A DNA stretch of 64,000 bases from Thermodesulfobacteriota bacterium (lineage in GTDB: Bacteria > Desulfobacterota_D > UBA1144 > Nemesobacterales > JAJCZQ01), in contig CBDBDR010000017.1 in assembly GCA_965203965.1 (NCBI GenBank), positions 544,001 through 608,000 on the forward strand, given 5' to 3'. This document shows, piece by piece, positions 1-64,000 of this stretch. The notes beneath the pieces are model-generated. The model was not told the origin of the DNA and did not search any database. It saw nothing but the letters and a program-made list of their open reading frames with translations. The position numbers and the translations under genes were made by a program. Positions within the stretch are counted from its first letter, which is position 1. Each line of letters starts with the position of its first letter.

Positions 1-2252
1 GACACGCGGCTCCCGGCATATACTCACGAGCCTTTCTTGAAGGAAGGATCACACTTAAACAGATAAAGCATTACAGAAAGGAATTAACTTATAAAGATGG
101 GCTGTCGTCATACCCTCATCCATGGCTTATGCCAGATTTTTGGGAATTTCCCACTGTTTCAATGGGGCTTTCACCTATCATGGCAATATATCAGGCAAGG
201 TTCAACAGGTATCTTGAAGATAGGAAATTAAAAGAGAAAACAGACAGTAAGGTCTGGGTTTTTATGGGTGATGGTGAAACAGATGAGCCTGAATCACTTG
301 GAGCAATAACCCTCGCATCAAGAGAAAATCTGGACAACCTGATATTTGTTGTAAATTGCAATTTGCAGAGGTTGGACGGGCCTGTAAGAGGAAACGGGAA
401 TATAATACAGGAGCTTGAAAGAATATTCAGAGGCGCAGGCTGGAACGTTATTAAACTGATATGGGGAAATGACGTTGATCAGTTACTGGAAAACGACAAA
501 GATGGACTACTTGTTAAAAGAATGGAGAGTGCTCTGGACGGTGATTACCAGAAATATACCGTTGCAGATGGGTCATACATAAGAGAGCATTTTTTTGGCA
601 CACATCCAAAGCTAAAGGAACTTGTAAAATCATATTCAGACCAAGATCTTAAGAAACTGAGAAGAGGAGGGCATGATAGTGAAAAGGTCTATGCAGCATA
701 TAAGGCAGCGGTAGACCATAAAAATTCACCAACTGTTATACTTGCAAAAACAATAAAAGGATATGGCTTGGGTGAAGCAGGAGAGGGCAGGAACGTTACC
801 CACAATCAGAAAAAACTAAATGAACAGGAGTTAAAAAAATTCAGAACGCGTTTCAGCATACCTATATCCGATGAAGAAGTTGCGAGGGCACCTTTCTACA
901 AGCCCGATGATAACAGTCCTGAAACTAAGTATTTAAAACAACAAAGGGAAAAACTCGGAGGGTATATCCCTACAAGAAAAGTATATGGAGAGCCAATAAA
1001 AAGTTTTAATGAAACAATATTTGACGAGTTTTACAAGGGATCGGGAAGCAGGCCTGTTGCAACTACAATGGCATACGTAAGAATGTTGTCAAAACTTCTC
1101 AGAGACAAACAAATAGGTAAGTTGATAGTGCCTATTATTCCTGATGAAGCAAGGTCTTTCGGTATGGAATCGCTCTTTAGGCAGGCAGGTATATATTCAC
1201 ATATAGGACAGTTGTATGAACCTGTTGACTCAGACAAGTTCCTTTATTATAAGGAAGCAAAAGACGGACAGATACTTGAGGAAGGGATCACTGAAGCAGG
1301 AGCCTTTTCATCATTTATAGCTGCTGGCACTGCTTATGCAACTCACGGCGTAAATACTATCCCATTTTTCATGTTTTACTCAATGTTCGGTTTCCAGAGA
1401 ATAGGGGATCTGATCTGGACGGGATTAGACATGAAATGTAAAGGATTTCTTATAGGCTGTACATCAGGTAAGAGTTCATTTGCGGGAGAGGGTTTGCAAC
1501 ATCAGGATGGAAGCAGCCATCACACTGCTTTTTCTTACCCTACAATAATGGCTTATGACCCTGCTTACGCCTATGAGTTTGCGGTTATTATCAAAGATGG
1601 CATAAAACGTATGTATATGGAATACCAGGATGTTTTTTATTATATAACGCTGCTCAACGAGATATATGAACAACCTCCAATGCCTGAAGGAGTGGAAGAA
1701 GGAATAATCAAAGGCATGTATTGCTTCAAAAAAAACAACGGGGAAAATTCTGGTAAACATGTAAATCTTCTCGGAAGCGGCGGTGTCTTGAATCAAGCTA
1801 TAGCTGCCTCAAAAATACTAGAAGAATACGGGGTTCTGGCGGATATTTGGAGCGTAACAAGCTACAAGGAACTTTACAAAGATGCACAGGACGTGGAAAG
1901 ATGGAACATTTTGAATGCAGATAAGGAGCCGAGAAAAAATTATATTGAACAATGCTTTGATAAAAAAGACGATGATACAATATACGTTGCGGTCTGCGAC
2001 TACATAAAAGCGGTTCCTGGTGCGGTCTCAAAATGGTTTGGCAAGAATTTTACGACACTTGGTACGGACGGGTTCGGCAGAAGTGATAACAGAGAGATGT
2101 TGAGATATCATTTTGAGGTCAATCCAGAATACATAGCCTATATAAGTCTGGTAGAACTTTACCGTAAAGGTGTAATTGATAAAAAATTGCTGGATAAAGC
2201 AAAGAAACGACTTAAAATAGACACTGATAAACCAAACCCAATATTTGTATAA
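1..2252 (+). CDS. aceE: Pyruvate dehydrogenase E1 (homodimeric type), 5'-truncated by window edge
   Basis: Frame is open from position 3 (HAAPGIYSRAFLEGR...SSYPHPWLMPDFWEFPTVSMGL); TPP motif GDGETDE...NCNLQRLDGPV; followed by E2 and E3. Confidence 0.97.
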   Translation, partial: HAAPGIYSRAFLEGRITLKQIKHYRKELTYKDGLSSYPHPWLMPDFWEFPTVSMGLSPIMAIYQARFNRYLEDRKLKEKTDSKVWVFMGDGETDEPESLGAITLASRENLDNLIFVVNCNLQRLDGPVRGNGNIIQELERIFRGAGWNVIKLIWGNDVDQLLENDKDGLLVKRMESALDGDYQKYTVADGSYIREHFFGTHPKLKELVKSYSDQDLKKLRRGGHDSEKVYAAYKAAVDHKNSPTVILAKTIKGYGLGEAGEGRNVTHNQKKLNEQELKKFRTRFSIPISDEEVARAPFYKPDDNSPETKYLKQQREKLGGYIPTRKVYGEPIKSFNETIFDEFYKGSGSRPVATTMAYVRMLSKLLRDKQIGKLIVPIIPDEARSFGMESLFRQAGIYSHIGQLYEPVDSDKFLYYKEAKDGQILEEGITEAGAFSSFIAAGTAYATHGVNTIPFFMFYSMFGFQRIGDLIWTGLDMKCKGFLIGCTSGKSSFAGEGLQHQDGSSHHTAFSYPTIMAYDPAYAYEFAVIIKDGIKRMYMEYQDVFYYITLLNEIYEQPPMPEGVEEGIIKGMYCFKKNNGENSGKHVNLLGSGGVLNQAIAASKILEEYGVLADIWSVTSYKELYKDAQDVERWNILNADKEPRKNYIEQCFDKKDDDTIYVAVCDYIKAVPGAVSKWFGKNFTTLGTDGFGRSDNREMLRYHFEVNPEYIAYISLVELYRKGVIDKKLLDKAKKRLKIDTDKPNPIFV

Positions 2253-2261
2253 GGAGTTGTA

Positions 2262-3674
2262 ATGAATGATATAACCCTTCCTGAGATCGGTGAAGGAATA
2301 AAGCAAGCCTCAGTTGTAAACGTCTTTATATCTCATGGAGACTCAATACAAAAGGAACAGCCGGTAATAGAAATAGAGACAGACAAGGCTGCCATTGAAC
2401 TTCCATCCCCCTATGACGGAACAGTCAGTGAGGTGGCTGTAAAAGTAGGTGATACCATAGGTATTGGGCAACTCATAGCAAAAATTAATGATGAAGCGGT
2501 AAATGGCAAGGAAAAACCCACTGAAAAAGCAAAAGAAAAAAAAGCTACCGAGCCGACAACAGTAGAAATAGCAGAAAATGAAGCAGTAAATGGCAAGGAA
2601 AAGCCCACCAAAAAAGCAAAAGAGAAAAAAGCTACCGAGCCAACAATAGAAACAGATCAAGAGATAACTAAGGAAGTTAAACCTGAAAATAAAGAAGTTC
2701 AAGAACATGATAAACAGAGCGACTTGAAACCAATTATTGATAAAGATGAGAAAAAAGTCTCTGTTCCAGCTTCTCCTTCCACGCGTAAATTGGCACGACA
2801 ACTTGGAATTGACATTGGTCGGGTATCAGGAACTGGGCCCGGAGGTAGAATTTCAACTGAGGACGTCATAAAACACGCTAAAAATATAATAAGTAGCTAT
2901 GACCAACAAACGTCAACTCACAGGGGAGCTTACATACCAAATCTTCCAGATCTTCCTGATTTTAACAAATGGGGAAAGATAGAGACGGTAAAAATGAACA
3001 CAGTAAGAAGGCTCACAGCAGACAATCTTTCAATGGCGTGGACGATCCCGCATGTTACGCAGCACGATAAAGTAGACATTACAGAACTGGATGAGCTTAG
3101 AAAGAAAAACAAGCAGAAGGCGAAGGAAGCAGGAGGAAATCTAACGATCACACCGATCCTAATAAAGGTCGTTGCCTCAGCGTTGAAGGTTTTTCCTGAA
3201 TTTAATGCAAGCATAGACATAGAGAACAACAATATAATTTACAAACATTTTTACAATATCGGCTTTGCCGTTGATACCGATAGAGGGCTTTTTGTACCAA
3301 ACATAAGAAACGCAAATCAAAAAAACATAATAGAGATCGCCGCGGAATTATCAGATATATCAAACAGAGTGAGAAATAAAAAAATAACACCAGATGAATT
3401 AAAAGGCAGCACATTTACCGTCAGTAATCTTGGAGGTGTGGGAGGAACTTATTTTTCACCCATAATATACTATCCGGATGTTGCAATCCTCGGTGTCTCA
3501 CAATCAACTATTGAACCAGTTTATATAAACGGGGCGTTTGAGCCGAGATTGATGATGCCTTTGTCACTCTCCTATGACCACAGAATAATTGACGGTGTAG
3601 CTGCTGCTACGTTTCTTAGATGGTTGGTAAGAGCACTTGAAGAACCTTTCAAAATTCTTTTTGAAGGACACTAA
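2262..3674 (+). CDS. aceF: Dihydrolipoamide acetyltransferase (PDH E2), single lipoyl domain
   Basis: Lipoyl motif ETDKA, E3-binding ASPSTRKLARQLGID, catalytic SYDHRIIDG; AAGGAG RBS. Confidence 0.95.
   Translation: MNDITLPEIGEGIKQASVVNVFISHGDSIQKEQPVIEIETDKAAIELPSPYDGTVSEVAVKVGDTIGIGQLIAKINDEAVNGKEKPTEKAKEKKATEPTTVEIAENEAVNGKEKPTKKAKEKKATEPTIETDQEITKEVKPENKEVQEHDKQSDLKPIIDKDEKKVSVPASPSTRKLARQLGIDIGRVSGTGPGGRISTEDVIKHAKNIISSYDQQTSTHRGAYIPNLPDLPDFNKWGKIETVKMNTVRRLTADNLSMAWTIPHVTQHDKVDITELDELRKKNKQKAKEAGGNLTITPILIKVVASALKVFPEFNASIDIENNNIIYKHFYNIGFAVDTDRGLFVPNIRNANQKNIIEIAAELSDISNRVRNKKITPDELKGSTFTVSNLGGVGGTYFSPIIYYPDVAILGVSQSTIEPVYINGAFEPRLMMPLSLSYDHRIIDGVAAATFLRWLVRALEEPFKILFEGH
2491..2646 (+). 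repeat. Imperfect direct repeat (period 87 nt) in the E2 linker, EAVNGKEKPT(E/K)KAKEKKATEPT x2
   Basis: atgaagc(g/a)gtaaatggcaaggaaaa... starts at 2491 and 2578. Confidence 0.9.
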
Positions 3675-5080
3675 TGAGCATAAAGACACAGCTTGCAATA
3701 ATCGGTGCAGGGCCAGGTGGTTATCCCGCGGCTTTCAGAGCAGCAGATCTGGGAATTGAAGTTACACTTATAGACCGTGAGGAGAACCCAGGAGGCGTGT
3801 GTCTTTACCGTGGATGTATACCATCAAAAACACTACTTCACGTTGCAAAAGTCATAAATGAATCCAAACACGCAGAAAAACTCGGTATAACTTACGCCAA
3901 ACCTACAATAGACGTGAAAAAAGTGGCAAAATGGAAAGATGAAGTTGTAGCCAAGCTAACGGCAGGAACTGGTTTTTTGGTGAAAAAGAGAAAGATCAAT
4001 TATATAAAAGGAAATGCAATACTCAGTGATACTCAAACAATAGAAGTTACAAAGCAAAAAGGGGATAAGGAAACTATCAGCTTTGAAAACTGTATTATCG
4101 CAACGGGATCCAGACCGAGTGATATACCGGGAATAAAAGTTGACAATAAAAAAATACTCAATTCAAAAGGTGCTTTAGACCTTGAAAAGGTGCCGAAAGA
4201 ACTATTGGTCGTGGGAGGTGGATACATAGGACTTGAAATGGGAACGGTGTATTCAGCACTCGGGTCAAACGTTACAGTAGTGGAAATGCTTGATTCCATA
4301 CTTGAGACAGTAGATAAAGACCTATCCAACATTCTTCATAAAAAATTAGAGAAGGAATTTAAATCAATTCTGCTTGGGACAAAAGTGCTTGAAGTCAACA
4401 ATACGAAGCGGGGTTTGAAGGTAACATTTGAAAACAAAGGAGACGGTATTTTTGAACGTGAATACGACAAAATACTCATATCAGTAGGACGAAAACCTAA
4501 CATTGACGGTCTTGGTCTTGAGAATACAAACGTAAAAATAAGCAAAGAAGGTTTTATTCAAACAGATCAGCAGAGAAGAACAAATGAGCCTAATATCTAT
4601 GCGGTTGGGGACGTGGCAGGCGAACCAATGCTTGCTCACAAGGCTACACATGAAGGTAGAGTGGCTGCCGAGGTTATTGCCGGCAAAGACGTTGCATACG
4701 ATGCCTCCTCTGTACCAGCGGTAATTTTTACAGACCCTGAAATTGCATGGTGCGGATTAACCGAAGAAGAGGCAAAGGAAAAAAACATTGATGTAAAAGT
4801 AACTAAATTCCCCTGGGGGGCATCTGGCAAAGCAACCATCCTTGATAGAACAGATGGATTGACAAAACTGGTTTTTGAAACTGAAACTGAGCGGTTGCTT
4901 GGTGTCGGAATAGTAGGAGCAGGAGCAGGAGAGCTTATATCTGAGGGAGTGCTTGCAGTGGAAATGGGGTCTCTTGTGTCTGACATATCACTGTCCATAC
5001 ACCCGCACCCAACCCTTACCGAAACCTTTATGGAAGCGGCGGAAATGTTTCATGGAAACAGCACACATTTAATAAGATAA
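3674..5080 (+). CDS. lpdA: Dihydrolipoamide dehydrogenase (E3)
   Basis: GAGPGG FAD motif, GGVCLYRGCIPSK redox disulfide, HPHPTLTE. Confidence 0.97.
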   Translation: MSIKTQLAIIGAGPGGYPAAFRAADLGIEVTLIDREENPGGVCLYRGCIPSKTLLHVAKVINESKHAEKLGITYAKPTIDVKKVAKWKDEVVAKLTAGTGFLVKKRKINYIKGNAILSDTQTIEVTKQKGDKETISFENCIIATGSRPSDIPGIKVDNKKILNSKGALDLEKVPKELLVVGGGYIGLEMGTVYSALGSNVTVVEMLDSILETVDKDLSNILHKKLEKEFKSILLGTKVLEVNNTKRGLKVTFENKGDGIFEREYDKILISVGRKPNIDGLGLENTNVKISKEGFIQTDQQRRTNEPNIYAVGDVAGEPMLAHKATHEGRVAAEVIAGKDVAYDASSVPAVIFTDPEIAWCGLTEEEAKEKNIDVKVTKFPWGASGKATILDRTDGLTKLVFETETERLLGVGIVGAGAGELISEGVLAVEMGSLVSDISLSIHPHPTLTETFMEAAEMFHGNSTHLIR

Positions 5081-5082
5081 AA

Positions 5083-5436
5083 TTGAGCGAGCTTGCTATG
5101 GAAATTCTCATATCTATGAAAGCCGACGACATGAACAGAACAAAGTTCCGCAATCTTCAGATGGATATGCCTGCAACTCAGGTTAATGGTCACTTTGTGG
5201 CTGAAATTAGAGAGTCGGACGACAAAACCATCAATTTACTTAAAAGATACGGGGAAATACTGCTGAAAAAGCTCAACAAAGGTGGAAACTATGCAGTGGA
5301 ATATACTGATATAGGTTTTAAGTTGAAAAAGCAGGTTGATAGTGAAAAAGACTACATGGAAGAATGGGAAAAATGGGTGGAATTCTCCAGAGAACTTTAC
5401 GAGGAACTTGAAGCATTTTTTGAGGAAGAAAACTGA
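5083..5436 (+). CDS. Hypothetical protein (start may be ATG at 5098)
   Basis: 117-aa ORF fills the gap between lpdA and ileS on the same strand; no recognisable motif. Confidence 0.7.
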   Translation: MSELAMEILISMKADDMNRTKFRNLQMDMPATQVNGHFVAEIRESDDKTINLLKRYGEILLKKLNKGGNYAVEYTDIGFKLKKQVDSEKDYMEEWEKWVEFSRELYEELEAFFEEEN

Positions 5437-5463
5437 ATTTTACTGCATTTGACCTATAAATGA

Positions 5464-8409
5464 ATGATGTCTAAAAAAGAAAAAACAAATTACAAAAACA
5501 GTTTGAACCTTCCTAAAACCAGCTTTTCAATGAAAGCTAATCTAATTCATAAAGAACCCGATATGCAGAAAATATGGGATCGGGAAAACCTGTATGAAAA
5601 TATAAGAAAACAGTCTGCTGGTAGAAATAAATTCATCTTTCACGATGGCCCCCCTTATGCAAACGGTCCAATTCACCTTGGACACCTTTTGAACAAAGTC
5701 CTTAAAGACTTCGTGGTAAGATCAAAGACAATGGAAGGGTATGATGTGGATTTTGTTCCCGGATGGGATTGTCATGGGCTCCCCATTGAGCATAAAGTCC
5801 TTAAAGACTTGAGAGATAAGGCAAAAAATTACACTAAACTGCAGATCAGGAACAAATGCCAAAGTTATGCGAGCAAATTTGTAAAAATACAATCAAAGCA
5901 GATGAAGAGGCTCGGGACAATTGGTAATTATAATGACCCTTACATGACCATGGTTTCTGGGTATGAGGTGGGCGTTTTAGAAGTATTTGCATCTCTCATG
6001 GATAACGGTCTTGTTTATAGAGATTTGAAACCTGTCCATTGGTCAATTGAAAACCAGACCGCTCTTGCAGATGCAGAACTTGAATACTATGAAAGAACAG
6101 ATAAAAGTGCATTTGTCCTTTTTCGTATAAATCAAACTGAAAATCTACCCGAGTCGTTAAATGCTTCATCGGAAGACACTTTTTTAATGATATGGACAAC
6201 AACGCCCTGGACGCTCCCGGCAAACCTCGCAGTTGCTGTTTCACCAATAGGTAATTACGGCTTATACGAGTTAAATCACAAGGGAAAGAAGGTTTTTGCA
6301 GTTCTATCCGAGTTACTTGCTGAAAAGGTGCTTGCCAAAGTAGGTGTCAGTAAATTCAAAAAGATCGGAAGCTGTACGGGAAAAGAACTTGTTGAAAGCA
6401 CCATTACTTATGACCATCCATTTGCGGGAAGGGATGGAGTTGTTGTAAGTGCAGAATACGTTACTTTTGAGGATGGAACAGGACTTGTTCACATTGCCCC
6501 GGGGCATGGAATTGAGGATTATCAGACCGGATTGAAAGAAGGGCTGGATGTTTACTGTCCCGTTCTGGCCGACGGCACATTTGATGAAACCGTCCCAGAT
6601 TGGCTTCAAGGTGTAGACGTCTGGAAAGGCAATCAATCGGTAATTGATAGTTTAAAGCAAAGTGAAAACCTGTTTTTTGAAGAGGAATACACACACAGCT
6701 ATCCACACGACTGGCGTAGCAAAACACCGACGATCTTCAGGGCTGCTGAACAGTGGTTCATAAACGTGGATAAACCTTATGGCAAAGATAAGAGGACGCT
6801 GAGAGAAAAAGCGATTGAAAGTGCTACAAACGAGATCAAATTCTTTCCTGAATGGGGAAAAAACAGGTTAAAAGGCATGCTTGAAGCACGACCAGACTGG
6901 TGTATATCAAGGCAACGATCATGGGGGTTGCCAATACCTTATTTTGTTAATGATGAGGGAGAATATCTCTTAACGGCAAAGATTGTAAAGCTGATCACCT
7001 CCAGAATAGCTGAAAAAGGGTCTAACGTGTGGTTTTTAGAAGATGCCGCAAATATGCTTGAGGGTTATGATCCTCTAGATGATCCTGACGCTCCAGATTG
7101 GATAAAAGAAAATCCTGAATTGGTGAAAAACGGCTTAAAGAAGGGGACGGATATATTTGACGTGTGGTTTGAATCTGGATCTTCATGGAAGGCAGTTCTT
7201 AAACATCCAGATAGAAATATAGGCTATCCAGCAGACCTTTATCTTGAAGGCTCTGACCAGCATCGTGGCTGGTTCCAGTCATCATTGCTCACTGCTATTG
7301 GAGCAACAGATATACCTCCATTCAAAGCACTCCTTACTCATGGTTTCATGGTTGATGCAGATGGCAAAAAGATGAGCAAATCCGGCGGCAATGCATTAGA
7401 GGTAGACGAACTATTAAAAAACTATGGGGCAGATATATGCAGGTGGTGGGTCAGCACGCTAAAATACTCCAACGATATAAAAACGGATTGGAAATACTTC
7501 AAAGTCGCAGCCGATGAATACAGAAAGATCAGGAATACAATAAGATTCTTATTGGGTAATACGAGTGATTTTGATCCCGTAAAAGATAAAATCATATTTA
7601 CTGATGAAGACAGATTTTCCATTGATTACTGGGTTTATGCCAATCTTTCAAAATTTGTTTTGGAAGCTAAAAAAGCCTATAGTGAATTTGATTATAAACG
7701 TGTTAGTGAACTAACGTTTAACTTCTGCAGTGATACATTAAGTTCGGTTTATCTGGCAGCTATAAAAGACAGGCTGTATTGTGATAAAAGGAACAGCAGG
7801 CGCCGCAGACGCTCGCAGACAGTTATGTATGAAATAGCAGACAGTTTAATAAGACTGCTTGCTCCCATACTTGTAACCACGGCTGATGAAGCATATAGGT
7901 GTCTTGGTGAACTACGTGGAACTGATGAAGTAAAAAGTGTACATCTTACTGAATTTCCTACCATTCCTAGTATTGAACTTGATAACGTCTGGAATGAAAT
8001 TTTCAGCATAAGAAACGAATCCCTCAAGGAACTTGAAAAAACCAAAAATGACGGGGTCTCAAATCCATTGGATGCTGGTATTAAGGTGAGTTTTAACACT
8101 GATTTTTTTAACACTGATTTCTTTAGTATCATAAAACCTTATGAGCCTGAACTTGCCGATCTTTGTGGAGTAAGTCGTTTCAATGTTGTTACAATCACGC
8201 CAAAGGTTATTAAAGGTGGTCATGCAATCACGCCAAAGGTTATTAAAGGTGGTCATGCAATCACGCCAAAGGTTATTAGCGTTGAAGTTTATAGTTTAAC
8301 TACAGAGGTTCGGTGTGAAAGGTCATGGAAACGTGACGAAACTGTAAAACAAAGAGCAGATGGTGGAATGCTCAGCGATAGAGATGCCGAGGCAATTGAA
8401 ATTAATTAA
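5464..8409 (+). CDS. ileS: Isoleucyl-tRNA synthetase (type 1)
   Basis: DGPPYANG-HLGH, PGWDCHGLP, WTTTPWT, WCISRQR, EGSDQHRGWF, KMSKS. Confidence 0.97.
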   Translation: MMSKKEKTNYKNSLNLPKTSFSMKANLIHKEPDMQKIWDRENLYENIRKQSAGRNKFIFHDGPPYANGPIHLGHLLNKVLKDFVVRSKTMEGYDVDFVPGWDCHGLPIEHKVLKDLRDKAKNYTKLQIRNKCQSYASKFVKIQSKQMKRLGTIGNYNDPYMTMVSGYEVGVLEVFASLMDNGLVYRDLKPVHWSIENQTALADAELEYYERTDKSAFVLFRINQTENLPESLNASSEDTFLMIWTTTPWTLPANLAVAVSPIGNYGLYELNHKGKKVFAVLSELLAEKVLAKVGVSKFKKIGSCTGKELVESTITYDHPFAGRDGVVVSAEYVTFEDGTGLVHIAPGHGIEDYQTGLKEGLDVYCPVLADGTFDETVPDWLQGVDVWKGNQSVIDSLKQSENLFFEEEYTHSYPHDWRSKTPTIFRAAEQWFINVDKPYGKDKRTLREKAIESATNEIKFFPEWGKNRLKGMLEARPDWCISRQRSWGLPIPYFVNDEGEYLLTAKIVKLITSRIAEKGSNVWFLEDAANMLEGYDPLDDPDAPDWIKENPELVKNGLKKGTDIFDVWFESGSSWKAVLKHPDRNIGYPADLYLEGSDQHRGWFQSSLLTAIGATDIPPFKALLTHGFMVDADGKKMSKSGGNALEVDELLKNYGADICRWWVSTLKYSNDIKTDWKYFKVAADEYRKIRNTIRFLLGNTSDFDPVKDKIIFTDEDRFSIDYWVYANLSKFVLEAKKAYSEFDYKRVSELTFNFCSDTLSSVYLAAIKDRLYCDKRNSRRRRRSQTVMYEIADSLIRLLAPILVTTADEAYRCLGELRGTDEVKSVHLTEFPTIPSIELDNVWNEIFSIRNESLKELEKTKNDGVSNPLDAGIKVSFNTDFFNTDFFSIIKPYEPELADLCGVSRFNVVTITPKVIKGGHAITPKVIKGGHAITPKVISVEVYSLTTEVRCERSWKRDETVKQRADGGMLSDRDAEAIEIN
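8091..8120 (+). repeat. 15-nt tandem duplication in ileS (FNTDF x2)
   Basis: ttttaacactgattt at 8091-8105 and 8106-8120. Confidence 0.85.
8192..8278 (+). repeat. 33-nt perfect tandem repeat x2.6 in ileS (ITPKVIKGGHA)
   Basis: caatcacgccaaaggttattaaaggtggtcatg at 8192 and 8225, partial copy at 8258. Confidence 0.95.
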
Positions 8410-8413
8410 GGTT

Positions 8414-8755
8414 TTATCCGGGTGGCCAGGTCATTTTTCGTCCACCTAAAAGATGAAAATGAAGATGAAAGACGCTCTGACCAGCATCTGAATTTATATT
8501 TGTTACCACGCGATAGCCACTTTCCTCAATTCCTTCCTGCCTTGCTATTTCTGACGTTTTAACCATTAAATGCCCTAAAATTTCCAGATCCTCGCTTTCT
8601 GCCGTAGCCAAAGATACAATCTCTTTCTTCGGTATTACAAGAATGTGAACGGGTGCCTGCGGCTTTATATCCCTGAATGCAAGGCATATATCATCCTCGT
8701 AAACTATATCAGCGGAAATCTCTCTATTTATTATCTGCCTAAATATTGTACTCAT
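8414..8755 (-). CDS. HIT-family nucleotide-binding protein (HinT-like)
   Basis: AFRDIKPQAPVHILVIPK and HLHFH triad, C-terminal GGRKMTWPPG. Confidence 0.93.
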   Translation of the reverse strand: MSTIFRQIINREISADIVYEDDICLAFRDIKPQAPVHILVIPKKEIVSLATAESEDLEILGHLMVKTSEIARQEGIEESGYRVVTNINSDAGQSVFHLHFHLLGGRKMTWPPG

Positions 8756-8979
8756 TGAATTGATTTACCCTTTGAATGAGAAGTAAACAATACATTAAAA
8801 TTGACAAATTTGTTATTGAGATTTTCTTTAACAAAATTTAATAAATTAGGTTAAGTTTAATATTATTCAATAATAACAATGTATTATACTTTATTTTTAA
8901 TATATTACTCTAACTATATTAAATGGCTGATAAGATATATTATGTAAACTATATTTTTATTAACAAAAAAACCATAATC

Positions 8980-9008
8980 TTGAACAAACTTATCTCAGAG
9001 ATTATAAT
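8980..9008 (+). promoter_or_regulatory. Putative sigma70 promoter for the FmdB-SDR genes
   Basis: TTGAAC (8980-8985), 17-nt spacer, TATAAT (9003-9008); GGAG RBS before ATG 9045. Confidence 0.65.
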
Positions 9009-9044
9009 TAACTCTATTCCCACAATTACTTATGGAGATACAAA

Positions 9045-9389
9045 ATGCCCATATATGAATATCAATGTCAACAGTGTGAATACATGTTTGAGGAAATACA
9101 GGGATTCAATGACGAACCAATAAGAAAATGTCCGAAATGCAAAAAAAATAAGGTTACAAGATTAATATCCCTTTCAGCTTTTCATCTGCAGGGATCAGGC
9201 TGGTATGAAACTGATTACGGTAAAAAAAAGAAAGCTTCAACTGGTCCATCTCCATCCAAAAAAGAAAAAACTGGAGATACTGCCACGGAAACCGTAACAT
9301 CCGGAACACCTGATGGAGAGTCTTCTTCCGCTACTATTGATTCAATAAAAAAGGACACTGCCAAAGCCAAAGGATCAAAAGTTATATGA
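9045..9389 (+). CDS. FmdB-family zinc-ribbon putative regulator with low-complexity tail
   Basis: MPIYEYQCQQC...CPKC...GSGWYETDY. Confidence 0.9.
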   Translation: MPIYEYQCQQCEYMFEEIQGFNDEPIRKCPKCKKNKVTRLISLSAFHLQGSGWYETDYGKKKKASTGPSPSKKEKTGDTATETVTSGTPDGESSSATIDSIKKDTAKAKGSKVI

Positions 9390-10177
9390 ATTTAGGTATA
9401 AAAGATAAAATTGCGATAATATCAGCATCTAGCAAGGGATTGGGTAAAGCATGTGCCGAAGAACTGGCAGCTGAAGGATGTAATTTGACGATATTTTCAA
9501 GAAATCTGGCAAATATTACCAAGACAGCAAATGAAATAAGAGACAAATACAAAGTCAATATTTTATGTATAAAAGCCGATGCTAGCAATTCTAAAGACAT
9601 AAAAAACGTCGTTAAATTCACTATAAAAGAGTATAAGACCGTTCATATCCTCATAAATAATGCAGGTGGTCCACCCTTTGGCTATTTTGAGGATTTCAAT
9701 TCAAACGACTGGCAAAAAGCATTGGAATTAAATCTGTTAAGTGTTGTTAATTTAACTAAAGAGGCTATTCCATATATGAAAAAACAACAATGGGGTAGAA
9801 TCATTAACATCACGTCAATCGCCGTAAAGCAGCCCATAGATGGACTTATACTTTCCAATACGGCAAGAACAGGAGTAATTGGTTTTGCCAAAACGCTGTC
9901 AAATGAATATGGAAAATATAATATATTGATCAACAATGTATGTCCCGGGAGAATAATGACCGACAGAATAACCGAACTTGCTGAAAAAAGAGCCAAAGAA
10001 ATAAAGAAAAGCGTAAAATCAGTTATAAAAAGTATGGAATCCGATATACCGGTTGGAAGAATTGGCACTCCCCGGGAACTTGCTTCAATGGTAGCCTTTC
10101 TATCTTCAGAAAAAGCCAGCTATATAACAGGAAATACTATCCAGTTAGATGGTGGATTGAATAAAGGGTTGTTTTAA
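9386..10177 (+). CDS. Short-chain dehydrogenase/reductase
   Basis: ASSKGLG, NNAGGPP, ITSIAVKQP, YITG; overlaps the upstream gene by ATGA. Confidence 0.9.
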   Translation: MNLGIKDKIAIISASSKGLGKACAEELAAEGCNLTIFSRNLANITKTANEIRDKYKVNILCIKADASNSKDIKNVVKFTIKEYKTVHILINNAGGPPFGYFEDFNSNDWQKALELNLLSVVNLTKEAIPYMKKQQWGRIINITSIAVKQPIDGLILSNTARTGVIGFAKTLSNEYGKYNILINNVCPGRIMTDRITELAEKRAKEIKKSVKSVIKSMESDIPVGRIGTPRELASMVAFLSSEKASYITGNTIQLDGGLNKGLF

Positions 10178-10190
10178 AATCTTGCCAATA

Positions 10191-12779
10191 TTACTGGTCC
10201 ATATTACCTAACTTGGACTTAATATCTCTTAAAGTTTTCTCTCTTAACGTCTTGATGCTGTATGCTATCCTTCCATATTGAGTTTCAGAGAATTCTATAC
10301 CACCAGGAACTCTAAAGCTGTCTGCCTTATATAAATCAAGTGCATAATCCATATAATCTATCCATATTGGAAGTGCAGTTTTAGAACCAGGCTCTTTTTC
10401 TCCAAGAGAAAGATTATTATCTTTTCCAACCCAAACACCCGTTACAAGATCCGGACTATAACCAATAAACCACGCATCCTTGAAGTCATTAGATGTACCA
10501 GTTTTTCCTGCAATAGGTGATTTGTTGTTCAAAAAATTGGCTCTTATACCTGTTCCTTCTTTAACAACGGCTTGAAGCAAATCGGTAACCAAATAGGATA
10601 TATCCTCCGCTATTATTCTTTCAGGATTATTGGTTGTTTCTAAGATTAAACTTCTATTTTGTTTTAATATTTCAATGAACTCATTACTTGTTAAAAAACC
10701 GCTCTTTTCATCAATATCTTCATCGTTTAAGGCAATATAATCTCCTTCCTGTATGGTTTCATATTCATTAACACTTTGTGGTATCACTCTTCCCTTCTGT
10801 TCTGCTAACTTTTTCAACAATTCATTTCGTTGTGCCACTCTCTCTTTTTTTAATATTTTCTCCTTATCAATAAAGTATTCCCCTGTGTTATCCTCTATTA
10901 TTTGATCGTTCCTGTCATATATTCTTAAAATAAATCTTGGTTTTACCCATAAACCACCATTTGCAAAAATGGAGTAAGCCTGCACCATTTCTAAAAGAGT
11001 TACACTTGATCCTCCCAATACCAAAGATGGGTATGGATTCAGTTTGGAACTAAATTTGAATCTTCTACAATAATCCGCTGCATATTCTGTGCCAATATCC
11101 AGAATTAGCCTTACAGATGATAAATTTCTTGAATCTATTAGTGATTCCCGCAGCGTAATAGCACCCATGTATTCATCATCATAGTTTTTAGGTTCCCATT
11201 CGTCTATTGAAACAGGTGCATCAAACAGCAAAGACGTCTGAGTGTAACCTTTATCAAGGGCTGCGGAATAAATCAACGGCTTAAAAGAAGATCCTGGCTG
11301 TCTTAATGAAAAAGTTGATCTATTAAACTGTGAATCCTTGAATTCAACTCCACCGACCATTGCAACAACATTGCCGTTTTTATCAATTGATATAAGAGCA
11401 GATTGAGCATTGTTTTGAAACTTTAGCTCTACTTTTGCAATATTCTCATCAGTAATACCGTTGATTTTAACACTGATAATATCCCCAATAGAAAACTCTT
11501 CTGGGATAATATAAATATCTTTATAGGAGTTGACAGGCAAATACTTTTTTGAAAAATGGAATCCAATGCCTTCTTCAGGAAACAGACTATTTTCCTTGTT
11601 ATAAACAACATATTTGATCTCACCATTATAGTGGGAAAAGGAAACAGTTGCTGATTTTATGTGCCCCCTTACTTCTCTTACTTCAGTTACTACTGCATCG
11701 GTTGTCGTTCCATCTTTGTAATCTGTTCCAGCTTCATTCTGACCATGCAAATATAATTCTATGGAATCTCTTGAGTCCAGTTTTTCTTTGATAAAATTGT
11801 TATCCCATCTGGATTCATAATTATAAATACCTCTTTTTACAGCCCAATGAGCAGATAGACTCAGATCCACATCCATAGTTGTCATAACTTTATATCCCCC
11901 GAATCTGTATTGTTCTGTGCCCACCTTATTCTCAAGGTATTCTCTGGCATATTCAACAAAGTAAGGTGCAACCTGATAGTTAAAATCACTTTCTGAAATG
12001 ATACTGATTGGGTATTCAACAGCTTCTTTGAATTGACGGTCGTCAATTATTTCTTCTTTCCTCATAATATTCAAAACCAACTTTTGGCGATTTAAAGCAT
12101 TGTCTAAGTACTTTCTGGGAGAATATTTTTTGGGGCGTCTAGGTATTGCAGCAAGCAATGCAGCTTCAGCAACATTAATATCCCTGACGGATTTTCCAAA
12201 ATACCTGTTGCTTGCCGCCTCTACGCCATATATCCCTTCTGCAAGATAAATATGATTAAGATAAAGATATAAAATCTCATCTTTGGATAGATTTTTCTCA
12301 ATTCTGTATGAGAGTATTGCCTCCTTGAACTTTCGTGAAAACGTTCTTTCTGGAGTTAAAATCAGGTTCTTGGTAATTTGCTGTGTTATTGTGCTACCAC
12401 CTTCCACAACCTTCCCTTCCCTTATGTTTTGAACAATCGCCCTCAACACCCCCTTAAAATCCAGTCCAACATGATCAAAAAACCTTTTATCTTCAACAGC
12501 AATAAATGCACCTACCACATATTCGGGAATACTATCAAGATCAACCAGATTTCTTTTTCTGTAACCAAACCTCCCTACAAGCCTTCCATCTGATGAATAT
12601 ATTTCATTCACCAACGTTGGCTCATATTTGATTATTCCCTCCAAATTTGGTAGATCAGCAGAATAGCACCTATAGACAAGGTATGAAACACAAAACGACG
12701 TAATCATACAGGCCGCAAAAGACCATTTTATGATTTTTTTTATACGGGATCTATTTTTTTGGTGTTTTTGTTTGCTCAC
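10191..12779 (-). CDS. mrcA: Class A penicillin-binding protein (PBP1A)
   Basis: N-terminal TM; transglycosylase EDKRFFDH, GGSTITQQ, RKFKE; transpeptidase SSFK, SRN, KTGT. Confidence 0.9.
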   Translation of the reverse strand: MSKQKHQKNRSRIKKIIKWSFAACMITSFCVSYLVYRCYSADLPNLEGIIKYEPTLVNEIYSSDGRLVGRFGYRKRNLVDLDSIPEYVVGAFIAVEDKRFFDHVGLDFKGVLRAIVQNIREGKVVEGGSTITQQITKNLILTPERTFSRKFKEAILSYRIEKNLSKDEILYLYLNHIYLAEGIYGVEAASNRYFGKSVRDINVAEAALLAAIPRRPKKYSPRKYLDNALNRQKLVLNIMRKEEIIDDRQFKEAVEYPISIISESDFNYQVAPYFVEYAREYLENKVGTEQYRFGGYKVMTTMDVDLSLSAHWAVKRGIYNYESRWDNNFIKEKLDSRDSIELYLHGQNEAGTDYKDGTTTDAVVTEVREVRGHIKSATVSFSHYNGEIKYVVYNKENSLFPEEGIGFHFSKKYLPVNSYKDIYIIPEEFSIGDIISVKINGITDENIAKVELKFQNNAQSALISIDKNGNVVAMVGGVEFKDSQFNRSTFSLRQPGSSFKPLIYSAALDKGYTQTSLLFDAPVSIDEWEPKNYDDEYMGAITLRESLIDSRNLSSVRLILDIGTEYAADYCRRFKFSSKLNPYPSLVLGGSSVTLLEMVQAYSIFANGGLWVKPRFILRIYDRNDQIIEDNTGEYFIDKEKILKKERVAQRNELLKKLAEQKGRVIPQSVNEYETIQEGDYIALNDEDIDEKSGFLTSNEFIEILKQNRSLILETTNNPERIIAEDISYLVTDLLQAVVKEGTGIRANFLNNKSPIAGKTGTSNDFKDAWFIGYSPDLVTGVWVGKDNNLSLGEKEPGSKTALPIWIDYMDYALDLYKADSFRVPGGIEFSETQYGRIAYSIKTLREKTLRDIKSKLGNMDQ

Positions 12780-12813
12780 CGTTCGGTTGTTATTTAAGGT
12801 ATATTGTTAAAGT

Positions 12814-13026
12814 ATGTCTGAAGATAAGAAAAATAAAAATGAACCACTCAGTGTATATATCAGCAAGTTAACCGACCAGGAGTTAAAAATCTTGCTCTTA
12901 AAACTGAAAAATGAAGTAAAAAAACCGGATGCCTCTTGGAATGACATTAAAAGTATTCTTAGACAAATCAGTAAAAAGAACAGTGAGATACCTAAAGAAA
13001 TAATCCATTTTATACTGAACAATTAA
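12814..13026 (+). CDS. Small hypothetical protein
   Basis: 70-aa ORF divergent from PBP1A, fills the intergenic gap. Confidence 0.55.
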   Translation: MSEDKKNKNEPLSVYISKLTDQELKILLLKLKNEVKKPDASWNDIKSILRQISKKNSEIPKEIIHFILNN

Positions 13027-13043
13027 GGAATATAACCTGGTTT

Positions 13044-13391
13044 CTACTTAAGATGGGGTATCAATACCCACATTTTATTTTTAGTTCTTGTTCCCCACCC
13101 AGGTACCAGCAAAACAAATTCACTTACATACAGTTTTGTTTGCACTGGTTTAAATATGATTTTTCTTTTTCTCAAGCACTTTACTTCAATATCACCTTTA
13201 TCAATTAACAATAAGTTTTTGGTTTCTTCACTTTTTCCACTGCTGGACGTCTCAATTGCCAATCTTTTAACGTTTTTTCTTAACGGATCGGTTTTTGGTA
13301 TCAACCAACTTATTCTTTCCTCTGAAATTTCCAGCGTTAATTTTAAACACGGTTTATCGTCTTGATACCTATAGAGGCTGAAGCTATTCAT
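13044..13391 (-). CDS. LigD 3'-phosphoesterase-like protein with substituted catalytic residues
   Basis: LEI...SWLIPK...VKRLAIET...IDKG...WVLI matches the LigD PE pattern LE...SWAVPK...KRLAV...WDxG...WLLI; overlaps the coaX stop. Confidence 0.65.
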   Translation of the reverse strand: MNSFSLYRYQDDKPCLKLTLEISEERISWLIPKTDPLRKNVKRLAIETSSSGKSEETKNLLLIDKGDIEVKCLRKRKIIFKPVQTKLYVSEFVLLVPGWGTRTKNKMWVLIPHLK

Positions 13392-14148
13392 TTATCTCGT
13401 GTAAATATTTGAGCCCTTTTAATGTGAGGTTTTCTTCCACCTCTTCAATTTTCTTTGACTCGCTGGCAATGAACCTTGCAAGCCCGCCTGTGGCAATTAC
13501 CTTTGGCTTGTCATCAAAGCATTGACTAATTTTGTCTATTAATCCATCAATCAAAGCTGCATAACCGTAGATTATGCCAGATTGAATACTCTCAACCGTA
13601 TTTTTTCCAATAATATTTTTCGGCTTTATAAATTCAACTCTGGGAAGTCTGGATGCTTTATGAAAGAGTGCATCTGATGATATTTTTATCCCCGGCGTAA
13701 TTACACCTCCAAGATATTCTCCCTTGCTTGATACACAGTCAAAAGTTGTAGCAGTTCCAAAGTCAACTATTATAAGCCCCGTTTTATACTCCCTAAATGC
13801 TGCAACTGAGTTAGTAATCCGATCTGCGCCGACTTCATCGGGATTATCGTACAAATTTGGCATACCTGTTTTGATGGCGCTGCTTACCATCAAAGGTTCT
13901 ATATTAAAATATCTCTTAACCATCTCCATAAAAACATCAGAAAGATCAGGAACAACACAGGAAATAATTGATGAATTTAGATTGGTTATGTCAATTCCGT
14001 TCTTTACTATCAAATCTGAAAAAATAACGGCGTATTCATCGGTGGTCTTATTCTTATTGGTGTTAATCCTAATAGTTAATAGCAGGTTATAACCTCTGTA
14101 GATTCCTCCTACTATATTTGTATTACCAATATCTATGGCTAGCAGCAT
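13384..14148 (-). CDS. coaX: Type III pantothenate kinase
   Basis: AIDIGNT, GADR, VDFGTATT, YLGGVITPG, ATGG. Confidence 0.95.
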   Translation of the reverse strand: MLLAIDIGNTNIVGGIYRGYNLLLTIRINTNKNKTTDEYAVIFSDLIVKNGIDITNLNSSIISCVVPDLSDVFMEMVKRYFNIEPLMVSSAIKTGMPNLYDNPDEVGADRITNSVAAFREYKTGLIIVDFGTATTFDCVSSKGEYLGGVITPGIKISSDALFHKASRLPRVEFIKPKNIIGKNTVESIQSGIIYGYAALIDGLIDKISQCFDDKPKVIATGGLARFIASESKKIEEVEENLTLKGLKYLHEINE

Positions 14149-14276
14149 GAGATTTTATTATTCTTTATTTTGAGTAGAAATAAAGGATAATTATAAAAAT
14201 TTGCAAAACCTGCGAAGGTTGTAGTTACACAGTGTGTCTTATTTTATAAAACTTTTGAATTATCCTTGCTTGCAAA

Positions 14277-15203
14277 ATGAAAATTATAATAACTGGCGGT
14301 GCAGGATTTATTGGTTCATGGGTTGTTGATTGCTACTTGAAGAACAATCATAAAGTGTTGGTTATGGATAATCTATACGGTGGAAGTAAGGAAAACATTT
14401 CCGCTGATGCCGAATTTGTTGAATGTGACATCAGAGATGCGTCCACTGTGGAAAAAGTTTTTAAAGAATTCCAGCCGGAAATAGTAAATCACCATGCCGC
14501 TCAAAAAAATGTCAGACTATCAGTTGACAACCCGTACCTTGACGCCGACGTTAATATAATGGGTTTGCTTAATATCCTTGAAAGTTCCAGGAAGTCAGAC
14601 GTTAAAAAAATCATCTTTGCTTCAACTGGTGGAGCGATATATGGGGAACCGGAAATACTGCCTGCAGATGAAACGACTGACGAAAAACCTCTTTCACCTT
14701 ACGGAGTTTCAAAGCTATGCGCCGAATCCTATCTGGCTTATTACAAGGAGTTATATGGATTAAGTTACACCGCTCTAAGATATTCAAATGTTTATGGGGG
14801 AAGACAAAATCCACAAGGTGGTGCTGGTATAGTGGCAATATTTTGTAATAACATGCTCAACGGAATTAATTGTAAAATTTTTGGCGATGGGAAGCAAACA
14901 AGAGACTATGTATATTGTGAAGATGTTGCGAGAGCGAATCTCTTGTCCCTTACTTACCCGGATACGGATGGAATATACAACATTGGAACATCGGTTGAAA
15001 CTTCCATTAATGAAATATTTGAAAATCTAAAGCAAATCTCCGGGAGCATTTCTAAGGCTGAATATCTACCGGGGAATTTAGGAGAAGTTAAAAGAATTTC
15101 ACTGAATAGTTCATCAGCTGCCAGAAAGTTGAATTGGAAACCTCAAATTAGTTTTAATAAAGGTTTAAAAAAAACTTGGGAATGGTTCAATAAAAATAAA
15201 TAA
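14277..15203 (+). CDS. NAD-dependent epimerase/dehydratase (UDP-glucose 4-epimerase-like)
   Basis: TGGAGFIG, STGGAIYG, YGVSK, LRYSNVYG, GDGKQTRDY. Confidence 0.9.
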   Translation: MKIIITGGAGFIGSWVVDCYLKNNHKVLVMDNLYGGSKENISADAEFVECDIRDASTVEKVFKEFQPEIVNHHAAQKNVRLSVDNPYLDADVNIMGLLNILESSRKSDVKKIIFASTGGAIYGEPEILPADETTDEKPLSPYGVSKLCAESYLAYYKELYGLSYTALRYSNVYGGRQNPQGGAGIVAIFCNNMLNGINCKIFGDGKQTRDYVYCEDVARANLLSLTYPDTDGIYNIGTSVETSINEIFENLKQISGSISKAEYLPGNLGEVKRISLNSSSAARKLNWKPQISFNKGLKKTWEWFNKNK

Positions 15204-15275
15204 TTCCATACAATACTACTTACCAATTGATAACAATCTGACTAATTGGTATTCTTTCACGTTAAGGAGATATAA

Positions 15276-15470
15276 ATGCCCAAAAAAGATGAAAAATTTT
15301 TTGATGTAAGAGTTTCAAACAGATACATAAAAGAAGGTATGCTGACCAAAAAGGAGTATGACAGTTTCATAAAAAATCTTCCAGATATTGAGGATAAAAG
15401 TGAACCTCTTATCATAGAAGATGAAAAAACTGAGATAGAAGAAAATACAGAATTAGTAGAAGATGAGTAA
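15276..15470 (+). CDS. Small acidic hypothetical protein
   Basis: AAGGAG RBS; FDVRV..RYIKEG.LTK.EY..F.KNLPD resembles a small deltaproteobacterial family (recalled, unverified). Confidence 0.7.
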   Translation: MPKKDEKFFDVRVSNRYIKEGMLTKKEYDSFIKNLPDIEDKSEPLIIEDEKTEIEENTELVEDE

Positions 15471-15525
15471 AAACAGGAAGTACGGGACATAGTTCCGCAA
15501 AAAATCTGAAAATAGTGGGGATTAA

Positions 15526-17055
15526 CTATTCCCATTCAATTGTGCTTGGCGGTTTAGTGGATATGTCATACACAACCCTGTTTACCCCTTCAACTTCGTT
15601 AATTATTCGAGTTGAAACTTTTTCAAGAACATTATCAGGTATTCTTGCCCAACTTGCCGTCATGCCATCAATGCTTGTAACAGCACGCAGTGCTATAACA
15701 TTGTCATAAGTTCTTTTATCGCCCATAACACCAACGGTTCTTATAGGAAGAAAAACACAAAACGCCTGCCAGATTTCATTATACAGGTCAGAGTTTTTTA
15801 ATTCTTCAATAAATATACGATCCGACATTCTCAGTATATTTAAACGCTCTTCATTGATCTCCCCTATTATCCTGATAGCAAGTCCCGGACCCGGAAACGG
15901 GTGCCTGTTCAGCAAATCAGGGGAAATCCCTATTGCACTTCCTACCTTTCTGACTTCGTCCTTAAAAAGCTCTCTTAATGGCTCAATTAGCTTGAGTTTC
16001 ATTTTTTCAGGCAATCCCCCCACGTTATGATGTGATTTTATAGTTGCTGAAGGTCCTTTTACATTCACACTTTCTATAACGTCTGGATAAAGGGTTCCTT
16101 GTGCCAAATATTTAACTCCTGAAATCTGTGCGGCTTCTTTCTCAAATACCTTTATAAACTCATCACCTATTATTTTTCTTTTTTCCTCGGGGTCGGTAAT
16201 TTTTCTCAGTCTCTTTATAAACCTGTTTCCTGCATCAATTGTCATAAGATTAAGACTCAGATTTTTAAATCCTTCTACAACTTCTCTACTTTCATTAAGC
16301 CTCATTAATCCTGTATCAACATAAATACAGGTTAACTTATCGCCTATTGCTTCATTGATGAGCACGGCAGCTACAGTTGAATCTACACCTCCTGACAACC
16401 CACAAATGACTTTTGACTCCGTGACTTCTTCCTTAATCCTCTTTATTGCATTTTCAACAAATGAACCGGGATTCCATTCACTCTTTAAATTGCATACCAA
16501 ACGTAGAAAATTTTTGAGTATATCTTTCCCACAGGGAGTATGAACAACTTCAGGATGGAATTGCATACCATAAATTTGCTTTGCTTTATGCTTTATGGAG
16601 GCAATGGGTGAATTAGCGGTCTTTGCCAAAGATAAAAAGCCTTCAGGGAGAGTCAATATCTTATCACCATGAGACATCCACACTTCTTTGCTATGAATAG
16701 CATGAAAAAGAGGATCATTTTCTAATATTTCAATATGAGCAGGACCAAACTCTCGCTTACTAGATATTTCAACCTCTCCACCCAGCACATGAACAATAAG
16801 CTGCATACCGTAGCAGATACCGAGTATTGGAATATCTATTTCCAACAAATATTTATCAATACTGGGTGCATCCTTGTCCCATACACTTGAAGGACTACCC
16901 GAAAGTACAATCGCCCCGGGTGAAGATTTCTTGATTTCCTCGATGGTTGTGTTGAAAGGTTTAATCTCTGAAAAAATTCCCAGCTCACGTATTCGTCTGG
17001 CTATGAGCTGAGTATATTGAGAACCAAAATCCAGTACTAATACAGTCTCGGACAT
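15526..17055 (-). CDS. guaA: GMP synthase
   Basis: [47 protein letters not shown]. Confidence 0.98.
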
Positions 17056-17071
17056 ATAGAAAACGAAGGAA

Positions 17072-18541
17072 TCACTCTATTCTGTAGTTTGGAGCCTCAT
17101 TCGTAATAATCACGTCATGCACGTGACCTTCTTTGAACCCGGCATTTGTAATTTTTATGAAATTAGCACTGCTTCTGAGTGTTTTTAAATTTTTACAACC
17201 CATATAGCCCATGCCGGATTTCAAACCACCGACAAGCTGGTAAATTACTCCACCCAACGAGCCTTTATATGGCACCCTTCCCTCTATACCTTCCGGAACC
17301 AATTTGGATTCAATCATTTCGTCCTGTGCGTAACGGTCTTTACTGCTGCCCTGCTTCATTGCTTCTATGGATCCCATTCCCCTGTAAACCTTATAAGTTC
17401 TCCCTTGAAATAAAACCGCCTCACCAGGAGCTTCATTTGTTCCTGCAAACAAATTGCCGATCATGACAGAGTAAGCTCCAAATGCGAGGGCTTTTGTAAT
17501 ATCACCTGAATATTTTATTCCACCGTCTGCAATTATTGGAACTTTTTTCTTCTCGCTAGCTTTGAACACTTCATTAATTGCAGTTACCTGCGGAACTCCA
17601 ATGCCGGAAATTATCCTAGTAGTGCATATTGAACCGGGACCAACTCCCACTTTTAGAGCATCTGCCCCTGCTTTAATCAATGCTTCTGCCGCATCAGAAG
17701 TTGCAATATTACCAGCCAGTACCTCAATATCTTTAAAGTTTTTCTTTATATCTTTAACGCTGTCTATAACCCTCTTGGAATGAGCATGGGCTGTATCAAC
17801 AGCAATAAAATCGCAGCCCACTTTGATCAGTTGTTCAACTCTCTCATCTCTTTCAGTACCCACACCAACTGCGGCACCACATCTGAGCCTTCCCATATCA
17901 TCTTTAGAAGCATTTGGAAATTTTTTTATTTTTTCAATATCCTTCATGGTTATCAAACCGCGAAGCTTGAACTTTGAATCTACAACGGGAAGTTTTTCAA
18001 TCTTATACTTGTGAAGCAAATCCTTTGCACTCTCAAGTGTCTTACCTTCCCTTAATGTTATTAAATTCTTCTGCGGAGTCATTACCCGTTTTATCTTATA
18101 GTCAAGGTTCTTCTCAAATCTCAAATCCCTGTTTGTAATTATTCCACGTAAAATACCATCATCGTCAGTTACGGGAAGACCTGTTATATCGTGCTTGACC
18201 ATAATATCCAGGGCTTCACGTACCAGTTGGTCTCCACTTACGGTAAGTGGGTTGACTATCATGCCACTTTCAAATTTCTTTACCTTTTCAACCTCTGCAA
18301 CCTGTTTCTCCACGCTCACATTACGATGAATTATTCCAATACCACCTTCTTGTGCCATAGTGATAGCGGTTTTAGCTTCTGTAACAGTATCCATTGCTGC
18401 ACTTACAAGTGGAATATTCAATTTTATTCGAGGAGTTAAACTTGTTGATACATCTACTTCATTTGGCAAAATTTCAGAGTAGGAAGGGATCAATAAAACG
18501 TCATCAAATGTCAGGGCTTCTTCTATCTTGCCCTTGTTCAT
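17072..18541 (-). CDS. guaB: IMP dehydrogenase with CBS domains
   Basis: [32 protein letters not shown]. Confidence 0.98.
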
Positions 18542-19023
18542 TGCTTCTTACCTTTTACTTTTGTCTTGGCTGGCTTTTTTACATTCGTTGCAGCCTTGGC
18601 TTTTGGTGTTTTTTTATCCTTGGGAGATTGTTTTTTTTTTGAACTTGTTACTGAGGATTTACTATTTTCAGTCTTTGTTTTTTTAGAGATTGGAGCAGAT
18701 CTCCCAATGCTTTTATTACTTTTTTCAACTACTTTTCCTGTATCCATTCTGGCAACAACAATTTCTTGAAATAATTCCACAGTTTTTTTTCTCGTCTCGG
18801 GAATAGCAACTCCAAGTTCAAACTCTATCTCCTGATTTTTTCCTATGAGATGAAAGAATACAGGCAAAACACCTACATAAGTATTGGCACTAACTTTCTC
18901 AAATCCGAGTGATTTAAGCAATCCTTTTTGGAAAACAGGAAGCTGCATGGTTGCAACCTCCATAGTTTCTTGAGGCAATAATCCATCCTGACTTAAACTT
19001 ATTTTTATCTTGGTAGTTTTCAT
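18538..19023 (-). CDS. Hypothetical protein with Lys/Ser-rich C-terminal tail, first gene of the guaB-guaA unit
   Basis: 161-aa ORF overlapping the guaB start by ATGA. Confidence 0.7.
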
Positions 19024-19031
19024 AGTTCATC

Positions 19032-19114
19032 AGAAACTCCCATTGCAACATCTCTTTTTATATCAGGGAGTTTCTTACAATTAAATTATATTATTTAAGT
19101 AAAAGATATTACAA
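19032..19114 (-). promoter_or_regulatory. Putative promoter plus 5' leader hairpin covering the likely RBS of the guaB-operon lead gene
   Basis: Minus strand TTGTAA (19114-19109), 18-nt spacer, TATAAT (19090-19085); 10-bp inverted repeat 19032-19041 / 19066-19075 contains GGGAG. Confidence 0.5.
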
Positions 19115-19155
19115 TACAGGGAAGATTGAGAATTAGCAAGACAATGTTAATCAGA

Positions 19156-20577
19156 TCATTTTGAAGACGATTCGTAACCTATGATATCAACTTTGAATTT
19201 TAAACCTAATATTTTATTCCGAGCTGGAAAAAAAGAAGAAAAAGGCACTTTTTCATTCGGTTTTATGTCAGAGTTTAACCCATTCACGCTAGTAAAGTTT
19301 TTGTAATTTATCTGACCTTTTTTATTTGTAAGTTTTGAATACAACTTATCTAAAGCTTGGTTTTTCATTGCCCAGTCTGAAAGAAGGTTCCCAGCATAAA
19401 TTTCCTGAGAATAAACAGCCACATCTTCTGAAATGTAGCCCACTTTCAACTTAACAAAACTGATTGGTTCATTTGAACGATTTACGACGCTACCCGAAAC
19501 AACATATATCTGTCCATGCTTTGAACTGATCCATCTGCCGTTTTCTTCAACAATCTCCAACATCTTCATGGATAAATTTGTATAATCCTCAATCAAGTCA
19601 GTTGCTGTAGATTTGAGTTTATTGTAATAATCATTTGGATTCTCAAAGAAAACAACCACCTCACGTCCGATTTTAGAGTAATAATCATTCGGGTAGACAT
19701 TCGATTTATCTAATAAAAATGACGAGAGTGTGATTAATACACCTGAGAAAAATAATACAATTATCAGTACGAATATTTTTCCCAAAAAACCACGAGACTG
19801 CTTTTGTTCAGAACTTTCAATCCTACTCGACTGATCTGGAGGGTCAGATTCCTCAACATCCTCTGTCATTTTATCAGACTCAGGTTTCAGTTTATCCAAT
19901 ACATCTAAATCAAATTTCAGTTCATCATTTGAAGACCCTTGAGTTTTATCATAAGAAGACTGATCTGGAGGGTCAGATTCCTCAACATCCTCTGTCATTT
20001 TATCAGACTCAGGTTTCAGTTTATCCAATACATCTAAATCAAATTTCAGTTCATCATTTGAAGACCCTTGAGTTTTATCATAAGAAGACTGATCTGGAGG
20101 GTCAGATTCCTCAACATCCTCTGTCATTTTATCAGACTCAGGTTTCAGTTTATCCAATACATCTAAATCAAATTTCAGTTCATCATTTGAAGACCCTTGA
20201 GTTTTATCATAAGAAGACTGATCTGGAGAAGCAGATGTCTCAACATCCTCATGAGGCTGTGTATCATCAATGTCTTTCTTTAACTGCTCACCTTGACCGG
20301 AAGTTGAGAAACTCGATTCTTCTACCAACTGTTCATTATAAGAATTCATTTCTTCATATAAATCTTCAATGTAGCTGTCATCAGTGTCTGACAATGGTAG
20401 AGTAACGTTTTGTTTCTCAATCTCTAATGCTTTATCGTTTTCGTGTTCATCAAAAAGCTCACCTTCAAAAAAGAAAACAACTCCACAATTCGTGCATTTG
20501 ACCTCCATTCCAAGAGGGTTTATTTCCCCCTCATCAAGCCTTATCTCAGCATCACATTCTTGACATTTAATAATCAT
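19156..20577 (-). CDS. MJ0042-type zinc-ribbon membrane protein with acidic repeat linker and DUF3426-like C-terminal domain
   Basis: CQEC...VKCTNC at the N-terminus, acidic linker, one TM (IFVLIIVLFFSGVLITL), VVSGSVVNRS...VPF domain. Confidence 0.8.
   Translation of the reverse strand: MIIKCQECDAEIRLDEGEINPLGMEVKCTNCGVVFFFEGELFDEHENDKALEIEKQNVTLPLSDTDDSYIEDLYEEMNSYNEQLVEESSFSTSGQGEQLKKDIDDTQPHEDVETSASPDQSSYDKTQGSSNDELKFDLDVLDKLKPESDKMTEDVEESDPPDQSSYDKTQGSSNDELKFDLDVLDKLKPESDKMTEDVEESDPPDQSSYDKTQGSSNDELKFDLDVLDKLKPESDKMTEDVEESDPPDQSSRIESSEQKQSRGFLGKIFVLIIVLFFSGVLITLSSFLLDKSNVYPNDYYSKIGREVVVFFENPNDYYNKLKSTATDLIEDYTNLSMKMLEIVEENGRWISSKHGQIYVVSGSVVNRSNEPISFVKLKVGYISEDVAVYSQEIYAGNLLSDWAMKNQALDKLYSKLTNKKGQINYKNFTSVNGLNSDIKPNEKVPFSSFFPARNKILGLKFKVDIIGYESSSK
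19829..20228. repeat. 129-nt perfect tandem repeat x3 plus partial copy (43-aa unit)
   Basis: gactgatctggag... starts at 19829, 19958, 20087 and 20216. Confidence 0.97.
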
Positions 20578-20805
20578 AATTTAAGCAGGTAGATTTCAGT
20601 ACCAATATTAAAATCAACTTGTAGAAGGCTATAAAATAATTCTAATGCAGTCAAGCATCTTTTATACATACAAACTTACCATAAATGTTCAAATTTACCT
20701 TCGAGCATAAGTAACAGAGACGAACAAACAACTATTGCAAACAAGTTCTTTTTTCTGTAAAGTATATTTTTAGTACTAAACGGCAAAGGGGTTAACAAAC
20801 AGAGT

Positions 20806-21759
20806 ATGCACACCAACAACCCTATATTAAAGCTGAAAAATGAAATGGACAGGCTTGTGGTCGGCCATAGCGACGTGAAAATGGCTTTACTCCTTGGTAT
20901 TGTCTCAAGGGAGCACATTTACATTGAAGGACCTCCCGGAACCGCAAAAACAATGCTGTCCGAGATAATTTCCTCCGCTGCCCAACTGAATTTCTTTTTC
21001 TACCAACTACATAGGGATACAAGACTCTCGGAGCTAATAGGCGATCTTGTAATTTCCAAGGAACAGACCGAAGAAGGTGAAATAATCAAGCAGAAGATTG
21101 TCAAAGGTGGAATTCTCAAGTCTGAAATATGTTTGCTGGACGATATATCAAGGGCCCCGGGTGAATCGCTCAACGTTTTATTGAGAATACTTAATGAGAG
21201 AAAGTTTTTTAACGAACCAATCCCACTACTTACCGCCATTGCTACAAGCAATCCGACCGCTGATGAATACTACAATGAACCCCTTGACCCTGCTAATCTG
21301 GACAGGTTCGTTCTTCAGGTAAAATCGCTTGGAATTTCTTATGGGAAAAAATGGAATGATGCAAAAAAAATAATTGAGCTTTATTCAGACAAACCACCAA
21401 GCAAGGAAATACCTGCCGCAGTGAGTAAAAAACTGTTTGATGAATATTATTCCAGAATTGGAGAGATGAAAATACCTGTTGAAGTCCAAGAAGGTCTTGC
21501 CAACTTCATTACAATATTAGTTGAAGACTATGGATTGGATGAATCCAATTCCCTGATCTCCGACAGAACATTCTTTGTAAAGTCATTAAAAATCATAAGG
21601 TCTCACGCACTTATTTCTAACAGGGAATCCTGCACTATGGAGGATTTGAAAGCCCTGAAGTATATGACTGTTTTTAGGATCCCAGAGGAGATATATAACA
21701 ATCTGGACGAAATCTTGAACAATCTTGACCGTAAAAAAAAAGTCAAGATGAACAACTGA
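20806..21759 (+). CDS. MoxR/RavA-like AAA+ ATPase
   Basis: EHIYIEGPPGTAKT Walker A, ICLLDD Walker B variant, LNVLLRILNER, ATSNP, NLDRF. Confidence 0.88.
   Translation: MHTNNPILKLKNEMDRLVVGHSDVKMALLLGIVSREHIYIEGPPGTAKTMLSEIISSAAQLNFFFYQLHRDTRLSELIGDLVISKEQTEEGEIIKQKIVKGGILKSEICLLDDISRAPGESLNVLLRILNERKFFNEPIPLLTAIATSNPTADEYYNEPLDPANLDRFVLQVKSLGISYGKKWNDAKKIIELYSDKPPSKEIPAAVSKKLFDEYYSRIGEMKIPVEVQEGLANFITILVEDYGLDESNSLISDRTFFVKSLKIIRSHALISNRESCTMEDLKALKYMTVFRIPEEIYNNLDEILNNLDRKKKVKMNN
21722..21749 (+). other. Candidate -1 frameshift / transcriptional slippage site (A9) flanked by an 8-bp inverted repeat
   Basis: atcttgac-cgt-A9(21733-21741)-gtcaagat; the -1 frame has TAA at 21732-21734 and is then open to 22916. 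Confidence 0.6.
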
Positions 21760-21803
21760 GAAAAAAACCCGACGAAGAACAGCTTTCGGAATTTGAACAG
21801 GTT

Positions 21804-22916
21804 ATGCCCGATGAGGAATTAAAGGAGAAACCTGATGAAGAATCCGACAAGGAAGCCCAGGAAGAAAGTATTTCCGAAGTTAGAAAGACTTTCTTTCAAG
21901 CCCTAAAAGAACTTAAAGACAATATTGATCAGGAAAACGACATGGCTCCTCCTGATGATTTGGATATTCCATCCGATCCAACTGGTCAACCGTTTGATGA
22001 TGGTAGCAATGAAAGCAAAGACAACAGTACAGATAAGATATTTGCGAGTAAATCAAAAAATTCCGGCAAAGATGACGACCTGAAAACACCTGGGAAAAGA
22101 AACACAGAAGGTGCTGATAACATTAAGATGATAATGAAAGTACTTGAGGGAAACTTCCAGCGAAATATTGCAAGAAGAACAAATCATCCTGGAGGTGTCC
22201 CGAGAAAATGGAAAACAATGGTTTCTTTTGATGAAGTGGAAGATATTGACCCACTTGAAGCATTTATCTGGGCTGATTGCGCATCTCCCCATCTACCAAG
22301 AGTCCAGAGGAGAGAAAAAGAGAGTCTAGGGGGTGAAATAGCGATCCTTAGGGATGTCAGTACCTCAATGATGGGAGTTTATAGTGAATGGTCTTCATCG
22401 GTTGTTCAGGGAGTTATAGAACTTGGCCGTTCAAAAAACATGAGGGTGGGTTACTTGGAATTCAATCACAAATCCTATAAATACAAGAAAGATTGCAGAT
22501 TTTTTACCAGAGATTACAAATGGATACTAAACATGTCATCTAACACTGAATGCTCCGGTAATACCAACTATGAAGATGCTTTGAGAGAGGCACTTTCGGA
22601 ATTTAGAGGCAGAGGATTGAGAAATAAGCATATTTTATTCATCACTGATGGTATCCCCACGTCCGGTGATTGCGACGTTGTCACTCAGAGAATGCTCGCA
22701 AAAAAACTTGGCGTTTGTATTCACTCTATTTTTATCGGCTCAAAAAACTACCCTAAAATTTTGCAAGTCGTCTCCGAGGAAACTATCGGCACACAATTTA
22801 TTGCATCAAGAGGAAAAGACGGCAATATAAAAATAGAAAGAAAAGACAAAGCAATAAAAAACAGTAAAGAACCGAAAATGCAGGTTGATCCTTTTATAAA
22901 AGTATTTACGAGTTAA
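21804..22916 (+). CDS. vWA-domain protein (ViaA-like) with acidic N-terminal linker; frame is open from 21735
   Basis: MIDAS DVSTS, SGNTNY, LFITDG. Confidence 0.85.
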   Translation: MPDEELKEKPDEESDKEAQEESISEVRKTFFQALKELKDNIDQENDMAPPDDLDIPSDPTGQPFDDGSNESKDNSTDKIFASKSKNSGKDDDLKTPGKRNTEGADNIKMIMKVLEGNFQRNIARRTNHPGGVPRKWKTMVSFDEVEDIDPLEAFIWADCASPHLPRVQRREKESLGGEIAILRDVSTSMMGVYSEWSSSVVQGVIELGRSKNMRVGYLEFNHKSYKYKKDCRFFTRDYKWILNMSSNTECSGNTNYEDALREALSEFRGRGLRNKHILFITDGIPTSGDCDVVTQRMLAKKLGVCIHSIFIGSKNYPKILQVVSEETIGTQFIASRGKDGNIKIERKDKAIKNSKEPKMQVDPFIKVFTS

Positions 22917-23911
22917 TTTTTCCCCTTCCCTTTTATATATTTCCTTATAGCACCGGCATGCTCTTTGTAATTTCTTGAGAAATGATGAGTTCCATTATCT
23001 TTCAAAACAAAAAACAGGTAATCGGCATCCGATGGACTTGAAGCAGCTAAAATTGAGTCTCTGCCGGGATTTGAGATGGGTCCCGGTGGCAAACCATAAA
23101 TTTTGTAGGTGTTGTAAATAGAACTAGTCTTTAGGTGCTTTCGGGTGACTCTTCCCTTGAAAGATTTTCCGTGTATATAAACAGCGGTCGGATCAGATTC
23201 AAGTTTCATTCCCTTTTTCAATCTGTTATGAAAAACGGCAGATACATGTTCTTTTTCATTGCTGTTTGCTGCTTCTTTCTCTATCATTGAGGCAAGTATA
23301 ACAATTTCATGGTCGGACAGTCCTATCCTGTTCTCTTTGCGAATTTGATCATATATATTTCTGAACCTGTCCGTCATGACTCTTATTACTTTACGAGCAT
23401 CAGTATCTTTTGAAAACATATAGGTATCAGGGTAAAGGTAACCTTCAAGGCTTTTTACCTCTGTGCCGATAAGTAGGCTCGCATAATTTCCATCCATAGC
23501 CCATCGGATAAACTCATCTCCATTTGCAACACTTTGCTCATCTAAAATTTCCGAGATCTCATACAGGTTTTTACCTTCCGGTATTGTGATCTTCCTAAGC
23601 CAAACCTTTCCACTTATAAAAGTATTTACAATTTCATTAAGACTCATACCTGAAGTTATTTTATACTCTCCAGCTTGCAGTTTGCCTTCCGAACCTTTCA
23701 GTAAAACGATCAGGAGAAACAAATGTTTGCTTCGGATAATACTGTTACTTTTAAGAATAGAACCTATTTCATCAGAAGTTGCTACCTTGGGAATTTCCAA
23801 TACTACTGAATCATTTGGATATCCATCCATGTAAACAAAGTAGTAGGCAGTTAATATAAAAAATAAAATTATCACTGTGCAAAACGTCAATATGAATCTA
23901 TTTTTCTTCAT
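22913..23911 (-). CDS. mltG: Endolytic transglycosylase MltG
   Basis: LQAGEY, TIPEG, LEGYLYPDTY, LASMIEKEA, LESDPT, GLPPGPISNPG. Confidence 0.95.
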   Translation of the reverse strand: MKKNRFILTFCTVIILFFILTAYYFVYMDGYPNDSVVLEIPKVATSDEIGSILKSNSIIRSKHLFLLIVLLKGSEGKLQAGEYKITSGMSLNEIVNTFISGKVWLRKITIPEGKNLYEISEILDEQSVANGDEFIRWAMDGNYASLLIGTEVKSLEGYLYPDTYMFSKDTDARKVIRVMTDRFRNIYDQIRKENRIGLSDHEIVILASMIEKEAANSNEKEHVSAVFHNRLKKGMKLESDPTAVYIHGKSFKGRVTRKHLKTSSIYNTYKIYGLPPGPISNPGRDSILAASSPSDADYLFFVLKDNGTHHFSRNYKEHAGAIRKYIKGKGKN

Positions 23912-25052
23912 TATCTTTGCTTATCACTGCAAGATCGTCCCTATGAACAATCTCGTTGCTGTATTTATAGCCCAGTATCCTTTCAATTTCAGATGTTTTA
24001 ACACCGATGATTCTTCTTATTTCATCAGAGTCGTATGAAACGATCCCTTTTGCAATTTCATTACCTTTATCATCAATACACAACACCGAATCACCAATCT
24101 CAAAATCACCTCTTATTTCTTTTATCCCTGATGGAAGCAGACTTTTCCCTTTTTCAACAAGAGCATCTTTTGCGCCTTTATCTACAATTATCTCACCACT
24201 GACCTGTAAATTAAAAACAATCCAGTGCTTTCTTGCATTCAATTTATCCTTTGACGGAAGCACAAATGTACCAATGTTCTCACCTTTTAATATTTTTAAA
24301 ATAACGTCTTCAACACATCCATTAGCAATGACAGAAGGCACCCCAAAAGCTGAAGCCTTTCTTGCTGCTTCAATTTTTGTTATCATCCCCCCAGTAGTAG
24401 TGGTGCCCATTGTATCTCTGGCAAGTTTTTCAAGACTATCATCAATAACTTCAACTAGAGAAATAGGCAAAGCATCACTGGTTTTGCTTGAATATTCTCT
24501 GTATATACCGTCAATATTGGTAAGCAATATCATAAGATCTGATCCTGTCAGTGAGGTTACAAGGGAAGCCAGATTATCATTATCTCCAATCATAATCTCT
24601 TCCACAGCAACAGAATCGTTTTCATTAACAATCGGCACAATTTCCATTTGAAGGAGTTTATGTATTGTTCTTCTCGCATTCAGGAATCTTTTACGATTTG
24701 ACAATCCGTCATGGGTAAGAAGTATCTGGGCAACATTTACACCAAAAGATGAGAAAGCCTTTTCATAATTCCACATAAGCAAGCCCTGCCCACAAGCTGC
24801 AATCGCCTGCTTTAAATGTATTTCAGGAGGTTTTTTCTTGAGGTTTAATTTCTTCATTCCGGAAGCAATTGCACCTGAAGACACAACAATAACTTTAAGA
24901 CCATTTCTCTGTAATTCAACTATCTGAGAGGCCAGGTCGCCAAACCTCTCTTCAACAAGATTACCCTCGCTATCAGTCAAAATACTGCTTCCAATTTTAA
25001 GGACAATTCTTTTAATTCTTGATAAAAATACTTTACGATCAAACTTGTTCAT
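23898..25052 (-). CDS. proB: Glutamate 5-kinase with PUA domain
   Basis: LKIGSS, VSSGAI, NENDSV, GDNDNL, GGMITK. Confidence 0.96.
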   Translation of the reverse strand: MNKFDRKVFLSRIKRIVLKIGSSILTDSEGNLVEERFGDLASQIVELQRNGLKVIVVSSGAIASGMKKLNLKKKPPEIHLKQAIAACGQGLLMWNYEKAFSSFGVNVAQILLTHDGLSNRKRFLNARRTIHKLLQMEIVPIVNENDSVAVEEIMIGDNDNLASLVTSLTGSDLMILLTNIDGIYREYSSKTSDALPISLVEVIDDSLEKLARDTMGTTTTGGMITKIEAARKASAFGVPSVIANGCVEDVILKILKGENIGTFVLPSKDKLNARKHWIVFNLQVSGEIIVDKGAKDALVEKGKSLLPSGIKEIRGDFEIGDSVLCIDDKGNEIAKGIVSYDSDEIRRIIGVKTSEIERILGYKYSNEIVHRDDLAVISKDNEEK

Positions 25053-25098
25053 CTAATAGAAAGGTTATTTTACCAAATAATGAAAAGAGTTGTATCTA

Positions 25099-25127
25099 TT
25101 GACAAATAATAACCCTCAAGCTATCTT
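25099..25127 (+). promoter_or_regulatory. sigma70 promoter of the first tRNA-Gly
   Basis: TTGACA (25099-25104), 17 nt, TATCTT (25122-25127). Confidence 0.75.
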
Positions 25128-25141
25128 TGACATCCGTCTAT

Positions 25142-25218
25142 GCGGGGATAGCTCAGTTGGCTAGAGCGTCTGCTTGCCAAGCAGAAGGTCGCGGGTTCGA
25201 ATCCCGTTCCCCGCTCCA
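25142..25218 (+). tRNA. tRNA-Gly(GCC)
   Basis: Cloverleaf, anticodon arm TCTGC-TTGCCAA-GCAGA, GTTCGAAT T-loop, U73 and encoded CCA. Confidence 0.97.
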
Positions 25219-25245
25219 TTTTCCGACAGCATCTAATACAATTAA

Positions 25246-25273
25246 TTGACAAAAACAAACCTCAAGCTATCTT
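25246..25273 (+). promoter_or_regulatory. Duplicated sigma70 promoter of the second tRNA-Gly
   Basis: TTGACA (25246-25251), 16 nt, TATCTT (25268-25273); shares cctcaagctatctttg with the first copy. Confidence 0.7.
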
Positions 25274-25287
25274 TGGCACCCACCTAT

Positions 25288-25364
25288 GCGGGGATAGCTC
25301 AGTTGGCCAGAGCATCTGCTTCCCAAGCAGAGGGTCGCGGGTTCGAATCCCGTTCCCCGCTCCA
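25288..25364 (+). tRNA. tRNA-Gly(CCC)
   Basis: Anticodon arm TCTGC-TTCCCAA-GCAGA; 4 differences from the GCC copy; encoded CCA. Confidence 0.96.
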
Positions 25365-25382
25365 GAGTTTTTTGTCAACCAT

Positions 25383-26189
25383 ATGAAAATAATTGTTTTC
25401 TCACATATTTTTCTTTTATTTTTTATTGCAAGTATTGGCTTCACAAAACCAACTGGTGAGTCCATCTCAATAGGAAAGAGAACGGCAGGGTGTATAAAAA
25501 ATTCTGCAATATTGCCGGTTGATGGTTTTGGTTATCAGGTAATCAGAACCAGTAGAAAGAGTAACTACGGTCATAAACAACTTATAATCTTGATTGAAAA
25601 CCTCGCGTCAAAGGCTAAATCAACTCACAATGTAACTCTTTTAGTAGCGGATATATCCAAGAAAAACGGCGGTCCCATGCCTAAATACCATGATAGCCAT
25701 CAGAACGGGTTGGATGTTGATATACTCTACATACATAAAAACAAGAGTAAAAATCAAAGATACTCAACAAAGGAAAGAGAAAAGATCTCACCGCGCTCAG
25801 TTATTAACACAACCCAAACGACAGTTGATCCTAACAAATGGGATTTGGTCAACGGTGAGATCTTAAAATTAGCTTCATTTCACCACAATGTTGATCGTAT
25901 TTTTGTCAATCCCTTAATAAAGAAGGAACTTTGCTTGAAATACCACAACGAAAAATGGCTTAAAAAAATCAGACCATGGTGGAAACATGACAAACATTTT
26001 CATTTAAGACTCAAGTGTCCCGTGAACAGTATAAAATGTGATCCCAGCCCTAAAATTCCAAAAGGAACAGGTTGTGGAAGCGATTTGGAATGGTGGTTTT
26101 CAAAAAAGGCACACAAAAAAGGAATAAAAAGAATTACAAACTCAAAGAAAAAGAAAGTAATGCTTCCGAAAGAATGTGACGAAATTTAG
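25383..26189 (+). CDS. mepA: Penicillin-insensitive murein endopeptidase
   Basis: Signal-peptide-like N-terminus, GCIKN, HDSHQNGLDVD, RIFVNP, RPWWKHDKHFHLRLKCP. Confidence 0.88.
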   Translation: MKIIVFSHIFLLFFIASIGFTKPTGESISIGKRTAGCIKNSAILPVDGFGYQVIRTSRKSNYGHKQLIILIENLASKAKSTHNVTLLVADISKKNGGPMPKYHDSHQNGLDVDILYIHKNKSKNQRYSTKEREKISPRSVINTTQTTVDPNKWDLVNGEILKLASFHHNVDRIFVNPLIKKELCLKYHNEKWLKKIRPWWKHDKHFHLRLKCPVNSIKCDPSPKIPKGTGCGSDLEWWFSKKAHKKGIKRITNSKKKKVMLPKECDEI

Positions 26190-26248
26190 ATTTTTTAAAT
26201 TGTATGGAAAAACCATAAATTAGTTGGTTATGTTACTTGGTTCGTCTT

Positions 26249-28570
26249 TTACCCATCGCCGTTTCTTTTCTTAGTAGACCCTTTTTTATTTACATTCTTT
26301 ACAGAGGAGATGTCTTTTTTGGCAATAAGATCTCTTAATGCAATTTGATCAGGTTCCACAAGTCTTTCTACATTTTCCTTGCTGATGCTGCAGACAATTA
26401 TATGACCGATTTCCGTATTGACATCATTAAAAATTTTGATTTTTTTCATACCTTGTGTCTGCTTCATATTATCGTTAGTCGGACTAACATAATGAACTGA
26501 CAGTGCGTTATAACGATAAAACAAAAACAGGCTAATCAAAGTCATTAGTCTCTTCTGTCTGAAATCAAGATTAAACGTATTCTGATCTCTTATGGAAAGG
26601 ATTACCTTTCCTTCTCTGTCTTGAAATGTTTCAAAAATAACATCTGCCATCTTGGTATTGGATTTGTCAATAATGTTCAACTCAAGCACGTTCATACCCA
26701 CTGTATGGGGTTTCAATTCCACACGTAGCTTCTTTCTAATGTTGTAATGTTTAACCCAGGTAGCAATCCACTCTTCCAAAATCTTAGGCGAGGCTTCTGT
26801 CTGTACAAGATGTTGGAACTGAGTTGAACCTTTACCCATCGCCTTTGTTGTTGCAGTTCTCCCCGAACTCGCAACCAGGGCACCATCAAGTCTTGGTCCA
26901 CCAACATGCGTTTGAGGGGTTTTATATGGTGAATCTATCAGCCTAAGCCTTCTCTGAACACGGGCAAGTGCAAGCATACCATCCTCTTGAAGTGCCTGTG
27001 AAAACTCTTCAGCTGCAAGACCATCAATCTGATGACCACCATAAGTAATAAAATCAAAAACAAATCCAAATTTTCCAATTTCTTTTGGAAAATTTTTCAT
27101 TTCCTCATCGGTCATACCCGTTGTATCCCAATTGAACGAGGGGGAAAGATTATAGGCAAGCATCTTTTCAGGGTGTACTTTGTGAATAGCATCTGCAAAC
27201 TGTTTTGCGTCCTTAATGTCTGCGGTTTTTGTTTCCATCCATAACAGATCACAAAATGGTGCAACGGCCAACGATTTTGCTATTGCGTATTCAATACCTC
27301 CTCTGACCTGGTAATACCCTTCTGGTGTGCTTGAAAGCTCACAGTCCCATTTAAGGTTCACTCCAATGTCTTCTGCCTTTATTTTTGCCTCTTCAATAGA
27401 TGCAGTCCTGGCAAACTCTTGCCACTCACCAACCGTCATACTAAACTTTGCCCCTTCCCGAATACTGAACTCCATAATATCTGTAACAGCCTCTCCAATT
27501 GTGGTCAATCCAGATTCCGATTCCCATATTTTCACAAATTGAGTGACAATTTTATCAAATGTACTTTCAAATTCAGATGTCTCTTTTGTCTTCAAAAACT
27601 TTATACTACCGTCAATAAAGTCAAATATACCGCAATTCTCAAGCCATTTATCAACTCTTTCTTCAGTAGGACTAGATGGATAACCATAAAGTAAATGACC
27701 GCTAACATCCTTCACACCTTTTTTGCTTATTCTTCTCAATATTGCAATGTAACAACTCTTATAGCTTGGAACATTCAGATTGGTAGCACCAAGTATAAAC
27801 GGATGATCTCTCTCATCATTCTTATTGTCCAACAGGTTGGCAGCTTCGGCGTCTGTTCTGGCTACAATAATCCCGGGCACTCCCATAATATCCAATTGAA
27901 ATCTTGCAGTGTTAAGCCTCTTGATCTGTTCATCAACAGAAACTAAAACCTTTCCACCTTGGTGCCCACATTTTTTTGTGCCGGGTCTTTGATCCTCAAT
28001 GTGGTAGCCTGTAACACCGACCTCAACAAATCTGCGAATCAAGTTTCTGATGTGAGCATCCCCTCCGTGTCCCGTATCTGCATCTGCAATAATAAAAGGC
28101 CTATAATCTATCTCCGAGGTTTCCGCTCTCTCTTTTGGTGTCATTCTTGATCTCATATATTTCTGGTTCTTATCAGCTGACAGGAGTGCTCTTACTATTG
28201 ATGCTGCCTCATCTGGCACCTGACTCAACGGGTAGCTTGCAAGATCCGCGCCCTGATCTTCCGTAACGGACCCTTTGGCGGAAGTGGCCCAACCTCCGAG
28301 GTATATTCCCTTTATACCTTTTCTTTTCATCATTATTGCTTGTCCAGGTGAATAGGGGCCAAAACTTGTTATTTGTTGACCCTTTTTAAACAAACTTCTT
28401 AAAAGGTCATAAAACTCTGTTGCCATTTTTCTGGTAATGGAATATTCTCTCTGGATTGTTCCTCTTTGCTCAACAACCTGCCTTGCGGAGTAAAGGCGTG
28501 TGATATTCATAAAACGGGGACTGTCAAAATATTCCTGAGTTTGCTTAATTTCTTTTTCAAATAAAGACAT
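26249..28570 (-). CDS. aceA: Isocitrate lyase, long ICL2 type with C-terminal extra domain
   Basis: [42 protein letters not shown]-terminal RDQNTF...RQKRLMTL...VHYVSPT. Confidence 0.93.
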
Positions 28571-28605
28571 TCTATAACTAATCTCCTTTTGATTTTAATT
28601 GAAAC

Positions 28606-30489
28606 TCAATTTTGTAACTCAAAATCAAGGTTCTCGGTAATTCTACTTCCGTTTTCTTTAAATTTATTCATATATAGTTCAATTCTTTCCTTTGCTGTTT
28701 CCAAATTATGATTGTTTAAATTAATGTTGAGTAAATCAATATACCAAGGAGTTTTCACTTCATCAATTACATAGGATCTTACTATCTCCCTGGCAATGGG
28801 AAGTGTGGTATCCTTGGATATATCATATACATCTTTGTCTCTCGCATTAAGGAGTTTTTGGTATTCTTCATCCAGAAGCCTTTTAAACAGGTCAAGTGTA
28901 AAAATATCCCCGGCTTTTACTCCTGAACCAGAATCATCTTCAGTCATTCTGGCGCCTTTGTGTAGCCACTCCCAAAGTATGCTTAACCTAATCTCTCCAG
29001 TAGCTGCATCTTCCATGAGATAAAGTATGTTATCATCTTCAAAGAAATCCGCCGGCTTGAGTGCAGCCGCCTGAAAACCCTGTCCAAAAGCATTACCATA
29101 TTGAAGTGCTACGCTCAACAAATTTCTTGCTCCCCTGATTGTTCTCGCTTCCGGTTCAAGCTGAGTAAGACCCAATTCATCTTTTTCAGTATAAGTAAGG
29201 GGAAGAAATTTCCTGCCGAGTTGATTATTCTCTCCCATTTTTTCCCAGACAGGTCTTACAATATGAACCATTTTCCAGTGAGCAACCCATTTACCACTTG
29301 CACCTTCACGCTGCTCTCGCTTTGCGCCTGTAATTGCTTTTTCCATACTATTTGATACTCCTTCTTCACTGCCAACTGGAATATTTGGTTCCATTCCTCC
29401 CTGCCATAGAGCATATTTGCCGTTAGCATCAGGAGTGTTCACAGCACGGCGGACACGATCTTCATAGTTTCTCATGTAGGAATAGGTCATTGTAATTGAC
29501 TCAATATTGGGGTTTATAAAATCGACGTCCCATGCCATTGCATCCGCTACACTATTTATGTAATCCCATCTACCCGTATTGAAACCTACAAAGTGTTTCC
29601 CAAGCACAGCACGAATCTCCATCAATTGGTATGTTTCTTCAAGCTGTTCAATCAAAACATAAACCTTAATAGTCCCTATTTTTAAATTCAAATGATTCTC
29701 AAGTGCGGATATAATCTTATTCCAAAGCACTGCTTCCTCTGCAGTCTGGATTTTAGGCAGATAAAGAACAAGAGACCTGTTATTTTTAATTAGTTCTTTA
29801 TAAATGTTTACAACATATAAAACTAAATCCACAATAGATGCAGACATTGCTATACCGTTTTCATCGCGAATATGCCTGTCGTCAAGATGAAGCCCTCTCG
29901 CCCGGAAAATTACAGTTGTAAAATCAAGTTGATCTTTCCAATTTTCAATTATATTGTGTCCAAAAAACTCATTGCCCCATTTATTCATAGTGTCTGCAAT
30001 TTTTTCAGCAACATTAAGAAATAATGTGTCCCTGTATATTGCAAGTTTAAGATTCCTGATGTTATCAAGCGACATACTGTTGATCTGTCCAAGAGCATCT
30101 TCACCATCAAACATCCAACCATCTGCACCAGACAGAAGAGCATAAGCCACATTCCGTATACTGGCTTTCACAGGAGAACCAGGTTTTGCAGCGGGACCGG
30201 TTCCCTGTATCCATTGTCTTTGAAGATCATGTGGTATTTCTCCTCCTTCAAATTTGCCATCTCGTACATCCTGAACCTTAAGGTTTGTTCCAGGTATTAT
30301 TTCATCCGGCCTGAGGAAGGTAATTCTTTTTTTATTTTTATACCTATCTTCTCTTAATTGGTACCTCTTATTCATGAGATTTTTTTGATCTTTATTGAAT
30401 TTTGAAAGTAATTCTAGAGCCTCCAAAGACTCGGGAGTATATACATCTGGGTATTGTTTTTTTAAATCACCTATTACATGCAAACTCAT
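28606..30489 (-). CDS. aceB: Malate synthase (A-like, extended)
   Basis: MFDGEDA, FRARGLHL, YLPKI, VLIE, GFNTGRWDY, MEDAATGEI; directly upstream of ICL. Confidence 0.88.
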   Translation of the reverse strand: MSLHVIGDLKKQYPDVYTPESLEALELLSKFNKDQKNLMNKRYQLREDRYKNKKRITFLRPDEIIPGTNLKVQDVRDGKFEGGEIPHDLQRQWIQGTGPAAKPGSPVKASIRNVAYALLSGADGWMFDGEDALGQINSMSLDNIRNLKLAIYRDTLFLNVAEKIADTMNKWGNEFFGHNIIENWKDQLDFTTVIFRARGLHLDDRHIRDENGIAMSASIVDLVLYVVNIYKELIKNNRSLVLYLPKIQTAEEAVLWNKIISALENHLNLKIGTIKVYVLIEQLEETYQLMEIRAVLGKHFVGFNTGRWDYINSVADAMAWDVDFINPNIESITMTYSYMRNYEDRVRRAVNTPDANGKYALWQGGMEPNIPVGSEEGVSNSMEKAITGAKREQREGASGKWVAHWKMVHIVRPVWEKMGENNQLGRKFLPLTYTEKDELGLTQLEPEARTIRGARNLLSVALQYGNAFGQGFQAAALKPADFFEDDNILYLMEDAATGEIRLSILWEWLHKGARMTEDDSGSGVKAGDIFTLDLFKRLLDEEYQKLLNARDKDVYDISKDTTLPIAREIVRSYVIDEVKTPWYIDLLNINLNNHNLETAKERIELYMNKFKENGSRITENLDFELQN

Positions 30490-30704
30490 AGAAACTTCTC
30501 CTCATCTATGTAGATAAAACTTTATATAATACAAAAACTGAAAAAAAAAGCCAGTATAATTTAATAATACTTGATACTCAAAAGGTTGGAAATTGAGGAA
30601 TTTTTTAACTTTTAATTAACTATATAGAATTTTTGAAAACAAAATATAAAAAATAACATATAATTAAATGCACTGAAAATAATACCAACTTTGTAACAAC
30701 TTTT

Positions 30705-31196
30705 ATGATAAAAAAAATAACACTTTACCGTCACGGCAAATCTGATTGGTTAGCTGACTATGGCTCTGACCATGATAGACCTCTTGCCAAAAGAGGTATC
30801 AAAAGCGCAAAAATAATGGGAAGGCTATTGGCAAAATCCAATCAAATACCGGATCTTGCAGTCACATCTACTGCCGTTAGAGCTAGACAAACACTTGAAA
30901 TTTCAATACTTGCAGGCAAATGGAATTGTGATGTAATAGAAAATGCAAAACTGTATTATGGACCTGTTGAAGAAATTTTTGAGACTGTTAAATCCATTTC
31001 AGACAAATACAGTAGTGTTATTCTGGTAGGACACGAACCAAAATTATCTACTCTTGCCAACTTAATGACCAACAGCGATAACACCGTATTTAAAACAGCA
31101 ACAATGGCACGAATTAACTTTAACAAAGAAAGGTGGAAAAAAATTAAATTTGGAGATGGAGAACTTAAATGGTTACAAAAACCTCAACTTTGTTGA
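30705..31196 (+). CDS. sixA: SixA-like histidine phosphatase
   Basis: RHGKSDW, DHDRPL, STAVRARQT, LVGHEP. Confidence 0.85.
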   Translation: MIKKITLYRHGKSDWLADYGSDHDRPLAKRGIKSAKIMGRLLAKSNQIPDLAVTSTAVRARQTLEISILAGKWNCDVIENAKLYYGPVEEIFETVKSISDKYSSVILVGHEPKLSTLANLMTNSDNTVFKTATMARINFNKERWKKIKFGDGELKWLQKPQLC

Positions 31197-31209
31197 ACTT
31201 TAAAAGTCT

Positions 31210-31959
31210 TTAATTCTTCTCTTTATTCTGTTTGTTAGAATCAGGTTCAGTAACTTTTATTTCATCACGTTGTGAGGAGGTTTCTGGACTTTCATCAGCA
31301 GATTTTGGTTCTTCTATTTCAACTTCATCCGCAACATCAGATTCGATCTTACCTGCTTCAGACTCAAACACTTTCTTCTCGGAAGACTGGTCTGTGACGT
31401 TCATAGATTCAACGGGCACATCGTCTCGCACATCTTTATCTGATAACATTGTTTTAGCGTCAGAATCTTTTAAAGTATTTTCAACCAAGCCAAGCTCTTT
31501 GGCAGACTCTTTTTTATTGCTTTTCACTGAACTGGAATCTTTTTTTCCTGTTTCAGTTTTAGCTTTCACTTTGGTGCCTTTCTTTTTAGATTTGGTTCTA
31601 TATTTATCCTGAATTAACTCAACAAGAGATATTGGAGCACCATCTCCTTTTCTGAAACCAAGTTTTACTATTCTTGTGTAACCACCCGGACGGTCTCTGT
31701 TTTTTTCAGCAATCTCGGAAAACAACTTCTTCAAAACCTCTTTGTCTTTTAAATGAGAAGCTGCTTGTCTTCTATGTTGTAGTGTGCCTTTTTTAGCCAT
31801 AGTTATTAGTTTTTCGGCAAACCTTCGTACCTCTTTTGCTCGCATATCCGTAGTCTTTATACTGTCATGCCTGAAAAGAGACATAGTCAAGTTCCTCAAC
31901 ATAGCCGTCCTATGCTTTGTTACAACTCCAAGTTTTCTACCAACTCTTCTGTGCCTCAT
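31210..31959 (-). CDS. rplQ: 50S ribosomal protein L17 with long charged C-terminal extension
   Basis: MRHR...HRTAMLRNL...RPGGYTRIVKLGFRKGDGAP; about 130 extra residues. Confidence 0.95.
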   Translation of the reverse strand: MRHRRVGRKLGVVTKHRTAMLRNLTMSLFRHDSIKTTDMRAKEVRRFAEKLITMAKKGTLQHRRQAASHLKDKEVLKKLFSEIAEKNRDRPGGYTRIVKLGFRKGDGAPISLVELIQDKYRTKSKKKGTKVKAKTETGKKDSSSVKSNKKESAKELGLVENTLKDSDAKTMLSDKDVRDDVPVESMNVTDQSSEKKVFESEAGKIESDVADEVEIEEPKSADESPETSSQRDEIKVTEPDSNKQNKEKN

Positions 31960-31977
31960 ACTAATTCTCCAATACTT

Positions 31978-33063
31978 CTATTCAGCATCTTCATTCATAC
32001 TTGACCTGTTTAGTTTTTCCTGTTCAAACAATTCAACATCAATATTTGAGCCAAGTTCCAGTGACATTTCTTCAAGTTTGCTGCTGATTTCATTAAGGGA
32101 TCTTTTGCCAAAATTCTCTATGTTTAAGAGCTCTTCCGCTGTTTTTTGTATCAGTTCACCCAGATAAATAATATTTGCTTTGTTAAGACAATTAAAGGAC
32201 CTTGCAGATAAATTCATATCTTTAACTAAATCAAAAAGAACCTCTTCATTACCTCTGACAATATAATTACTATCGTCTATTTTCTCGTTTTCTTCTTCTT
32301 CAAAAGCTACTTCATCAAAATTAATGAAAATATTCAGATGCTGTTTAATGATCTTTGCGGCGTATGCAAGTGCATCTTCAGGTAAGATTGTGCCATTTGT
32401 CCATATTTCAAGTGTTAATTTTTCGTAATCTGTCCTTCTTCCCACCCTTGCATTGGTAATTGTATAATTAACCTTTCTCACAGGCGAGAACAATCCATCA
32501 ATTGGTATAGAACCTATATCCCTCTTATATATTCCACTTCTTCTCTCAACAGGTTCATAACCTTTTCCCATTTCAACCATGATTTCCATCTGAAGCATTT
32601 TGTTTTCAGACACAGTAGCTATATGCTGATTACCGTTAATTACGGACACCATGTGGTTTTCCTCTATATCCGACGCCTTGACATCGCCGGGTCCCTCAAA
32701 ATTCAAGGTCAAAACTTGTGGCTGACATGTATGTATTTCAAAATTCAGGCTTTTAAGATTAAGAACAATCTCGGTTACATCTTCCTTTACTCCTGGAACG
32801 GTAGAGAATTCATGCAACACACCGTCAATCTTAACACTTGTAATTGCAGGACCTTGAATGGAAGAAAGCAAAACTCTTCTCAAAGAATTACCAAGTGTTG
32901 TTCCATAACCCCTTTCAAGAGGTTCACACACAAATTTACCGTATGTTGGAGTGGAAACTTTTTCATCCTTTTCAATTCTCTGAGGATGCTTCAGATCTTT
33001 CCAATTCTTTTGAAACTGTTTCAAGTTTATTTCCTTTAAATTTTTTTCTACTGATTGCTCCAT
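31978..33063 (-). CDS. rpoA: RNA polymerase alpha subunit
   Basis: EPLERGYGTTLGNSLRRVLLSS, GVLHEFS, LSARSFNCL, NFGKRSL. Confidence 0.97.
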   Translation of the reverse strand: MEQSVEKNLKEINLKQFQKNWKDLKHPQRIEKDEKVSTPTYGKFVCEPLERGYGTTLGNSLRRVLLSSIQGPAITSVKIDGVLHEFSTVPGVKEDVTEIVLNLKSLNFEIHTCQPQVLTLNFEGPGDVKASDIEENHMVSVINGNQHIATVSENKMLQMEIMVEMGKGYEPVERRSGIYKRDIGSIPIDGLFSPVRKVNYTITNARVGRRTDYEKLTLEIWTNGTILPEDALAYAAKIIKQHLNIFINFDEVAFEEEENEKIDDSNYIVRGNEEVLFDLVKDMNLSARSFNCLNKANIIYLGELIQKTAEELLNIENFGKRSLNEISSKLEEMSLELGSNIDVELFEQEKLNRSSMNEDAE

Positions 33064-33086
33064 AATTATAATCCTTTTTCCTTTTA

Positions 33087-33713
33087 TTATACTCTTGAAT
33101 AAAACTCTACAATCAATTGCTCGTCAATCGGAAATGTTACATCCTCTCTTTCGGGTAATCTATTTACAACACCTTTATAATTATCCTTGTCATGCTCCAG
33201 CCATAGAGGCACAGGCTTCCTTGTGAGTAACTCCAAGGATTGATTTATACGGGAAAGCCTTTTACTCTTGTCTCTTATTGCAACCACATCCCCTTGACTA
33301 ACTTGAAAAGACGGAATATTTACCACACTACCGTTAATGAGAACATGCTTATGCCCCACAAGCTGGCGTGCATCGCTTCTTGTACTGGCAAAACCTAAAC
33401 GGTAAACAACATTATCAAGCCTTCGTTCAAGTACTGATAATAAAATTGATCCCGTTACACCTTGCAACCTCGACGCTTTCTTAAAATATCTTATGAACTG
33501 TTTTTCTCTTATTCCATACATCCTTTTTACCTTTTGCTTTTCCCTGAGCCTCACTCCGTATTCAGAAAATTTGGGTCGTCTTTGACCGTGTTCACCTGGT
33601 GGATGTTTTGATTCTACTGATGATTTTCCATTATAGCTCCTCTCACCTTTAAGGAAAAGGTTAATTCCCTCTCTCCTTGAAAGTCGGTCAGTCGGTCCTG
33701 TATATCTTCCCAT
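33087..33713 (-). CDS. rpsD: 30S ribosomal protein S4
   Basis: MGRYTGP, LREKQK, LERRLDNVVYRLG, EQLIVEFYSR. Confidence 0.97.
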   Translation of the reverse strand: MGRYTGPTDRLSRREGINLFLKGERSYNGKSSVESKHPPGEHGQRRPKFSEYGVRLREKQKVKRMYGIREKQFIRYFKKASRLQGVTGSILLSVLERRLDNVVYRLGFASTRSDARQLVGHKHVLINGSVVNIPSFQVSQGDVVAIRDKSKRLSRINQSLELLTRKPVPLWLEHDKDNYKGVVNRLPEREDVTFPIDEQLIVEFYSRV

Positions 33714-33774
33714 GTAAACTATCGAACCTCCTCAAAAACTAAAAATATTGGTCTCATAATTTTTACCATATTAT

Positions 33775-34164
33775 CTAAACCCTCCTCCTTCCTGGTGGCC
33801 TACAACCATTATGTGGAAGAGGAGTAATATCTCTTATAAATGAAACACGTAGTCCTGATGCCTGCAACGATCTAATAGCAGGTTCTCTTCCAGGTCCCGG
33901 ACCTTTTACAAAAACTTGAACTGATTTCATACCTACTGATGAAGCTTTCTTTGCGGCATCTTCTGCAGCTACCTGAGCTGCGAACGGCGTGCCCTTTCTT
34001 GTGCCTTTAAAGCCTCTGGCTCCACCGCTTGACCATGAAAGCACATTTCCACTCTTATCACTAATACTAACAATGGTATTATTAAACGTCGCCCTGATAT
34101 TAACTACGCCATCCTCAACAAATTTTTTAACTTTCTTTCTTGCTGCTGTCTTCTTTTTAGCCAT
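33775..34164 (-). CDS. rpsK: 30S ribosomal protein S11
   Basis: [25 protein letters not shown]. Confidence 0.97.
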
Positions 34165-34187
34165 TATTCAACTCCGACTCTCAAAAA

Positions 34188-34568
34188 TTATTTACCTACC
34201 TTCTTTTTCTTGGCGATTGCTGAACCTCTTGGTCCTTTTCTAGTTCTTGCATTTGACTTTGTCTTTTGTCCTCTGGTTGGCAATCCTTGCCTGTGTCTTA
34301 TTCCCCTGTAACAACCTATTTCAACCAATCTCCTTATGTTGCTTTGGATTTCCTTTCTTAAATCACCTTCAACTGTGTAACTGCTTTCTATTATCTCCCT
34401 TAATTTGGCAACTTCATTATCTTCTAGATTTTTTGACGCTTTATCAAAATCAATATCTGCGAGTTTTAATATATCCCGTGAGGTTTTCCTTCCAACACCA
34501 TATATGTAAGTTAGTGCTACTTCTACCCTTTTATTTAAGGGAATATCTACTCCTGCAATCCTCGGCAT
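34188..34568 (-). CDS. rpsM: 30S ribosomal protein S13 (true start MPRIAGVD at 34568)
   Basis: [43 protein letters not shown]. Confidence 0.96.
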
Positions 34569-34587
34569 AAAATATATTCCTCCTGAA

Positions 34588-34701
34588 TTAACCTTGCCTT
34601 TGTTTGTGTCTTTTATTGACACAAATAACTCTCAAGATACTATTTCTTTTAATTATTTTACACTTATCACAAATTTTCTTTACTGATGCTCTTACCTTCA
34701 C
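34588..34701 (-). CDS. rpmJ: 50S ribosomal protein L36 (zinc type), absent from the ORF track
   Basis: Manual translation from [40 protein letters not shown]. Confidence 0.97.
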
Positions 34702-34716
34702 AACTTTTCTCCCATA

Positions 34717-34938
34717 CTATTTTCTCAATCTATAAGTGATCCTGCCTTTTGTTAAATCATAAGGCGATAGTTCAAGTTTAACTTTATCTCCGGGAAGGAT
34801 TCTAATAAATCTTGTTCTCATTTTTCCAGATACATAAGCAATAATTTTATGTCCGCCTTCTATTTCAACTCTGAACATGGCATTCGATAATGCCTCTAAA
34901 ATTGTTCCCTCAAACTCTAATATTTCTTCTTTGGGCAT
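34717..34938 (-). CDS. infA: Translation initiation factor IF-1
   Basis: [27 protein letters not shown]. Confidence 0.97.
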
Positions 34939-34956
34939 CCAGTCCTCGTAATTTAT

Positions 34957-35718
34957 TCAATTTAAGCTGGTCAATATCTCTGCACCATTATCGGTTACTG
35001 CTACAGTGTGCTCAAAATGAGCTGAAAGTTTACCATCTGCTGTAACAGTAGTCCATCCATCATCTAAAATCCTCACCTCGGCAGTTCCAACATTGACCAT
35101 TGGCTCAATTGCTAAAACCATACCACTTTTAAGGGTAACTCCAAGATGTAATGCTTCGGTTACAAAATTAGGTACTTGTGGTTCTTCGTGCAAATTTCTT
35201 CCAATCCCGTGACCTACAAATGATCTTACAACTGAAAATCCTTGTTGCTCTACATAGTCCTGTATTGACTTGGAAATATTCCCTATCCTGTTTTTTGATC
35301 TTACACTATCAATTCCACTGAGTAATGATGCCTCCGTAACCTCAAGCAATTTTTTGGCTTGAGCATTGACCTTTCCCACGGAAACCGTTATAGCAGAATC
35401 TCCATAATACCCTTCTACACAAGCACCAAAATCTATTCCGAGGATATCTCCCTCTTTTAAAATCCTGTCTTTTGAAGGTATTCCATGCACAACCTCATCA
35501 TTTAAGGCAAAACATACTGAAGCAGGGTAGTTTAAATAACCCTTGAAAGCTGTCTTAAAAGATCTTTTATCTGCAATATCTTCAGCAATTTTATTCAACT
35601 CCCAAGTTGATACCCCTTCTTTTGCTTTTTCTTTTAAGCAGGATAATACTTCAACTACTGCCTTGGAAGCTAATCTCATTTTTTTCAATTCTTCCTTGCT
35701 CTTCAAATGTATCATCAT
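34957..35718 (-). CDS. map: Methionine aminopeptidase type I
   Basis: VVHGIP, GDSA, GHGIG..LHEEP, AIEPM, SAHFEHT. Confidence 0.96.
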   Translation of the reverse strand: MMIHLKSKEELKKMRLASKAVVEVLSCLKEKAKEGVSTWELNKIAEDIADKRSFKTAFKGYLNYPASVCFALNDEVVHGIPSKDRILKEGDILGIDFGACVEGYYGDSAITVSVGKVNAQAKKLLEVTEASLLSGIDSVRSKNRIGNISKSIQDYVEQQGFSVVRSFVGHGIGRNLHEEPQVPNFVTEALHLGVTLKSGMVLAIEPMVNVGTAEVRILDDGWTTVTADGKLSAHFEHTVAVTDNGAEILTSLN

Positions 35719-36281
35719 GAAAACGCTGATAGTAACTTATCTATCCTTTGTGATATTTTATCAACATCACCTGTTCCATCTATTTTCCTCAAAATACCTT
35801 TTGATTCATAATAACTGATAAGCGGGGACGTCCTCTCACTGTAAACTTTCAACCTATCCCTTACTACCTCATGGGAATCATCCTGTCTGCCTTCAATTTT
35901 CTGTCTTTTCAATATTCTTGATATGACTTCTTCATCATTAACATCGAGAAATATCACCAAATCTAATTTGAAATTAATTTCCCCAAGCATTTCATCAAGT
36001 GCTTTGGCTTGCGCAATCGTTCTTGGAAAACCATCAAGCATAAACCTGCCATTTTCTAAATTTGCCAGTTTTTGCCTGATTATTTTAATCACAACGGAGT
36101 CGGGTACCAAATCTCCTTTATCCATGAATGACATGGCAAGCAACCCAATTTCTGTTCTATTTTTAACAGCCTCCCTTAATAAATCCCCCGTAGATATATG
36201 AGATACTTTATATTTCTCTGTTATGTAACTTGCTTGTGTCCCTTTACCAGCTCCCGGTGGTCCAAATATTATTATCTGCAT
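35715..36281 (-). CDS. adk: Adenylate kinase (short, no LID domain)
   Basis: GPPGAGKGTQA, STGDLLR, LDGFPRT, GRQDD. Confidence 0.95.
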   Translation of the reverse strand: MQIIIFGPPGAGKGTQASYITEKYKVSHISTGDLLREAVKNRTEIGLLAMSFMDKGDLVPDSVVIKIIRQKLANLENGRFMLDGFPRTIAQAKALDEMLGEINFKLDLVIFLDVNDEEVISRILKRQKIEGRQDDSHEVVRDRLKVYSERTSPLISYYESKGILRKIDGTGDVDKISQRIDKLLSAFS

Positions 36282-36292
36282 ATTTGTTTTAT

Positions 36293-37624
36293 TCAGGTTC
36301 TAAACCTCCTTGGATCTTTCATACCTTTTTTCTTCACAAAACCTTCATAGCTATGAGTAATTAGAAAAGATTCTATCTGCTGTAAAAAATCAAGCGTAAC
36401 ACCAATAACTATCAAAAGAGACGTGCCACCAAAATAAAAGGGAAGATTAAAAGGCTCTCTTTCCAAAAATGCAGGTAAAACACACACGGCTGATACATAA
36501 ATGGCACCTATAAAAGTTATCCTATTCAGTACTGTCCCAATATACTCAGATGTTTTTTTACCCGGCCTTATACCAGGGATATTTCCACCATTTTTTCTCA
36601 GATTATCCGCCAGATCGTCAGGGTCATAAATTATCGCGGTATAAAAATAGCAAAAGAATATTATAAGTGCTGCAAATATGGCATTGTAAAATAAAATGTT
36701 CTGAAACATTAACTCAGATACATTTCTTAAAAATGGGACGTCAATAAAAGTCAGTATAGTAGCGGGAAATATTAATAACGAGGAGGCAAAAATTGGAGGT
36801 ATTACCCCAGCAGGATTTGTTTTCAAGGGCAGATGGGAAGATTGACCTCCATAAACTTTCCTCCCGATAACTCTCCTTGGATACTGAACGGGAATCTTTC
36901 TATATGACCTTTCCACAAAAACAATCATTGATATTAACAGAGTAAGAAACAACAAAATCAGCACCAAACCCAGCACCGTCAATTCCTCAGTTGTAACCAA
37001 TCTGACCATGTTCCAGAAAGCTCCTGGAATACCTGCTAAGATTGAAATAGCTATTATCAAGGAAATTCCATTTCCTATTCCGTGTTCTGATATTTGTTCA
37101 CCAAGCCACATTACAAACATTGAACCGGCAGTAAGCGTCAATACTGTTGTAACCCTGAATCCCCAACCTGGGTCCGTTGCTACTGATGAGCCAATTCCCA
37201 CCTCACCAAAACCACCACCTTCCAATGTAATAGCAAGCATAAATCCCTGAATAACACAAATCAGAATAGTCCCATATCTTGAATACTGATTGATTTTCCT
37301 TCTACCAGCCTCTCCTTCTTTTTGCATCGCCTCTAAAGACGGAAATGCCTTAACAAGAAGAGACATAATAATGGACGAGGTTATATAAGGCATTACACCA
37401 AGCGCAAATATTGAAGCCTGCTCTAAAGCTCCACCGGAAAACATATTAAGTATATCAAATATAGTTCCTCGTGTTTGCTCAAATAGGCGTGAAATCTGCT
37501 CAGGGTCTATTCCCGGTATTGGTATAAATACACCCAGCCTATACACAACAAGTATAAAAGCTGTAAACAACAGCCGCTTGTTTAACTCAGGTATTCTTGG
37601 AACAGAAGAAATGCTGGTGCTCAT
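36293..37624 (-). CDS. secY: Preprotein translocase SecY
   Basis: IFALGVMPYI, WLGEQI..GIGNGISL, GVIPPIFA, GIRPG, FGGTSLLI. Confidence 0.97.
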   Translation of the reverse strand: MSTSISSVPRIPELNKRLLFTAFILVVYRLGVFIPIPGIDPEQISRLFEQTRGTIFDILNMFSGGALEQASIFALGVMPYITSSIIMSLLVKAFPSLEAMQKEGEAGRRKINQYSRYGTILICVIQGFMLAITLEGGGFGEVGIGSSVATDPGWGFRVTTVLTLTAGSMFVMWLGEQISEHGIGNGISLIIAISILAGIPGAFWNMVRLVTTEELTVLGLVLILLFLTLLISMIVFVERSYRKIPVQYPRRVIGRKVYGGQSSHLPLKTNPAGVIPPIFASSLLIFPATILTFIDVPFLRNVSELMFQNILFYNAIFAALIIFFCYFYTAIIYDPDDLADNLRKNGGNIPGIRPGKKTSEYIGTVLNRITFIGAIYVSAVCVLPAFLEREPFNLPFYFGGTSLLIVIGVTLDFLQQIESFLITHSYEGFVKKKGMKDPRRFRT

Positions 37625-38052
37625 ATAATTTCTACTTTACCACCGCACTTTTCTATTTTTTCTTTTGCTAACTTGCTCACAGCATTTACCTGAACTGTAA
37701 GCCTTTTTTCTAATCCACCCTTTCCCAGTAGTTTTACTCCTTTCTTTCCACTTACCAAACCTCTGGATATCAAGTCATTAAGTGAAACCGTTTGTCCTTC
37801 ATCAAAGACAGACAGATTCAAAACATTCACAATATCAAAAGATTTTTTAAACCTGTTTTTAAAGCCTCTTTTAGGAACCCTGAGTTTTAGTGGAGTCTGC
37901 CCACCTTCAAACCAACGAGAAACACCCTTTCCAGATCTTGAAAGCTGACCCTTATGACCTTTTCCACTCTGTCTCCCCTGTGAACCGAAGCCCCTACCTA
38001 TCCTTTTTGAAGATTTTTTTGAACCCTTTGATGGTGATAATCTTTCAAGCAT
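37621..38052 (-). CDS. rplO: 50S ribosomal protein L15
   Basis: GKGHKGQ.SRSG, FEGGQTPL, PKRGF. Confidence 0.96.
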   Translation of the reverse strand: MLERLSPSKGSKKSSKRIGRGFGSQGRQSGKGHKGQLSRSGKGVSRWFEGGQTPLKLRVPKRGFKNRFKKSFDIVNVLNLSVFDEGQTVSLNDLISRGLVSGKKGVKLLGKGGLEKRLTVQVNAVSKLAKEKIEKCGGKVEII

Positions 38053-38063
38053 AAAAACCTCTA

Positions 38064-38591
38064 TTAATTTGCCAAGTAATTTTTAGGTATATCAAGATCT
38101 TCCAAATTCTTATCTCTGACTGAAGCAATTTGAGTTGGCACTTTCAGTTCGGATAAACCTTTCATAACTGCCAAAACCACATTCATAGGATTCCTCGACC
38201 CAAGCACTTTTGATAGAATATCGTGTATCCCTGCAAGTCCCACTACTGCCCTGACGGCACCTCCTGCAATTACTCCAGTACCTGGAGCTGCGGGCATCAG
38301 TTTAACTTTACTTGAAATATGTTCGGCAACTATTTCATGAGGAATTGTTGCTCCATTTCGCGGTACTTCTAACAACGTTTTCTTTGCTTTTTCAATTGCC
38401 TTTCTTATAGCATCAGGAACCTCATTGGATTTTCCCAACCCGGAACCAACTATACCATCCCCGTTGCCAACAACAGCCAAGGCAGTAAAATGAAACTTCT
38501 TACCACCCTTTGTAACTTTTGCAACCCTTCTTATATGGACTACTTTCTCCTCTAATTCTAAACCCGCTGGATCTACATATTTTTTCTCCAA
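38064..38591 (-). CDS. rpsE: 30S ribosomal protein S5
   Basis: RVAKVTKGGK, PAAPGTGVIAGG. Confidence 0.96.
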   Translation of the reverse strand: MEKKYVDPAGLELEEKVVHIRRVAKVTKGGKKFHFTALAVVGNGDGIVGSGLGKSNEVPDAIRKAIEKAKKTLLEVPRNGATIPHEIVAEHISSKVKLMPAAPGTGVIAGGAVRAVVGLAGIHDILSKVLGSRNPMNVVLAVMKGLSELKVPTQIASVRDKNLEDLDIPKNYLAN

Positions 38592-38609
38592 TCACTTTCC
38601 TCCTGAACT

Positions 38610-38993
38610 TTAAATCTTGATTCCACCTTCTTTTAATCCATCTGCTAAAGCCTTAACTCTTCCGTGATAGGAATAGCCCCCCCTGTCAAAACAAATCCTT
38701 TTGATACCCTTTTCCTTTGCAAGTTCTGCCAATTTTTTACCAACCGACTTCGATACTCCTATTTTTCCTGCCATTTCACTGCTTGTATATTCTGCTTCAC
38801 TTGCAATACCCGAAGACAGAGAAGAAACATGAAGAATTGTTTTCTGTCTTTTATCGTCTATAACTTGTGCATAAATATTTTTCTTTGACCTATATATTGA
38901 AACCCTTGGAATGTCACTAGTTCCGGAAATTTTTTTCCTAATTCTCTTATGCCTGAATTTCCTTCTTATATTTTTTGAAAGCTTACTGGTCAT
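38610..38993 (-). CDS. rplR: 50S ribosomal protein L18
   Basis: YAQVIDD, FDRGGYSYHGRVKALA. Confidence 0.96.
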   Translation of the reverse strand: MTSKLSKNIRRKFRHKRIRKKISGTSDIPRVSIYRSKKNIYAQVIDDKRQKTILHVSSLSSGIASEAEYTSSEMAGKIGVSKSVGKKLAELAKEKGIKRICFDRGGYSYHGRVKALADGLKEGGIKI

Positions 38994-39538
38994 TTTTTTG
39001 CTCCAGCCTTGCCGGGCTTCAATATGAGTTGTTCTCCTCTATACCTTACTCCTTTACCCTTATAAGCATCGGGTTTTCTCAAATGCCTAATCTTTGCAGC
39101 AGTTTCACCCACCAGTTGCTTGTCTATTCCTTGAAGAGTTAAAACAGTTCCTCTTTCCTCCACCTTTGCCCCAACTCCTTTTGGTAATTCAAAGTTTATG
39201 GTGTGTGAATAACCCAAAGTAAGTTTTAACCCTTTATCCCCAACCGTCTCTGCTTTGTAACCAGTGCCTACTATCTCCAAAATTTTAGTGAAGCCTTCAG
39301 AAACACCGGTTACTGAATTTTGAAGCAATGACCTTGCCAATCCATGATAAGTACGGATTTCCTTTTCATCACTATTTCTCGTTACCTCAATACTACCGTT
39401 TTCAATTATAACCTCAATCCCTCTTGGCAAGTTGATATTTAACTCTCCTTTGGGTCCCCTTATATAAACAACCTCGTTTTTTGTTTCTACGTTTACTTTA
39501 TCTGATAGCTTAATAATTTTTCTTCCAATCCGAGACAT
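38990..39538 (-). CDS. rplF: 50S ribosomal protein L6
   Basis: MSRIGRK, GPKGEL, LGYSH, PDAYKGKGVRY. Confidence 0.96.
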   Translation of the reverse strand: MSRIGRKIIKLSDKVNVETKNEVVYIRGPKGELNINLPRGIEVIIENGSIEVTRNSDEKEIRTYHGLARSLLQNSVTGVSEGFTKILEIVGTGYKAETVGDKGLKLTLGYSHTINFELPKGVGAKVEERGTVLTLQGIDKQLVGETAAKIRHLRKPDAYKGKGVRYRGEQLILKPGKAGAKK

Positions 39539-39556
39539 ATAAACCAGTCCTTTCTT

Positions 39557-39949
39557 TTAATTAACAATACATATAATTTCCCCACCAACTCCTTCTTTTC
39601 TTGCGACTGTTCCAGTCATAATACCCTTTGGAGTAGAGAGAATAGATATTCCCATGCCAGCTTTAACTCTTGGTATCTGATGTTTATTAACATAGATCCT
39701 TCTACTGAGTTTGCTGACCCTCTTTATTTCACCTATTACAGGTTGCCTGCTTTTGGTATATTTTAATTTTAGCGTTAAAAATTTCTTTAATCCATCTTGA
39801 TCTTGAATAATTTCAACGATGTAACCTTCTTCCTTTAATACTTTGGCTATTTGTGATTTAATCGTGGAATGAGGAATTTTTACCTCATTATGATTTGCAA
39901 TGATTGCATTTCTTATTCTGGATAACATATCTGCAATTGGATCAGTCAT
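39557..39949 (-). CDS. rpsH: 30S ribosomal protein S8
   Basis: MTDPIADMLSRIRNA, LSTPKG, GGEI. Confidence 0.96.
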   Translation of the reverse strand: MTDPIADMLSRIRNAIIANHNEVKIPHSTIKSQIAKVLKEEGYIVEIIQDQDGLKKFLTLKLKYTKSRQPVIGEIKRVSKLSRRIYVNKHQIPRVKAGMGISILSTPKGIMTGTVARKEGVGGEIICIVN

Positions 39950-39959
39950 TAATTCCTCC

Positions 39960-40145
39960 TTACAAACTTGCCTTTCTCACACCTGGAATCAATCCTGCAC
40001 TTGCCATTTTCCTGAAGCACAATCTACATATTCCAAATTTCCTCATGTAGCCTCTTGTTCTTCCACAAGCATTACATCTGTTCACTTTCCTGACTGAGAA
40101 TTTAGGATTTCTCTTTGATTTTTCTAACAATGCCTTTCTTGTCAT
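39960..40145 (-). CDS. rpsN: 30S ribosomal protein S14, zinc-binding type Z
   Basis: NRCNACGR...ICRLCFR...PGVRKAS. Confidence 0.95.
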
Positions 40146-40154
40146 GGTGTCCTC

Positions 40155-40709
40155 TTAATTTTTTGAAAACGGCACTCCCAATAATTCCAACATTGTCAAC
40201 GCTTCATTGTCCGTATTAGAAGTTGTTACTATAGTTATGTTTATACCTTTAACATTCTGAACTTTGCTATAATCAATCTCGGGAAAGATTACATGCTCTT
40301 TTACTCCAAGTGTGTAATTACCCCTTCCGTCAAATGATTTGGGATTAACTCCTTTGAAATCCCTTACCCTTGGCAGTGCCAGATTGACAAGTCTGTCTAG
40401 AAACTCATACATTCTGTTGCCTCGTAATGTTACCATGCAACCTATTTTCACATTCTCTCTCAACTTAAACCCTGCTATGGATTTCTTTGCTTTTGTTATA
40501 ACAGGTCTCTGCCCAACAATTTGTGCCAACTCTTCAACAGCTTCATCTATTACCTTTGTATTCCTACCAGCTTCGGACAAACGGCCAAGACCCATATTAA
40601 GCACTATGTTTGTAACCCTTGGCGCCTGCATGATGTTTTTATATGAAAATTTTTTCATTAGCTCAGGCAAAGCTTTTTCTTTATAAGTTACTTTAAGTTT
40701 TGGCTCCAT
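40155..40709 (-). CDS. rplE: 50S ribosomal protein L5
   Basis: [27 protein letters not shown]. Confidence 0.96.
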
Positions 40710-41026
40710 TATATTGTCTCACCACTTTTTTTACTGATTCTGACTTTTTTGCTGTCTTTCATAATATCAAATCTGACTCTGGTTGGAGACTTGGTATGGG
40801 GATCGTACAGCATTACATTTGATATATCTATAGGAAGCTCTTTATCCGATATTCCTCCAGTCGGATTTTTCTGTGTGGGTTTGCTGTGTTTCTTAACTAA
40901 ATTAACTTTCTCCACAATAATTTTTCCCTTTTTGGGCAAAACTTTAATTACTTTACCTACCTTACTTTTATCTTTACCAGCAGCAACGTAAACAGTATCA
41001 CCCGATTTAATATTAACTTTCTTCAT
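40709..41026 (-). CDS. rplX: 50S ribosomal protein L24
   Basis: [22 protein letters not shown]. Confidence 0.95.
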
Positions 41027-41056
41027 ATCAATAAAATCCTCTCAAACAACAGAAAA

Positions 41057-41425
41057 TTACACAACCTCGGGAGCCAGAGAAATTATCTTCATAAATCCTT
41101 TTACCCTTAATTCTCTTGCTATAGGACCAAACACCCTTGTTCCAATTGGCTCATTATCCTTGCTTATTATTACGGCTGCATTATCATCAAAACTTACGTA
41201 CGTCCCATCAGGTCTTCTTTGCTCTTTTTTAGTTCTCACTATAACTGCTTTATGCACGCCACCCTTTTCAACTTTGGCGTTGGGTATTGCCTCTTTCACC
41301 GAAACAGTTATGACATCTCCTAAACGTGCATATTTACGACCGGATCCACCCAAAACCTTTATACAAAAAAGTTTTTTTGCTCCAGTATTGTCTGCAGATT
41401 CTAAATATGTGCTTGATTGAATCAT
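41057..41425 (-). CDS. rplN: 50S ribosomal protein L14
   Basis: ADNTGAK, FDDNAAV, GTRVFGP, SLAPEV. Confidence 0.97.
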
Positions 41426-41449
41426 GTACTTATCTTTAACCTGGGCAAG

Positions 41450-41719
41450 TTATTGACTACTCTGCCCAACCACTTTTTCTATTACTTTTCTCACTTTCCA
41501 TCTCTTTGTCTTACTAATAGGTTTTGATTCTATTATCATTACCTTGTCTCCTATTTGACACTGATTAAGACCATCGTGAGCTTTCAGTCTTGATCTCCAT
41601 CTGATAGGTTTTTTGTAACGGGGATGGTTTTTGATTCTGCTTATATCAACCACTACTGTCTTATCCATCTTATTGCCTACCACTAAACCGGTTAATGTTT
41701 TCAATCTTCCTCTATGCAT
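41450..41719 (-). CDS. rpsQ: 30S ribosomal protein S17
   Basis: KMDKTVVV, HPRYKK, AHD, PISKTKRW. Confidence 0.95.
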   Translation of the reverse strand: MHRGRLKTLTGLVVGNKMDKTVVVDISRIKNHPRYKKPIRWRSRLKAHDGLNQCQIGDKVMIIESKPISKTKRWKVRKVIEKVVGQSSQ

Positions 41720-41922
41720 TAACGTCTCCTCATTGCAATTTCCTCTCTCTTAACTGTTTCCAAACGAGCTATATCTTTCCTGAGTTGTTTTATTCCAGCA
41801 TAATTATTTATCTGCTTTGTAGCAACTTGAATCCTGATATTGAAAAGCTCCTCCTTCATATCTTTCTCTTTCTTTGCAAGTTCATCTTCTGTTAACTCCC
41901 TGAAATCACTGGCTTTTGTCAT
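41719..41922 (-). CDS. rpmC: 50S ribosomal protein L29
   Basis: ELFNIR, RKDIAR.ETV; operon position. Confidence 0.93.
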   Translation of the reverse strand: MTKASDFRELTEDELAKKEKDMKEELFNIRIQVATKQINNYAGIKQLRKDIARLETVKREEIAMRRR

Positions 41923-42347
41923 TAGAACAACCCCCCGCTGTAATCTCTAGATACAACTCTTGTTTTTACGGGTAGCTTGTGCGAAGCAAGTCTGAAAGCC
42001 TCACGTGCCAATTCTTCAGATACACCACTGATTTCATATAATAGTTGACCTCTTCTTACCGGTGCAACCCATCCAGCAATATCACCCTTTCCTTTTCCCA
42101 TTCTAGTTTCTGCCGGCTTCTTAGTAATAGGTTTATCCGGAAATATTCTGATCCACAGCTTTGCACCTCTTTTAACTTTTCTGGTAATAGAAATACGCGC
42201 TGCTTCAATCTGCTGAGAAGTTATTTTCCCGTTTTCAGTTGTTTGAAGTGCAAGTTCCCCAAAAGATATCTTCACGCCTTTTGTAGGTTTACCCTTTATC
42301 CTTCCCTTTTGTACTTTTCTGTATTTTGTCTTTTTCGGCTGTAACAT
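41922..42347 (-). CDS. rplP: 50S ribosomal protein L16
   Basis: [28 protein letters not shown]. Confidence 0.97.
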
Positions 42348-42350
42348 TTT

Positions 42351-43007
42351 TTATTGATTACCCTGCTTTGGTTTTTTCTCTAATATCTCTCCTTTAAATA
42401 TCCACACCTTGATACCGATAATTCCGTATGTTGTATTAGCTTCGGCAAAACCATAATCAATGTCGGCTCTCAGGGTTGCAAGCGGTACTCTACCTTCTCT
42501 ATACCATTCTTTCCTTGCTATTTCGACACCTCCGAGTCTCCCAGAAACCATGATCTTAATTCCAATAGCACCTATACGGATCGCCGAAGAAATACACCGC
42601 TTCATTGCCCTACGGTAGGCCACGCGACGTTCAAGCTGAAGAGCACAGTTTTCCGCTACCAATTGAGCGTCTATTTCAGGTCTTCTTACTTCTCTTATGT
42701 CAAGATATACCTCTTTATTGGTAATTCTGCTCAATTTTTTCCTAAGTGCCTCAATTTCCTGTCCTTTTCTCCCAATAAGTATGCCAGGACGTATTGAATA
42801 AATAACAACCCTTACGTGATCAGAGGCAGCCCTCTCAATTTCAATTTTTGAAATACCTGCTTGATAAAAAGTCTTTTTAATTAAAGATCTGATCTTCATA
42901 TCTTCCTGCAGCAGGTATGTATAGCTTCTTTTCTCCGCGTACCACCTTGAACTCCAATCAGTAGTAATACCTAATCTGAATCCAATTGGATTAATTTTTT
43001 GACCCAA
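42351..43007 (-). CDS. rpsC: 30S ribosomal protein S3 (TTG start)
   Basis: [32 protein letters not shown]. Confidence 0.97.
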
Positions 43008-43009
43008 TA

Positions 43010-43348
43010 TTATAGCCCCCTCTTTTCTAACTCAATCGTAATATGACTCATTCTTTTTTTCCTCGGTGTTGCTCTACCCATAGCTCTGGCTTTGTATCTC
43101 TTTAATACCGGACCTCCAGATGCAGTGGCAGTTTTAATGTAAAGATAATCCGTTTCTGAATGCCCTTTTTCAGAAGCATTGGCTACTGCGGATTGCAACA
43201 CTTTCGCAACTATAGGAGAAGATTTTTTCTTCAACCCTGACAGTAAGCTAAAAGCATCTTCAACGTTTTTGCCTCTTACAAGGTCTAATACTAATCTCAC
43301 TTTTTTAGGAGACACTTTCATAAATTTTAAGATAGATCTTGAAACCAT
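43010..43348 (-). CDS. rplV: 50S ribosomal protein L22
   Basis: [25 protein letters not shown]. Confidence 0.96.
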
Positions 43349-43363
43349 AACTCTACTCCGGTG

Positions 43364-43654
43364 CTATTTTCCTTTCATCTTCCTGACTTTTTTATCTCCA
43401 GCAGTGTGTCCATGATAAACTCTGGTTGGAGAAAATTCCCCCAGTTTATGCCCTATCATGTGCTCAGTTACATAGACTGGAATAAATTTCTTTCCATTAT
43501 AAACTCCAAAGGTAAGCCCTATCATCTCGGGAACTATCATGGAAGATCTTGACCACGTCTTTATGATCCGAGAGCTGTCAGAACTCTTTTGCAATTCAAC
43601 TTTTTTCATCAGCTTTGGTTCAACATATATTCCCTTTTTACTTGATCTTGGCAT
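43364..43654 (-). CDS. rpsS: 30S ribosomal protein S19
   Basis: [21 protein letters not shown]. Confidence 0.97.
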
Positions 43655-43663
43655 ATCTACTCC

Positions 43664-44506
43664 TTAATCCATTCCGTAACCGACTCGTCTTGGCTTGACC
43701 ACGTATTTGTCCGTCTTCTTATTTTTTCTTGTTTTGTAGCCTATGGTTATCCAACCCCACGGAGATACAGGATGTGGATTACCCTTGGTTGCTTTACCTT
43801 CTCCACCACCATGCGGATGATCTACCGGATTCATCGCCACGCCTCTTACGTGTGGCCTTTTACCCATGTATCTGCTCCTTCCTGCTTTACCCAGTTTAAC
43901 AAGTTGATGTTCCGAATTTCCCACTCGCCCAATGGTGGCATTACACTTGATGTGTACTAATCTGATTTCACCCGAACTCAGTTTAATTTGAGCATAATCT
44001 CCTTCCTTTGCATTAATCTGGGCATATCCTCCTGCTGACCTTACAAGTTTAGCTCCCCCACCCGGTCTTAATTCAATGTTATGAATTATTGTCCCAACAG
44101 GAATTTTCTCTATGGGCAAAGAATTTCCCACTTGAATCTCAGAATTTGGACCTGAAGTAACAATATCTCCGACCTTTAAACCTTCTGTAGCTAATATATA
44201 CCTCTTTTCACCGTCTCTATAATGAAGCAAGGCTATTATTGCAGATCTGTACGGATCATACTCTATTGAAGCAACCTTAGCCGGGACGTCATGTTTATCT
44301 CTTTTAAAGTCAATTATTCTATATAACTTTTTATGCCCACCTCCCCTGTTATAACTTGTAATTCTCCCATGAGAATTCCTGCCCGATTTTTTGTTGATCG
44401 AAACGGTTAGAGACTTTTCCGGACTATTTTTTGTTATTTCTGCAAAGTCCTGCCCAGATCTGAATCTGGTTCCGGCAGTTTTGGGTTTGTATTTTTTTAT
44501 TCCCAT
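43664..44506 (-). CDS. rplB: 50S ribosomal protein L2
   Basis: [28 protein letters not shown]. Confidence 0.98.
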
Positions 44507-44508
44507 AT

Positions 44509-44796
44509 CTAGATGCCTTCAAAAAACTCTATGGTGCCTTCTTTTAATTTGATATACGCTTTTTTCACTGCTGATTGTTTTCCGACCTTCCTTCCAAACC
44601 TCTTTATAACTTTACCTGGGGTTATCAGCGTTCTTACTTTTTCAACCTTTACTTTGAAAACCTTTTCTATGGAGTCTTTGATCTGATGCTTTGTAGCTTT
44701 TCTGTCAAAAGAAAAAACATACCAACTTAACTCCTTTAATTCAGTTGTTTTTTCAGTTAGCAGAGGATTTTTTATTATATTTCTGTAATCTTTCAA
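44509..44796 (-). CDS. rplW: 50S ribosomal protein L23
   Basis: PLLTEK, ATK.QIK, KKAYI. Confidence 0.94.
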
Positions 44797-45416
44797 CTTA
44801 CAAGCACCTCTTGAATTTTCTCCAGAGAACCTTTTGTCATTACCAAATATTTGAAATTCAATAAATCGTAAACGTTCAAACCACCACCCCTTAAAACTTT
44901 CACATTTTTTAGGTTATTTGCCGATTTCTCTAAATTTTCATTTTTTTCATCTACTAATATAAGGCATTCAGTAATATCAAACTTTTTCATAAAACTGGAC
45001 ACTTGTTTGGTCTTGACCTCTGAAAGATCAAAATTATCAAGAACATATATCTCATTTTCATTGTATTTATGCGACAGTGCAGATTGGATAGCCTGTTTCC
45101 TAACTTTTTTGGGAATAGAAAAAGACCAATCCTTTGGCTTCGGACCAAAAATAACCCCACCCCCTCTCCATAGTGGTGATCTGTTAGAACCACTTCTTGC
45201 TCTGCCTGAACCTTTTTGCTTCCAAGGTTTTTTACCACCTCCACTTACTTCTCCTTTGGTTTTTGTGGAAGCAGACCCTGAACGTCTGGAGGCAAGCTGC
45301 CATCTTACAACTAAATGTATAAGCGCTTCTTTAATCGGACACTCGAATATCTCTGACTTGAGTTCGACATGTCCGGTGTTTTTTTTCTCCAAGTCATAAA
45401 CTTCAACTTGTGGCAA
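44793..45416 (-). CDS. rplD: 50S ribosomal protein L4
   Basis: GGGKKPWKQKGSGRAR, GGGVIFGP. Confidence 0.96.
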   Translation of the reverse strand: MPQVEVYDLEKKNTGHVELKSEIFECPIKEALIHLVVRWQLASRRSGSASTKTKGEVSGGGKKPWKQKGSGRARSGSNRSPLWRGGGVIFGPKPKDWSFSIPKKVRKQAIQSALSHKYNENEIYVLDNFDLSEVKTKQVSSFMKKFDITECLILVDEKNENLEKSANNLKNVKVLRGGGLNVYDLLNFKYLVMTKGSLEKIQEVLVS

Positions 45417-46055
45417 TTATCTATCTCCTTTTTTTGAAATCAGCTTTAAAAATAACTTCCCACCATTGGGTCCGGGAACTGATCCTTTAACTGCAATCAA
45501 ATTTTTTTCTGGGTTTACACTAACTACTTCAGCACTCCGTACAGTCATATTCTCCCCTCCCATTCTTCCCGCCATTTTTATTCCTTTGAAAACCCTGCCA
45601 GGATAAGAAGCCTGACCAATTGACCCCGGTCTTCTATGAGCCATGCCTCCGTGTGAATTAGGTCCGCCTCTGAACCCATACCTCTTCATCGTGCCAGAAA
45701 AACCCTTGCCCTTGCTTACACCTGTAATATCCAATATATCCCCCGAATTAAAAATATCGGCTTTAATTTGGTCCCCCAGTTTGTAATCCTCAACCTTTTC
45801 AATTTTAAATTCTTTCAGAGTTTTCAATAAAGGAGTTTTTGATTTCTTAAAATGCCCTGTCATAGCTTTGTTAAAACCTTGAGGTTTCCCTTCACTAAAA
45901 CCTAACTGAATGGCTCCGTAACCGTTTTTTTCTATTGTTTTTTTTGACACAACATAACAAGGCCCAGCCTCTATCAAAGTTGCTACGACCATAACAGATT
46001 CTTCATTGAAAAACTGTGTCATACCGATCTTTTTTCCAATTATGCCTTGAATCAT
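45417..46055 (-). CDS. rplC: 50S ribosomal protein L3
   Basis: GKKIGMTQ, SKGKGF, RRPGSIG, MAGRMG, KGSVPG. Confidence 0.97.
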   Translation of the reverse strand: MIQGIIGKKIGMTQFFNEESVMVVATLIEAGPCYVVSKKTIEKNGYGAIQLGFSEGKPQGFNKAMTGHFKKSKTPLLKTLKEFKIEKVEDYKLGDQIKADIFNSGDILDITGVSKGKGFSGTMKRYGFRGGPNSHGGMAHRRPGSIGQASYPGRVFKGIKMAGRMGGENMTVRSAEVVSVNPEKNLIAVKGSVPGPNGGKLFLKLISKKGDR

Positions 46056-46060
46056 AAAAA

Positions 46061-46381
46061 TCAGGTTCCCGTTAATTTAATTTCTACTTCAACTCCTGAA
46101 GCTAAATTCAGTTTCATTAACTCGTCGATCGTTTGCTGAGTTGGCTCAAGTATATAAACCAACCTTTTGTGTGTTCTTATTTCAAAATGCTCTCTTGAAT
46201 TTTTATTAACATGAGGTGAGCGTAATACACAGTATCTACTTATTTTAGTTGGTATGGGAACAGGTCCCGATATTCTTGCACCGGTTCGCTTGGCTGTATC
46301 AACTATTTCTACTGTAGATCTATCCAACAGTTTATGATCAAAAGATTTTAATTTTATTCTTATTTTGGAAGCTGCACTCAT
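46061..46381 (-). CDS. rpsJ: 30S ribosomal protein S10
   Basis: [34 protein letters not shown]. Confidence 0.97.
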
Positions 46382-46396
46382 ATAATCACCTGGGTT

Positions 46397-47581
46397 TTAT
46401 TCTATAATTCCTGTAACTACGCCGGCACCTACAGTTCTTCCCCCTTCTCTTATCGCAAACCTCAACTGCTCATCCATCGCAACAGGACTTATCAACTCTA
46501 CCTCCATGTTTATATTGTCTCCAGGCATTACCATCTCTACTCCTTCTGGTAATTTTATACTCCCCGTTACATCTGTTGTCCTAAAATAAAACTGCGGACG
46601 ATATCCAGGAAAAAACGGCGTATGCCTCCCCCCTTCCTCCTTCTTCAACACATATACCTCTGCATTAAATCTCTTGTGCGGCGTTATCGAACCAGGTGCA
46701 GACAACACCTGCCCTCGCTCCACTTCATCCTTCCCTATGCCTCGCAGCAACACTCCTACATTATCTCCTGCCTGCGCATCATCAAGTATCTTACGAAACA
46801 TCTCCAAACTCGTAGCTACCGTCTTGTGTGTCTCCCTAAACCCCACTATCTCTATACCATCTCCTGCTACTATCTTGCCTCGCTCTACCCTTCCTGTTAC
46901 TACCGTCCCCCTCCCTGATATTGTAAACACATCCTCTATCGCCATCAAAAACGGCCTATCCAAATCTCGCTCCGGCTCCGGTATATAATTATCAACACTC
47001 CCCATTAACTCCTTTATCTTCTCCTCATACTCCTCTTCCCCTTCCAACGCCTTTAGTGCACTTACCTTAACCACCGGAACCTCATCCCCAGGAAATTCAT
47101 ACTGACTCAACAACTCTCTCACTTCTAATTCCACTAAATCTAACAACTCTTCATCATCTAACATATCTACCTTGTTCAAGGCAACTACCATATACGGCAC
47201 CCCTACCTGCTTCGCCAACAATATATGCTCTCTTGTCTGAGGCATCGGCCCATCTGGTGCACTCACCACTAATATCGCACCATCCATCTGCGCTGCTCCC
47301 GTTATCATGTTCTTTACATAATCCGCATGTCCCGGACAATCCACGTGCGCATAATGCCTACCATCTGTCTCATATTCCACGTGCGCTATGCTTATCGTTA
47401 TCCCCCGCTCCCTCTCCTCAGGTGCCTTGTCTATATTCTCAAACTCTACAAACTCTGCTTGCCCTTGCTTAGATAATACCTTAGTTATTGCCGCCGTTAA
47501 CGTCGTCTTACCATGATCCACATGTCCTATTGTCCCTATGTTTAAATGAGGCTTCCCTCTCTCAAATCTCTCCTTGGACAT
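46397..47581 (-). CDS. tuf: Elongation factor Tu
   Basis: [37 protein letters not shown]. Confidence 0.99.
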
Positions 47582-47662
47582 CCTTTATTCCCTCCTATCT
47601 CTTATCTCTATCCTTTACTCTCTTCCTCTTTCCTACATACCCACACTGCAAGTGAACCTCTT

Positions 47663-47691
47663 ATTATTATCACACCTATTATTATTGTCAA
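47663..47691 (-). promoter_or_regulatory. Putative sigma70 promoter of the tuf-S10 operon
   Basis: Minus strand TTGACA (47691-47686), 17 nt, AATAAT (47668-47663). Confidence 0.55.
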
Positions 47692-47778
47692 AGAATAATA
47701 GGTCATTTCCTTATATTCACATTCATTATGTTTTTTATCAGGATAACCTGACCTACAGTTAAGTAAGAGAGAGTATAT

Positions 47779-47820
47779 ATGCTTTTATTTTTAAGTTAAT
47801 GCTTTTATTTTTAAGTTAAT
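47779..47820. repeat. 20-nt intergenic tandem duplication
   Basis: atgcttttatttttaagtta x2. Confidence 0.9.
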
Positions 47821-47941
47821 TTATAACTATTGAAATTCAACGTAAGTTGCCACTAATCAATAAAATTCTATTTGATAAAAACTACTACATAAATAGTGGT
47901 GTTCCATGTAGAATACACCCTCAAAGATTGATAGAAAAAAT

Positions 47942-48046
<105 letters not shown>

Positions 48047-48060
48047 TCAATTCACAAATC

Positions 48061-49665
48061 ATGTCATATCTAGTTCTAGCAAGAAAATGGAGACCAAAAA
48101 CATTCAGCGATGTTACAGGTCAACGTTATATAACTATTGCATTGAAAAACGCTATAACTTCCGGAAAACTTGCCCACGCTCTTATATTCTCTGGTCCCAG
48201 AGGCGTTGGCAAAACAACCACTGCCAGAATAGTAGCCAAAGCCCTTAACTGCATTAACTTGGAAAATGAAAAATTGACGTGTGAAAACGGAGACCACACT
48301 TGTTCATTCTGCTCCGAAATATCAGAGGGCAGATGTGTTGATGTATTAGAAATAGACGCTGCATCTCATACAGGTGTGGACGACGTAAGGGAAATAACGG
48401 AAAACGTAAAATACCTCCCGGGTTCTGCAAAAAAGAAGGTTTATATAATTGATGAAGCACACATGCTGTCTCAATCGGCTTTTAATGCACTTTTGAAAAC
48501 GCTTGAAGAGCCTCCCGATCACGTACTTTTTATACTTGCAACCACGGAATCACACAAAATTCCAGCAACTATCCGGTCAAGATGCCAGAGTTATGATTTC
48601 AAAAAACTCTCAATAAACGAAATAAAGTCACAGCTTGAGCAAATCTCAGAATTTGAAGAGGTATCAATAGATCAACAAACGCTGATCACAATATCCAAAG
48701 AAGCTGACGGGAGTATAAGAGACGCACTGAGTATAATGGATCAGCTAATGGCAACATTCGGTAGCAATATCAGTTACGATGAAACTCTCAACGCACTGGG
48801 GCTTTTGGATAAAACCCATTTGTATGAACTGTTAAAAGGCATAATAGAAAAAAAAACCAGTAGATCAATTGAAACACTGAAGCATATAACCAGTCGGGGA
48901 ATAATACACAAAAGGATTGCAGACGACCTTGTAAACATGCTGAGAAATTCTCTCTTCATAAAAATCTGCGGAGATGAATTGGATATGGAATTAACCGACG
49001 ACGATATTAAAAATATTAAAAACCTTGTCTCCGGCAAGAGTGCAGAGGATATTGAGTTGCTCTTCAGTCTCGCAATTGAAAATGCCGATAGTGTGCACAG
49101 GTCATACTTCCCTGATCTTGCTCTGGAATCAATGATTATAAAGCTTGCCTCAATTGATACTACGATACCAATAAACCAGATTATGGAAAAAATAGAGAAT
49201 CTCTCTGTGGCTCTCAATAACAACACTATCCAGAACAAAAAAGTAAATGTTGCACCAACAATTCAATCCACTCAAAAAGAAACAGTTAACGATGAAGAGA
49301 AAACGGAGGAAAAAATTTTTGATACATTCACCTCTTTTATTAAAAGCCAAAATACAATATTGGGATTGTATTTGGAAAAATCAGATTCAATAACCAGAGA
49401 TGAAAAAACTCTTAAAATTGTATTTAACGACAATTCAATCAGTTTTGAAAAAATAAGTAAAAAAGACTCACTGAACAACCTGAAATCATTAGCCAGTGAT
49501 TTTTATAAGACTGAAATGAATGTCAGGGTTGAATTAAGCGACGGACAAGCATCAGCTAAACACAGTGAAAATAGGCTCGTCACAAGAGATGAAAAAACTA
49601 CGGCAGACAACCGTGTTTTCAAAGAGGCAATAAAAATTTTTGATGGAAAGATAGTTAAAAATTAG
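48061..49665 (+). CDS. dnaX: DNA polymerase III subunit tau/gamma
   Basis: LARKWRP, GPRGVGKTT, EIDAAS, IIDEAHML, LLKTLEEPP, SRC. Confidence 0.97.
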   Translation: MSYLVLARKWRPKTFSDVTGQRYITIALKNAITSGKLAHALIFSGPRGVGKTTTARIVAKALNCINLENEKLTCENGDHTCSFCSEISEGRCVDVLEIDAASHTGVDDVREITENVKYLPGSAKKKVYIIDEAHMLSQSAFNALLKTLEEPPDHVLFILATTESHKIPATIRSRCQSYDFKKLSINEIKSQLEQISEFEEVSIDQQTLITISKEADGSIRDALSIMDQLMATFGSNISYDETLNALGLLDKTHLYELLKGIIEKKTSRSIETLKHITSRGIIHKRIADDLVNMLRNSLFIKICGDELDMELTDDDIKNIKNLVSGKSAEDIELLFSLAIENADSVHRSYFPDLALESMIIKLASIDTTIPINQIMEKIENLSVALNNNTIQNKKVNVAPTIQSTQKETVNDEEKTEEKIFDTFTSFIKSQNTILGLYLEKSDSITRDEKTLKIVFNDNSISFEKISKKDSLNNLKSLASDFYKTEMNVRVELSDGQASAKHSENRLVTRDEKTTADNRVFKEAIKIFDGKIVKN

Positions 49666-49679
49666 AAGGTCATCCAACA

Positions 49680-50513
49680 TTAAATGAACTTTCTATTTTT
49701 ATTTATTCTCTCATATTCTTTTACTATCCTACTTAGAGTGGAGTAGTGTAAGGAAAAATAATCAGCCAATTGTTTAAGAGTGTAATCACCGCTCAGATAT
49801 GCTTTTGAAATTGCTGCCTCTCTGGAATTAGAGGAATCTACATACTGCTGAATTGGAACAGATCTCTGTATCTTTGGGATCTCTCTCATATCCTTTTTAT
49901 TATCAATATGGTTTAGCATTTCGGTTATAAAATCCTCATCGCCTAAGAATATCTGCTTTCTTACCTGCTCTAAAACGTTTTCCTCTGAATCTGTAATTGC
50001 TGAAAATTCTGATTTGAAATCATCAAAGAGGCTTTCTACATAATCTTTACTGAACCAGTAGGGACACTCTTCCCTGTCAAACAGATACTTACAACTGCTC
50101 CACTTGAACTGATAGGGAGAAGAAACAAATCCTGACTTCACTGGACGGAATAAAATATATTTAATTAAATCTGTAAGGTATTTGTTCTTTTGAACCAGAA
50201 CTGCTTTGTATCGCCCCTGAAAAATATGACCAACTCTGTTATGCTCCCTGTTAAATTTCTGGGTATAAATCCCGTTCAACTGCCTCATTCCTCTGGATAG
50301 ATTAGGATTTGGTGTTTCAACTACAATCATGTAGTAGTTACCCATAAGACAATATGAATAACAGACCCAGCCAAATCTCCCGCAAACATTTTCAAAAATT
50401 TCCAACCATGCTTCAGCATCCTCGGGCTTCAAAAACACATTCTGTAAAGCATTGCCTTTGGTAATAATAAAATAAACTGCACCGGGTAACTCAATTCTTA
50501 ATGAACGTGCCAT
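49680..50513 (-). CDS. REP-associated (RAYT/Y1) tyrosine transposase homolog with C-terminal HTH; HUH motif lost
   Basis: MARSLRIELPGAVY, YCLMGN, NLSRGMRQLNGIYTQ.FN, GHIFQGRY, WSS, YTLKQLADYFSLHYSTLSR; expected NHYH reads NYYM. Confidence 0.85.
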   Translation of the reverse strand: MARSLRIELPGAVYFIITKGNALQNVFLKPEDAEAWLEIFENVCGRFGWVCYSYCLMGNYYMIVVETPNPNLSRGMRQLNGIYTQKFNREHNRVGHIFQGRYKAVLVQKNKYLTDLIKYILFRPVKSGFVSSPYQFKWSSCKYLFDREECPYWFSKDYVESLFDDFKSEFSAITDSEENVLEQVRKQIFLGDEDFITEMLNHIDNKKDMREIPKIQRSVPIQQYVDSSNSREAAISKAYLSGDYTLKQLADYFSLHYSTLSRIVKEYERINKNRKFI

Positions 50514-50546
50514 AATCGTATATTCTAGCCAATATTAAAATTAACA

Positions 50547-50560
50547 CAAGACTTGACCCC
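50547..50560 (-). repeat. Single REP/end-like motif GGGGTCAAGTCTTG upstream of the RAYT homolog
   Basis: Resembles the GGGGTCAGGTCTTG motif recalled as flanking this transposase subgroup; no partner copy seen downstream. Confidence 0.45.
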
Positions 50561-50652
50561 TAAAATATGTTTCAGATATTTAAATCCCAATCAATGTGTT
50601 TTAAAAGCATTCCTTTTATCCGAAACTTTCTGAAAGAAACACCAAATGTTAT

Positions 50653-51486
50653 TCAACTTTTATCTCTCATATCTTTCAGTAGCTTTATATCAGCAGCAAC
50701 TTGGTTGGGTGGGTTTTCAACAATAAGGTTTAAATGCCTTAGACTCTCGTTTCCAATAATTGCTTCAAATCCCCCCAAACCTATTTTACCTTCACCTATA
50801 AGTTCATGCCTGTCTTTTTTCCCACCCAAACCCACTTTTGAATCATTACCATGAATTAACTTCAGTTTGTCCATTCCAAATGTTTTTTCCACCTGATCAA
50901 GTGTCCTATTTAACTCCTTGTCATCTCTGAGGTCGTAACCTGCTGCAAACACATGTGCAGTATCAAAACAAACACCCAGTTCACTGTTATCAACGATATC
51001 CAGTATTTGAGCAAGTTCCTCAAATTTATCACCAATCGTATCACCCTGCCCTGCTGAGTTTTCCAGTAGCAGTTTCGCGGTTCCATTGTATCCTTCCAAT
51101 ATCCTCAGAATAGAATCAGCAACCCTGATAACTGATCTCTGGCGTGTCATTTCTTTTGAACTTCCAAGATGGGTCATTACATATTTTGCTTTGAGCAATG
51201 ATGACCTATCTAAATCTTTGCTGATAATTCCTATTGAATTGCTTCTTACTTCTTCATCAATGGAAGCTAAGTTAATAAAGTAAGGAGTGTGAACATAGTA
51301 GCTACTCAACCTATATTTTGAACAATCCGACAAAAATTTCCCAATTACATTATCACTTAACACGGGGGCTTTGCCTCCCCGTGGGGATCTTGTGAAGATC
51401 TGAAAGCACTCACAGCCCAGATCAAAAGCCCTGCTTGGTACTTTCTCAACTCCACCTGCAATTGACACATGGCTTCCAAAATACAT
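50653..51486 (-). CDS. nfo: Endonuclease IV
   Basis: GSHVSIAGG, HTPYFINL, LLENSAGQG, CFDTAH, HGNDSK, DRHE. Confidence 0.95.
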   Translation of the reverse strand: MYFGSHVSIAGGVEKVPSRAFDLGCECFQIFTRSPRGGKAPVLSDNVIGKFLSDCSKYRLSSYYVHTPYFINLASIDEEVRSNSIGIISKDLDRSSLLKAKYVMTHLGSSKEMTRQRSVIRVADSILRILEGYNGTAKLLLENSAGQGDTIGDKFEELAQILDIVDNSELGVCFDTAHVFAAGYDLRDDKELNRTLDQVEKTFGMDKLKLIHGNDSKVGLGGKKDRHELIGEGKIGLGGFEAIIGNESLRHLNLIVENPPNQVAADIKLLKDMRDKS

Positions 51487-51585
51487 TGGCGTTGTGGTTA
51501 AAACAAAACGTTCACTGTCAAAATTTATTTATTAAGATATAGTATCCAGAAATTTTTTCCCGTGATAAGGGTGAAAAGATAAATT

Positions 51586-52134
51586 ATGATCCCCGACAAA
51601 GCATTTATTACAAAGGGCGTTGGTAAGCACAAAGAAAAGTTAACCAGTTTTGAGATGGCACTCAGAAACGCCGGCATTGCTTCATTCAATCTTGTAAAAG
51701 TTTCCAGTATATTTCCCCCGTATTGCAAGCTGATTTCCAGAGATAACGGTTTAACCATGTTATCACCCGGACAGGTTGTTTATGTTGTTATGAGTGAAAA
51801 CTCAACAAATGAGCCAAACCGTCTTATTGCTGCATCTGCAGGGTTGGCTATTCCAAAAAATCAAAAATATCATGGCTATATCTCGGAGCACCATAGTTTT
51901 GGACAAAAAGAGACGGTAGCAGGAGATTATGCCGAAGATCTGGCTGCATATATGCTTGCAACAACTCTTGGTGCCATGTTTGACCCGGACAAAAGCTATG
52001 ATGAACAAAAAGATATCTGGGAGATCAGCGGACACAAGGTCAAATCAAGAAACATCACTCAAACAGCAGTTGGCGATAAGAACAGTTTATGGACAACCGT
52101 GATAGCTGCCGTGGTATTTTGCAGCTATAGGTAA
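51586..52134 (+). CDS. Pyruvoyl-dependent arginine decarboxylase
   Basis: SFEMALRNAGI, NLVKVSSIFPP (Ser-Ser self-cleavage site), GYISEH, WTTVIAA. Confidence 0.9.
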   Translation: MIPDKAFITKGVGKHKEKLTSFEMALRNAGIASFNLVKVSSIFPPYCKLISRDNGLTMLSPGQVVYVVMSENSTNEPNRLIAASAGLAIPKNQKYHGYISEHHSFGQKETVAGDYAEDLAAYMLATTLGAMFDPDKSYDEQKDIWEISGHKVKSRNITQTAVGDKNSLWTTVIAAVVFCSYR

Positions 52135-52146
52135 GAACTGTCCCGT

Positions 52147-53808
52147 TCAAGAAGCCTTGGACAACATTTCCCTCGCTGCTTCAAGTGTTTTTTCAGTAAT
52201 GTTTTTTCCCGTAAGCATTCTGCCTATCTCTTCAATTCTTTCCTCATCATTCAATCTGTTGATTACCACGTTTGTGCGATCATTCTCAACAAATTTTGAC
52301 ACTTTAAAATGAGTTTTGGCAAACTTTGCTACTTGAGGCAGATGCGTTATGCAGATGACTTGGTTGTTTTCAGATAAACCTTTAATTTTCTTCCCTATGG
52401 TTTCTGCTGTAACACCACCGATACCTGAATCAATTTCGTCAAATATTAATATTGATCCTATCTCTTTATTTGAAAGAATATCTTTTAAAAGAAGCATTAT
52501 TCTTGATAATTCCCCTCCTGATGCAACTTTGACCAGAGGTTTTGGAACCTCATCAGGATTTGCTGAGAATAAAAAGGAGATCTTGTCAATACCATCAGGA
52601 GAAGTAGGTTTTTCTTGCATTTCCACTTTCAGAACTGCACCTTTAAGCCCCAGGTGTTTAGACTCTTCAGCAAAAAAGCACATGAGTCTTTCAGATGCCT
52701 CTTTTCTTTTCAAAGAAAGCTGTTTTGCTAAAGAATCTAACTTGGTGAACAACTGTTCACGTTGTTGCTTCAATTGGTCAACTGTATCATCCCAGTTTGC
52801 TAAATCTGAGAGCTCTTGGGATATTTTTTCTCTTTTTCCCAGTATTTCTTCAACTGTTCCACCATATTTTCTCTTTATGCCATTGATCTCCGCTATTCGG
52901 CTGTTGATTTCTTCCAGCCTTTCGGGGTTAAATTCCATTCTGGATAAATAGTCATTCAGTTTGAAAGAAACATTTTCAAGCTCAAATATAATTGATTTCA
53001 CTGAATCGTTAAGTTCGCTCAAGCCTGGATCTATTTCACCCAGTTCTTCAATCTCTTTGGACACGTTTTTAACCGTGTCATATGCTGACGATCCTGATTC
53101 GTAAATTGCACTGTATGAACGGCTTAAATAACTGCTTATTTTCTCAACATTGGAAAGTATTTTTTCCTCTTGCACAAGCTTTTCTTCTTCCCCTTTTTGC
53201 AGGCTTGCGTCGTCCAACTCGTTGAGTTGATATTTTAAATATTCTCCTTTTCCAAATTGATCTTTTGCTTTTACAAGCAATCTCTCAAGCTCTTTATCGG
53301 TATTCAAATATTGGTAATATGAACTTTTGCACTCTTCAAGTAACGATATATTGTCCGAGTAAGAATCCAGAAACTTCAAGTGATTGTTTGGTTTTATTAA
53401 TGACTGATGCTCATGCTGACTGAAGGTGTCAACCAGATTAGTTGTTAGGTCGGCAAGTACGCTCAAGGTAGCCATACTACCGTTAATAAAAACTTTGCTC
53501 CTCCCTTCAATCGGAATCAATCTTCTGATAACGAGTTGTCCATCATTTGCACTAAATCCTCGTTCTTCCAACTTTTCTACAATCCAATTGCTATTGTTTA
53601 TATCAAACAAGGCTTCTACCATTGCCTGTTTCTTTCCCGTCTTTACAATATCTGGAGATACCCTATCACCTAAAAGTATGTTGATAGCATCAATAATTAT
53701 GGATTTTCCAGCCCCGGTCTCACCTGTAATTATGTTAAGACCATCTGAAAATTCCACGGTTAAGCTGTCTATTACTGTGTAATCCTTTAGAGAGATCTGA
53801 ACAAGCAT
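52147..53808 (-). CDS. recN: DNA repair protein RecN
   Basis: GETGAGKS, QHEHQ, ASGGELSR, FDEIDSG, ITHLPQVA. Confidence 0.96.
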   Translation of the reverse strand: MLVQISLKDYTVIDSLTVEFSDGLNIITGETGAGKSIIIDAINILLGDRVSPDIVKTGKKQAMVEALFDINNSNWIVEKLEERGFSANDGQLVIRRLIPIEGRSKVFINGSMATLSVLADLTTNLVDTFSQHEHQSLIKPNNHLKFLDSYSDNISLLEECKSSYYQYLNTDKELERLLVKAKDQFGKGEYLKYQLNELDDASLQKGEEEKLVQEEKILSNVEKISSYLSRSYSAIYESGSSAYDTVKNVSKEIEELGEIDPGLSELNDSVKSIIFELENVSFKLNDYLSRMEFNPERLEEINSRIAEINGIKRKYGGTVEEILGKREKISQELSDLANWDDTVDQLKQQREQLFTKLDSLAKQLSLKRKEASERLMCFFAEESKHLGLKGAVLKVEMQEKPTSPDGIDKISFLFSANPDEVPKPLVKVASGGELSRIMLLLKDILSNKEIGSILIFDEIDSGIGGVTAETIGKKIKGLSENNQVICITHLPQVAKFAKTHFKVSKFVENDRTNVVINRLNDEERIEEIGRMLTGKNITEKTLEAAREMLSKAS

Positions 53809-53877
53809 AACAATTACTTAAAGCATTTTTCAGAACACGAAATTTTGCCCTTCCACGCACGGTTGAATTTTTCAGCC

Positions 53878-55140
53878 CTACTCTCTTACTTGCCCTTCAC
53901 CATAAACAACAAATTTTCTGGACGTCAGCTCTTCTACACCCATGGGTCCAAAAGCATGAAGTTTGGATGTGCTGATTCCTATTTCAGCTCCCAACCCCAA
54001 CTCAAATCCGTCATTAAATCTGGTGGAAGCATTTACTATTACGGCAGAAGAATTAACACGGCTCAAAAAATATTGAGAATTTTTATAGCTTTCCGTAACA
54101 ATTGAATCAGTGTGCATGGAACCGTATTTATGAATATGTATTATTGCATCTTCCATGCTCTCAACCACTTTCACATTCAGTATCAGGTCAAGATACTCTT
54201 CATAATAATTCTTTTCCTCGGCAGGAATGATTTCTTTTATTATTTTACGTGTTTCATCACACCCTTTGATTTCAACGTCGTGCTTTATTAACTCTCTGGC
54301 AACCAACGGCAAAAATCCCTTCGCTATATTTTTATGAACAAGAAGTGTCTCCATGGCGTTACAGACCCCGGGTCTTTGAACCTTAGAGTTCACTGCAATC
54401 CTGATTGCAAGCTCAACATCAGCACTCTCGTCCACAAACACGTGACATACCCCCTTGTAATGCTTCAGAACCGGTATCTTTGAATTTTCGGATACAAATC
54501 TGATCAAACCTTCACCTCCTCTGGGTATTATCAGGTCAATCAATTCATCCAGTTTCAACATATCAAGGATTGCATTCCTGTCCATTATGGGAACAATCTG
54601 CACACACCCTACAGGTATTCCAACTTCATCAAGAGCTTCATTTATTACTTGTCCAATGGCAAGATTTGAATTTATAGACTCGGAGCCGCCGCGAAGTATA
54701 ACGGAATTGCCTGCTTTCAGGCACAGTGCGGCTGCGTCAACAGTTACACTGGGTCTTGATTCGTAAATTATCCCAATCACACCAAGTGGTATTCGCATTT
54801 GTCCAACAACAAGACCATTAGGACGTTTCCAAGTTTTTATAATTTCCCCAACGGGATCATTAAGAGAGGCAATTTGCCTGAGTCCCTCCACCATGGAGTT
54901 AATTCTTTTATCACTCAAGATAAGTCTGTCCACAAGTGCATCACTTAGTCCCTTGCTTTTTGCCCCTTCTACGTCCAACTCGTTTTGAGATTTTATGACG
55001 CCTTTTTGACTGACAATTTTTTCTGCAATTAACAAGAGAGCCTGGTCTTTTAATCTGGTATCAATTGCAGAAAGAGCTAACGAAGACTGTTTGGCACTAA
55101 ATGCAATATTTTTAATCAATTCACGAGTATCAGAACTCAT
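53878..55140 (-). CDS. proA: Gamma-glutamyl phosphate reductase
   Basis: IIYESRP, LRGGSE, PRGG, VCNAMETLL, NASTRF.DG, GAEIGIST. Confidence 0.96.
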   Translation of the reverse strand: MSSDTRELIKNIAFSAKQSSLALSAIDTRLKDQALLLIAEKIVSQKGVIKSQNELDVEGAKSKGLSDALVDRLILSDKRINSMVEGLRQIASLNDPVGEIIKTWKRPNGLVVGQMRIPLGVIGIIYESRPSVTVDAAALCLKAGNSVILRGGSESINSNLAIGQVINEALDEVGIPVGCVQIVPIMDRNAILDMLKLDELIDLIIPRGGEGLIRFVSENSKIPVLKHYKGVCHVFVDESADVELAIRIAVNSKVQRPGVCNAMETLLVHKNIAKGFLPLVARELIKHDVEIKGCDETRKIIKEIIPAEEKNYYEEYLDLILNVKVVESMEDAIIHIHKYGSMHTDSIVTESYKNSQYFLSRVNSSAVIVNASTRFNDGFELGLGAEIGISTSKLHAFGPMGVEELTSRKFVVYGEGQVRE

Positions 55141-55196
55141 ATTATTTTCCCGACCCTCTCTTGAGAAAAATCAGACATAAACAATTCACCCGTTTT

Positions 55197-55796
55197 TCAG
55201 ACTGTTAGAATGTCTTTTTCTTCAAGATATTTAACTATCTGTCCCGTGCCTTCTTCAATACTAACTAAATCAGTCCGTATATTTATCTCGGGATCAAGTG
55301 GTTCTTCATAAGGGTCGTCAATACCCGTGAAGCCTTTTATAATTCCCTCACGAGCTTTTTTATACAGACCTTTAACGTCTCTTTTTTCACACTCTTCAAC
55401 TGGGCAATCCACAAATACTTCTATAAATTCTCCATCCTCCACCAATTCCCTTATTTTATCCCTGTCTGCCCTGTATGGCGAAACAAATGCGGAAAGAACA
55501 ATCATCCCCGCGTCCACAAACAGCCTTGAAACTTCACCTATTCGCCTGATATTTTCTTCCCTGTCTTCTGCTGAAAAACCGAGATCCTTACAAAGTCCCA
55601 TCCTGACGTTATCTCCATCCAGAATATAGGTTCTTACGTGTCGCTCAATCAACACTTTTTCAACTTCATTTGCAAGAGTTGATTTTCCGGAACTTGGAAG
55701 TCCAGTGAACCAAAGAATTGCAGAACCGTGCTTATTAAGTCTTCTTCTATCGCCTTTATGAATGTCATGATCATGAGGAATTACAAACCTTTCCAT
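55197..55796 (-). CDS. cysC: Adenylyl-sulfate kinase
   Basis: WFTGLPSSGKST, LDGDNVR, RDVKGLY, FTGIDDPYE. Confidence 0.95.
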   Translation of the reverse strand: MERFVIPHDHDIHKGDRRRLNKHGSAILWFTGLPSSGKSTLANEVEKVLIERHVRTYILDGDNVRMGLCKDLGFSAEDREENIRRIGEVSRLFVDAGMIVLSAFVSPYRADRDKIRELVEDGEFIEVFVDCPVEECEKRDVKGLYKKAREGIIKGFTGIDDPYEEPLDPEINIRTDLVSIEEGTGQIVKYLEEKDILTV

Positions 55797-55954
55797 TGTG
55801 AGCCTCCTAAGTAGTAAGATGAGATTTGGTATTGTATCACAACTAATGAGTTATTAAATCACAATCTTTTACGATCAGTGGCTGTTTTAAGTGATATTGA
55901 CTTATTTTCTTTAAGCTGAACAATTACACCCCAAATTCAAATGGAGGAAGCCAG

Positions 55955-56368
55955 TTGGAAAGAACTTTATCTATCGTAAAACCGGATGGGACAAATAAAA
56001 ACATTGTAGGAGAAGTTATTGCACGTTATGAACAGAATGGATTAAGAGTTATCGCACTCAGAATGATAAAAATGTCCAAAAAGCAAGCTGAAGGTTTTTA
56101 CTATGTCCACCGTGAAAGACCGTTTTTTGAAAGCCTAACACAGTTCATGTCATCAGGAACAGCAGTTGTAATGGTCTTGGAAGGAGAGAATGCCATCTCA
56201 AAGGTAAGGGAAATTATGGGTGCAACCAATCCTGAGGAGGCAGCCGAGGGAACTATCAGAAAAGATTTTGCCACTAATATTGAGCAGAACACTGTTCACG
56301 GATCTGACTCACCAGAATCAGCCAAATATGAGATAAATTACTTTTTTAACTCTCTTGAGGTGTTTTGA
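55955..56368 (+). CDS. ndk: Nucleoside diphosphate kinase (TTG start)
   Basis: [37 protein letters not shown]. Confidence 0.96.
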
Positions 56369-56607
56369 GGAAATAATGTCTTCTGTAAAACAGGTAACTT
56401 GTTAGCCCCATTATCTGAAATAATTTTTTCCAATCGCTCTCTTGAGCTATTACAATACTCCTTATTAGCCTCAAAACCTAAAAACCGCCTATTTAGTAGT
56501 CTTGCTGCCACTGCAGTAGTTCCACTACCCATAAATGGGTCAAGGACTATTTGCTTGATCTTAATACTTCTTTGATTGCCTCTTCTTTGGAAAAATTCAT
56601 AATTCAT
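56338..56607 (-). pseudogene. C-terminal remnant of an N4/N6 amino-methyltransferase (beta class)
   Basis: IVLDPFMGSGTTAVAA...RRFLGFE...YC..SRERL SAM-binding motif I; no DPPY/SPPY or target-recognition region. Confidence 0.75.
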
Positions 56608-56763
56608 TCTCTCTCAGATGCAAAAAAATCAGGGGAGATAGTCAATTTATTATTGGATGGTTATAAACTTAGGCTTATTCAAAAGTTTTTTACTGCAAAT
56701 TTCACCGCAAAAAGTTAATTTGACGTAAAACACCCAGTCATCACTTTACACGTTATTATACAA

Positions 56764-57498
56764 CTACAGTATCGTTGCGTCATTTGTACCGCTAGTCCTT
56801 TCTAATAAATTTAAAGATATAAAACTGCTAATATCCACTTCTTCCACACAGGTACCTAATGTATCGGAGAAGATATTCAGAATAGTTTCAATACATTCTT
56901 CAATATCAATTTTTCTTTTTAACACCTTTTTAACGGATGTAACTCCTACACCCTCATAACCACATGGGTTTACAAGATCAAAGGTCTTGAGATCGTTATT
57001 TACATTTATAGCGATTCCGTGTTTTGTGCAACGTCTTTTAACATTGATACCGATGGAGGCTATCTTATTGTTGCCAATCCACAATCCAGGTTTGCCTCCC
57101 ACTCTGTGCGATCTAATCCCCAATCGCTTTAAAAATTCCATTACAACCTTTTCCAACAAAAAAACATAATCTTTTAATTTTAAGTTGAATTTTCCAATGT
57201 TAATTATTGGGTAAATAACGAGCTGTCCATGTTCATGGCAGGTAATATCACCTCCACGGTCGGAGCGATGCAAAGCAACCCCTAAACTTCCCAATTTTTC
57301 AGGGACGACTAAAAGATGGGAGCAGTCAGAATACCTTCCGAGTGTTATGATCGGTTCATGGTATAAAAAAAGCAGGAACCCTTCAAGATCAGTTTCTCCT
57401 TTGACCAGAAGGTTCTGAAGCTGATCTTGTATTTGAGTTGATATTTGATAGGGCTGAAATCCGAGATACTTAAAACCTATTCTTTTTATTTGCTTCAT
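56764..57498 (-). CDS. lipB: Lipoyl(octanoyl) transferase
   Basis: H.PIITLG, RGGDITCH..GQLV.YP, KIASIG, HGIAIN, NPCG. Confidence 0.93.
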   Translation of the reverse strand: MKQIKRIGFKYLGFQPYQISTQIQDQLQNLLVKGETDLEGFLLFLYHEPIITLGRYSDCSHLLVVPEKLGSLGVALHRSDRGGDITCHEHGQLVIYPIINIGKFNLKLKDYVFLLEKVVMEFLKRLGIRSHRVGGKPGLWIGNNKIASIGINVKRRCTKHGIAINVNNDLKTFDLVNPCGYEGVGVTSVKKVLKRKIDIEECIETILNIFSDTLGTCVEEVDISSFISLNLLERTSGTNDATIL

Positions 57499-57559
57499 TT
57501 ACATTCAGTATTTAATTAAAATAGTTCGTGATTTTCTCTATTCTCTGAGAGTAAACAAT

Positions 57560-58522
57560 ATGAAAAAAAATAACAAAATATTTCCCGTAACACTATTTCA
57601 AGGCACACAGTCCCTTCTCATTGACAGGGAAATAGAAAAGATCAGAGAGATTGAATCCCTTAACTCTCCCGGACTTGATCATTTGACTTTTCATCTGGAC
57701 ACTGACTCAGTTGAGAAAGTAATTAGAGCTGCAAATACCGTTCCAATGTTTGGAGGTCGCAAATTACTGGTTGCCAGAAATGTTGAATCTCTGAATTCAA
57801 AAGAGGTTTCAAAGTTGAATGATTATATTAACACCCCTTCTCCTGACACACTGCTAGTTCTCGTTTCTGAGGGAACGACCAAGCCAAAATTGAAAAAAAA
57901 CAAGAACCTAACAACTGTGAACTTTAATAAGATCAATATGATTGAAAGCAAAATCCAAAAAGAGGCTGAAATACTCGGTGTTAACATTTCAAGGAGGGCG
58001 TGTATGGAAATACACAGGTTGGTAGGTGACGATTTTACCTTGATCAATAACGAGTTGCTTAAAATTTCAAGCTATTTCGGGAATGAAAAATTGATCGATG
58101 AAAAAGACATAGAAAATTTTATCCTGAAAAGAAAAGAGGAAGACGTCTTCAGTTTGGTAAATTCCATTTCCAACGGTCAACTTCAGTCTGCCGTCAAAAT
58201 TCTCAAAAACCTTGAGGATCAGAAATACGAACCTCTTTCAATAGTATCAACTCTGTCATGGCGTATCAGGCAAATCTGGCAGGTGAAAGAGCTTATCAGT
58301 TTGAATAAAAGTGATGATGAAATTATGAAAAAAATGAAAATCTCAAGTGGTGCAGTCTATTACATAAAAAAGCAGGCTGCAAACTTCAGCATTAAATCCC
58401 TTGCAGAAATTACGTCTAAACTGAAGAAAATTGATACTGAACTGAAGTCCTACAATCAAAATAAATACAACTTATTGAGTAGATTTATCGTAAACCTGTG
58501 TAGTGATAGAAGTGATAAATAG
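57560..58522 (+). CDS. holA: DNA polymerase III delta subunit
   Basis: ANTVPMFGGRKLL, NELLK, EDVFSL, D.ELKS; adjacent to rpsT as is common. Confidence 0.85.
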   Translation: MKKNNKIFPVTLFQGTQSLLIDREIEKIREIESLNSPGLDHLTFHLDTDSVEKVIRAANTVPMFGGRKLLVARNVESLNSKEVSKLNDYINTPSPDTLLVLVSEGTTKPKLKKNKNLTTVNFNKINMIESKIQKEAEILGVNISRRACMEIHRLVGDDFTLINNELLKISSYFGNEKLIDEKDIENFILKRKEEDVFSLVNSISNGQLQSAVKILKNLEDQKYEPLSIVSTLSWRIRQIWQVKELISLNKSDDEIMKKMKISSGAVYYIKKQAANFSIKSLAEITSKLKKIDTELKSYNQNKYNLLSRFIVNLCSDRSDK

Positions 58523-58524
58523 AA

Positions 58525-59337
58525 TTAGGATATTTTTTCCCAATTCTCGTTGACCCATTCCTTCAGTTTCAATTTCATTTCTTTAGAGATTGGGTAACTC
58601 TCAATTTTGCTGAGGATTTCTTCTGTTGTTATACCTTGCTCTTTGAATTTCTGGATGATCTTCTGATAAAGCTCATTAAAACCATATTTTGCTATCGCGG
58701 CAGAGATTATAGCTAACGCTACAAGGGAAAGAACTCCGCCAATCATTCCACCCAGACCAATTGCCACAAGAGCAGATATAATGGCAGCACCACCAGTATA
58801 GGCAGACATGTGCACCGCTATGAATAGGACGAGAGCTGGAACTCCGATCCCGGCAATAGTTTCAACTGCTTTATCAATACTAACTGAGTCTTTAAGCTTA
58901 TCTATCAGTTTTGCGACCTCTTTGTCTATCTTGTCTATGACTGCTTTGTCAATACTAACTGTGTCTTTAAGCTTATCCATCAGTATTGTGAGCTCTTTGT
59001 CTATTTTGTCTATGGCTGCTTTGTCAATACTAACTGCGTCTTTAAGTTTATCCACTATACTCATCTCTGCCGGCTGCAAGTCGTGAACTTTTTTTGATAG
59101 TCTAGAAATGTTTCTGGATGCATTCCTTTTATGAATAACGCCTTTGGTTGCAGCTTTGTCAAAAGCAGAGATAATGTCTTTCAACCGCTCACTGGCTTTA
59201 TCGGTATTTTTTTCTTCAATTAAAGAAAGTAATGACTTTGTTTTAGTTTTCAGAGTGGTTTTAACAAAGCTGTTTCTCTCTTTTCTTTTAATGCTCTGTC
59301 TTTGCTTTTTCTTTGCTGATGCTTTTCTTAAACCCAT
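58525..59337 (-). CDS. rpsT: 30S ribosomal protein S20 fused to a repeat linker and a hydrophobic C-terminal domain
   Basis: aa 1-91 are S20 (SAKKKQRQ, DKAATKGVIHKRNASRNISRL); no stop codon; 179 further residues. Confidence 0.88.
   Translation of the reverse strand: MGLRKASAKKKQRQSIKRKERNSFVKTTLKTKTKSLLSLIEEKNTDKASERLKDIISAFDKAATKGVIHKRNASRNISRLSKKVHDLQPAEMSIVDKLKDAVSIDKAAIDKIDKELTILMDKLKDTVSIDKAVIDKIDKEVAKLIDKLKDSVSIDKAVETIAGIGVPALVLFIAVHMSAYTGGAAIISALVAIGLGGMIGGVLSLVALAIISAAIAKYGFNELYQKIIQKFKEQGITTEEILSKIESYPISKEMKLKLKEWVNENWEKIS
58865..59052. repeat. 75-nt imperfect tandem repeat x2.5 (DKLKDxVSIDKA...) inside the S20 fusion
   Basis: ctgcttt(a/g)tcaatactaactg-n-gtctttaag(c/t)ttatc at about 58865, 58940 and 59015. 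Confidence 0.92.
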
Positions 59338-59479
59338 AATTTCTACATCGTCCTGAAAATTAGAGGTTAGTATTTACATTTATTACACATTTTGTCAAAT
59401 TATATTTACTAAAAAGGCAAAAAATAACGTAACAAATTAAGAATAGCAGTTAGTATTATAAATTTTAAAGGAGACCAAC

Positions 59480-60124
59480 ATGAAATTTTTTCTTGATTCT
59501 GCCAACATGAAAGAAATAAAAGATGCTGCCTCAAGCGGTATCCTTGATGGCGTAACAACTAACCCTTCACTTGTATCCAAAGAGGGAGACCAAAAGGAAT
59601 TTAAGAAACTAATAGTGGAGATTTGCGAAATTGTAAACGGACCCGTAAGTGCTGAAGTAATAAGCACAGAGTTTGACAAGATGGTAGAGGAAGCTGAAAT
59701 ACTTGCAGATCTTCATAAGCACGTGGTTGTAAAGATGCCTATGACCGAAGATGGAATAAGAGCAACAAAATTTGTATCAGATAAAGGAATTAAAGTTAAC
59801 GTAACTCTGGTATTCTCAACCACTCAGGCTTTGCTGGCTGCAAAGGCAGGTGCAAAATATGTAAGTCCCTTTGTTGGTCGTTTGGATGACGTGTCATCTT
59901 CGGGAATGGAACTTGTAGAAAACATTGTTACGGTTTATAACAACTATGACCTCAAAACCGAAATACTTGTCGCAAGTGTAAGGCATCCAATGCACTTAGC
60001 AGAATCTGCACTGCTGGGAGCTGACGTTGCAACTATGCCCTACAAGGTTTTCAAACAACTTTACAAGCACCCGCTAACTGACATCGGACTTGAAAAATTC
60101 CTTTTAGACTGGAAGAAAAAATAA
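59480..60124 (+). CDS. Transaldolase / fructose-6-phosphate aldolase family (short type)
   Basis: [46 protein letters not shown]. Confidence 0.93.
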
Positions 60125-60159
60125 CTGATTGCTGAGCAACAGGTTTAGTTAAATACGTT

Positions 60160-61056
60160 TTAGTAATTTCTTTGCCCAAGATACTCTGCCAGATCTTGAA
60201 GGATACACGTGTCCCTATCTATGTTTTTCAAAGACAAAACAGCTTTATTTGTCAGCTCTTTAACTAACTTATTAGACTTATCACCTCTCTTAAAAACTGG
60301 CTTGTTCTTTTGAGTGTCCGAACCACTTGTTTTACCAGTAATCAGGACACTATTATCATCAATCAAATCATCTATGATCTGGTATGCCAAGCCAATACTT
60401 TGGGAATAATTCCGCAGAGTCTCTAGGTCGGAGATGCCTGCACCACCCACCAAAGCTCCTGAGATCACTGATGTTTCAATTAATGAGCCGGTTTTTAGGG
60501 AATGGATATGTTTTAATTCTTCAAACGTGGTTTCACCATTGTTTTCAACTTCCATATCCTTCAACTGTCCTTTCACCATTCCTTGTAAACCCGCTGCACG
60601 GGAAACATCGTCAATAATGTCCAGCAAGGTTTTATCCGCAATACCGGATAGCCTACCGTTTCTCACTATTAAATTGAACGCATCTGTAAGAAGTGCATCA
60701 CCTGCAAGTATAGCCGTAGCCTCACCATAAACTTTATGGTTTGTTGGCACTCCCCTTCTCAGGTCATCATCATCCATTGAGGGAAGGTCGTCATGGATAA
60801 ACGAATAGGTATGTATCATCTCTATTGCACAGGCAACGGGCAAGGCTCTTGAATAATCTTTGTCAAAAGTCTCACAAGCCGCAAGGCAGAGGATGGGTCT
60901 CAGTCTTTTACCACCGGCAAAAATACTGTGCCTTACTGATTTATCAAGGGTTGTCTGACCACTCCCATTTAGCGGGAAAATATTGTAAAGAGTTGAGTTA
61001 ACCAGTTCTTTTCTGTTGGAAATATAACTTTCAATGTTGCTGCACGTCATTCTCAT
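60160..61056 (-). CDS. ispA: Farnesyl diphosphate synthase / polyprenyl synthetase
   Basis: GGKRLRP, IHDDLPSMDDDDLRRG, ILAGDALL, KTG, YQIIDDLID. Confidence 0.92.
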   Translation of the reverse strand: MRMTCSNIESYISNRKELVNSTLYNIFPLNGSGQTTLDKSVRHSIFAGGKRLRPILCLAACETFDKDYSRALPVACAIEMIHTYSFIHDDLPSMDDDDLRRGVPTNHKVYGEATAILAGDALLTDAFNLIVRNGRLSGIADKTLLDIIDDVSRAAGLQGMVKGQLKDMEVENNGETTFEELKHIHSLKTGSLIETSVISGALVGGAGISDLETLRNYSQSIGLAYQIIDDLIDDNSVLITGKTSGSDTQKNKPVFKRGDKSNKLVKELTNKAVLSLKNIDRDTCILQDLAEYLGQRNY

Positions 61057-61277
61057 TCCCGATCAGCGTTGAACTCTTTAAACTCCAAACTTCCGTTACT
61101 GTTTTCAATCAAAAGCGAGACTTTGCTTTTAAACTCTTCAAGCTGAGCGTGGCAATCTTTAATCAATTCAATTCCCGCTTCGAACTGTTCCAATGATTCA
61201 TCAAGCGGGATATTGCCCGTTTCCAACTCGCCAACAATTTTTTTTAATCCATCTAATTTCTCTTCAAATTTTTTCAT
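61053..61277 (-). CDS. xseB: Exodeoxyribonuclease VII small subunit
   Basis: FEE..LKKIV..LE.G.IPLDESL..FE.G; directly upstream of ispA. Confidence 0.92.
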   Translation of the reverse strand: MKKFEEKLDGLKKIVGELETGNIPLDESLEQFEAGIELIKDCHAQLEEFKSKVSLLIENSNGSLEFKEFNADRE

Positions 61278-61328
61278 CTCAACTTGCTATTCTATACCCT
61301 CTAGATCATTAAACAAAAAATTACAAGA

Positions 61329-63161
61329 TCAAACGTCTATGATCTTTTTTTTGTTATCGCGTATAAATTCAAGATCAGTCTCGTTTGAAGCTGGGTCAAA
61401 GTCCACAAGTATTATTTCTCCCTCCTTACTCAAATTTATACCTTTCCTGTATATGAATATTTTATCTTCTTTCTTATTTTTATAGAGCAACGGAACAATA
61501 TGATCTTTGGCAAACAGGGAGTAAAGTTGATCAAGGTTGGAACTTTTATCTATTTGGACAGAGATAACTACGTAATTTTTACGCGAGATATTACTGTTTA
61601 TACTGAAAACATTCAGAGGTTTGCCAAAAGCCACGTTCAATTTCAGTCTTGAAACCGTTTCAATATCCGCCCTGCCCCTCTTTTTATTTATAACGGGTAA
61701 CACTTCCTCTATACCAAAATCTATCTTTGATAACTTGCTGACGAAAAGGTTTACCTTGTCACTTGTTGTCACCGCAATCATGCTTTGGGCGTTGTCAATA
61801 CCGGTTTTTTCCAGTTGACTTATATTGAGGCTATTACCTTCAATTGCTTCAAATCCTAGACTCCGGGCATTCTGGATAAGCACGTCGTTTGTATCTATAA
61901 AACATATATCTAAATTGTTCTTGACCAATAGTTTTCCCACGAGCCTCCCGAGGGCATTAGCCCCTACAATTACTATCTTTTTTGCATCCGCTTTTACACC
62001 GAGTAGCTTCGCAACGGGACCAGCTGTTAGTCCCTGAAATATCACTGTTATGGTAATGGTTAAAAATACAAGTCCCTGTATCAATTCACCACCTGCAAAC
62101 CCTTTGTTTTTCAGCTCTATACTAATTAGTGAAGCAATGGAGGCTGCAACAATACCCCTTGTAGATATGTAAGAGAGGAACATTTTCTCGTTTATCTTCA
62201 GACCGGATTTCATAGATGAGATAAAAACCGTCAAAGGTCTTACAACAAACATTAGAGCAATTACTACAAGAACTCCTTTGTAACCAAGTTCATACACATA
62301 TTCCAGGTTGACACTTGCGGTAAGCATTATAAACAGCAATGAAATAAATAAGATTGATATTTTGCCTTTGAATCTCTTTAATACCTGCTTGTTCGGAATA
62401 TCCATATTACCTACCACTATCCCCGAAACAACGGCAGCCATTAATCCGGATTCAATCAATAAAAGTTCCGACACGGCATAAACTCCGAGTGCAAAAGCCA
62501 GCACGAAAAAATCCTGGTTCTCATCGAGATAATTTGATAGATTATTTACAAGAAAACCAATCAGGTATCCCCCGATCAACCCTATGGCAACTCCAGACCC
62601 AAGTCTTAAAAATACAAAATTAATATCCATAAAGAATGACCCATGTGTTTGAAGAACAATCTCAAAAACAAAAATTGCTCCAATTACTCCAATTGGATCA
62701 ATGAATACACCTTCATGCTCAAGAATGTTCTTCAGATCTGATCTGACGTGGATCTTTCTCATCAGAGGCTGAATAACAGTGGGACCCGTGACAACTACAA
62801 GAGAGCCGAAGAGGAATGCCTGTTTCCAGTCAAGATCTATTATAAACCACGCGAAGAAAGCGGCACCAAGCATCGTGATAATTGCACCTACCGTAATGAG
62901 TGGCAAGATAATAAATCTGTGATTTTTTATCTCTTGTTTTTCTAGATTAAGCCCCGCTTCAAATAAAATTAACGCAACAAAAATCTTGATTAGAGTTTCA
63001 AATCCCTGACCAAACATTCCAGGATTAACAAGGTTAAGAAACTCCGGACCTAGTGCTACCCCCGATAATAGAAGAATAATAATACTCGGAATACCAAGCC
63101 AGATGGAGATGACCTGACACGTAACACCTGCAATAAGTGCTATAGAAACAGTTGTTAACAA
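61329..63161 (-). CDS. CPA1 cation/H+ antiporter with C-terminal TrkA-N (RCK) domain
   Basis: Multiple TM segments, ILFEAG, VTGPTVI.P, EGVFIDP, RGIVAAS; IVGANALG Rossmann tail. Confidence 0.88.
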   Translation of the reverse strand: MLTTVSIALIAGVTCQVISIWLGIPSIIILLLSGVALGPEFLNLVNPGMFGQGFETLIKIFVALILFEAGLNLEKQEIKNHRFIILPLITVGAIITMLGAAFFAWFIIDLDWKQAFLFGSLVVVTGPTVIQPLMRKIHVRSDLKNILEHEGVFIDPIGVIGAIFVFEIVLQTHGSFFMDINFVFLRLGSGVAIGLIGGYLIGFLVNNLSNYLDENQDFFVLAFALGVYAVSELLLIESGLMAAVVSGIVVGNMDIPNKQVLKRFKGKISILFISLLFIMLTASVNLEYVYELGYKGVLVVIALMFVVRPLTVFISSMKSGLKINEKMFLSYISTRGIVAASIASLISIELKNKGFAGGELIQGLVFLTITITVIFQGLTAGPVAKLLGVKADAKKIVIVGANALGRLVGKLLVKNNLDICFIDTNDVLIQNARSLGFEAIEGNSLNISQLEKTGIDNAQSMIAVTTSDKVNLFVSKLSKIDFGIEEVLPVINKKRGRADIETVSRLKLNVAFGKPLNVFSINSNISRKNYVVISVQIDKSSNLDQLYSLFAKDHIVPLLYKNKKEDKIFIYRKGINLSKEGEIILVDFDPASNETDLEFIRDNKKKIIDV

Positions 63162-63312
63162 GAAAAACTCCTTGTATCAAATTTAGGAAAGTATAATAGT
63201 TTTTGAATCATTTTAACAATCTCAAAGATCTTACGTTCAGTGTTAATTGCTGTTATCAAACAACTCGATAATTGATATGTTGTGATTTTTAGGAAAAGTA
63301 TTAACTGAACTG

Positions 63313-63510
63313 ATGAAACCATTAAGCAAGCAAAAATGGGAAAAGATTAAAGAGACGGAAAACCTGCTGAATGATATTAGGGAAACACTTCAGGTGAACA
63401 CAGATCAGATCATTAACAAGATCAACAAACTCGTAAGCGAAAACGACAAGATGAAAAAGGAAATTGCCGAGTTGAGCAGCAAAGATAATAAAACACAATT
63501 CCCGAAATAA
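63313..63510 (+). CDS. Small coiled-coil hypothetical protein
   Basis: 65-aa ORF with heptad pattern; loosely resembles the AlaRS C-terminal helical linker. Confidence 0.5.
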   Translation: MKPLSKQKWEKIKETENLLNDIRETLQVNTDQIINKINKLVSENDKMKKEIAELSSKDNKTQFPK

Positions 63511-63527
63511 CTTTCTGTCTCATCAGT

Positions 63528-63647
63528 TCAGTGGGTTAATTTCACCTCAACCCCCAGATCAAGAGTAGCCCATGACCGGTTTGCGGTAAGCACTCTTGCC
63601 CGCCCGCTGATTGCAAGTAGCGCAGATCTGTCAAAAACAATCTTCAT
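63528..63647 (-). pseudogene. Internally deleted VapC (PIN) toxin remnant
   Basis: Manual translation MKIVFDRSALLAISGRARVLTANRSWATLDLGVEVKLTH joins a VapC-like N-terminus directly to a VapC-like C-terminus. Confidence 0.65.
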
Positions 63648-63656
63648 TCTATCAAT

Positions 63657-64000
63657 CTATTTCCCTACCAGATGTTTTGGGAAATCAGAGATCTTTTCAC
63701 AGCCTATCTGCTCCATAACCTGCCTTAGCTGTATTTTGAAAATAGAAATAGTATGCTGCCCACCTTCTTTACCAAGTGCCCCAACACCATACATAAAAGC
63801 TCTTCCCATAAATGCAAAATCCGCACCGCAGGCAAGAACCCTGGCAATATCAGCACCAGACCTGATACCGCTGTCCATCATAATTTTTATCTTGTTCCCG
63901 TATAAGGGATACACTGCCTTTAGAACTTCTATAGTAGATTGTCCGGCATCAAGTTGCCTTCCTCCGTGGTTTGAGATGATTACCCCGTCAAACCCCAATT
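63657..64000 (-). CDS. FMN-dependent alpha-hydroxy acid dehydrogenase (LldD-like), 5'-truncated by window edge
   Basis: SNHGGRQLD, DSGIRSG.D, GRAFMYG. Confidence 0.92.
   Translation of the reverse strand, partial: LGFDGVIISNHGGRQLDAGQSTIEVLKAVYPLYGNKIKIMMDSGIRSGADIARVLACGADFAFMGRAFMYGVGALGKEGGQHTISIFKIQLRQVMEQIGCEKISDFPKHLVGK

Follow-up and report, generated by a model that had tools for sequence, protein, structure and literature searches.

The question raised by this locus is whether an ORF for a AAA+ ATPase and the vWA frame that overlaps its end are two neighbouring genes, a single gene broken by an error, or a single gene that is read in two ways. Coordinates refer throughout to the window, the whole 64,000-nt stretch of a Dadabacteria genome that was analysed, in which the gene under study lies at 20806-22916 on the plus strand. 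The reading preferred here, with a probability of about 0.8, is that a programmed slippage site lies within one gene, which would thereby encode both a short AAA+ product and an AAA+-vWA product of 703 aa. Judged from sequence, the A9 site shared by the two frames is neither an error nor an accident.

Layout of the locus

The 0-frame ORF (20806-21759; ORF listing, Pfam and PDB matches) specifies a MoxR-type AAA+ ATPase of 317 aa, the proposed short product, with the Walker A motif GPPGTAKT at about 20929-20952 and a 'DD' in its Walker B motif. Its end reads CGT AAA AAA AAA GTC AAG ATG AAC AAC TGA. Codons 310-312 (AAA AAA AAA, or KKK) form the A9 run at 21733-21741, the proposed slippage site, and a short tail past the run (21742-21759) adds VKMNN before the stop codon TGA (21757-21759). 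The -1 frame is closed just upstream of the run by TGA at 21726 and TAA at 21732 (together 21726-21734), opens inside the run, where it reads KKSQDEQLRKKPDEEQLSEFEQVMPDEELKEKPDEES..., and remains open until the TAA at 22914-22916. The initial annotation had described this arrangement of A9 run, two -1 frame stops and a -1 frame open to 22916, and the sequence confirms it.

The -1 frame ORF (21735-22916; 393 codons and a stop), as defined by frame translation, Pfam and predicted structure, would be the C-terminal part of the proposed long product. It comprises, in order, an acidic disordered linker, a conserved helix (SEVRKTFFQALKELKDNI), a second disordered stretch, a further helix, and the vWA domain. 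Within the -1 frame product, the vWA (Rossmann-like) fold takes up residues 189-370 (22299-22844; predicted structure, Foldseek and alignment), and contains the MIDAS motif D-x-S-x-S (RDVSTS) at about 22353-22367. One added A in the run gives 312 + 391 = 703 residues, and the nearest homologues with the vWA part in frame (P0001-P0005, 77-79% identity) likewise measure 703 aa. As a reading of the sequence, this agrees with the earlier proposal of a 317-aa AAA-only product and an AAA-linker-vWA product of ~703 aa. The first ATG of the -1 frame (21804-21806; ORF listing) is a candidate independent start, not conserved among orthologues; it sits 45 nt past the AAA stop and would give an ORF of 370 aa.

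All neighbouring genes are on the opposite strand (IMPDH, a 161-aa ORF, a Zn-ribbon repeat protein, YceG/MltG and ProB), which leaves the gene with no operon partner. With regard to synteny only, YceG neighbours the gene in 74/91 loci and the Zn-ribbon protein in 10/91. A promoter and terminator scan of 20500-23100 returned 3 promoter-like sites against 6.6 expected, none of them between the two ORFs, and is uninformative either way.

Protein family

The AAA+ protein belongs to the MoxR class, with an associated vWA/MIDAS part. In Pfam searches the 317-aa ORF matched bpMoxR (74.4 bits, cut-off 27; 8e-21), AAA_5 (69.4 bits, cut-off 22; 4e-19), AAA_3 (45.2 bits, cut-off 27) and AAA_lid_8 (26.3 bits, cut-off 22.8), and the second ORF matched VWA_2, VWA_3 and VWA. 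The best PDB sequence matches of the AAA+ ORF were 2r44 (1.6e-17) and RavA (1.3e-13), and a BchI/ChlI chain was absent among its 42 PDB matches. For the -1 frame product, residues D207, S209, S211, T277 and D305 of the vWA domain were invariant in an alignment of 58 sequences, and the predicted structure had pLDDT values mostly of 80-95 across the vWA stretch. Foldseek returned generic vWA domains (Cav alpha2delta, BatB, TFIIH p44, Rpn10, NorD) and no specific relative; the NorQD structures 9qhd, 9qhe and 9qh8 were among the fold matches.

Several narrower assignments were rejected. The initial annotation had called the ATPase RavA/MoxR-type, of which the MoxR class holds while orthology to RavA does not: the match to NF010054 scored 60.9 bits where 681 are required, and covered profile positions 28-285 of 498. 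A chelatase was rejected on a match to PF01078 (Mg_chelatase) of 18.7 bits against a cut-off of 20.3, limited to the P-loop (residues 18-56), and ChlD/cobaltochelatase on a TIGR02442 score of 28 bits against 779 for the fused homologues P0006 and P0066. None of the chelatase models matched proteins of the window, and the best ChlH/CobN candidate in the genome, which is 99.5% complete, scored 18.5 bits with PF02514, below the cut-off of 24.5, while control genomes matched. The suggestion of a chlD-like logic in a non-chelatase MoxR system is supported. A defence system, prompted by the Pfam name bpMoxR, was also rejected; PADLOC gave only an IetA P-loop match of 18 bits.

Conservation of the A run and of the frame relation

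An orthologue was present in 39 of the 41 genomes of the order, with A9-A11 at the same codons in 39/39, and with the vWA frame at -1 in 29, in frame in 9 and at +1 in one. Together with additional genome-contig loci these formed a wider set of 91 distinct Dadabacteria loci, in which the vWA frame was -1 in 74, in frame in 15, and +1 in 2. The run was A9-A12 in 90 of them, and the 91st has Ns inside a run of at least 11 A. The comparison of homologous loci that had been proposed at the outset thus found the run in all 91, either with the -1 offset or with an in-frame or +1 relation. The three lysine codons of the run were AAA in every locus, never AAG; outside the run, lysine codons of the AAA ORFs were AAA 988 times and AAG 841 times (46% AAG).

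Both the position of the run and its conservation exceed chance, while the presence of an A9 alone does not, there being 5 matches in the window against 12.7 expected from shuffles. The genome holds 76 runs of at least nine A, 20 of which have open frames of at least 100 aa on both sides, and only in the slip-site gene does the frame change. It could be argued that the frame change is a sequencing or assembly error, or that the gene is a decaying pseudogene, the true gene being a simple in-frame fusion, since homopolymers are error-prone and in-frame homologues of full length exist at the identities given above. Yet the other 19 long-ORF runs of the genome, among them one in dnaX at 48848-48856, are all in frame, A9 was also found in an independent DNA run, and the -1 state occurs in 74 genomes, including single-chromosome assemblies and those with MEGAHIT- and SPAdes-style contig names (the assembler being inferred from the names). 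The vWA frames are, moreover, intact over about 390 codons, and an error or pseudogene has next to no probability.

The run extends beyond the Dadabacteria. Entotheonellaceae-like metagenome loci (GC 0.52-0.58) read 'CGA AAA AAA AAA GTA', with A10-A11, and were in frame in 15/16. Among these in-frame outgroup loci a +1 frame stop lies directly behind the run in 15/15 (NTA then G or A), a layout that survives V/L/I codon changes, and a -1 frame stop lies 3 codons past the run in 14/15. Across 73 of the -1 loci the 0-frame tail past the run is 3-8 codons long. The post-run peptide aligns between in-frame and -1 loci (SEF[DE] motif, ARKTFFQALKEL helix).

These data also bear on a more conventional reading, that of two ordinary neighbour genes in which ATG 21804 serves the vWA protein as an independent or re-initiation start, and the run does no more than encode KKK. 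MoxR and vWA proteins are usually encoded by separate genes, an ATG is available shortly past the AAA stop in the window, and GC-rich relatives that lack the run (L145, L147, L188, L197, L199 and L200) show an AAA ORF, a stop, and then a vWA match. The start position is, however, unconserved: the first ATG occurs 11-131 codons past the run across the 73 -1 loci and at least 59 codons past it in 36 of them, ATG, GTG and TTG are all absent before codon 51 in 34/73, and an SD-like motif is missing before the first -1 frame ATG in 61/73. The initial annotation was correct in finding no clear RBS at ATG 21804, but as an argument this is weak, because an SD-like motif precedes only 166/730 long ORFs of the genome (23%; 11% at control positions), and such scarcity would suit two genes just as well. 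Conserved peptide upstream of the ATGs aligns with the linker of the in-frame fusions, and two genes would leave the exclusive AAA codons and the constant -1 relation unexplained. Independent neighbours are accordingly regarded as very improbable. The claim of one gene with -1 recoding at an A run is supported instead, with the run and the -1 relation kept in homologues, or the run kept in in-frame fusions.

Sequencing evidence and changes of frame

Sequencing evidence was drawn from assembled contigs of one DNA run and three metatranscriptome runs, and contigs give no A9/A10 ratio. Absence of a tenth A from the DNA had been set beforehand as a test, and contigs of the independent DNA run show A9, not A10; the DNA contig X3, from an independent study, has a depth of 75. 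RNA-run contig X1 also reads A9, but X7 and X8 read A10 and differ from the window in no other letter. The RNA contigs span only about 20748-22869, the limits of the gene. The RNA is represented by contigs only, and these and the DNA contig come from different studies and samples, so that the A10 may instead reflect a strain with A10 in its genome, DNA carry-over into the RNA library, or RT or PCR slippage.

At least six changes of frame state are seen on a tree of 103 rows, with the proviso that the tree was made with FastTree only, that long branches meet (a tool warning), and that related genomes are not independent samples. Near-identical pairs differ by one A: L012 has A10 (-1) and L113 has A11 (in frame), while L061 has A11 (-1) and L059 has A12 (in frame). 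Three variants carry the vWA part in the +1 frame (L036, L063 and L122). A mechanism that only adds one A, or only shifts by -1, would not rescue them, and they may be errors, decaying genes, or genes served by slippage of +2A or -1A.

Such differences invite the explanation that replication alters the length of the run and thereby toggles cells, at the DNA level and without recoding, between a split form (AAA only) and a fused one (AAA-vWA). The very close relatives that differ by one A (the two pairs above, and also L036 and L063) would fit such phase variation, and the A10 contigs, being from other samples, could mean A10 genomes there. Against this, 74/91 species-level genomes share the -1 state and whole clades are uniform, which a fast switch would not give. 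The in-frame clades, for their part, retain the run together with stops right behind it in other frames, the DNA contig reads A9 at a depth of 75, and the A10 RNA contigs match the window at all other letters. Phase variation is therefore considered improbable.

Proposed mechanism of recoding

Under the preferred reading, of one gene with a programmed slippage site, the A9 message decoded normally would reach the stop five codons past the run and yield the 317-aa MoxR-type ATPase. An extra A in the message, most likely added when RNA polymerase slips along the 9-nt A/T hybrid, would lead into the vWA frame, and ribosomes shifting -1 on A_AAA_AAA could possibly contribute as well. Reading on in the -1 frame would give the 703-aa protein, comprising a AAA+ domain, an acidic disordered linker and a vWA/MIDAS domain. 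In the in-frame relatives, slipped messages would produce the short form instead, as in the dnaX arrangement. The genomic frame could then flip by one A in either direction while the lineage still makes both products, such flips being tolerated because slippage feeds all frames.

The initial annotation had proposed a -1 recoding event; the recoding is retained, and RNA polymerase slippage is probably more likely than ribosomal -1 frameshifting, or acts alongside it. The preference comes from comparative sequence data and RNA contigs, and is drawn because the run is never shorter than nine, some RNA contigs show A10, and the search for a conserved stimulatory structure was negative. A purely ribosomal shift of the E. 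coli dnaX type, in which tRNA-Lys slips on the A_AAA_AAA of an unaltered A9 mRNA, has in its favour an A_AAA_AAA or A_AAA_AAG heptamer in phase at all loci, and the published chelatase poly-A sites, which PMC3711429 and PMC9227772 read as PRF and report to have worked in E. coli reporters. The heptamer is an ambiguous sign, since any run of at least nine contains it in phase, which makes a ribosomal -1 shift inseparable from transcriptional slippage by sequence. A heptamer would do for PRF, yet in 90 Dadabacteria and 16 outgroup loci the run never falls below nine, and A10 in RNA-run contigs is unexpected with an unchanged message. Nor were conserved stimulators found. Over 24 diverse loci, RNAalifold gave 0 pairs for the segment from -60 to +90 relative to the run, a weak negative with an alignment that is coding and gappy, and no stimulatory structure is therefore claimed. 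The same 24-locus alignment held no conserved SD-like 5' element, GAGGA-type sequences occurring only in some lineages and being absent from the window. Ribosomal frameshifting as the sole mechanism is thus judged unlikely.

Both proteins presumably accumulate. As is proposed for BchI/BchD or the fs-chlD products, short and long forms may co-assemble through the AAA+ ring as mixed hexamers with sub-stoichiometric vWA adaptor arms, and slippage efficiency would then set the ratio of short to long form. A broader proposal is offered tentatively, at somewhat less than even odds: that Dadabacteria and Entotheonellaceae-like bacteria share, in the A run, a slippage device for RNA polymerase that is ancient and deliberately retained, that it sets the proportion of motor-only to motor-plus-adaptor subunits within mixed MoxR hexamers, and that evolution retunes this proportion by single-A frame flips.

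Significance

The poly-A slip trick is known from dnaX and chelatase genes; here it would operate in a different family, kept for a very long time. No paper describing a MoxR-class AAA+-vWA slip family was found, and the GeneTack cluster tables (PMC3711429) may list such clusters. If the preferred reading is right, a second AAA+-vWA family, MoxR-class and lacking a chelatase partner, joins the few cellular genes with a product ratio set by poly-A slippage. In most Dadabacteria current annotation turns the gene into two, an 'AAA family ATPase' and a 'vWA protein' that is start-less or mis-started, so the true 703-aa long product would be missing from protein databases. The -1, in-frame and +1 alleles form a natural series in which the link between slippage efficiency and subunit stoichiometry could be probed, and for this uncultivated marine organism recoding could be observed directly in public metatranscriptomes. 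If the device is indeed ancient, the chlD trick would have a second, independent AAA+-vWA family, and sub-stoichiometric vWA arms might be a general design rule of AAA+-vWA machines.

Comparison with known systems

MoxR-class AAA+ proteins are paired with vWA proteins in the two-gene systems RavA-ViaA, NorQ-NorD and CbbQ-CbbO. The slip-site gene resembles these in joining a MoxR-class ATPase to a vWA/MIDAS partner, but their components are separate genes with their own starts, whereas here a single gene is recoded or fused. The architecture of the long product is the same as that of BchD of Mg-chelatase, which has a AAA+ domain, an acidic proline-rich linker and an integrin-I/vWA domain, and works with a AAA+-only partner ring. 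BchI and BchD are, however, encoded by two separate genes, with a ChlI-class ATPase, and depend on the BchH/ChlH substrate subunit, which is missing from the genome with the slip-site gene.

A closer parallel is fs-chlD (Antonov et al. 2013, PMC3711429; Kuznetsov et al. 2022, PMC9227772; Atkins et al. 2016, PMC5009743), in which a short AAA+ subunit and a long AAA+-linker-vWA subunit are both made from one gene through a -1 overlap at a poly-A or A_AAA_AAR site, with in-frame fusions in other species. Some fs-chlD genomes also have no chlH or cobN. For poly-A frameshifting in 'magnesium chelatase' genes, efficiencies of 10-63% are given in PMC3711429, the figure of 63% being for 11 A's. The slip-site gene differs in that its AAA+ domain is MoxR-class, not ChlI-class, and in that its A run is kept in in-frame lineages too. 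The published chelatase sites are also described with downstream structures, and none is conserved in the slip-site gene.

The other parallel is dnaX, for which Atkins et al. 2016 (PMC5009743) describe transcriptional slippage on a 9-nt run in Thermus thermophilus and -1 PRF at A_AAA_AAG in E. coli. Like tau and gamma in that account, the short and long AAA+ forms would come from one gene with a homopolymer of 9 and nearby stops in other frames, and the outgroup in-frame loci share with Thermus dnaX the stop layout behind the run. The protein family and function are unrelated, and in most Dadabacteria the slip would be required for the long form, an arrangement that is the less common one for dnaX. 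A single-base change can reverse which product needs the slip, as PMC5009743 states for dnaX, and single-A frame flips would in the same way make one and the same gene 'dnaX-like' in one lineage and 'reverse dnaX' in another.

Gene anatomy

The preferred reading of this locus, held at a probability of about 0.8, is a conserved slippage site giving two products, a 317-aa AAA+ protein and a 703-aa AAA+-linker-vWA protein. The 0-frame AAA+ ORF (20806-21759, + strand) ends CGT AAA AAA AAA GTC AAG ATG AAC AAC TGA, and includes a run of nine A's (A9) at 21733-21741 (+). Upstream of the run, stops at 21726 and 21732 (+) close the -1 frame; from there on it reads KKSQDEQLRKKPDEEQLSEFEQVM... and is open as far as the stop at 22914-22916 (+). 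The sequence is in agreement with its description in the initial annotation. Pfam assigned the first ORF to bpMoxR (8e-21), AAA_5, AAA_3 and AAA_lid_8, and the second to vWA families. One additional A in the run predicts a protein of 312 + 391 = 703 residues, the exact length of the nearest in-frame homologues (P0001-P0005, AAA part 77-79% identical), in line with the fused product of about 703 aa proposed earlier.

By the window gene calls and the domains of its neighbours, the gene stands alone on the + strand, flanked by IMPDH, a 161-aa ORF and a Zn-ribbon protein on one side and by YceG/MltG and ProB on the other, and is therefore probably monocistronic. The Zn-ribbon protein (19156-20577, - strand, 473 aa) has an N-terminal zinc ribbon (Pfam Zn_ribbon_4/5), three nearly identical tandem copies of an acidic unit of about 48 aa (…DPPDQSSYDKTQGSSNDELKFDLDVLDKLKPESDKMTEDVEES…) and a hydrophobic segment, and adjoins the MoxR-vWA gene in just 10 of 91 loci.

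Conservation within Dadabacteria

Of the 41 genomes searched within the order, 39 had the orthologue, at 64-83% identity. These 39 loci were excised and their AAA and vWA halves placed by tblastn; a run of A9-A11 lay at the same KKK codons in all of them, in-frame fusions included, with the vWA frame at -1 in 29, +1 in one (L036) and in frame in nine. With 80 further contig loci added, the usable set came to 118 loci (91 distinct), all from MAGs titled Candidatus Dadabacteria or 'Thermodesulfobacteriota'; L066, which had no vWA half, was dropped. The vWA sequence was in the -1 frame in 74/91 loci (A9 in 4, A10 in 44, A11 in 25, and L081 with Ns inside a run of at least 11 A's), in frame in 15 (A9-A12) and in the +1 frame in two (L036 and L063). 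Homologues thus offered both patterns named beforehand as informative, a -1 offset and in-frame fusions, and the run was kept in both. Lysine codons outside the run in the Dadabacteria AAA ORFs were AAA (988) and AAG (841); inside the run AAG never occurred.

The peptide encoded after the run could be aligned between in-frame and -1 loci, with a SEF[DE] motif followed by a helix, ARKTFFQALKEL. Among the -1 loci, 73 had a clean run. In these the first ATG lay 11 to 131 codons past the run (at least 59 codons in 36), no ATG, GTG or TTG occurred ahead of codon 51 in 34, and an SD-like motif before the first ATG was absent in 61; the 0-frame tail past the run was short in every one (3-8 codons). 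At the level of sequence, such a conserved coding region without start codons is strong evidence that translation enters the vWA frame at the run. Together with the kept run and the frame relation, it supports the -1 recoding first proposed in the initial annotation. The accompanying argument, that ATG 21804 has no clear RBS, carries less weight, since SD motifs precede just 23% of long ORFs in this genome (11% at control sites) and a missing RBS is weak evidence alone.

Chance, error and transcripts

Composition alone readily accounts for an A9 run, with five matches in the window against 12.7 expected from shuffles. Among the 76 runs of at least nine A's in the window's own genome (1.99 Mb), 20 were flanked on both sides by open frames of at least 100 aa, and 19 of these were in frame, so broken genes at A runs are not a general trait of the assembly; the sole frame-changing case was that of the MoxR-vWA gene. 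Confirmation of A9 in DNA came from an independent study (X3, depth about 75), in which a contig covering the whole region was identical to the window. The shortfall of such runs in the window relative to composition, and their low number in the genome, suggest that slippery homopolymers are generally avoided there. A further A9 run in the window (48848-48856, +) is in frame, at codon 263 of dnaX, a classic slippage gene (ORF 48061-49665; Pfam DNA_pol3_delta2, DNA_pol3_gamma3 and DNAX_ATPase_lid). Stops follow soon after it in both other frames, and it falls within domain III, not behind it; this run may be incidental.

Four sequencing runs were compared over 20700-23000, all as consensus contigs, from which no A9/A10 ratio is derivable. 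Two metatranscriptomes carried A10, one extra A with no other letter different (X7, contig 20790-22517; X8, contig 21453-22149), while a third carried A9 (X1, contig 20748-22215), as did the DNA run. The A10 form, which the initial annotation suggested looking for in RNA, was present in contigs of two of three RNA runs, from studies other than that of the DNA, and strain variation, DNA carry-over or RT/PCR slippage are possible sources of the additional A. RNA contigs had starts at 20748-20797 and none passed 22869, covering the gene and not its neighbours, whereas the DNA contig continued beyond; this is a weak hint that they represent real transcripts.

Mechanism and evolution of frame state

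Transcription is the somewhat likelier main step of recoding: RNA polymerase slippage at the A run would insert an extra A and so join the vWA frame to the AAA+ frame. Several features favour this. The run is never shorter than nine A's, whereas a ribosomal site needs just seven; A10 was found in contigs of RNA runs; the alignment of homologous loci gave no conserved RNA structure around the run (0 pairs); an SD-like GAGGA upstream of it is limited to some lineages and absent from the window; and +1 and in-frame alleles are tolerated. Efficient slippage at a hybrid length of 9 is reported in the review by Atkins et al. (PMC5009743). A ribosomal -1 shift on A_AAA_AAA/G may contribute alongside, as the heptamer is available in every locus, yet such a shift would leave the minimum of nine A's unaccounted for.

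Frame states were mapped on a FastTree phylogeny of 103 rows (89 Dadabacteria and 14 outgroup), which left out L081 for the Ns in its run and L063 for its truncated vWA. At least six changes were required, compared with 26.5 on average when labels were shuffled. Long branches come together where the outgroup attaches, but the change count is independent of the root. Nearly identical sisters differed by one A: L012 (A10, -1) and L113 (A11, in frame), and L061 (A11, -1) and L059 (A12, in frame). Such tolerated flips would fit slippage efficient enough to yield both products from either genomic frame, a point made for dnaX in the same review (PMC5009743).

Relatives outside Dadabacteria

A metagenome scan seeded with fused relatives of about 640 aa, some with the source names Entotheonellaceae and Tectomicrobia, gave 80 loci, 69 of them analysable. 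Sixteen Entotheonellaceae-like loci (GC 0.52-0.58) were 79-85% identical to P0066, a fused homologue, and all had a run of the type CGA AAA AAA AAA GTA (A10 in 14, A11 in one, A12 in one). The vWA half was in frame in all but the A12 locus (L122), where it was in the +1 frame. In all 15 in-frame loci a +1-frame stop immediately followed the run, and the codon after it was GTA, CTA or ATA, then G or A, so that an out-of-frame TAG or TAA survives amino-acid changes; 14 of the 15 also had a -1-frame stop three codons past the run. The run was also present in 41 more loci, of which 34 had the vWA in the -1 frame and seven had it in frame.

The remaining 12 had no run. Five were GC-rich in-frame fusions whose linker differs (L143, L152, L183, L189 and L194), and seven were the ordinary two-gene version, in which a stop ends the AAA ORF and a vWA match follows downstream (L145, L147, L184, L188, L197, L199 and L200; GC 0.60-0.73, AAA part 55-60% identical). 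Both the A run and KKK were absent from these seven. The wider family therefore occurs as separate genes, plain fusions and run-bearing genes. Where present, the run is retained whichever frame the genome encodes. One metagenome contig, L190 (GC 0.50, 58% identical), reads GTA AAA AAA AAC TAG, that is A9 with an immediate 0-frame stop and the vWA in the -1 frame, and the recoded layout may extend past the two groups studied.

Three loci overall had the vWA in the +1 frame. The run of L063 was one A shorter than in its -1 relatives and that of L122 two A's longer than in its in-frame relatives; L036 has A9, equal to its closest tree relative L037, and its frame difference may sit outside the run. 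Assembly error, natural variation in length or decay of the copy may explain them.

Protein class and structure

In the AAA+ half Walker A is intact (GPPGTAKT), and the motifs NP, DRF and DRTF, presumably sensor-1, arginine finger and sensor-2, are conserved. The Walker B region of this half (about 21136-21153, AAA residues about 111-116) reads LLDDISR, with D112 and D113 invariant in 12 diverse family members; the usual form is hhhhDE, with the catalytic glutamate second. The best solved relatives by sequence were 2r44 and RavA, and no BchI/ChlI chain was among the 42 solved-structure matches. Chelatase identity was rejected: PF01078 and TIGR02442 (28 bits versus 779, on fused homologues) fell below their cut-offs, and CobN/ChlH were not found in the 99.5%-complete genome, which upholds the earlier non-chelatase claim. 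The label 'RavA/MoxR-type' holds for the MoxR class (Pfam bpMoxR, AAA_3) and fails for RavA orthology (60.9 bits versus 681). PADLOC returned nothing useful for a defence reading of the locus.

An AlphaFold model of the -1 frame product encoded in the window (58 aligned sequences, pLDDT 71, pTM 0.61) predicted a disordered acidic linker (residues 1-42), helices at 44-67 and 124-146 with a second disordered stretch between them, and a confident vWA fold at 189-370. D207, S209, S211, T277 and D305 were invariant among the 58 sequences, and are taken to form a complete MIDAS site. The Foldseek matches were generic vWA domains, such as those of BatB and of NorD in NorQD complexes. If BchI/BchD and the products of fs-chlD (frameshifted chlD) are a guide, short and long subunits would form mixed hexamers, in which the slippage rate would set the number of vWA arms.

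Relation to known systems

No paper on MoxR-vWA recoding was found in the open-access literature on chelatase, MoxR, vWA or Dadabacteria frameshifting and slippage. Poly-A recoding with two products, one a short AAA+ protein and the other a long AAA+-vWA protein, is described for 'magnesium chelatase' genes, with measured values of 10-63% (PMC3711429), and a later paper developed it as fs-chlD, including in genomes without chlH/cobN (PMC9227772). The MoxR-vWA gene would share with fs-chlD the poly-A recoding and the pair of products, but it belongs to another AAA+ class and every test of chelatase membership failed, so that it would be a new member of the kind and not of the chelatase family. 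The chlD-like logic proposed for a non-chelatase MoxR gene is supported. The gene is a solid, well-conserved case in which a new family uses a trick already known, and it introduces no new principle; its loci form a natural allele series that is open to testing.

Follow-up and report, generated by a model that had tools for sequence, protein, structure and literature searches.

A gene on the minus strand of the analysed stretch of 64,000 nucleotides (the window) is best explained as a TIRtron transposase gene that was domesticated and lost its nuclease activity, its product binding a relic transposon end. We put the probability of this reading at roughly 60%. The gene is intact and under selection, one transposon end lies over its own promoter and catalysis was presumably lost; thus, the most likely role of the protein is DNA-binding regulation in the host. 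The features concerned are:

49680..50513, minus strand: catalytically degenerate TIRYT-like gene, 277 aa
50469..50474, minus strand: Y14-F15, replacing the strand-1 Y-H of the family
50328..50336, minus strand: Y60-Y61-M62 (codons tac tac atg), replacing the HUH metal-binding motif
50145..50159, minus strand: Y119-I-L-F-R123, nucleophile Tyr retained, Asn replaced by Arg
49704..49838, minus strand: C-terminal HTH (aa 226-270), containing ...HYSTLSRIV...
50522..50527, minus strand: TAGAAT, -10-like hexamer, assigned by eye
50547..50560, minus strand: GGGGTCAAGTCTTG, retained left TIR core of the ancestral TIRtron, overlapping the -35 position
48061..49665, plus strand: dnaX (clamp-loader gamma/tau), convergent, 14 nt from stop to stop
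50653..51486, minus strand: Nfo-like AP_endonuc_2 (AP endonuclease) gene, upstream and co-oriented

Fold, family and catalytic residues

The ORF (49680-50513) starts with ATG and runs for 277 aa without internal stop. Its product was divided into a Y1/HUH fold (aa 1-145), a linker (aa 146-225) and an HTH (approximately aa 226-270), in agreement with the uninterrupted 277-aa frame with C-terminal HTH described in the initial annotation. Pfam Y1_Tnp (PF01797) matched aa 28-120 with 36.4 bits (cut-off 23; E 6.7e-9). For the AF2 model a pLDDT of 91.9 was obtained, and Foldseek returned 4er8_A as top match (E 8.8e-8, target TM 0.74), followed by ISDra2, IS608 and IS200 TnpA. By its predicted fold the protein is a member of the Y1_Tnp / HUH Y1 superfamily. 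The prediction of a homodimer from two copies scored 0.00 and has bearing in neither direction. Pfam support for the HTH was weak (both HTH_28 and HTH_23 fell below cut-off, E 0.035). It is better backed by similarity to the DeoR/SorC N-terminal HTH in a profile comparison (E 0.003) and by three helices predicted at aa 231-275. H256, Y257 and S261 of the HTH, conserved to at least 90% among 120 homologs, are all present in the window protein.

The gene had been named a RAYT, and this name was not retained. NCBIfam REP_Tyr_transpos (NF047646) scored the protein at 56.1 bits, below its cut-off of 80, and no REP/BIME or dispersed repeat family beyond chance was found in the gene flanks. The 139-nt upstream spacer produced only chance matches of at most 15 nt in the genome. 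A REP-associated RAYT identity was therefore rejected. Instead, judged by its sequence signatures, the protein is of the TIRYT/TIRtron type (Di Nocera, De Gregorio and Rocco 2013, PMC3733652), without REP association. This type corresponds to TnpA_Y1 subclass 2.1 and RAYT Group 1 (Quentin et al. 2018, PMC6006769; Bertels et al. 2017, PMC5581495). F98-Q99, W138-S139-S140, the HTH at aa 226-270 and the length of 277 aa correspond to the FQ, W-S-S, HTH_23/28 or DnaA_C-like tail and about 240-290 aa listed for subclass 2.1 in Table 1 of PMC6006769. Its signatures NH[YF]H and Y[IV]HLNP are replaced by N59-Y-Y-M and Y119-ILF-RP. Of the TIRYT terminal-inverted-repeat pair sharing GGGGWSAS, the upstream core alone (50547-50560) was found. 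The nearest catalytically intact homologs are 40-48% identical to the window protein. For one homolog, P0083, the source annotation "addiction module toxin RelE" was rejected; Pfam gives Y1_Tnp instead.

A profile of 120 homologs aligned the h-Y-h of the family with H59-M60-H61 of E. coli TnpA-REP (4ER8), and "rYvvlNP" with D-Y115-I-Y-I-N119-P. The roles of these residues in 4ER8, including N119 as metal ligand, are taken from the description in PMC3479197. Thus, the initial annotation named the correct positions for HUH, nucleophile and third ligand, and Y60, M62 and R123 occupy the places of H59, H61 and N119. The residues themselves were confirmed by direct reading: Y14-F15 at 50474-50469 for the N-terminal YH, Y60-Y61-M62 at 50336-50328 for HUH, and Y119-ILF-RP for YxxxNP (Y119 at 50159-50157, R123 at 50147-50145). 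In the window protein the first His and two of the three metal-ligand positions of 4ER8 (second His and N119 equivalent) are replaced. The His-hydrophobic-His motif of active enzymes is absent, and R123 stands where the third metal ligand is expected four residues past the Tyr (N of YxxxNP, class 2). The catalytic Tyr on helix alpha-D is present, Y119 aligning with Y115 of 4ER8. Among close kin, position 60 is Y, R, K or H, position 62 M, I, L, V or F, and position 123 R, S, C, L, Q, I or M; the neighbouring residues are invariant. We infer that the protein has lost DNA cutting.

Inheritance, selection and locus

In the gene tree, the strand-1 His was missing from a clade of 50 rows (98*). The window protein belongs to the f1 clade inside it (97*), f1, f6 and f8 being the three families of one order in which orthologs were found. 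Some members of the clade retain the first His (HYM, HYI, HYL) and position 123 varies across it. Close relatives with an intact HYH were not observed, as none of the 22 f1-clade rows has the second His. Each family has lost different catalytic residues. The HUH of f8 reads G/E/D-Y-H, with Tyr changed to His in 7/8; f6 retains HYH, and its Tyr is replaced by His or Asp in 4/5.

Full-length orthologs were present in 18 genomes of f1, f6 and f8, with proteins 30-58% different between families, and 17 of these 18 carriers held a single copy; genomes of the same family are kin, so that counts of orthologs and sites are not independent. One match per genome was obtained for 3/4 genomes of f1, 5/6 of f6 and 8/8 of f8. 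The second match in G004 (f1) is a 63-aa fragment. The window genome (G000) contains one full copy, which is its sole Y1_Tnp match. The groups of the gene tree follow the host family.

The dN/dS ratio (NG86) was 0.058-0.16 in 15 of 18 pairs and not computable in the other three, where dS was saturated. With YN00, values up to 0.22 were obtained, and the least saturated pairs gave 0.086-0.10. These are not decayed copies with dN/dS near 1. The suggestion of selection after loss of catalysis thus finds support across all three families (dN/dS 0.06-0.22). By such comparisons the gene has the marks of a domesticated one, namely a single copy with host-lineage inheritance and purifying selection that continued once the transposition machinery was lost.

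The gene had also been placed among core DNA-metabolism genes. Its arrangement was described correctly, with dnaX convergent and nfo upstream in the same orientation. The context itself is uninformative, because these neighbours were shared by none of the relatives examined and an older stub lies at the ancestral locus. Hence dnaX and nfo are lineage-specific surroundings outside the system. The stub, 25 codons of an older copy, was found in G000, whose full-length gene lies elsewhere; at least once, therefore, the unit must have changed place or been acquired anew. Neighbours were common to G002 (f1) and f8, and synteny was also detected within f6 and within f8, while no conserved synteny was found at the window's own locus. 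The stub resembles the gene of G001 (54/68 nt) more than it resembles the window copy; however, the approximately 70 nt compared are too short to separate duplication from re-acquisition. Since the dnaX/nfo synteny is unshared, insertion borders are not definable from an empty site.

The relic transposon end and further copies of its core

In catalytically intact relatives the core GGGGTCAGGTCTTG was located upstream of the gene in 63/66 cases. An inverted copy lay at the stop codon in 45/66, and 44/66 had both. The dead orthologs all carry the upstream core (18/18, at -43 to -50 from ATG), and none has the downstream one (0/18). In the window, the first base of GGGGTCAAGTCTTG lies 47 nt and the last 34 nt upstream of ATG. 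No inverted partner of this core was detected between -60 and +400 relative to the stop. Inverted partners of the upstream region scored below the 95th percentile of shuffles in all 22 orthologs searched. Among the orthologs the upstream core is conserved amid unalignable flanks.

The core appears to overlap a promoter. In f8 it ends in a perfect TTGACA, followed by 17 nt, TATAAT, 7 nt and ATG. In the window 3/6 bases of the -35 match, and the assignment of -35 and -10 was made by eye with the orthologs as its basis. A scan for consensus promoters and terminators did not call a minus-strand promoter upstream of ATG. TAGAAT ends 8 nt upstream of ATG and there is no Shine-Dalgarno sequence, so the mRNA is apparently leaderless or nearly so. 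Reading the core as an IHF site was rejected by eye, the spacing not fitting the consensus. Four metatranscriptome runs, all of one study, had contigs over parts of the 1.5-kb stretch. Only one had a contig inside the gene (176 nt, 50219-50394) and the others lay at the dnaX and nfo ends; such contigs in an RNA library show neither transcription, strand nor start.

Further copies of the core were searched for in whole genomes. The pattern GGGTCARGTCTTG occurred at least twice in all 18 carrier genomes. Among 23 genomes without the gene it was found once in three and at least twice in none, and the reversed-pattern control gave 0-1 matches. Conserved intergenic sites with the 13-mer are few and were seen in gene-carrying genomes only. 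The solitary core of f1 lies between birA and the tRNA-Met/RNase P (rnpB) cluster; the identical 13-mer was present in this birA/tRNA-Met spacer in 5/5 genomes, with unalignable flanks. Of the two other families, one has its solitary core upstream of htpG and the other in a DnaA-box cluster. Several extra matches lie in coding sequence that is itself conserved, such as tuf (G017) and pgi (G000). Thus, part of the genome-wide excess may be coding coincidence.

Mode of action and relation to known systems

According to the proposed mechanism, the protein would cut no DNA and still recognise the 13-14-bp TIR core GGGGTCA(A/G)GTCTTG, probably via the nearly invariant recognition helix of the HTH with a contribution of the Y1 core. 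Binding over the -35 would lead to autoregulation of the apparently leaderless transcript, and binding at the few solitary conserved cores to a small host regulon. The ligand is likely the relic transposon end as an operator-like dsDNA site at the gene's own promoter and need not be a hairpin, as had been supposed. Only tentatively do we extend this to a TIRtron turned transcription or chromosome factor with cis-sites throughout one bacterial order, comprising its own promoter, birA/tRNA-Met-rnpB, htpG and an origin-like DnaA-box cluster.

The protein could also be an accessory factor of replication or repair which binds ssDNA or a hairpin and regulates no transcription, its Y1 core gripping the exposed TIR core, for instance at the origin. 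We consider this unlikely. HUH Y1 enzymes are described to bind ssDNA hairpins (PMC3479197), and by-domain dN/dS indicated a constraint on the Y1 core at least equal to that on the HTH. In 4/5 genomes of f6, a cluster of 3-5 DnaA boxes adjoining the 3' end of mnmE contains two cores spaced by 91 nt (the fifth has one core), and the f6 promoter core forms a 7-1-7 palindrome which could extrude. However, the cores of f1 and f8 are not hairpin-forming palindromes; in the window and f1 the core is no more than half palindromic. No DnaA-box cluster was found near any core in G000. An origin at the f6 site is weakly supported by GC skew in G015, with the cumulative minimum within about 5 kb, and no signal was obtained in G031. 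Furthermore, the fixed position of the core over the -35 suits an operator.

A still active strand transferase or transposase, which would employ Tyr119 with other ligands or without metal and mobilise itself or other DNA, is improbable. With Tyr119 retained in 22/22 clade rows and a dN/dS of 0.03-0.135 for the Y1 core alone, some chemistry or a covalent step could have persisted. The first His kept by some clade members and the new locus in G000, with the stub at the old one, point in the same direction. Nevertheless, the window protein has neither of the two His nor the Asn ligand, and no conserved residue has taken their place. The right end is absent in 18/18 orthologs, genomes carry one copy each, no other Y1_Tnp exists in G000 and positions are stable within f6 and f8. 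Even the Tyr has disappeared in f8 (7/8) and f6 (4/5), where purifying selection is the same. It is hardly credible that the gene is a relic without function, left over from an immobilised transposase and with its decay still to come: Quentin et al. (2018, PMC6006769) dropped 202/924 sequences without core motifs as probably non-functional, but here ORFs are intact in 18 genomes of families 30-58% apart in protein sequence, dN/dS contradicts decay (0.06-0.22), the upstream core persists among unalignable flanks, and G000 retains a full copy while the older one was lost.

Our preferred reading thus remains a nuclease-dead, host-kept TIRYT. A full-text literature search, limited to papers outside paywalls, gave no description of catalytically dead TIRYTs. 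TIRYTs, or subclass 2.1, form the largest RAYT-like group, and to our knowledge none of these proteins has been experimentally tested. The window protein shares with TIRYT/TIRtron a length of about 280 aa, the Y1 core, the F-Q and W-S-S signatures, the HTH_23/HTH_28-type tail and the lack of REPs (PMC3733652, PMC6006769, PMC5581495). Its upstream core GGGGTCAA fits GGGGWSAS at 7/8 positions, and the distance from core to start equals that in 38/63 intact relatives. In contrast, HUH, strand-1 His, Asn ligand and downstream inverted repeat are missing, and the gene is single-copy, stable across three families and under purifying selection. HUH and Tyr are retained in all published TIRYTs, as far as PMC3733652 describes them. 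As the present locus shows, "dead" members of the family can be host genes of long standing and under selection.

E. coli TnpA-REP (YafM, 4ER8) is the best structural match and the best profile match among solved structures (E 0.0027), and its nucleophile Tyr aligns with that of the window protein. It was likewise considered domesticated and of low copy number (Messing et al. 2012, PMC3479197). Unlike the window protein, it is described there with H59, H61 and N119 intact, cutting REP hairpins with Mn2+, without HTH tail and flanked by REPs.

The relic end over its own promoter offers a short, concrete candidate DNA ligand, and the same motif yields a few conserved candidate target sites. The locus may serve as a handle on the roles of TIR and HTH tail across the whole family. 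Transposon-derived networks of a regulator plus binding sites are known from eukaryotes. If true, our reading would mean that a bacterial transposase was co-opted jointly with its end. The order-wide network would resemble the eukaryotic ones and would correspond, on the TnpA side, to the TnpB-derived TldR. TldR proteins are described as derivatives of TnpB without nuclease activity which serve as RNA-guided transcription factors (PMC10705468). In both cases a transposon nuclease, for TldR from the IS200/IS605 partner gene family, would have lost catalysis and been kept by the host as a repressor-like, sequence-specific factor. TldR has another fold and recognises its target by guide RNA, whereas the window protein would recognise a relic transposon end by protein-DNA contact.

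Active-site residues and fold of the window protein

The gene and its altered motif are located as follows:
49680-50513, (-) strand: open reading frame of 277 codons with ATG start and no internal stop codon
50336-50328, (-) strand: codons tac tac atg, encoding Y60-Y61-M62 in place of HUH

Y1_Tnp spans aa 28-120 of the protein (Pfam; 36.4 bits, cut-off 23). An alignment of 120 homologs (A1) was the source of both a profile and an AlphaFold2 model. The best solved relative in the profile search was TnpA-REP of E. coli (4ER8; E 0.0027). The h-Y-h of the family is paired with H59-M60-H61 of this enzyme, and r-Y-v-v-l-N-P with D-Y115-I-Y-I-N119-P. H59, H61 and N119 are described as metal ligands and Y115 as nucleophile (PMC3479197). 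From this alignment and these residue roles it follows that all three ligand positions are replaced in the window protein (Y60, M62, R123), with the nucleophilic tyrosine kept as Y119. In strand 1, Y14-F15 stands where intact relatives have YH. The structure model, proposed as a check in the initial annotation, reached a mean pLDDT of 91.9; its top match was 4er8_A (Foldseek E 8.8e-8), followed by the ISDra2, IS608 and IS200 transposases. The last 45 residues form three helices in the model. This tail matched Pfam HTH families weakly (E about 0.03) and the N-terminal HTH of DeoR/SorC with E 0.003 in the profile search. Its helix H-Y-S-T-x-S-R-I-V is nearly invariant within A1, in intact and dead members alike. 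Thus, the uninterrupted frame, the changes in HUH, YH and YxxxNP and the C-terminal HTH were confirmed as initially annotated.

The RAYT scaffold named there holds for the Y1_Tnp fold, but not for a REP-associated RAYT: the protein remained below the cut-off of the NCBIfam RAYT equivalog (56.1 bits, cut-off 80), and no REPs were found by a repeat search of the flanks and the genome. Because of its length, the F-Q and W-S-S signatures, the HTH_23/HTH_28-type tail and the absence of REPs, the family can be assigned to TnpA_Y1 subclass 2.1. This subclass was defined by Quentin et al. 2018 (PMC6006769), who treat it as the same group as TIRYT/TIRtron (Di Nocera et al. 2013, PMC3733652) and RAYT Group 1 (Bertels et al. 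2017, PMC5581495). A TIRtron is described as a gene between terminal inverted repeats (TIRs) with the common sequence GGGGWSAS (PMC3733652).

Loss of catalytic residues and selection

Homologs of the window protein numbered 1355 in a word-indexed search (E up to 0.001) and 26,306 in an exhaustive search, 775 of them at E up to 1e-30. Among the 120 matches listed, P0002-P0020 and P0023-P0025 are 53-69% identical to the window protein and have x-Y-M/I/L/V/F/Y at HUH, YF in strand 1 and x-P-V where intact members have N-P-V. P0021 reads HYE; P0022 still has HYH, with Tyr replaced by Phe. Listed homologs of at most 48% identity mostly show YH, HYH and Y...NPV. In a tree of 82 rows (trait columns excluded, IQ-TREE quick search, support by SH-aLRT only) the strand-1 His is absent from all 50 rows of one starred clade. 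Nested in it is another starred clade, of 22 rows, to which the window protein belongs; the second His is absent in 22/22, so the intact HYH in close relatives that would have refuted the reading as a domesticated protein was not encountered there.

Within the order, gene matches were counted in 40 relatives. A single match per genome was found in 3/4 genomes of f1 (the family of the window), 5/6 of f6 and 8/8 of f8; G004 of f1 carries a 63-aa fragment as additional match. Different catalytic residues are lost in the three families. R/K/Y-Y-M with retained Tyr is found in f1, G/E/D-Y-H with Tyr to His (7/8) in f8, and retained HYH with Tyr to His or Asp (4/5) in f6. The former catalytic positions vary between close relatives and the adjoining residues are invariant, a pattern expected when catalysis is no longer selected. 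The loss is old, clade-wide and under selection. Two genomes of a further family, f7 (G035 and G016), gave 20 and 8 matches, several with stops; the copies read have an intact HYH. The mobile form has thus multiplied and is decaying in these two genomes, alongside the tamed form in the order.

Pairwise dN/dS was 0.058-0.16 (NG86) for the 15/18 pairs with computable dS, the other three being saturated and many pairs having dS above 1; YN00 gave values up to 0.22. The least saturated pairs (dS 0.13-0.81) gave 0.07-0.10. By domain, dN/dS was 0.03-0.135 for the Y1 core, 0.02-0.15 for the HTH and 0.08-0.26 for the linker. The Y1 core is constrained equally to the HTH and more than the linker, and the former nuclease fold therefore still has some role. 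With single-copy orthologs in f1, f6 and f8, these values agree with the earlier proposal of selection after loss of catalysis.

History of the locus and the transposon ends

The surroundings of the gene, and related sites, are:
dnaX: convergent with the gene, 14 nt from stop to stop
Nfo-like AP endonuclease gene: upstream, same strand
46397-47581, (-) strand: EF-Tu-like ORF (named by eye)
51586-52134, (+) strand: pyruvoyl-dependent arginine decarboxylase
52147-53808, (-) strand: RecN-like SMC ATPase
50560-50547, (-) strand: upstream core of the gene
C17:955259-955351 (L002; same contig, outside the window): 3'-end remnant of about 25 codons, ending LQLADYFFLHYSAVSRIIKGYEQEF-stop, syntenic with the ortholog of G001

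The EF-Tu, arginine decarboxylase and RecN-like ORFs are ordinary housekeeping genes. Contigs from the marine metatranscriptomes of a single study align to the ends of dnaX and nfo with 99-100% identity (window 49400-50900), and one run holds a 176-nt contig within the gene (50219-50394). On the 1.5-Mb contig, cumulative GC skew reaches its maximum near 550 kb (window about 1-10000); hence the window is probably close to the replication terminus, with the gene about 44 kb away.

The neighbors dnaX and nfo were named correctly in the initial annotation, but this context is not ancestral: within about 8-12 kb no gene of it is shared by any of 18 relatives, and synteny at this locus failed. The neighbors of nfo differ in G001 and G004. 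Downstream gene order is common to G002 (f1) and f8, an upstream gene to G001 and G002, and f6 has its own conserved order around the ortholog. Directly upstream on the same strand, the f1 genomes G001 (L032 8946-10265) and G002 (L033 6674-7984) carry a 440-aa ORF of no Pfam family, which was not found in G000, the window's genome, by tblastn (1e-15).

The ortholog of G001 lies directly behind a 449-aa gene. Its counterpart in G000, about 90% identical, ends at C17:955231 and is directly followed by the remnant, in a region 83% identical to G001 DNA over 326 nt. The ancestral copy was thus destroyed in G000, with the full copy elsewhere. Past the remnant, the sequence continues with the 3' end of an unrelated ORF, phosphomutase-like by eye. 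The full copy has its upstream core and ends in a unique tail of 8 residues; by eye, upstream similarity to the G001 gene begins at the core. Over a short stretch the stub is closer to the G001 gene (54/68 nt) than to the window copy, a slight pointer towards re-acquisition and away from a recent duplication. As the window gene is the sole Y1_Tnp match in G000, it could not have been moved by an active relative residing there.

The core, (G)GGGTCA(A/G)GTCTTG, begins 43-50 nt 5' of the ATG in 18/18 orthologs of f1, f6 and f8, the other flank being unalignable. For comparison, another 80 relatives were taken from named genomes, chiefly of Pseudomonadota; the flanks were long enough in 67, of which 66 are catalytically intact. 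The upstream core was present in 63/66 intact relatives, most commonly 41-50 nt before the start (38/63). Its reverse complement was found in 45/66, either no more than about 20 nt from the stop codon or 100-170 nt past it, and both copies in 44/66. The motif is thus the TIRtron's TIR core. Among the dead orthologs, 18/18 carry the core upstream and 0/18 downstream; in a local-alignment search, no inverted partner of the upstream region reached the 95th percentile of shuffles in any of the 22 orthologs examined.

In f8 the core passes into a perfect TTGACA, with a spacer of 17 nt to TATAAT and one of 7 nt from there to the ATG; in f6 it lies within the 7-1-7 palindrome GGTCAAG-T-CTTGACC. The window gene has a weak -35 (TTGTGT), 16 nt, TAGAAT, 8 nt and ATG without Shine-Dalgarno sequence. 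A consensus scan called no promoter there, and the leaderless promoter is thus a candidate read by eye, with ortholog support. Any protein on the core would occupy the -35.

Solitary cores and the proposed role

GGGTCARGTCTTG is found two or more times in 18/18 genomes with the single-copy, degenerate gene. Of the other 23 genomes of the order, 3 have one copy and 20 have none; a reversed control pattern gave 0-1 per genome. G019, the one f6 genome lacking the gene (95% complete), has zero copies. Some extra matches lie inside conserved coding sequence (both tuf genes of G017, pgi in G000) and may be coincidences. Three sets of solitary cores, in f1, f8 and f6, look like footprints. Those of f1 and f6 are located as follows:
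C17:733467-733479 (L089 1968-1980), outside the window: GGGTCAGGTCTTG, between birA start and tRNA-Met
L083 500-730 (G031), also L086, L074, L087 and L078: f6 core pair with DnaA-box-like cluster

In 5/5 genomes of f1 the 13-mer is identical; it precedes the start of birA by 19-42 nt, on the opposite strand, and tRNA-Met by about 110-135 nt, with unalignable flanks. In all five, tRNA-Met is followed by genes for a zinc-ribbon protein and RNase H and by RNase P RNA. In 5/8 f8 genomes a core adjoins one and the same stretch of conserved sequence; ORFs are listed for G033 only, where the core falls between the stop of a methyltransferase gene and the start of htpG. In f6, two cores 91 nt apart lie within a cluster of 3-5 DnaA-box-like 9-mers in 4/5 genomes, and one core in the fifth. 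The cluster adjoins the 3' end of an mnmE-like gene in G031 (named by eye from C-terminal residues). Its distance to dnaA is about 18-19 kb in each of three f6 genomes checked.

As far as sequences and model go, the fold is intact, ligand residues are replaced and the right end is absent; the single copy is under purifying selection, its left end being kept in a constant position over the promoter; and the 13-mer recurs only in carrier genomes, apart from one hit in 3 of 23 others. We infer a protein that would no longer cut DNA but would still recognize the TIR core, as the HTH helix, like the core, is nearly invariant in intact and dead members. It might repress its own promoter and act at a few fixed host sites.

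A rival role in ssDNA or origin binding would fit the f6 cluster, a possible origin. The cumulative GC-skew minimum of G015 lies within about 5 kb of such a site, a weak support; the skew of G031 gave no origin signal there, and no association of core and DnaA boxes was found in G000. Residual strand transfer would depend on the retained Tyr, which f1 has and most f8 and f6 members have replaced. A functionless relic is unlikely: instead of only decayed copies with dN/dS near 1, intact orthologs with values of 0.058-0.22 were obtained.

The family is already known, and so is the concept of RAYT-like genes that have been domesticated. In searches of openly accessible full texts, no nuclease-dead TIRYT clade with one end as promoter-overlapping site and conserved solitary cores was found. 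Quentin et al. dropped 202/924 family sequences without core motifs as probably non-functional (PMC6006769). According to Di Nocera et al., HUH and Tyr are retained in all published TIRYTs (PMC3733652); in contrast, the window protein has lost HUH and kept the Tyr.

Follow-up and report, generated by a model that had tools for sequence, protein, structure and literature searches.

Probable capture of a mobile membrane-hairpin cassette by the only ribosomal protein S20 gene (rpsT) of a Thermodesulfobacteriota bacterium

Can a bacterium live with its small ribosomal subunits, or its pool of ribosomal protein S20, tied to the membrane? S20 is normally a soluble protein of about 85 to 95 amino acids, and a sole S20 with a membrane anchor would be a natural experiment on this question. 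A candidate is found in a metagenome-assembled genome of a Thermodesulfobacteriota bacterium (GCA_965203965.1, here G000), within a stretch of 64,000 nucleotides of contig CBDBDR010000017.1 that is referred to as the window. On the minus strand, positions 58525..59337 form a single open frame of 270 aa with no internal stops. In order, this frame encodes S20 (aa 1-88), 2.5 tandem repeats of 25 aa, a Gly/Ala-rich hydrophobic hairpin of 64 aa, and a helical tail. A sequence-only reading of the window had described an S20 that runs without a stop into diverged repeats, a hydrophobic stretch and a helical tail, and all of these parts are present by ORF translation, Pfam, Tandem Repeats Finder, hydropathy and AlphaFold.

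The bS20 domain lies at 59074..59337 (minus strand). The Pfam model Ribosomal_S20p (PF01649) matches aa 6-84 with an E-value of 1.2e-19 and 71.2 bits (cut-off 29.5), and TIGR00029 matches the 270-aa ORF with 62.8 bits (cut-off 33). In the AlphaFold model of the whole protein (pLDDT 81.9) the S20 part consists of three helices, H2-41, H45-64 and H70-85. The convergent neighbour, a 320-aa frame at 57560..58522 on the plus strand in the ORF list, is presumably holA, encoding DNA polymerase III delta, and the gene order holA-rpsT-transaldolase is the same in the related genome G001. The sequence-only reading had named a normal rpsT elsewhere as part of what would refute it; the fused ORF is the only S20 match (1) in the 17 contigs of this genome, which is 99.48% complete, and no second gene was found. 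Above both curated cut-offs, at the orthologous locus and in sole copy, the N-terminal part is, by its sequence, a bona fide bS20. In its length of 270 aa and its 64-aa hydrophobic stretch, the fused protein fails to conform to the small soluble form (~85-110 aa) of bS20. A promoter-like site, TTGACA-18-AATACT, is present upstream of rpsT (59369..59398, minus strand) with 10 of 12 consensus positions, on a consensus match alone of which 4 sites were found against 4.0 expected in shuffles. There were 0 Rfam matches in 58000-59800.

The fusion is polymorphic among near-identical strains. Of the four proteins in the 90% cluster to which the 270-aa protein belongs, two are fused and two are 91-aa S20 proteins (P0153 and P0155); over aa 1-88, one of the latter is identical to the fused S20 and the other has a single substitution. 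Comparison with these two proteins locates the junction. The 91-aa allele ends in VHDLQATK and a stop, while the fused ORF reads VHDLQPAE-MSIV, that is VHDLQPAEMSIV, with codons P89-A90-E91 (59065..59073, minus strand) in place of the ATK-stop, and the junction peptide of the fused protein is VHDLQPAEMSIVDK. The S20 part had been given as aa 1-91 in the sequence-only reading, but when judged against the 91-aa allele the host S20 ends at Q88 rather than at E91. The relatives G001, G002 and G003, all of the same family, have stand-alone S20 proteins of 91-99 aa. In nine relatives the length of S20 is 90-108 aa, of which 1 to 19 aa lie beyond the last helix or matched part. The S20 tails being short and variable in length, the site appears to be permissive. 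No other S20 fusion or long S20 was found in word-limited searches, which reach close relatives only. A metagenome scan with the 91-aa allele returned 80 loci, the best at 61% identity, and a near-identical empty-site contig was not among them.

Could the fusion be an artefact, produced by a chimeric assembly or by a sequencing error that joined two genes? Like every genome compared here, this one is assembled from a metagenome; it has strain heterogeneity, seen in contig C13, and homopolymer runs are located near both ends of the module. One is an A7 tract in codons S81-K82-K83-V84 (59089..59095, minus strand; T on the plus strand, by direct reading) and the other is an A6 run just 5' of the stop (58533..58538, minus strand). 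Contigs from four public runs, which would hide any minority alleles or A-tract heterogeneity, were compared with the window over 58000-59800. A 13-kb contig of run X6 spans this entire stretch with 0 differences. A 1000-nt contig of run X9, an RNA library from a different study, covers 58292-59291 with 0 differences and takes in the end of holA, the whole module, the junction and the A-tract. The holA/module boundary is spanned by a contig of X13, and a contig of X14 covers 58562-59046 with one substitution; none of these contigs has an indel or joint in the stretch. Contigs from RNA libraries record that the fused sequence was present there, and say nothing of a single transcript or of its level. 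Since contigs of other runs, from several studies, bridge both junctions without difference, an assembly or A-tract artefact is not indicated, and a stop or another tract length, which the sequence-only reading had named as a check, is not seen in them. The same S20-module junction is found in an independent assembly; its protein (P0154, 283 aa) reads past the stop, the sole difference being an A6 run shortened by one A. The S20 frame is conserved through VHDL, and a related in-frame insert is present in two other assemblies. An artefact is thus extremely improbable.

The A7 tract also bears on an alternative with two products, in which slippage of RNA polymerase or of the ribosome on the tract would give S20 of normal length, initiation at M92 would give the free module, and the full fusion would be minor. 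The sequence A AAA AAA G is situated 8 codons 5' of the junction, and each of the other two frames reaches a stop within 9-13 codons. The ATG of the cassette has been retained, and another assembly has one A of difference in the second A-run. However, the A7 is a single synonymous change (AAG>AAA) away from its counterpart in G001, TCAAAGAAAGTT, and such runs are ordinary at 38% G+C. The frame read through the tract is that of S20, because the relatives too read SKKVH(D/N)L. There is no Shine-Dalgarno-like spacing 5' of M92, and a single tract length is found in the contigs, which hide minority forms. Two products of this kind are therefore an improbable account of the locus.

The sequence joined to S20 is described here as a captured cassette of 179 codons (58525..59064, minus strand) with its own ATG (59062-59064) and TAA (58525-58527). 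A gap of 2 nt divides the TAA from the stop of holA, the convergent gene, against a spacing of 97 nt between the rpsT and holA stops in G001. Where exactly the cassette begins and ends, and whether the change was a gain or a loss, are points that we infer. There is 1 copy of the cassette in its own genome, and the G+C content of the module core (41.5%, against 37.8% for the window) is not distinctive. A MITE or an IS-type transposable element would be marked by terminal inverted repeats, a target-site duplication and multiple copies; no terminal inverted repeat, target duplication, flanking direct repeat or mobility gene was found at the cassette ends as placed here. A perfect inverted pair of 10 nt (58698-58707 and 59063-59072) was considered as an element end and rejected, being close to chance by a rough estimate.

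The cassette begins with 2.5 tandem repeats of 75 nt, or 25 aa (58865..59064, minus strand), delimited by Tandem Repeats Finder, protein comparison and AlphaFold. Tandem Repeats Finder reports a period of 75 with 2.5 copies and 91% matches over 58865-59054, and a second repeat search gives three 75-nt copies at 100, 91 and 60%. The three 25-aa units are MSIVDKLKDAVSIDKAAIDKIDKEL, TILMDKLKDTVSIDKAVIDKIDKEV and AKLIDKLKDSVSIDKAVETIAGIGV, the third of which runs into the module core at the start of the hydrophobic part. The repeats derive from duplication of the cap helix at the N-terminus of the module itself (xxLxDKLKDxVSIDKAV), and together they make up a helical spacer. AlphaFold models the region as helices H89-126 and H131-151 with low to middling confidence (block means 50-84). 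The repeat identities and the contigs of other runs bear out the earlier statement that the repeats have diverged and are not an assembly duplication.

The Gly/Ala-rich hydrophobic hairpin follows at aa 157-220 (58678..58869, minus strand), and all Kyte-Doolittle windows of 19 aa above 1.6 fall within aa 156-220. In it a helix of 11 residues connects two long ones. When the module alone (P0001, residues 140-270) was modelled by AlphaFold with a 94-sequence alignment, the pLDDT was 89.9 and the model consisted of a cap helix, a 24-residue helix (H15-38 in P0001 numbering), the 11-residue helix (H44-54), a 36-residue helix with a hydrophobic first half (H59-94), and two short helices. The amphipathic helical tail, aa 221-270 (58528..58677, minus strand; KYGF...YPISKE, KLKLKEWVNENWEKIS), is the best-conserved part of the module, with a dN/dS of 0.15 against the copy in G003. 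This module is probably a membrane hairpin with both of its ends on one, cytoplasmic, side, since relatives have cytoplasm-type domains at either end and the middle helix is too short for a bilayer. A hairpin within a Tat-exported enzyme, as in G003 below, would face the opposite way, so the argument on topology from fusions does not cover all cases.

The module belongs to a widespread family. A search of 1.84 billion cluster representatives with P0001 gave matches in 353 clusters at E<=1e-3 and in 145 at E<=1e-10. Most members are 110-130 aa and consist of the module alone, which upholds the suggestion in the sequence-only reading that S20 had been fused with a small stand-alone membrane protein. 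Pfam was run on 36 of 150 proteins among the matches listed, and in these 36 no Pfam model matched the module itself. In the longer members scanned, the module is C-terminal, behind HTH_3, MerR, ankyrin repeats or coiled coils, or is N-terminal, before CN_hydrolase (nitrilase), PAS-GGDEF-HD, Mrr_cat or HRDC. The 94-sequence alignment has ten near-invariant positions (G26, P28, G43, A45, L51, G55, G58, G62, G80 and K116 in P0001 numbering). The window copy keeps all ten of these residues, the eight from G26 to G62 being carried by its hairpin, and aligns across the whole core (residues 157-270).

The family is undescribed in the sense that Pfam, NCBIfam, PHROGs and PADLOC each lack a model for it. 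A full-text literature search gave nothing relevant among the matches listed. Foldseek with the module model had 0 matches at E<=0.001. The best Z of an all-against-representatives structural search (VIA-align wide) was 6.3, which is within the background for helical models, and a search of the PDB with the family sequence profile returned designed helical repeats only. There was no PHROGs match below E 0.003 and none in viral contigs searched with a narrower family alignment, thus there is no sign of a phage origin. The Protein Atlas has unnamed hypothetical clusters from Cyanobacteriota and Bacillota, and a single-protein search of genome contigs with P0008 found nothing. Stand-alone module genes elsewhere are found in variable DNA, next to toxin-antitoxin, transposase, restriction and methylase genes. 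A Treponema genome and an Anaerovoracaceae genome share, at 96.8% identity, a block of 1.3 kb containing a module gene and a MazF-type gene.

Closer to the window genome the module is rare, occurring in 3 of 101 genomes of the order by protein search and in 3 of 120 genomes of the phylum by profile search. It is absent from the whole of G001 and G002 by both protein and profile searches. In G033 it is a stand-alone protein of 233 aa. In G003, from a sister genus in the same family as the window genome, it is in frame in the middle of a molybdopterin/4Fe-4S oxidoreductase that bears a Tat signal and is, from its domain make-up, presumably ActB-like. Alignment of orthologues places this insert of 165-166 residues in a loop between VSI and SP; the orthologues in the window genome (977 aa) and in G002 (979 aa) are free of it. 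A protein of 1142 aa from a second assembly (P0156) has an ActB insert at the same place as that of G003. An intein was considered and rejected: Pfam finds no Hint family, the model is all-helical, the G003 insert begins with NVLQ and ends with KTSY, followed by SP, where an intein would have Cys, Ser or Thr first and His-Asn last, ahead of another Cys, Ser or Thr, and the window module ends at a stop.

Two further observations concern this part of ActB. The ActB of G001 has a second, unrelated hydrophobic insert 30 residues from the insertion point of G003, and C13, a strain-variant contig of the window genome, ends at a point 2 nt away from the codon at which G003 has its insertion. No ActB variant of this species with the insert was found among the cluster members, and as all the full-length members are 977 aa, the coincidence of the C13 contig end stays a hint.

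The module DNA of G000 and G003 is 77% identical (312/403), in an alignment that ends ...ATCCTA, inside the stop codon of the window copy. By Nei-Gojobori counting, the modules of these two genomes have a pS of 0.397 and a dS of 0.56. In host genes of the same two genomes dS is 1.53 and 2.75 for the ActB flanks and 1.6 for S20, and none of the 67 ActB windows of 129 codons is below a pS of 0.613. The dS of the module is far under that of the host genes, hence the copies are younger than the split of their hosts, and this low synonymous divergence indicates lateral movement of the module. A quick ML tree built from 100 module sequences, with most of its deeper forks unresolved, joins the copies of G000, G003 and P0156 in a clade (SH-aLRT 100). 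This clade is inside a group of 21 rows (support 92) with all 7 rows from Candidatus Poribacteria and the copy of G033. The closest rows are Candidatus Poribacteria proteins with ORF lengths of 223-312 aa and the ActB insert of the sister genus. The Candidatus Poribacteria are sponge symbionts, as is the source bacterium. On these comparisons the module is shown to be a promiscuous and patchily distributed unit that appears to move laterally.

Vertical inheritance would explain the same copies by a stand-alone module in the family ancestor and two independent fusions to its neighbours through ordinary deletions. The three copies are indeed mutual closest relatives, and the 66% amino acid identity of the module is in the range of host proteins (holA is 61% identical between G000 and G001, and the ActB N flank 73%). 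This explanation is very improbable, however, given that the synonymous divergence is far under that of host genes, that the host sites are unlinked and one of them is an insertion within a gene that is intact in relatives, that G001 and G002 are without the module anywhere, and that the S20 site is polymorphic within the species.

Inside ActB the module has changed much faster than its host. Comparison of G003 with P0156 gives 93.2% identity (450/483) for the ActB N flank and 97.4% (419/430) for the C flank, neither with gaps, against 66% for the insert (103/156 aligned columns), which has 15 gap columns. Nine residues of the Gly-rich turn, as well as the conserved Pro, have been lost from the insert of P0156. 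Between G000 and G003 the dN/dS of the module is 0.34 overall (0.54 in the hairpin and 0.15 in the tail), compared with 0.03-0.11 for host genes. The ActB insert looks like a passenger under weak constraint and not a part that the enzyme needs.

The most probable explanation for the locus is a recent, strain-polymorphic and tolerated capture of a mobile membrane-hairpin cassette by rpsT. In the single rpsT, a laterally arrived cassette of ~540 bp would have taken the place of the final three codons, the stop and the spacer that follows them. This cassette would have been a complete small gene, in which tandem duplication has left 2.5 copies of the N-terminal cap helix. As the two parts are joined in frame, a ribosome starting at rpsT would make S20, a helical spacer of ~65 aa, the hairpin and the helical tail as one chain. 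The hairpin would insert into the inner membrane and keep its two ends cytoplasmic. S20 binds 16S rRNA early in assembly, and 30S subunits with the fused S20 would therefore be tied to the membrane, with a spacer that may be as long as ~10 nm, as calculated from its approximately 65 helical residues. Membrane tethering of S20 or of the 30S subunit is thus a plausible physical consequence of the proposed structure. The capture may be neutral or mildly costly, with the cassette also gaining expression from a strong promoter, and would not be an evolved tether. The cell may use the fusion as a tether, may merely tolerate it, or may escape it by slippage on A AAA AAA G or by initiation at M92.

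The sequence-only reading had proposed that this layout could anchor 30S subunits at the membrane. An adaptive tether, for example one favouring the translation of membrane proteins in a small symbiont cell, would agree with the fused ORF being the sole S20 gene, with an intact module in which every family-conserved residue is present, with the long helical spacer made by repeat expansion, and with the occurrence of the fused form in RNA-library contigs of two studies. It is nevertheless unlikely. Near-identical strains have a plain 91-aa S20, S20 stands alone in G001, G002 and G003 with no other fusion in the word-limited searches, and the fusion partners of the family are unrelated to ribosomes. 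Within ActB the module evolves at ~10x the rate of its host, and part of its Gly motif is gone. Strain polymorphism, the lack of another S20 fusion in those searches, decay of the module in the unrelated ActB and a dS that points to lateral arrival leave the proposed anchor without support as an evolved tether. The ten near-invariant residues kept in the window copy, and the tail dN/dS of 0.15, would also fit a selected function.

Beyond capture by rpsT, it is possible, if doubtful, that the module represents a novel class of passenger element, ~500 bp in length and protein-coding. Without a mobility gene of its own, such an element would move among co-resident sponge symbionts and within lineages, survive where it had landed in frame in a loop or tail that tolerates it, within a highly expressed core gene (rpsT or the ActB-like gene), and make soluble or peripheral proteins membrane-anchored, with the ActB loop as a recurrent landing site.

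Three stages in the history of one small membrane-hairpin gene would here be on view: the gene standing alone, a fresh fusion to a core gene, and a decaying insert in a second core gene. This would provide a concrete and datable case of promiscuous membrane anchors spreading among the symbionts of one host habitat and giving rise to novel protein architectures. A further outcome is the definition of a widespread protein family for which Pfam and NCBIfam have no model.

With regard to known systems, the fused ORF shares with bS20 its domain scores, the rpsT locus and its status as sole copy, and differs from it in being 270 aa, against 90-108 aa in nine relatives, and in having a membrane hairpin. 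With the unnamed hairpin family it shares the core and the near-invariant residues, and it differs in its fusion to a ribosomal protein and in the tandem expansion of the cap helix. The nearest named likeness is to the bacterial dynamin-like proteins: 12 of 94 family members have weak, partial matches to the PADLOC LeoBC model, at positions ~460-570 of 601 with a best E-value of 3.9e-7, positions that we take to be the paddle or membrane-hairpin region. Other weak PADLOC matches are to PDC-M09A (16 of 94 members) and BnzA (11 of 94), and one member has a weak Pfam match to the bacterial dynamin-like helical domain. The family profile found no dynamin-like chain in the PDB. Assignment as a dynamin-like protein was rejected, there being no GTPase domain by Pfam or NCBIfam and no PADLOC match to P0001 at E<=0.01.

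We rate the phenomenon as promiscuous domain capture, or as an in-frame passenger. Rickettsia palindromic elements and inteins are in-frame passengers in coding genes. Like them, the cassette is a foreign stretch that reads in frame within a conserved gene or at its end, where a surface loop or tail tolerates it. Unlike them, it is in single copy, about 500-540 bp long, not palindromic and without intein termini, and it encodes a folded membrane module. Mba1/mL45 are membrane tethers of the mitochondrial ribosome, situated at the exit tunnel of the large subunit. The likeness to these would be an analogy of working only, a ribosome permanently held at an energy-transducing membrane; the anchor on the fused S20 would instead be on the body of the small subunit, and is a strain-level variant.

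The S20 fusion is found in another assembly as P0154, a protein of 283 aa, in which the A run at window positions 58533-58538 is one A shorter. The stop is therefore passed and the reading continues antisense into the end of the convergent neighbour, presumably holA. The sole terminator-like hairpin of the region, a 5 bp stem and then a T7 run (window 59071-59083, + strand), is on the holA strand and sits exactly on the junction between S20 and the hairpin module. One such hairpin was observed in the region, with 0.7 expected by chance.

The orthologue of the ActB-like oxidoreductase in G001, a family relative, has an in-frame insert of 161 aa (L023:1746-2228, - strand) that is unrelated to the module. 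It is in the same loop of the enzyme, approximately 30 residues upstream of the point at which the module is inserted in another relative, G003. The lead of the insert is charged and repeat-like, its core is hydrophobic, and it also contains LIEKLGPL as a tandem repeat. Of 120 genomes of the phylum, one was found to have the insert, and a Protein Atlas search with it returned no match.

A strain-variant contig of 6.5 kb, C13, is present in the genome to which the window belongs. Across 3249 nt it matches contig C17 of the same genome (L125:3300-6548 and C17:466643-469890) with 99.66% identity, there being 10 mismatches and 1 gap; one A run in C13 has 7 A versus 6, which breaks the frame. C13 ends 2 nt past the codon where the G003 enzyme carries the module. 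No insert-bearing variant of the enzyme from this species was found in the protein cluster, the full-length members of which are all 977 aa.

In the stand-alone relative from G033 (L006:1189-1890, - strand) the tandem repeats, GIGQLESRLDKKIDDAK units, are C-terminal, not N-terminal, and this stretch is partly masked (X) in the record. In four Poribacteria loci (L107, L108, L110, and L114) the module protein is longer, and the gene that comes next, overlapping it, encodes a PhyH-family dioxygenase. Two radical-SAM genes are directly downstream of the module gene in the Treponema / Spirochaetales loci L112, L113, and L124; in L113 and L124 the first of the two has a SPASM domain. A Treponema MAG and an Anaerovoracaceae MAG share a 1.3 kb block at 96.8% identity (L118:5761-7058 and L123:3033-4330). 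The block contains the module gene in its stand-alone form together with a gene for a MazF-type toxin, and transposase fragments are close by.
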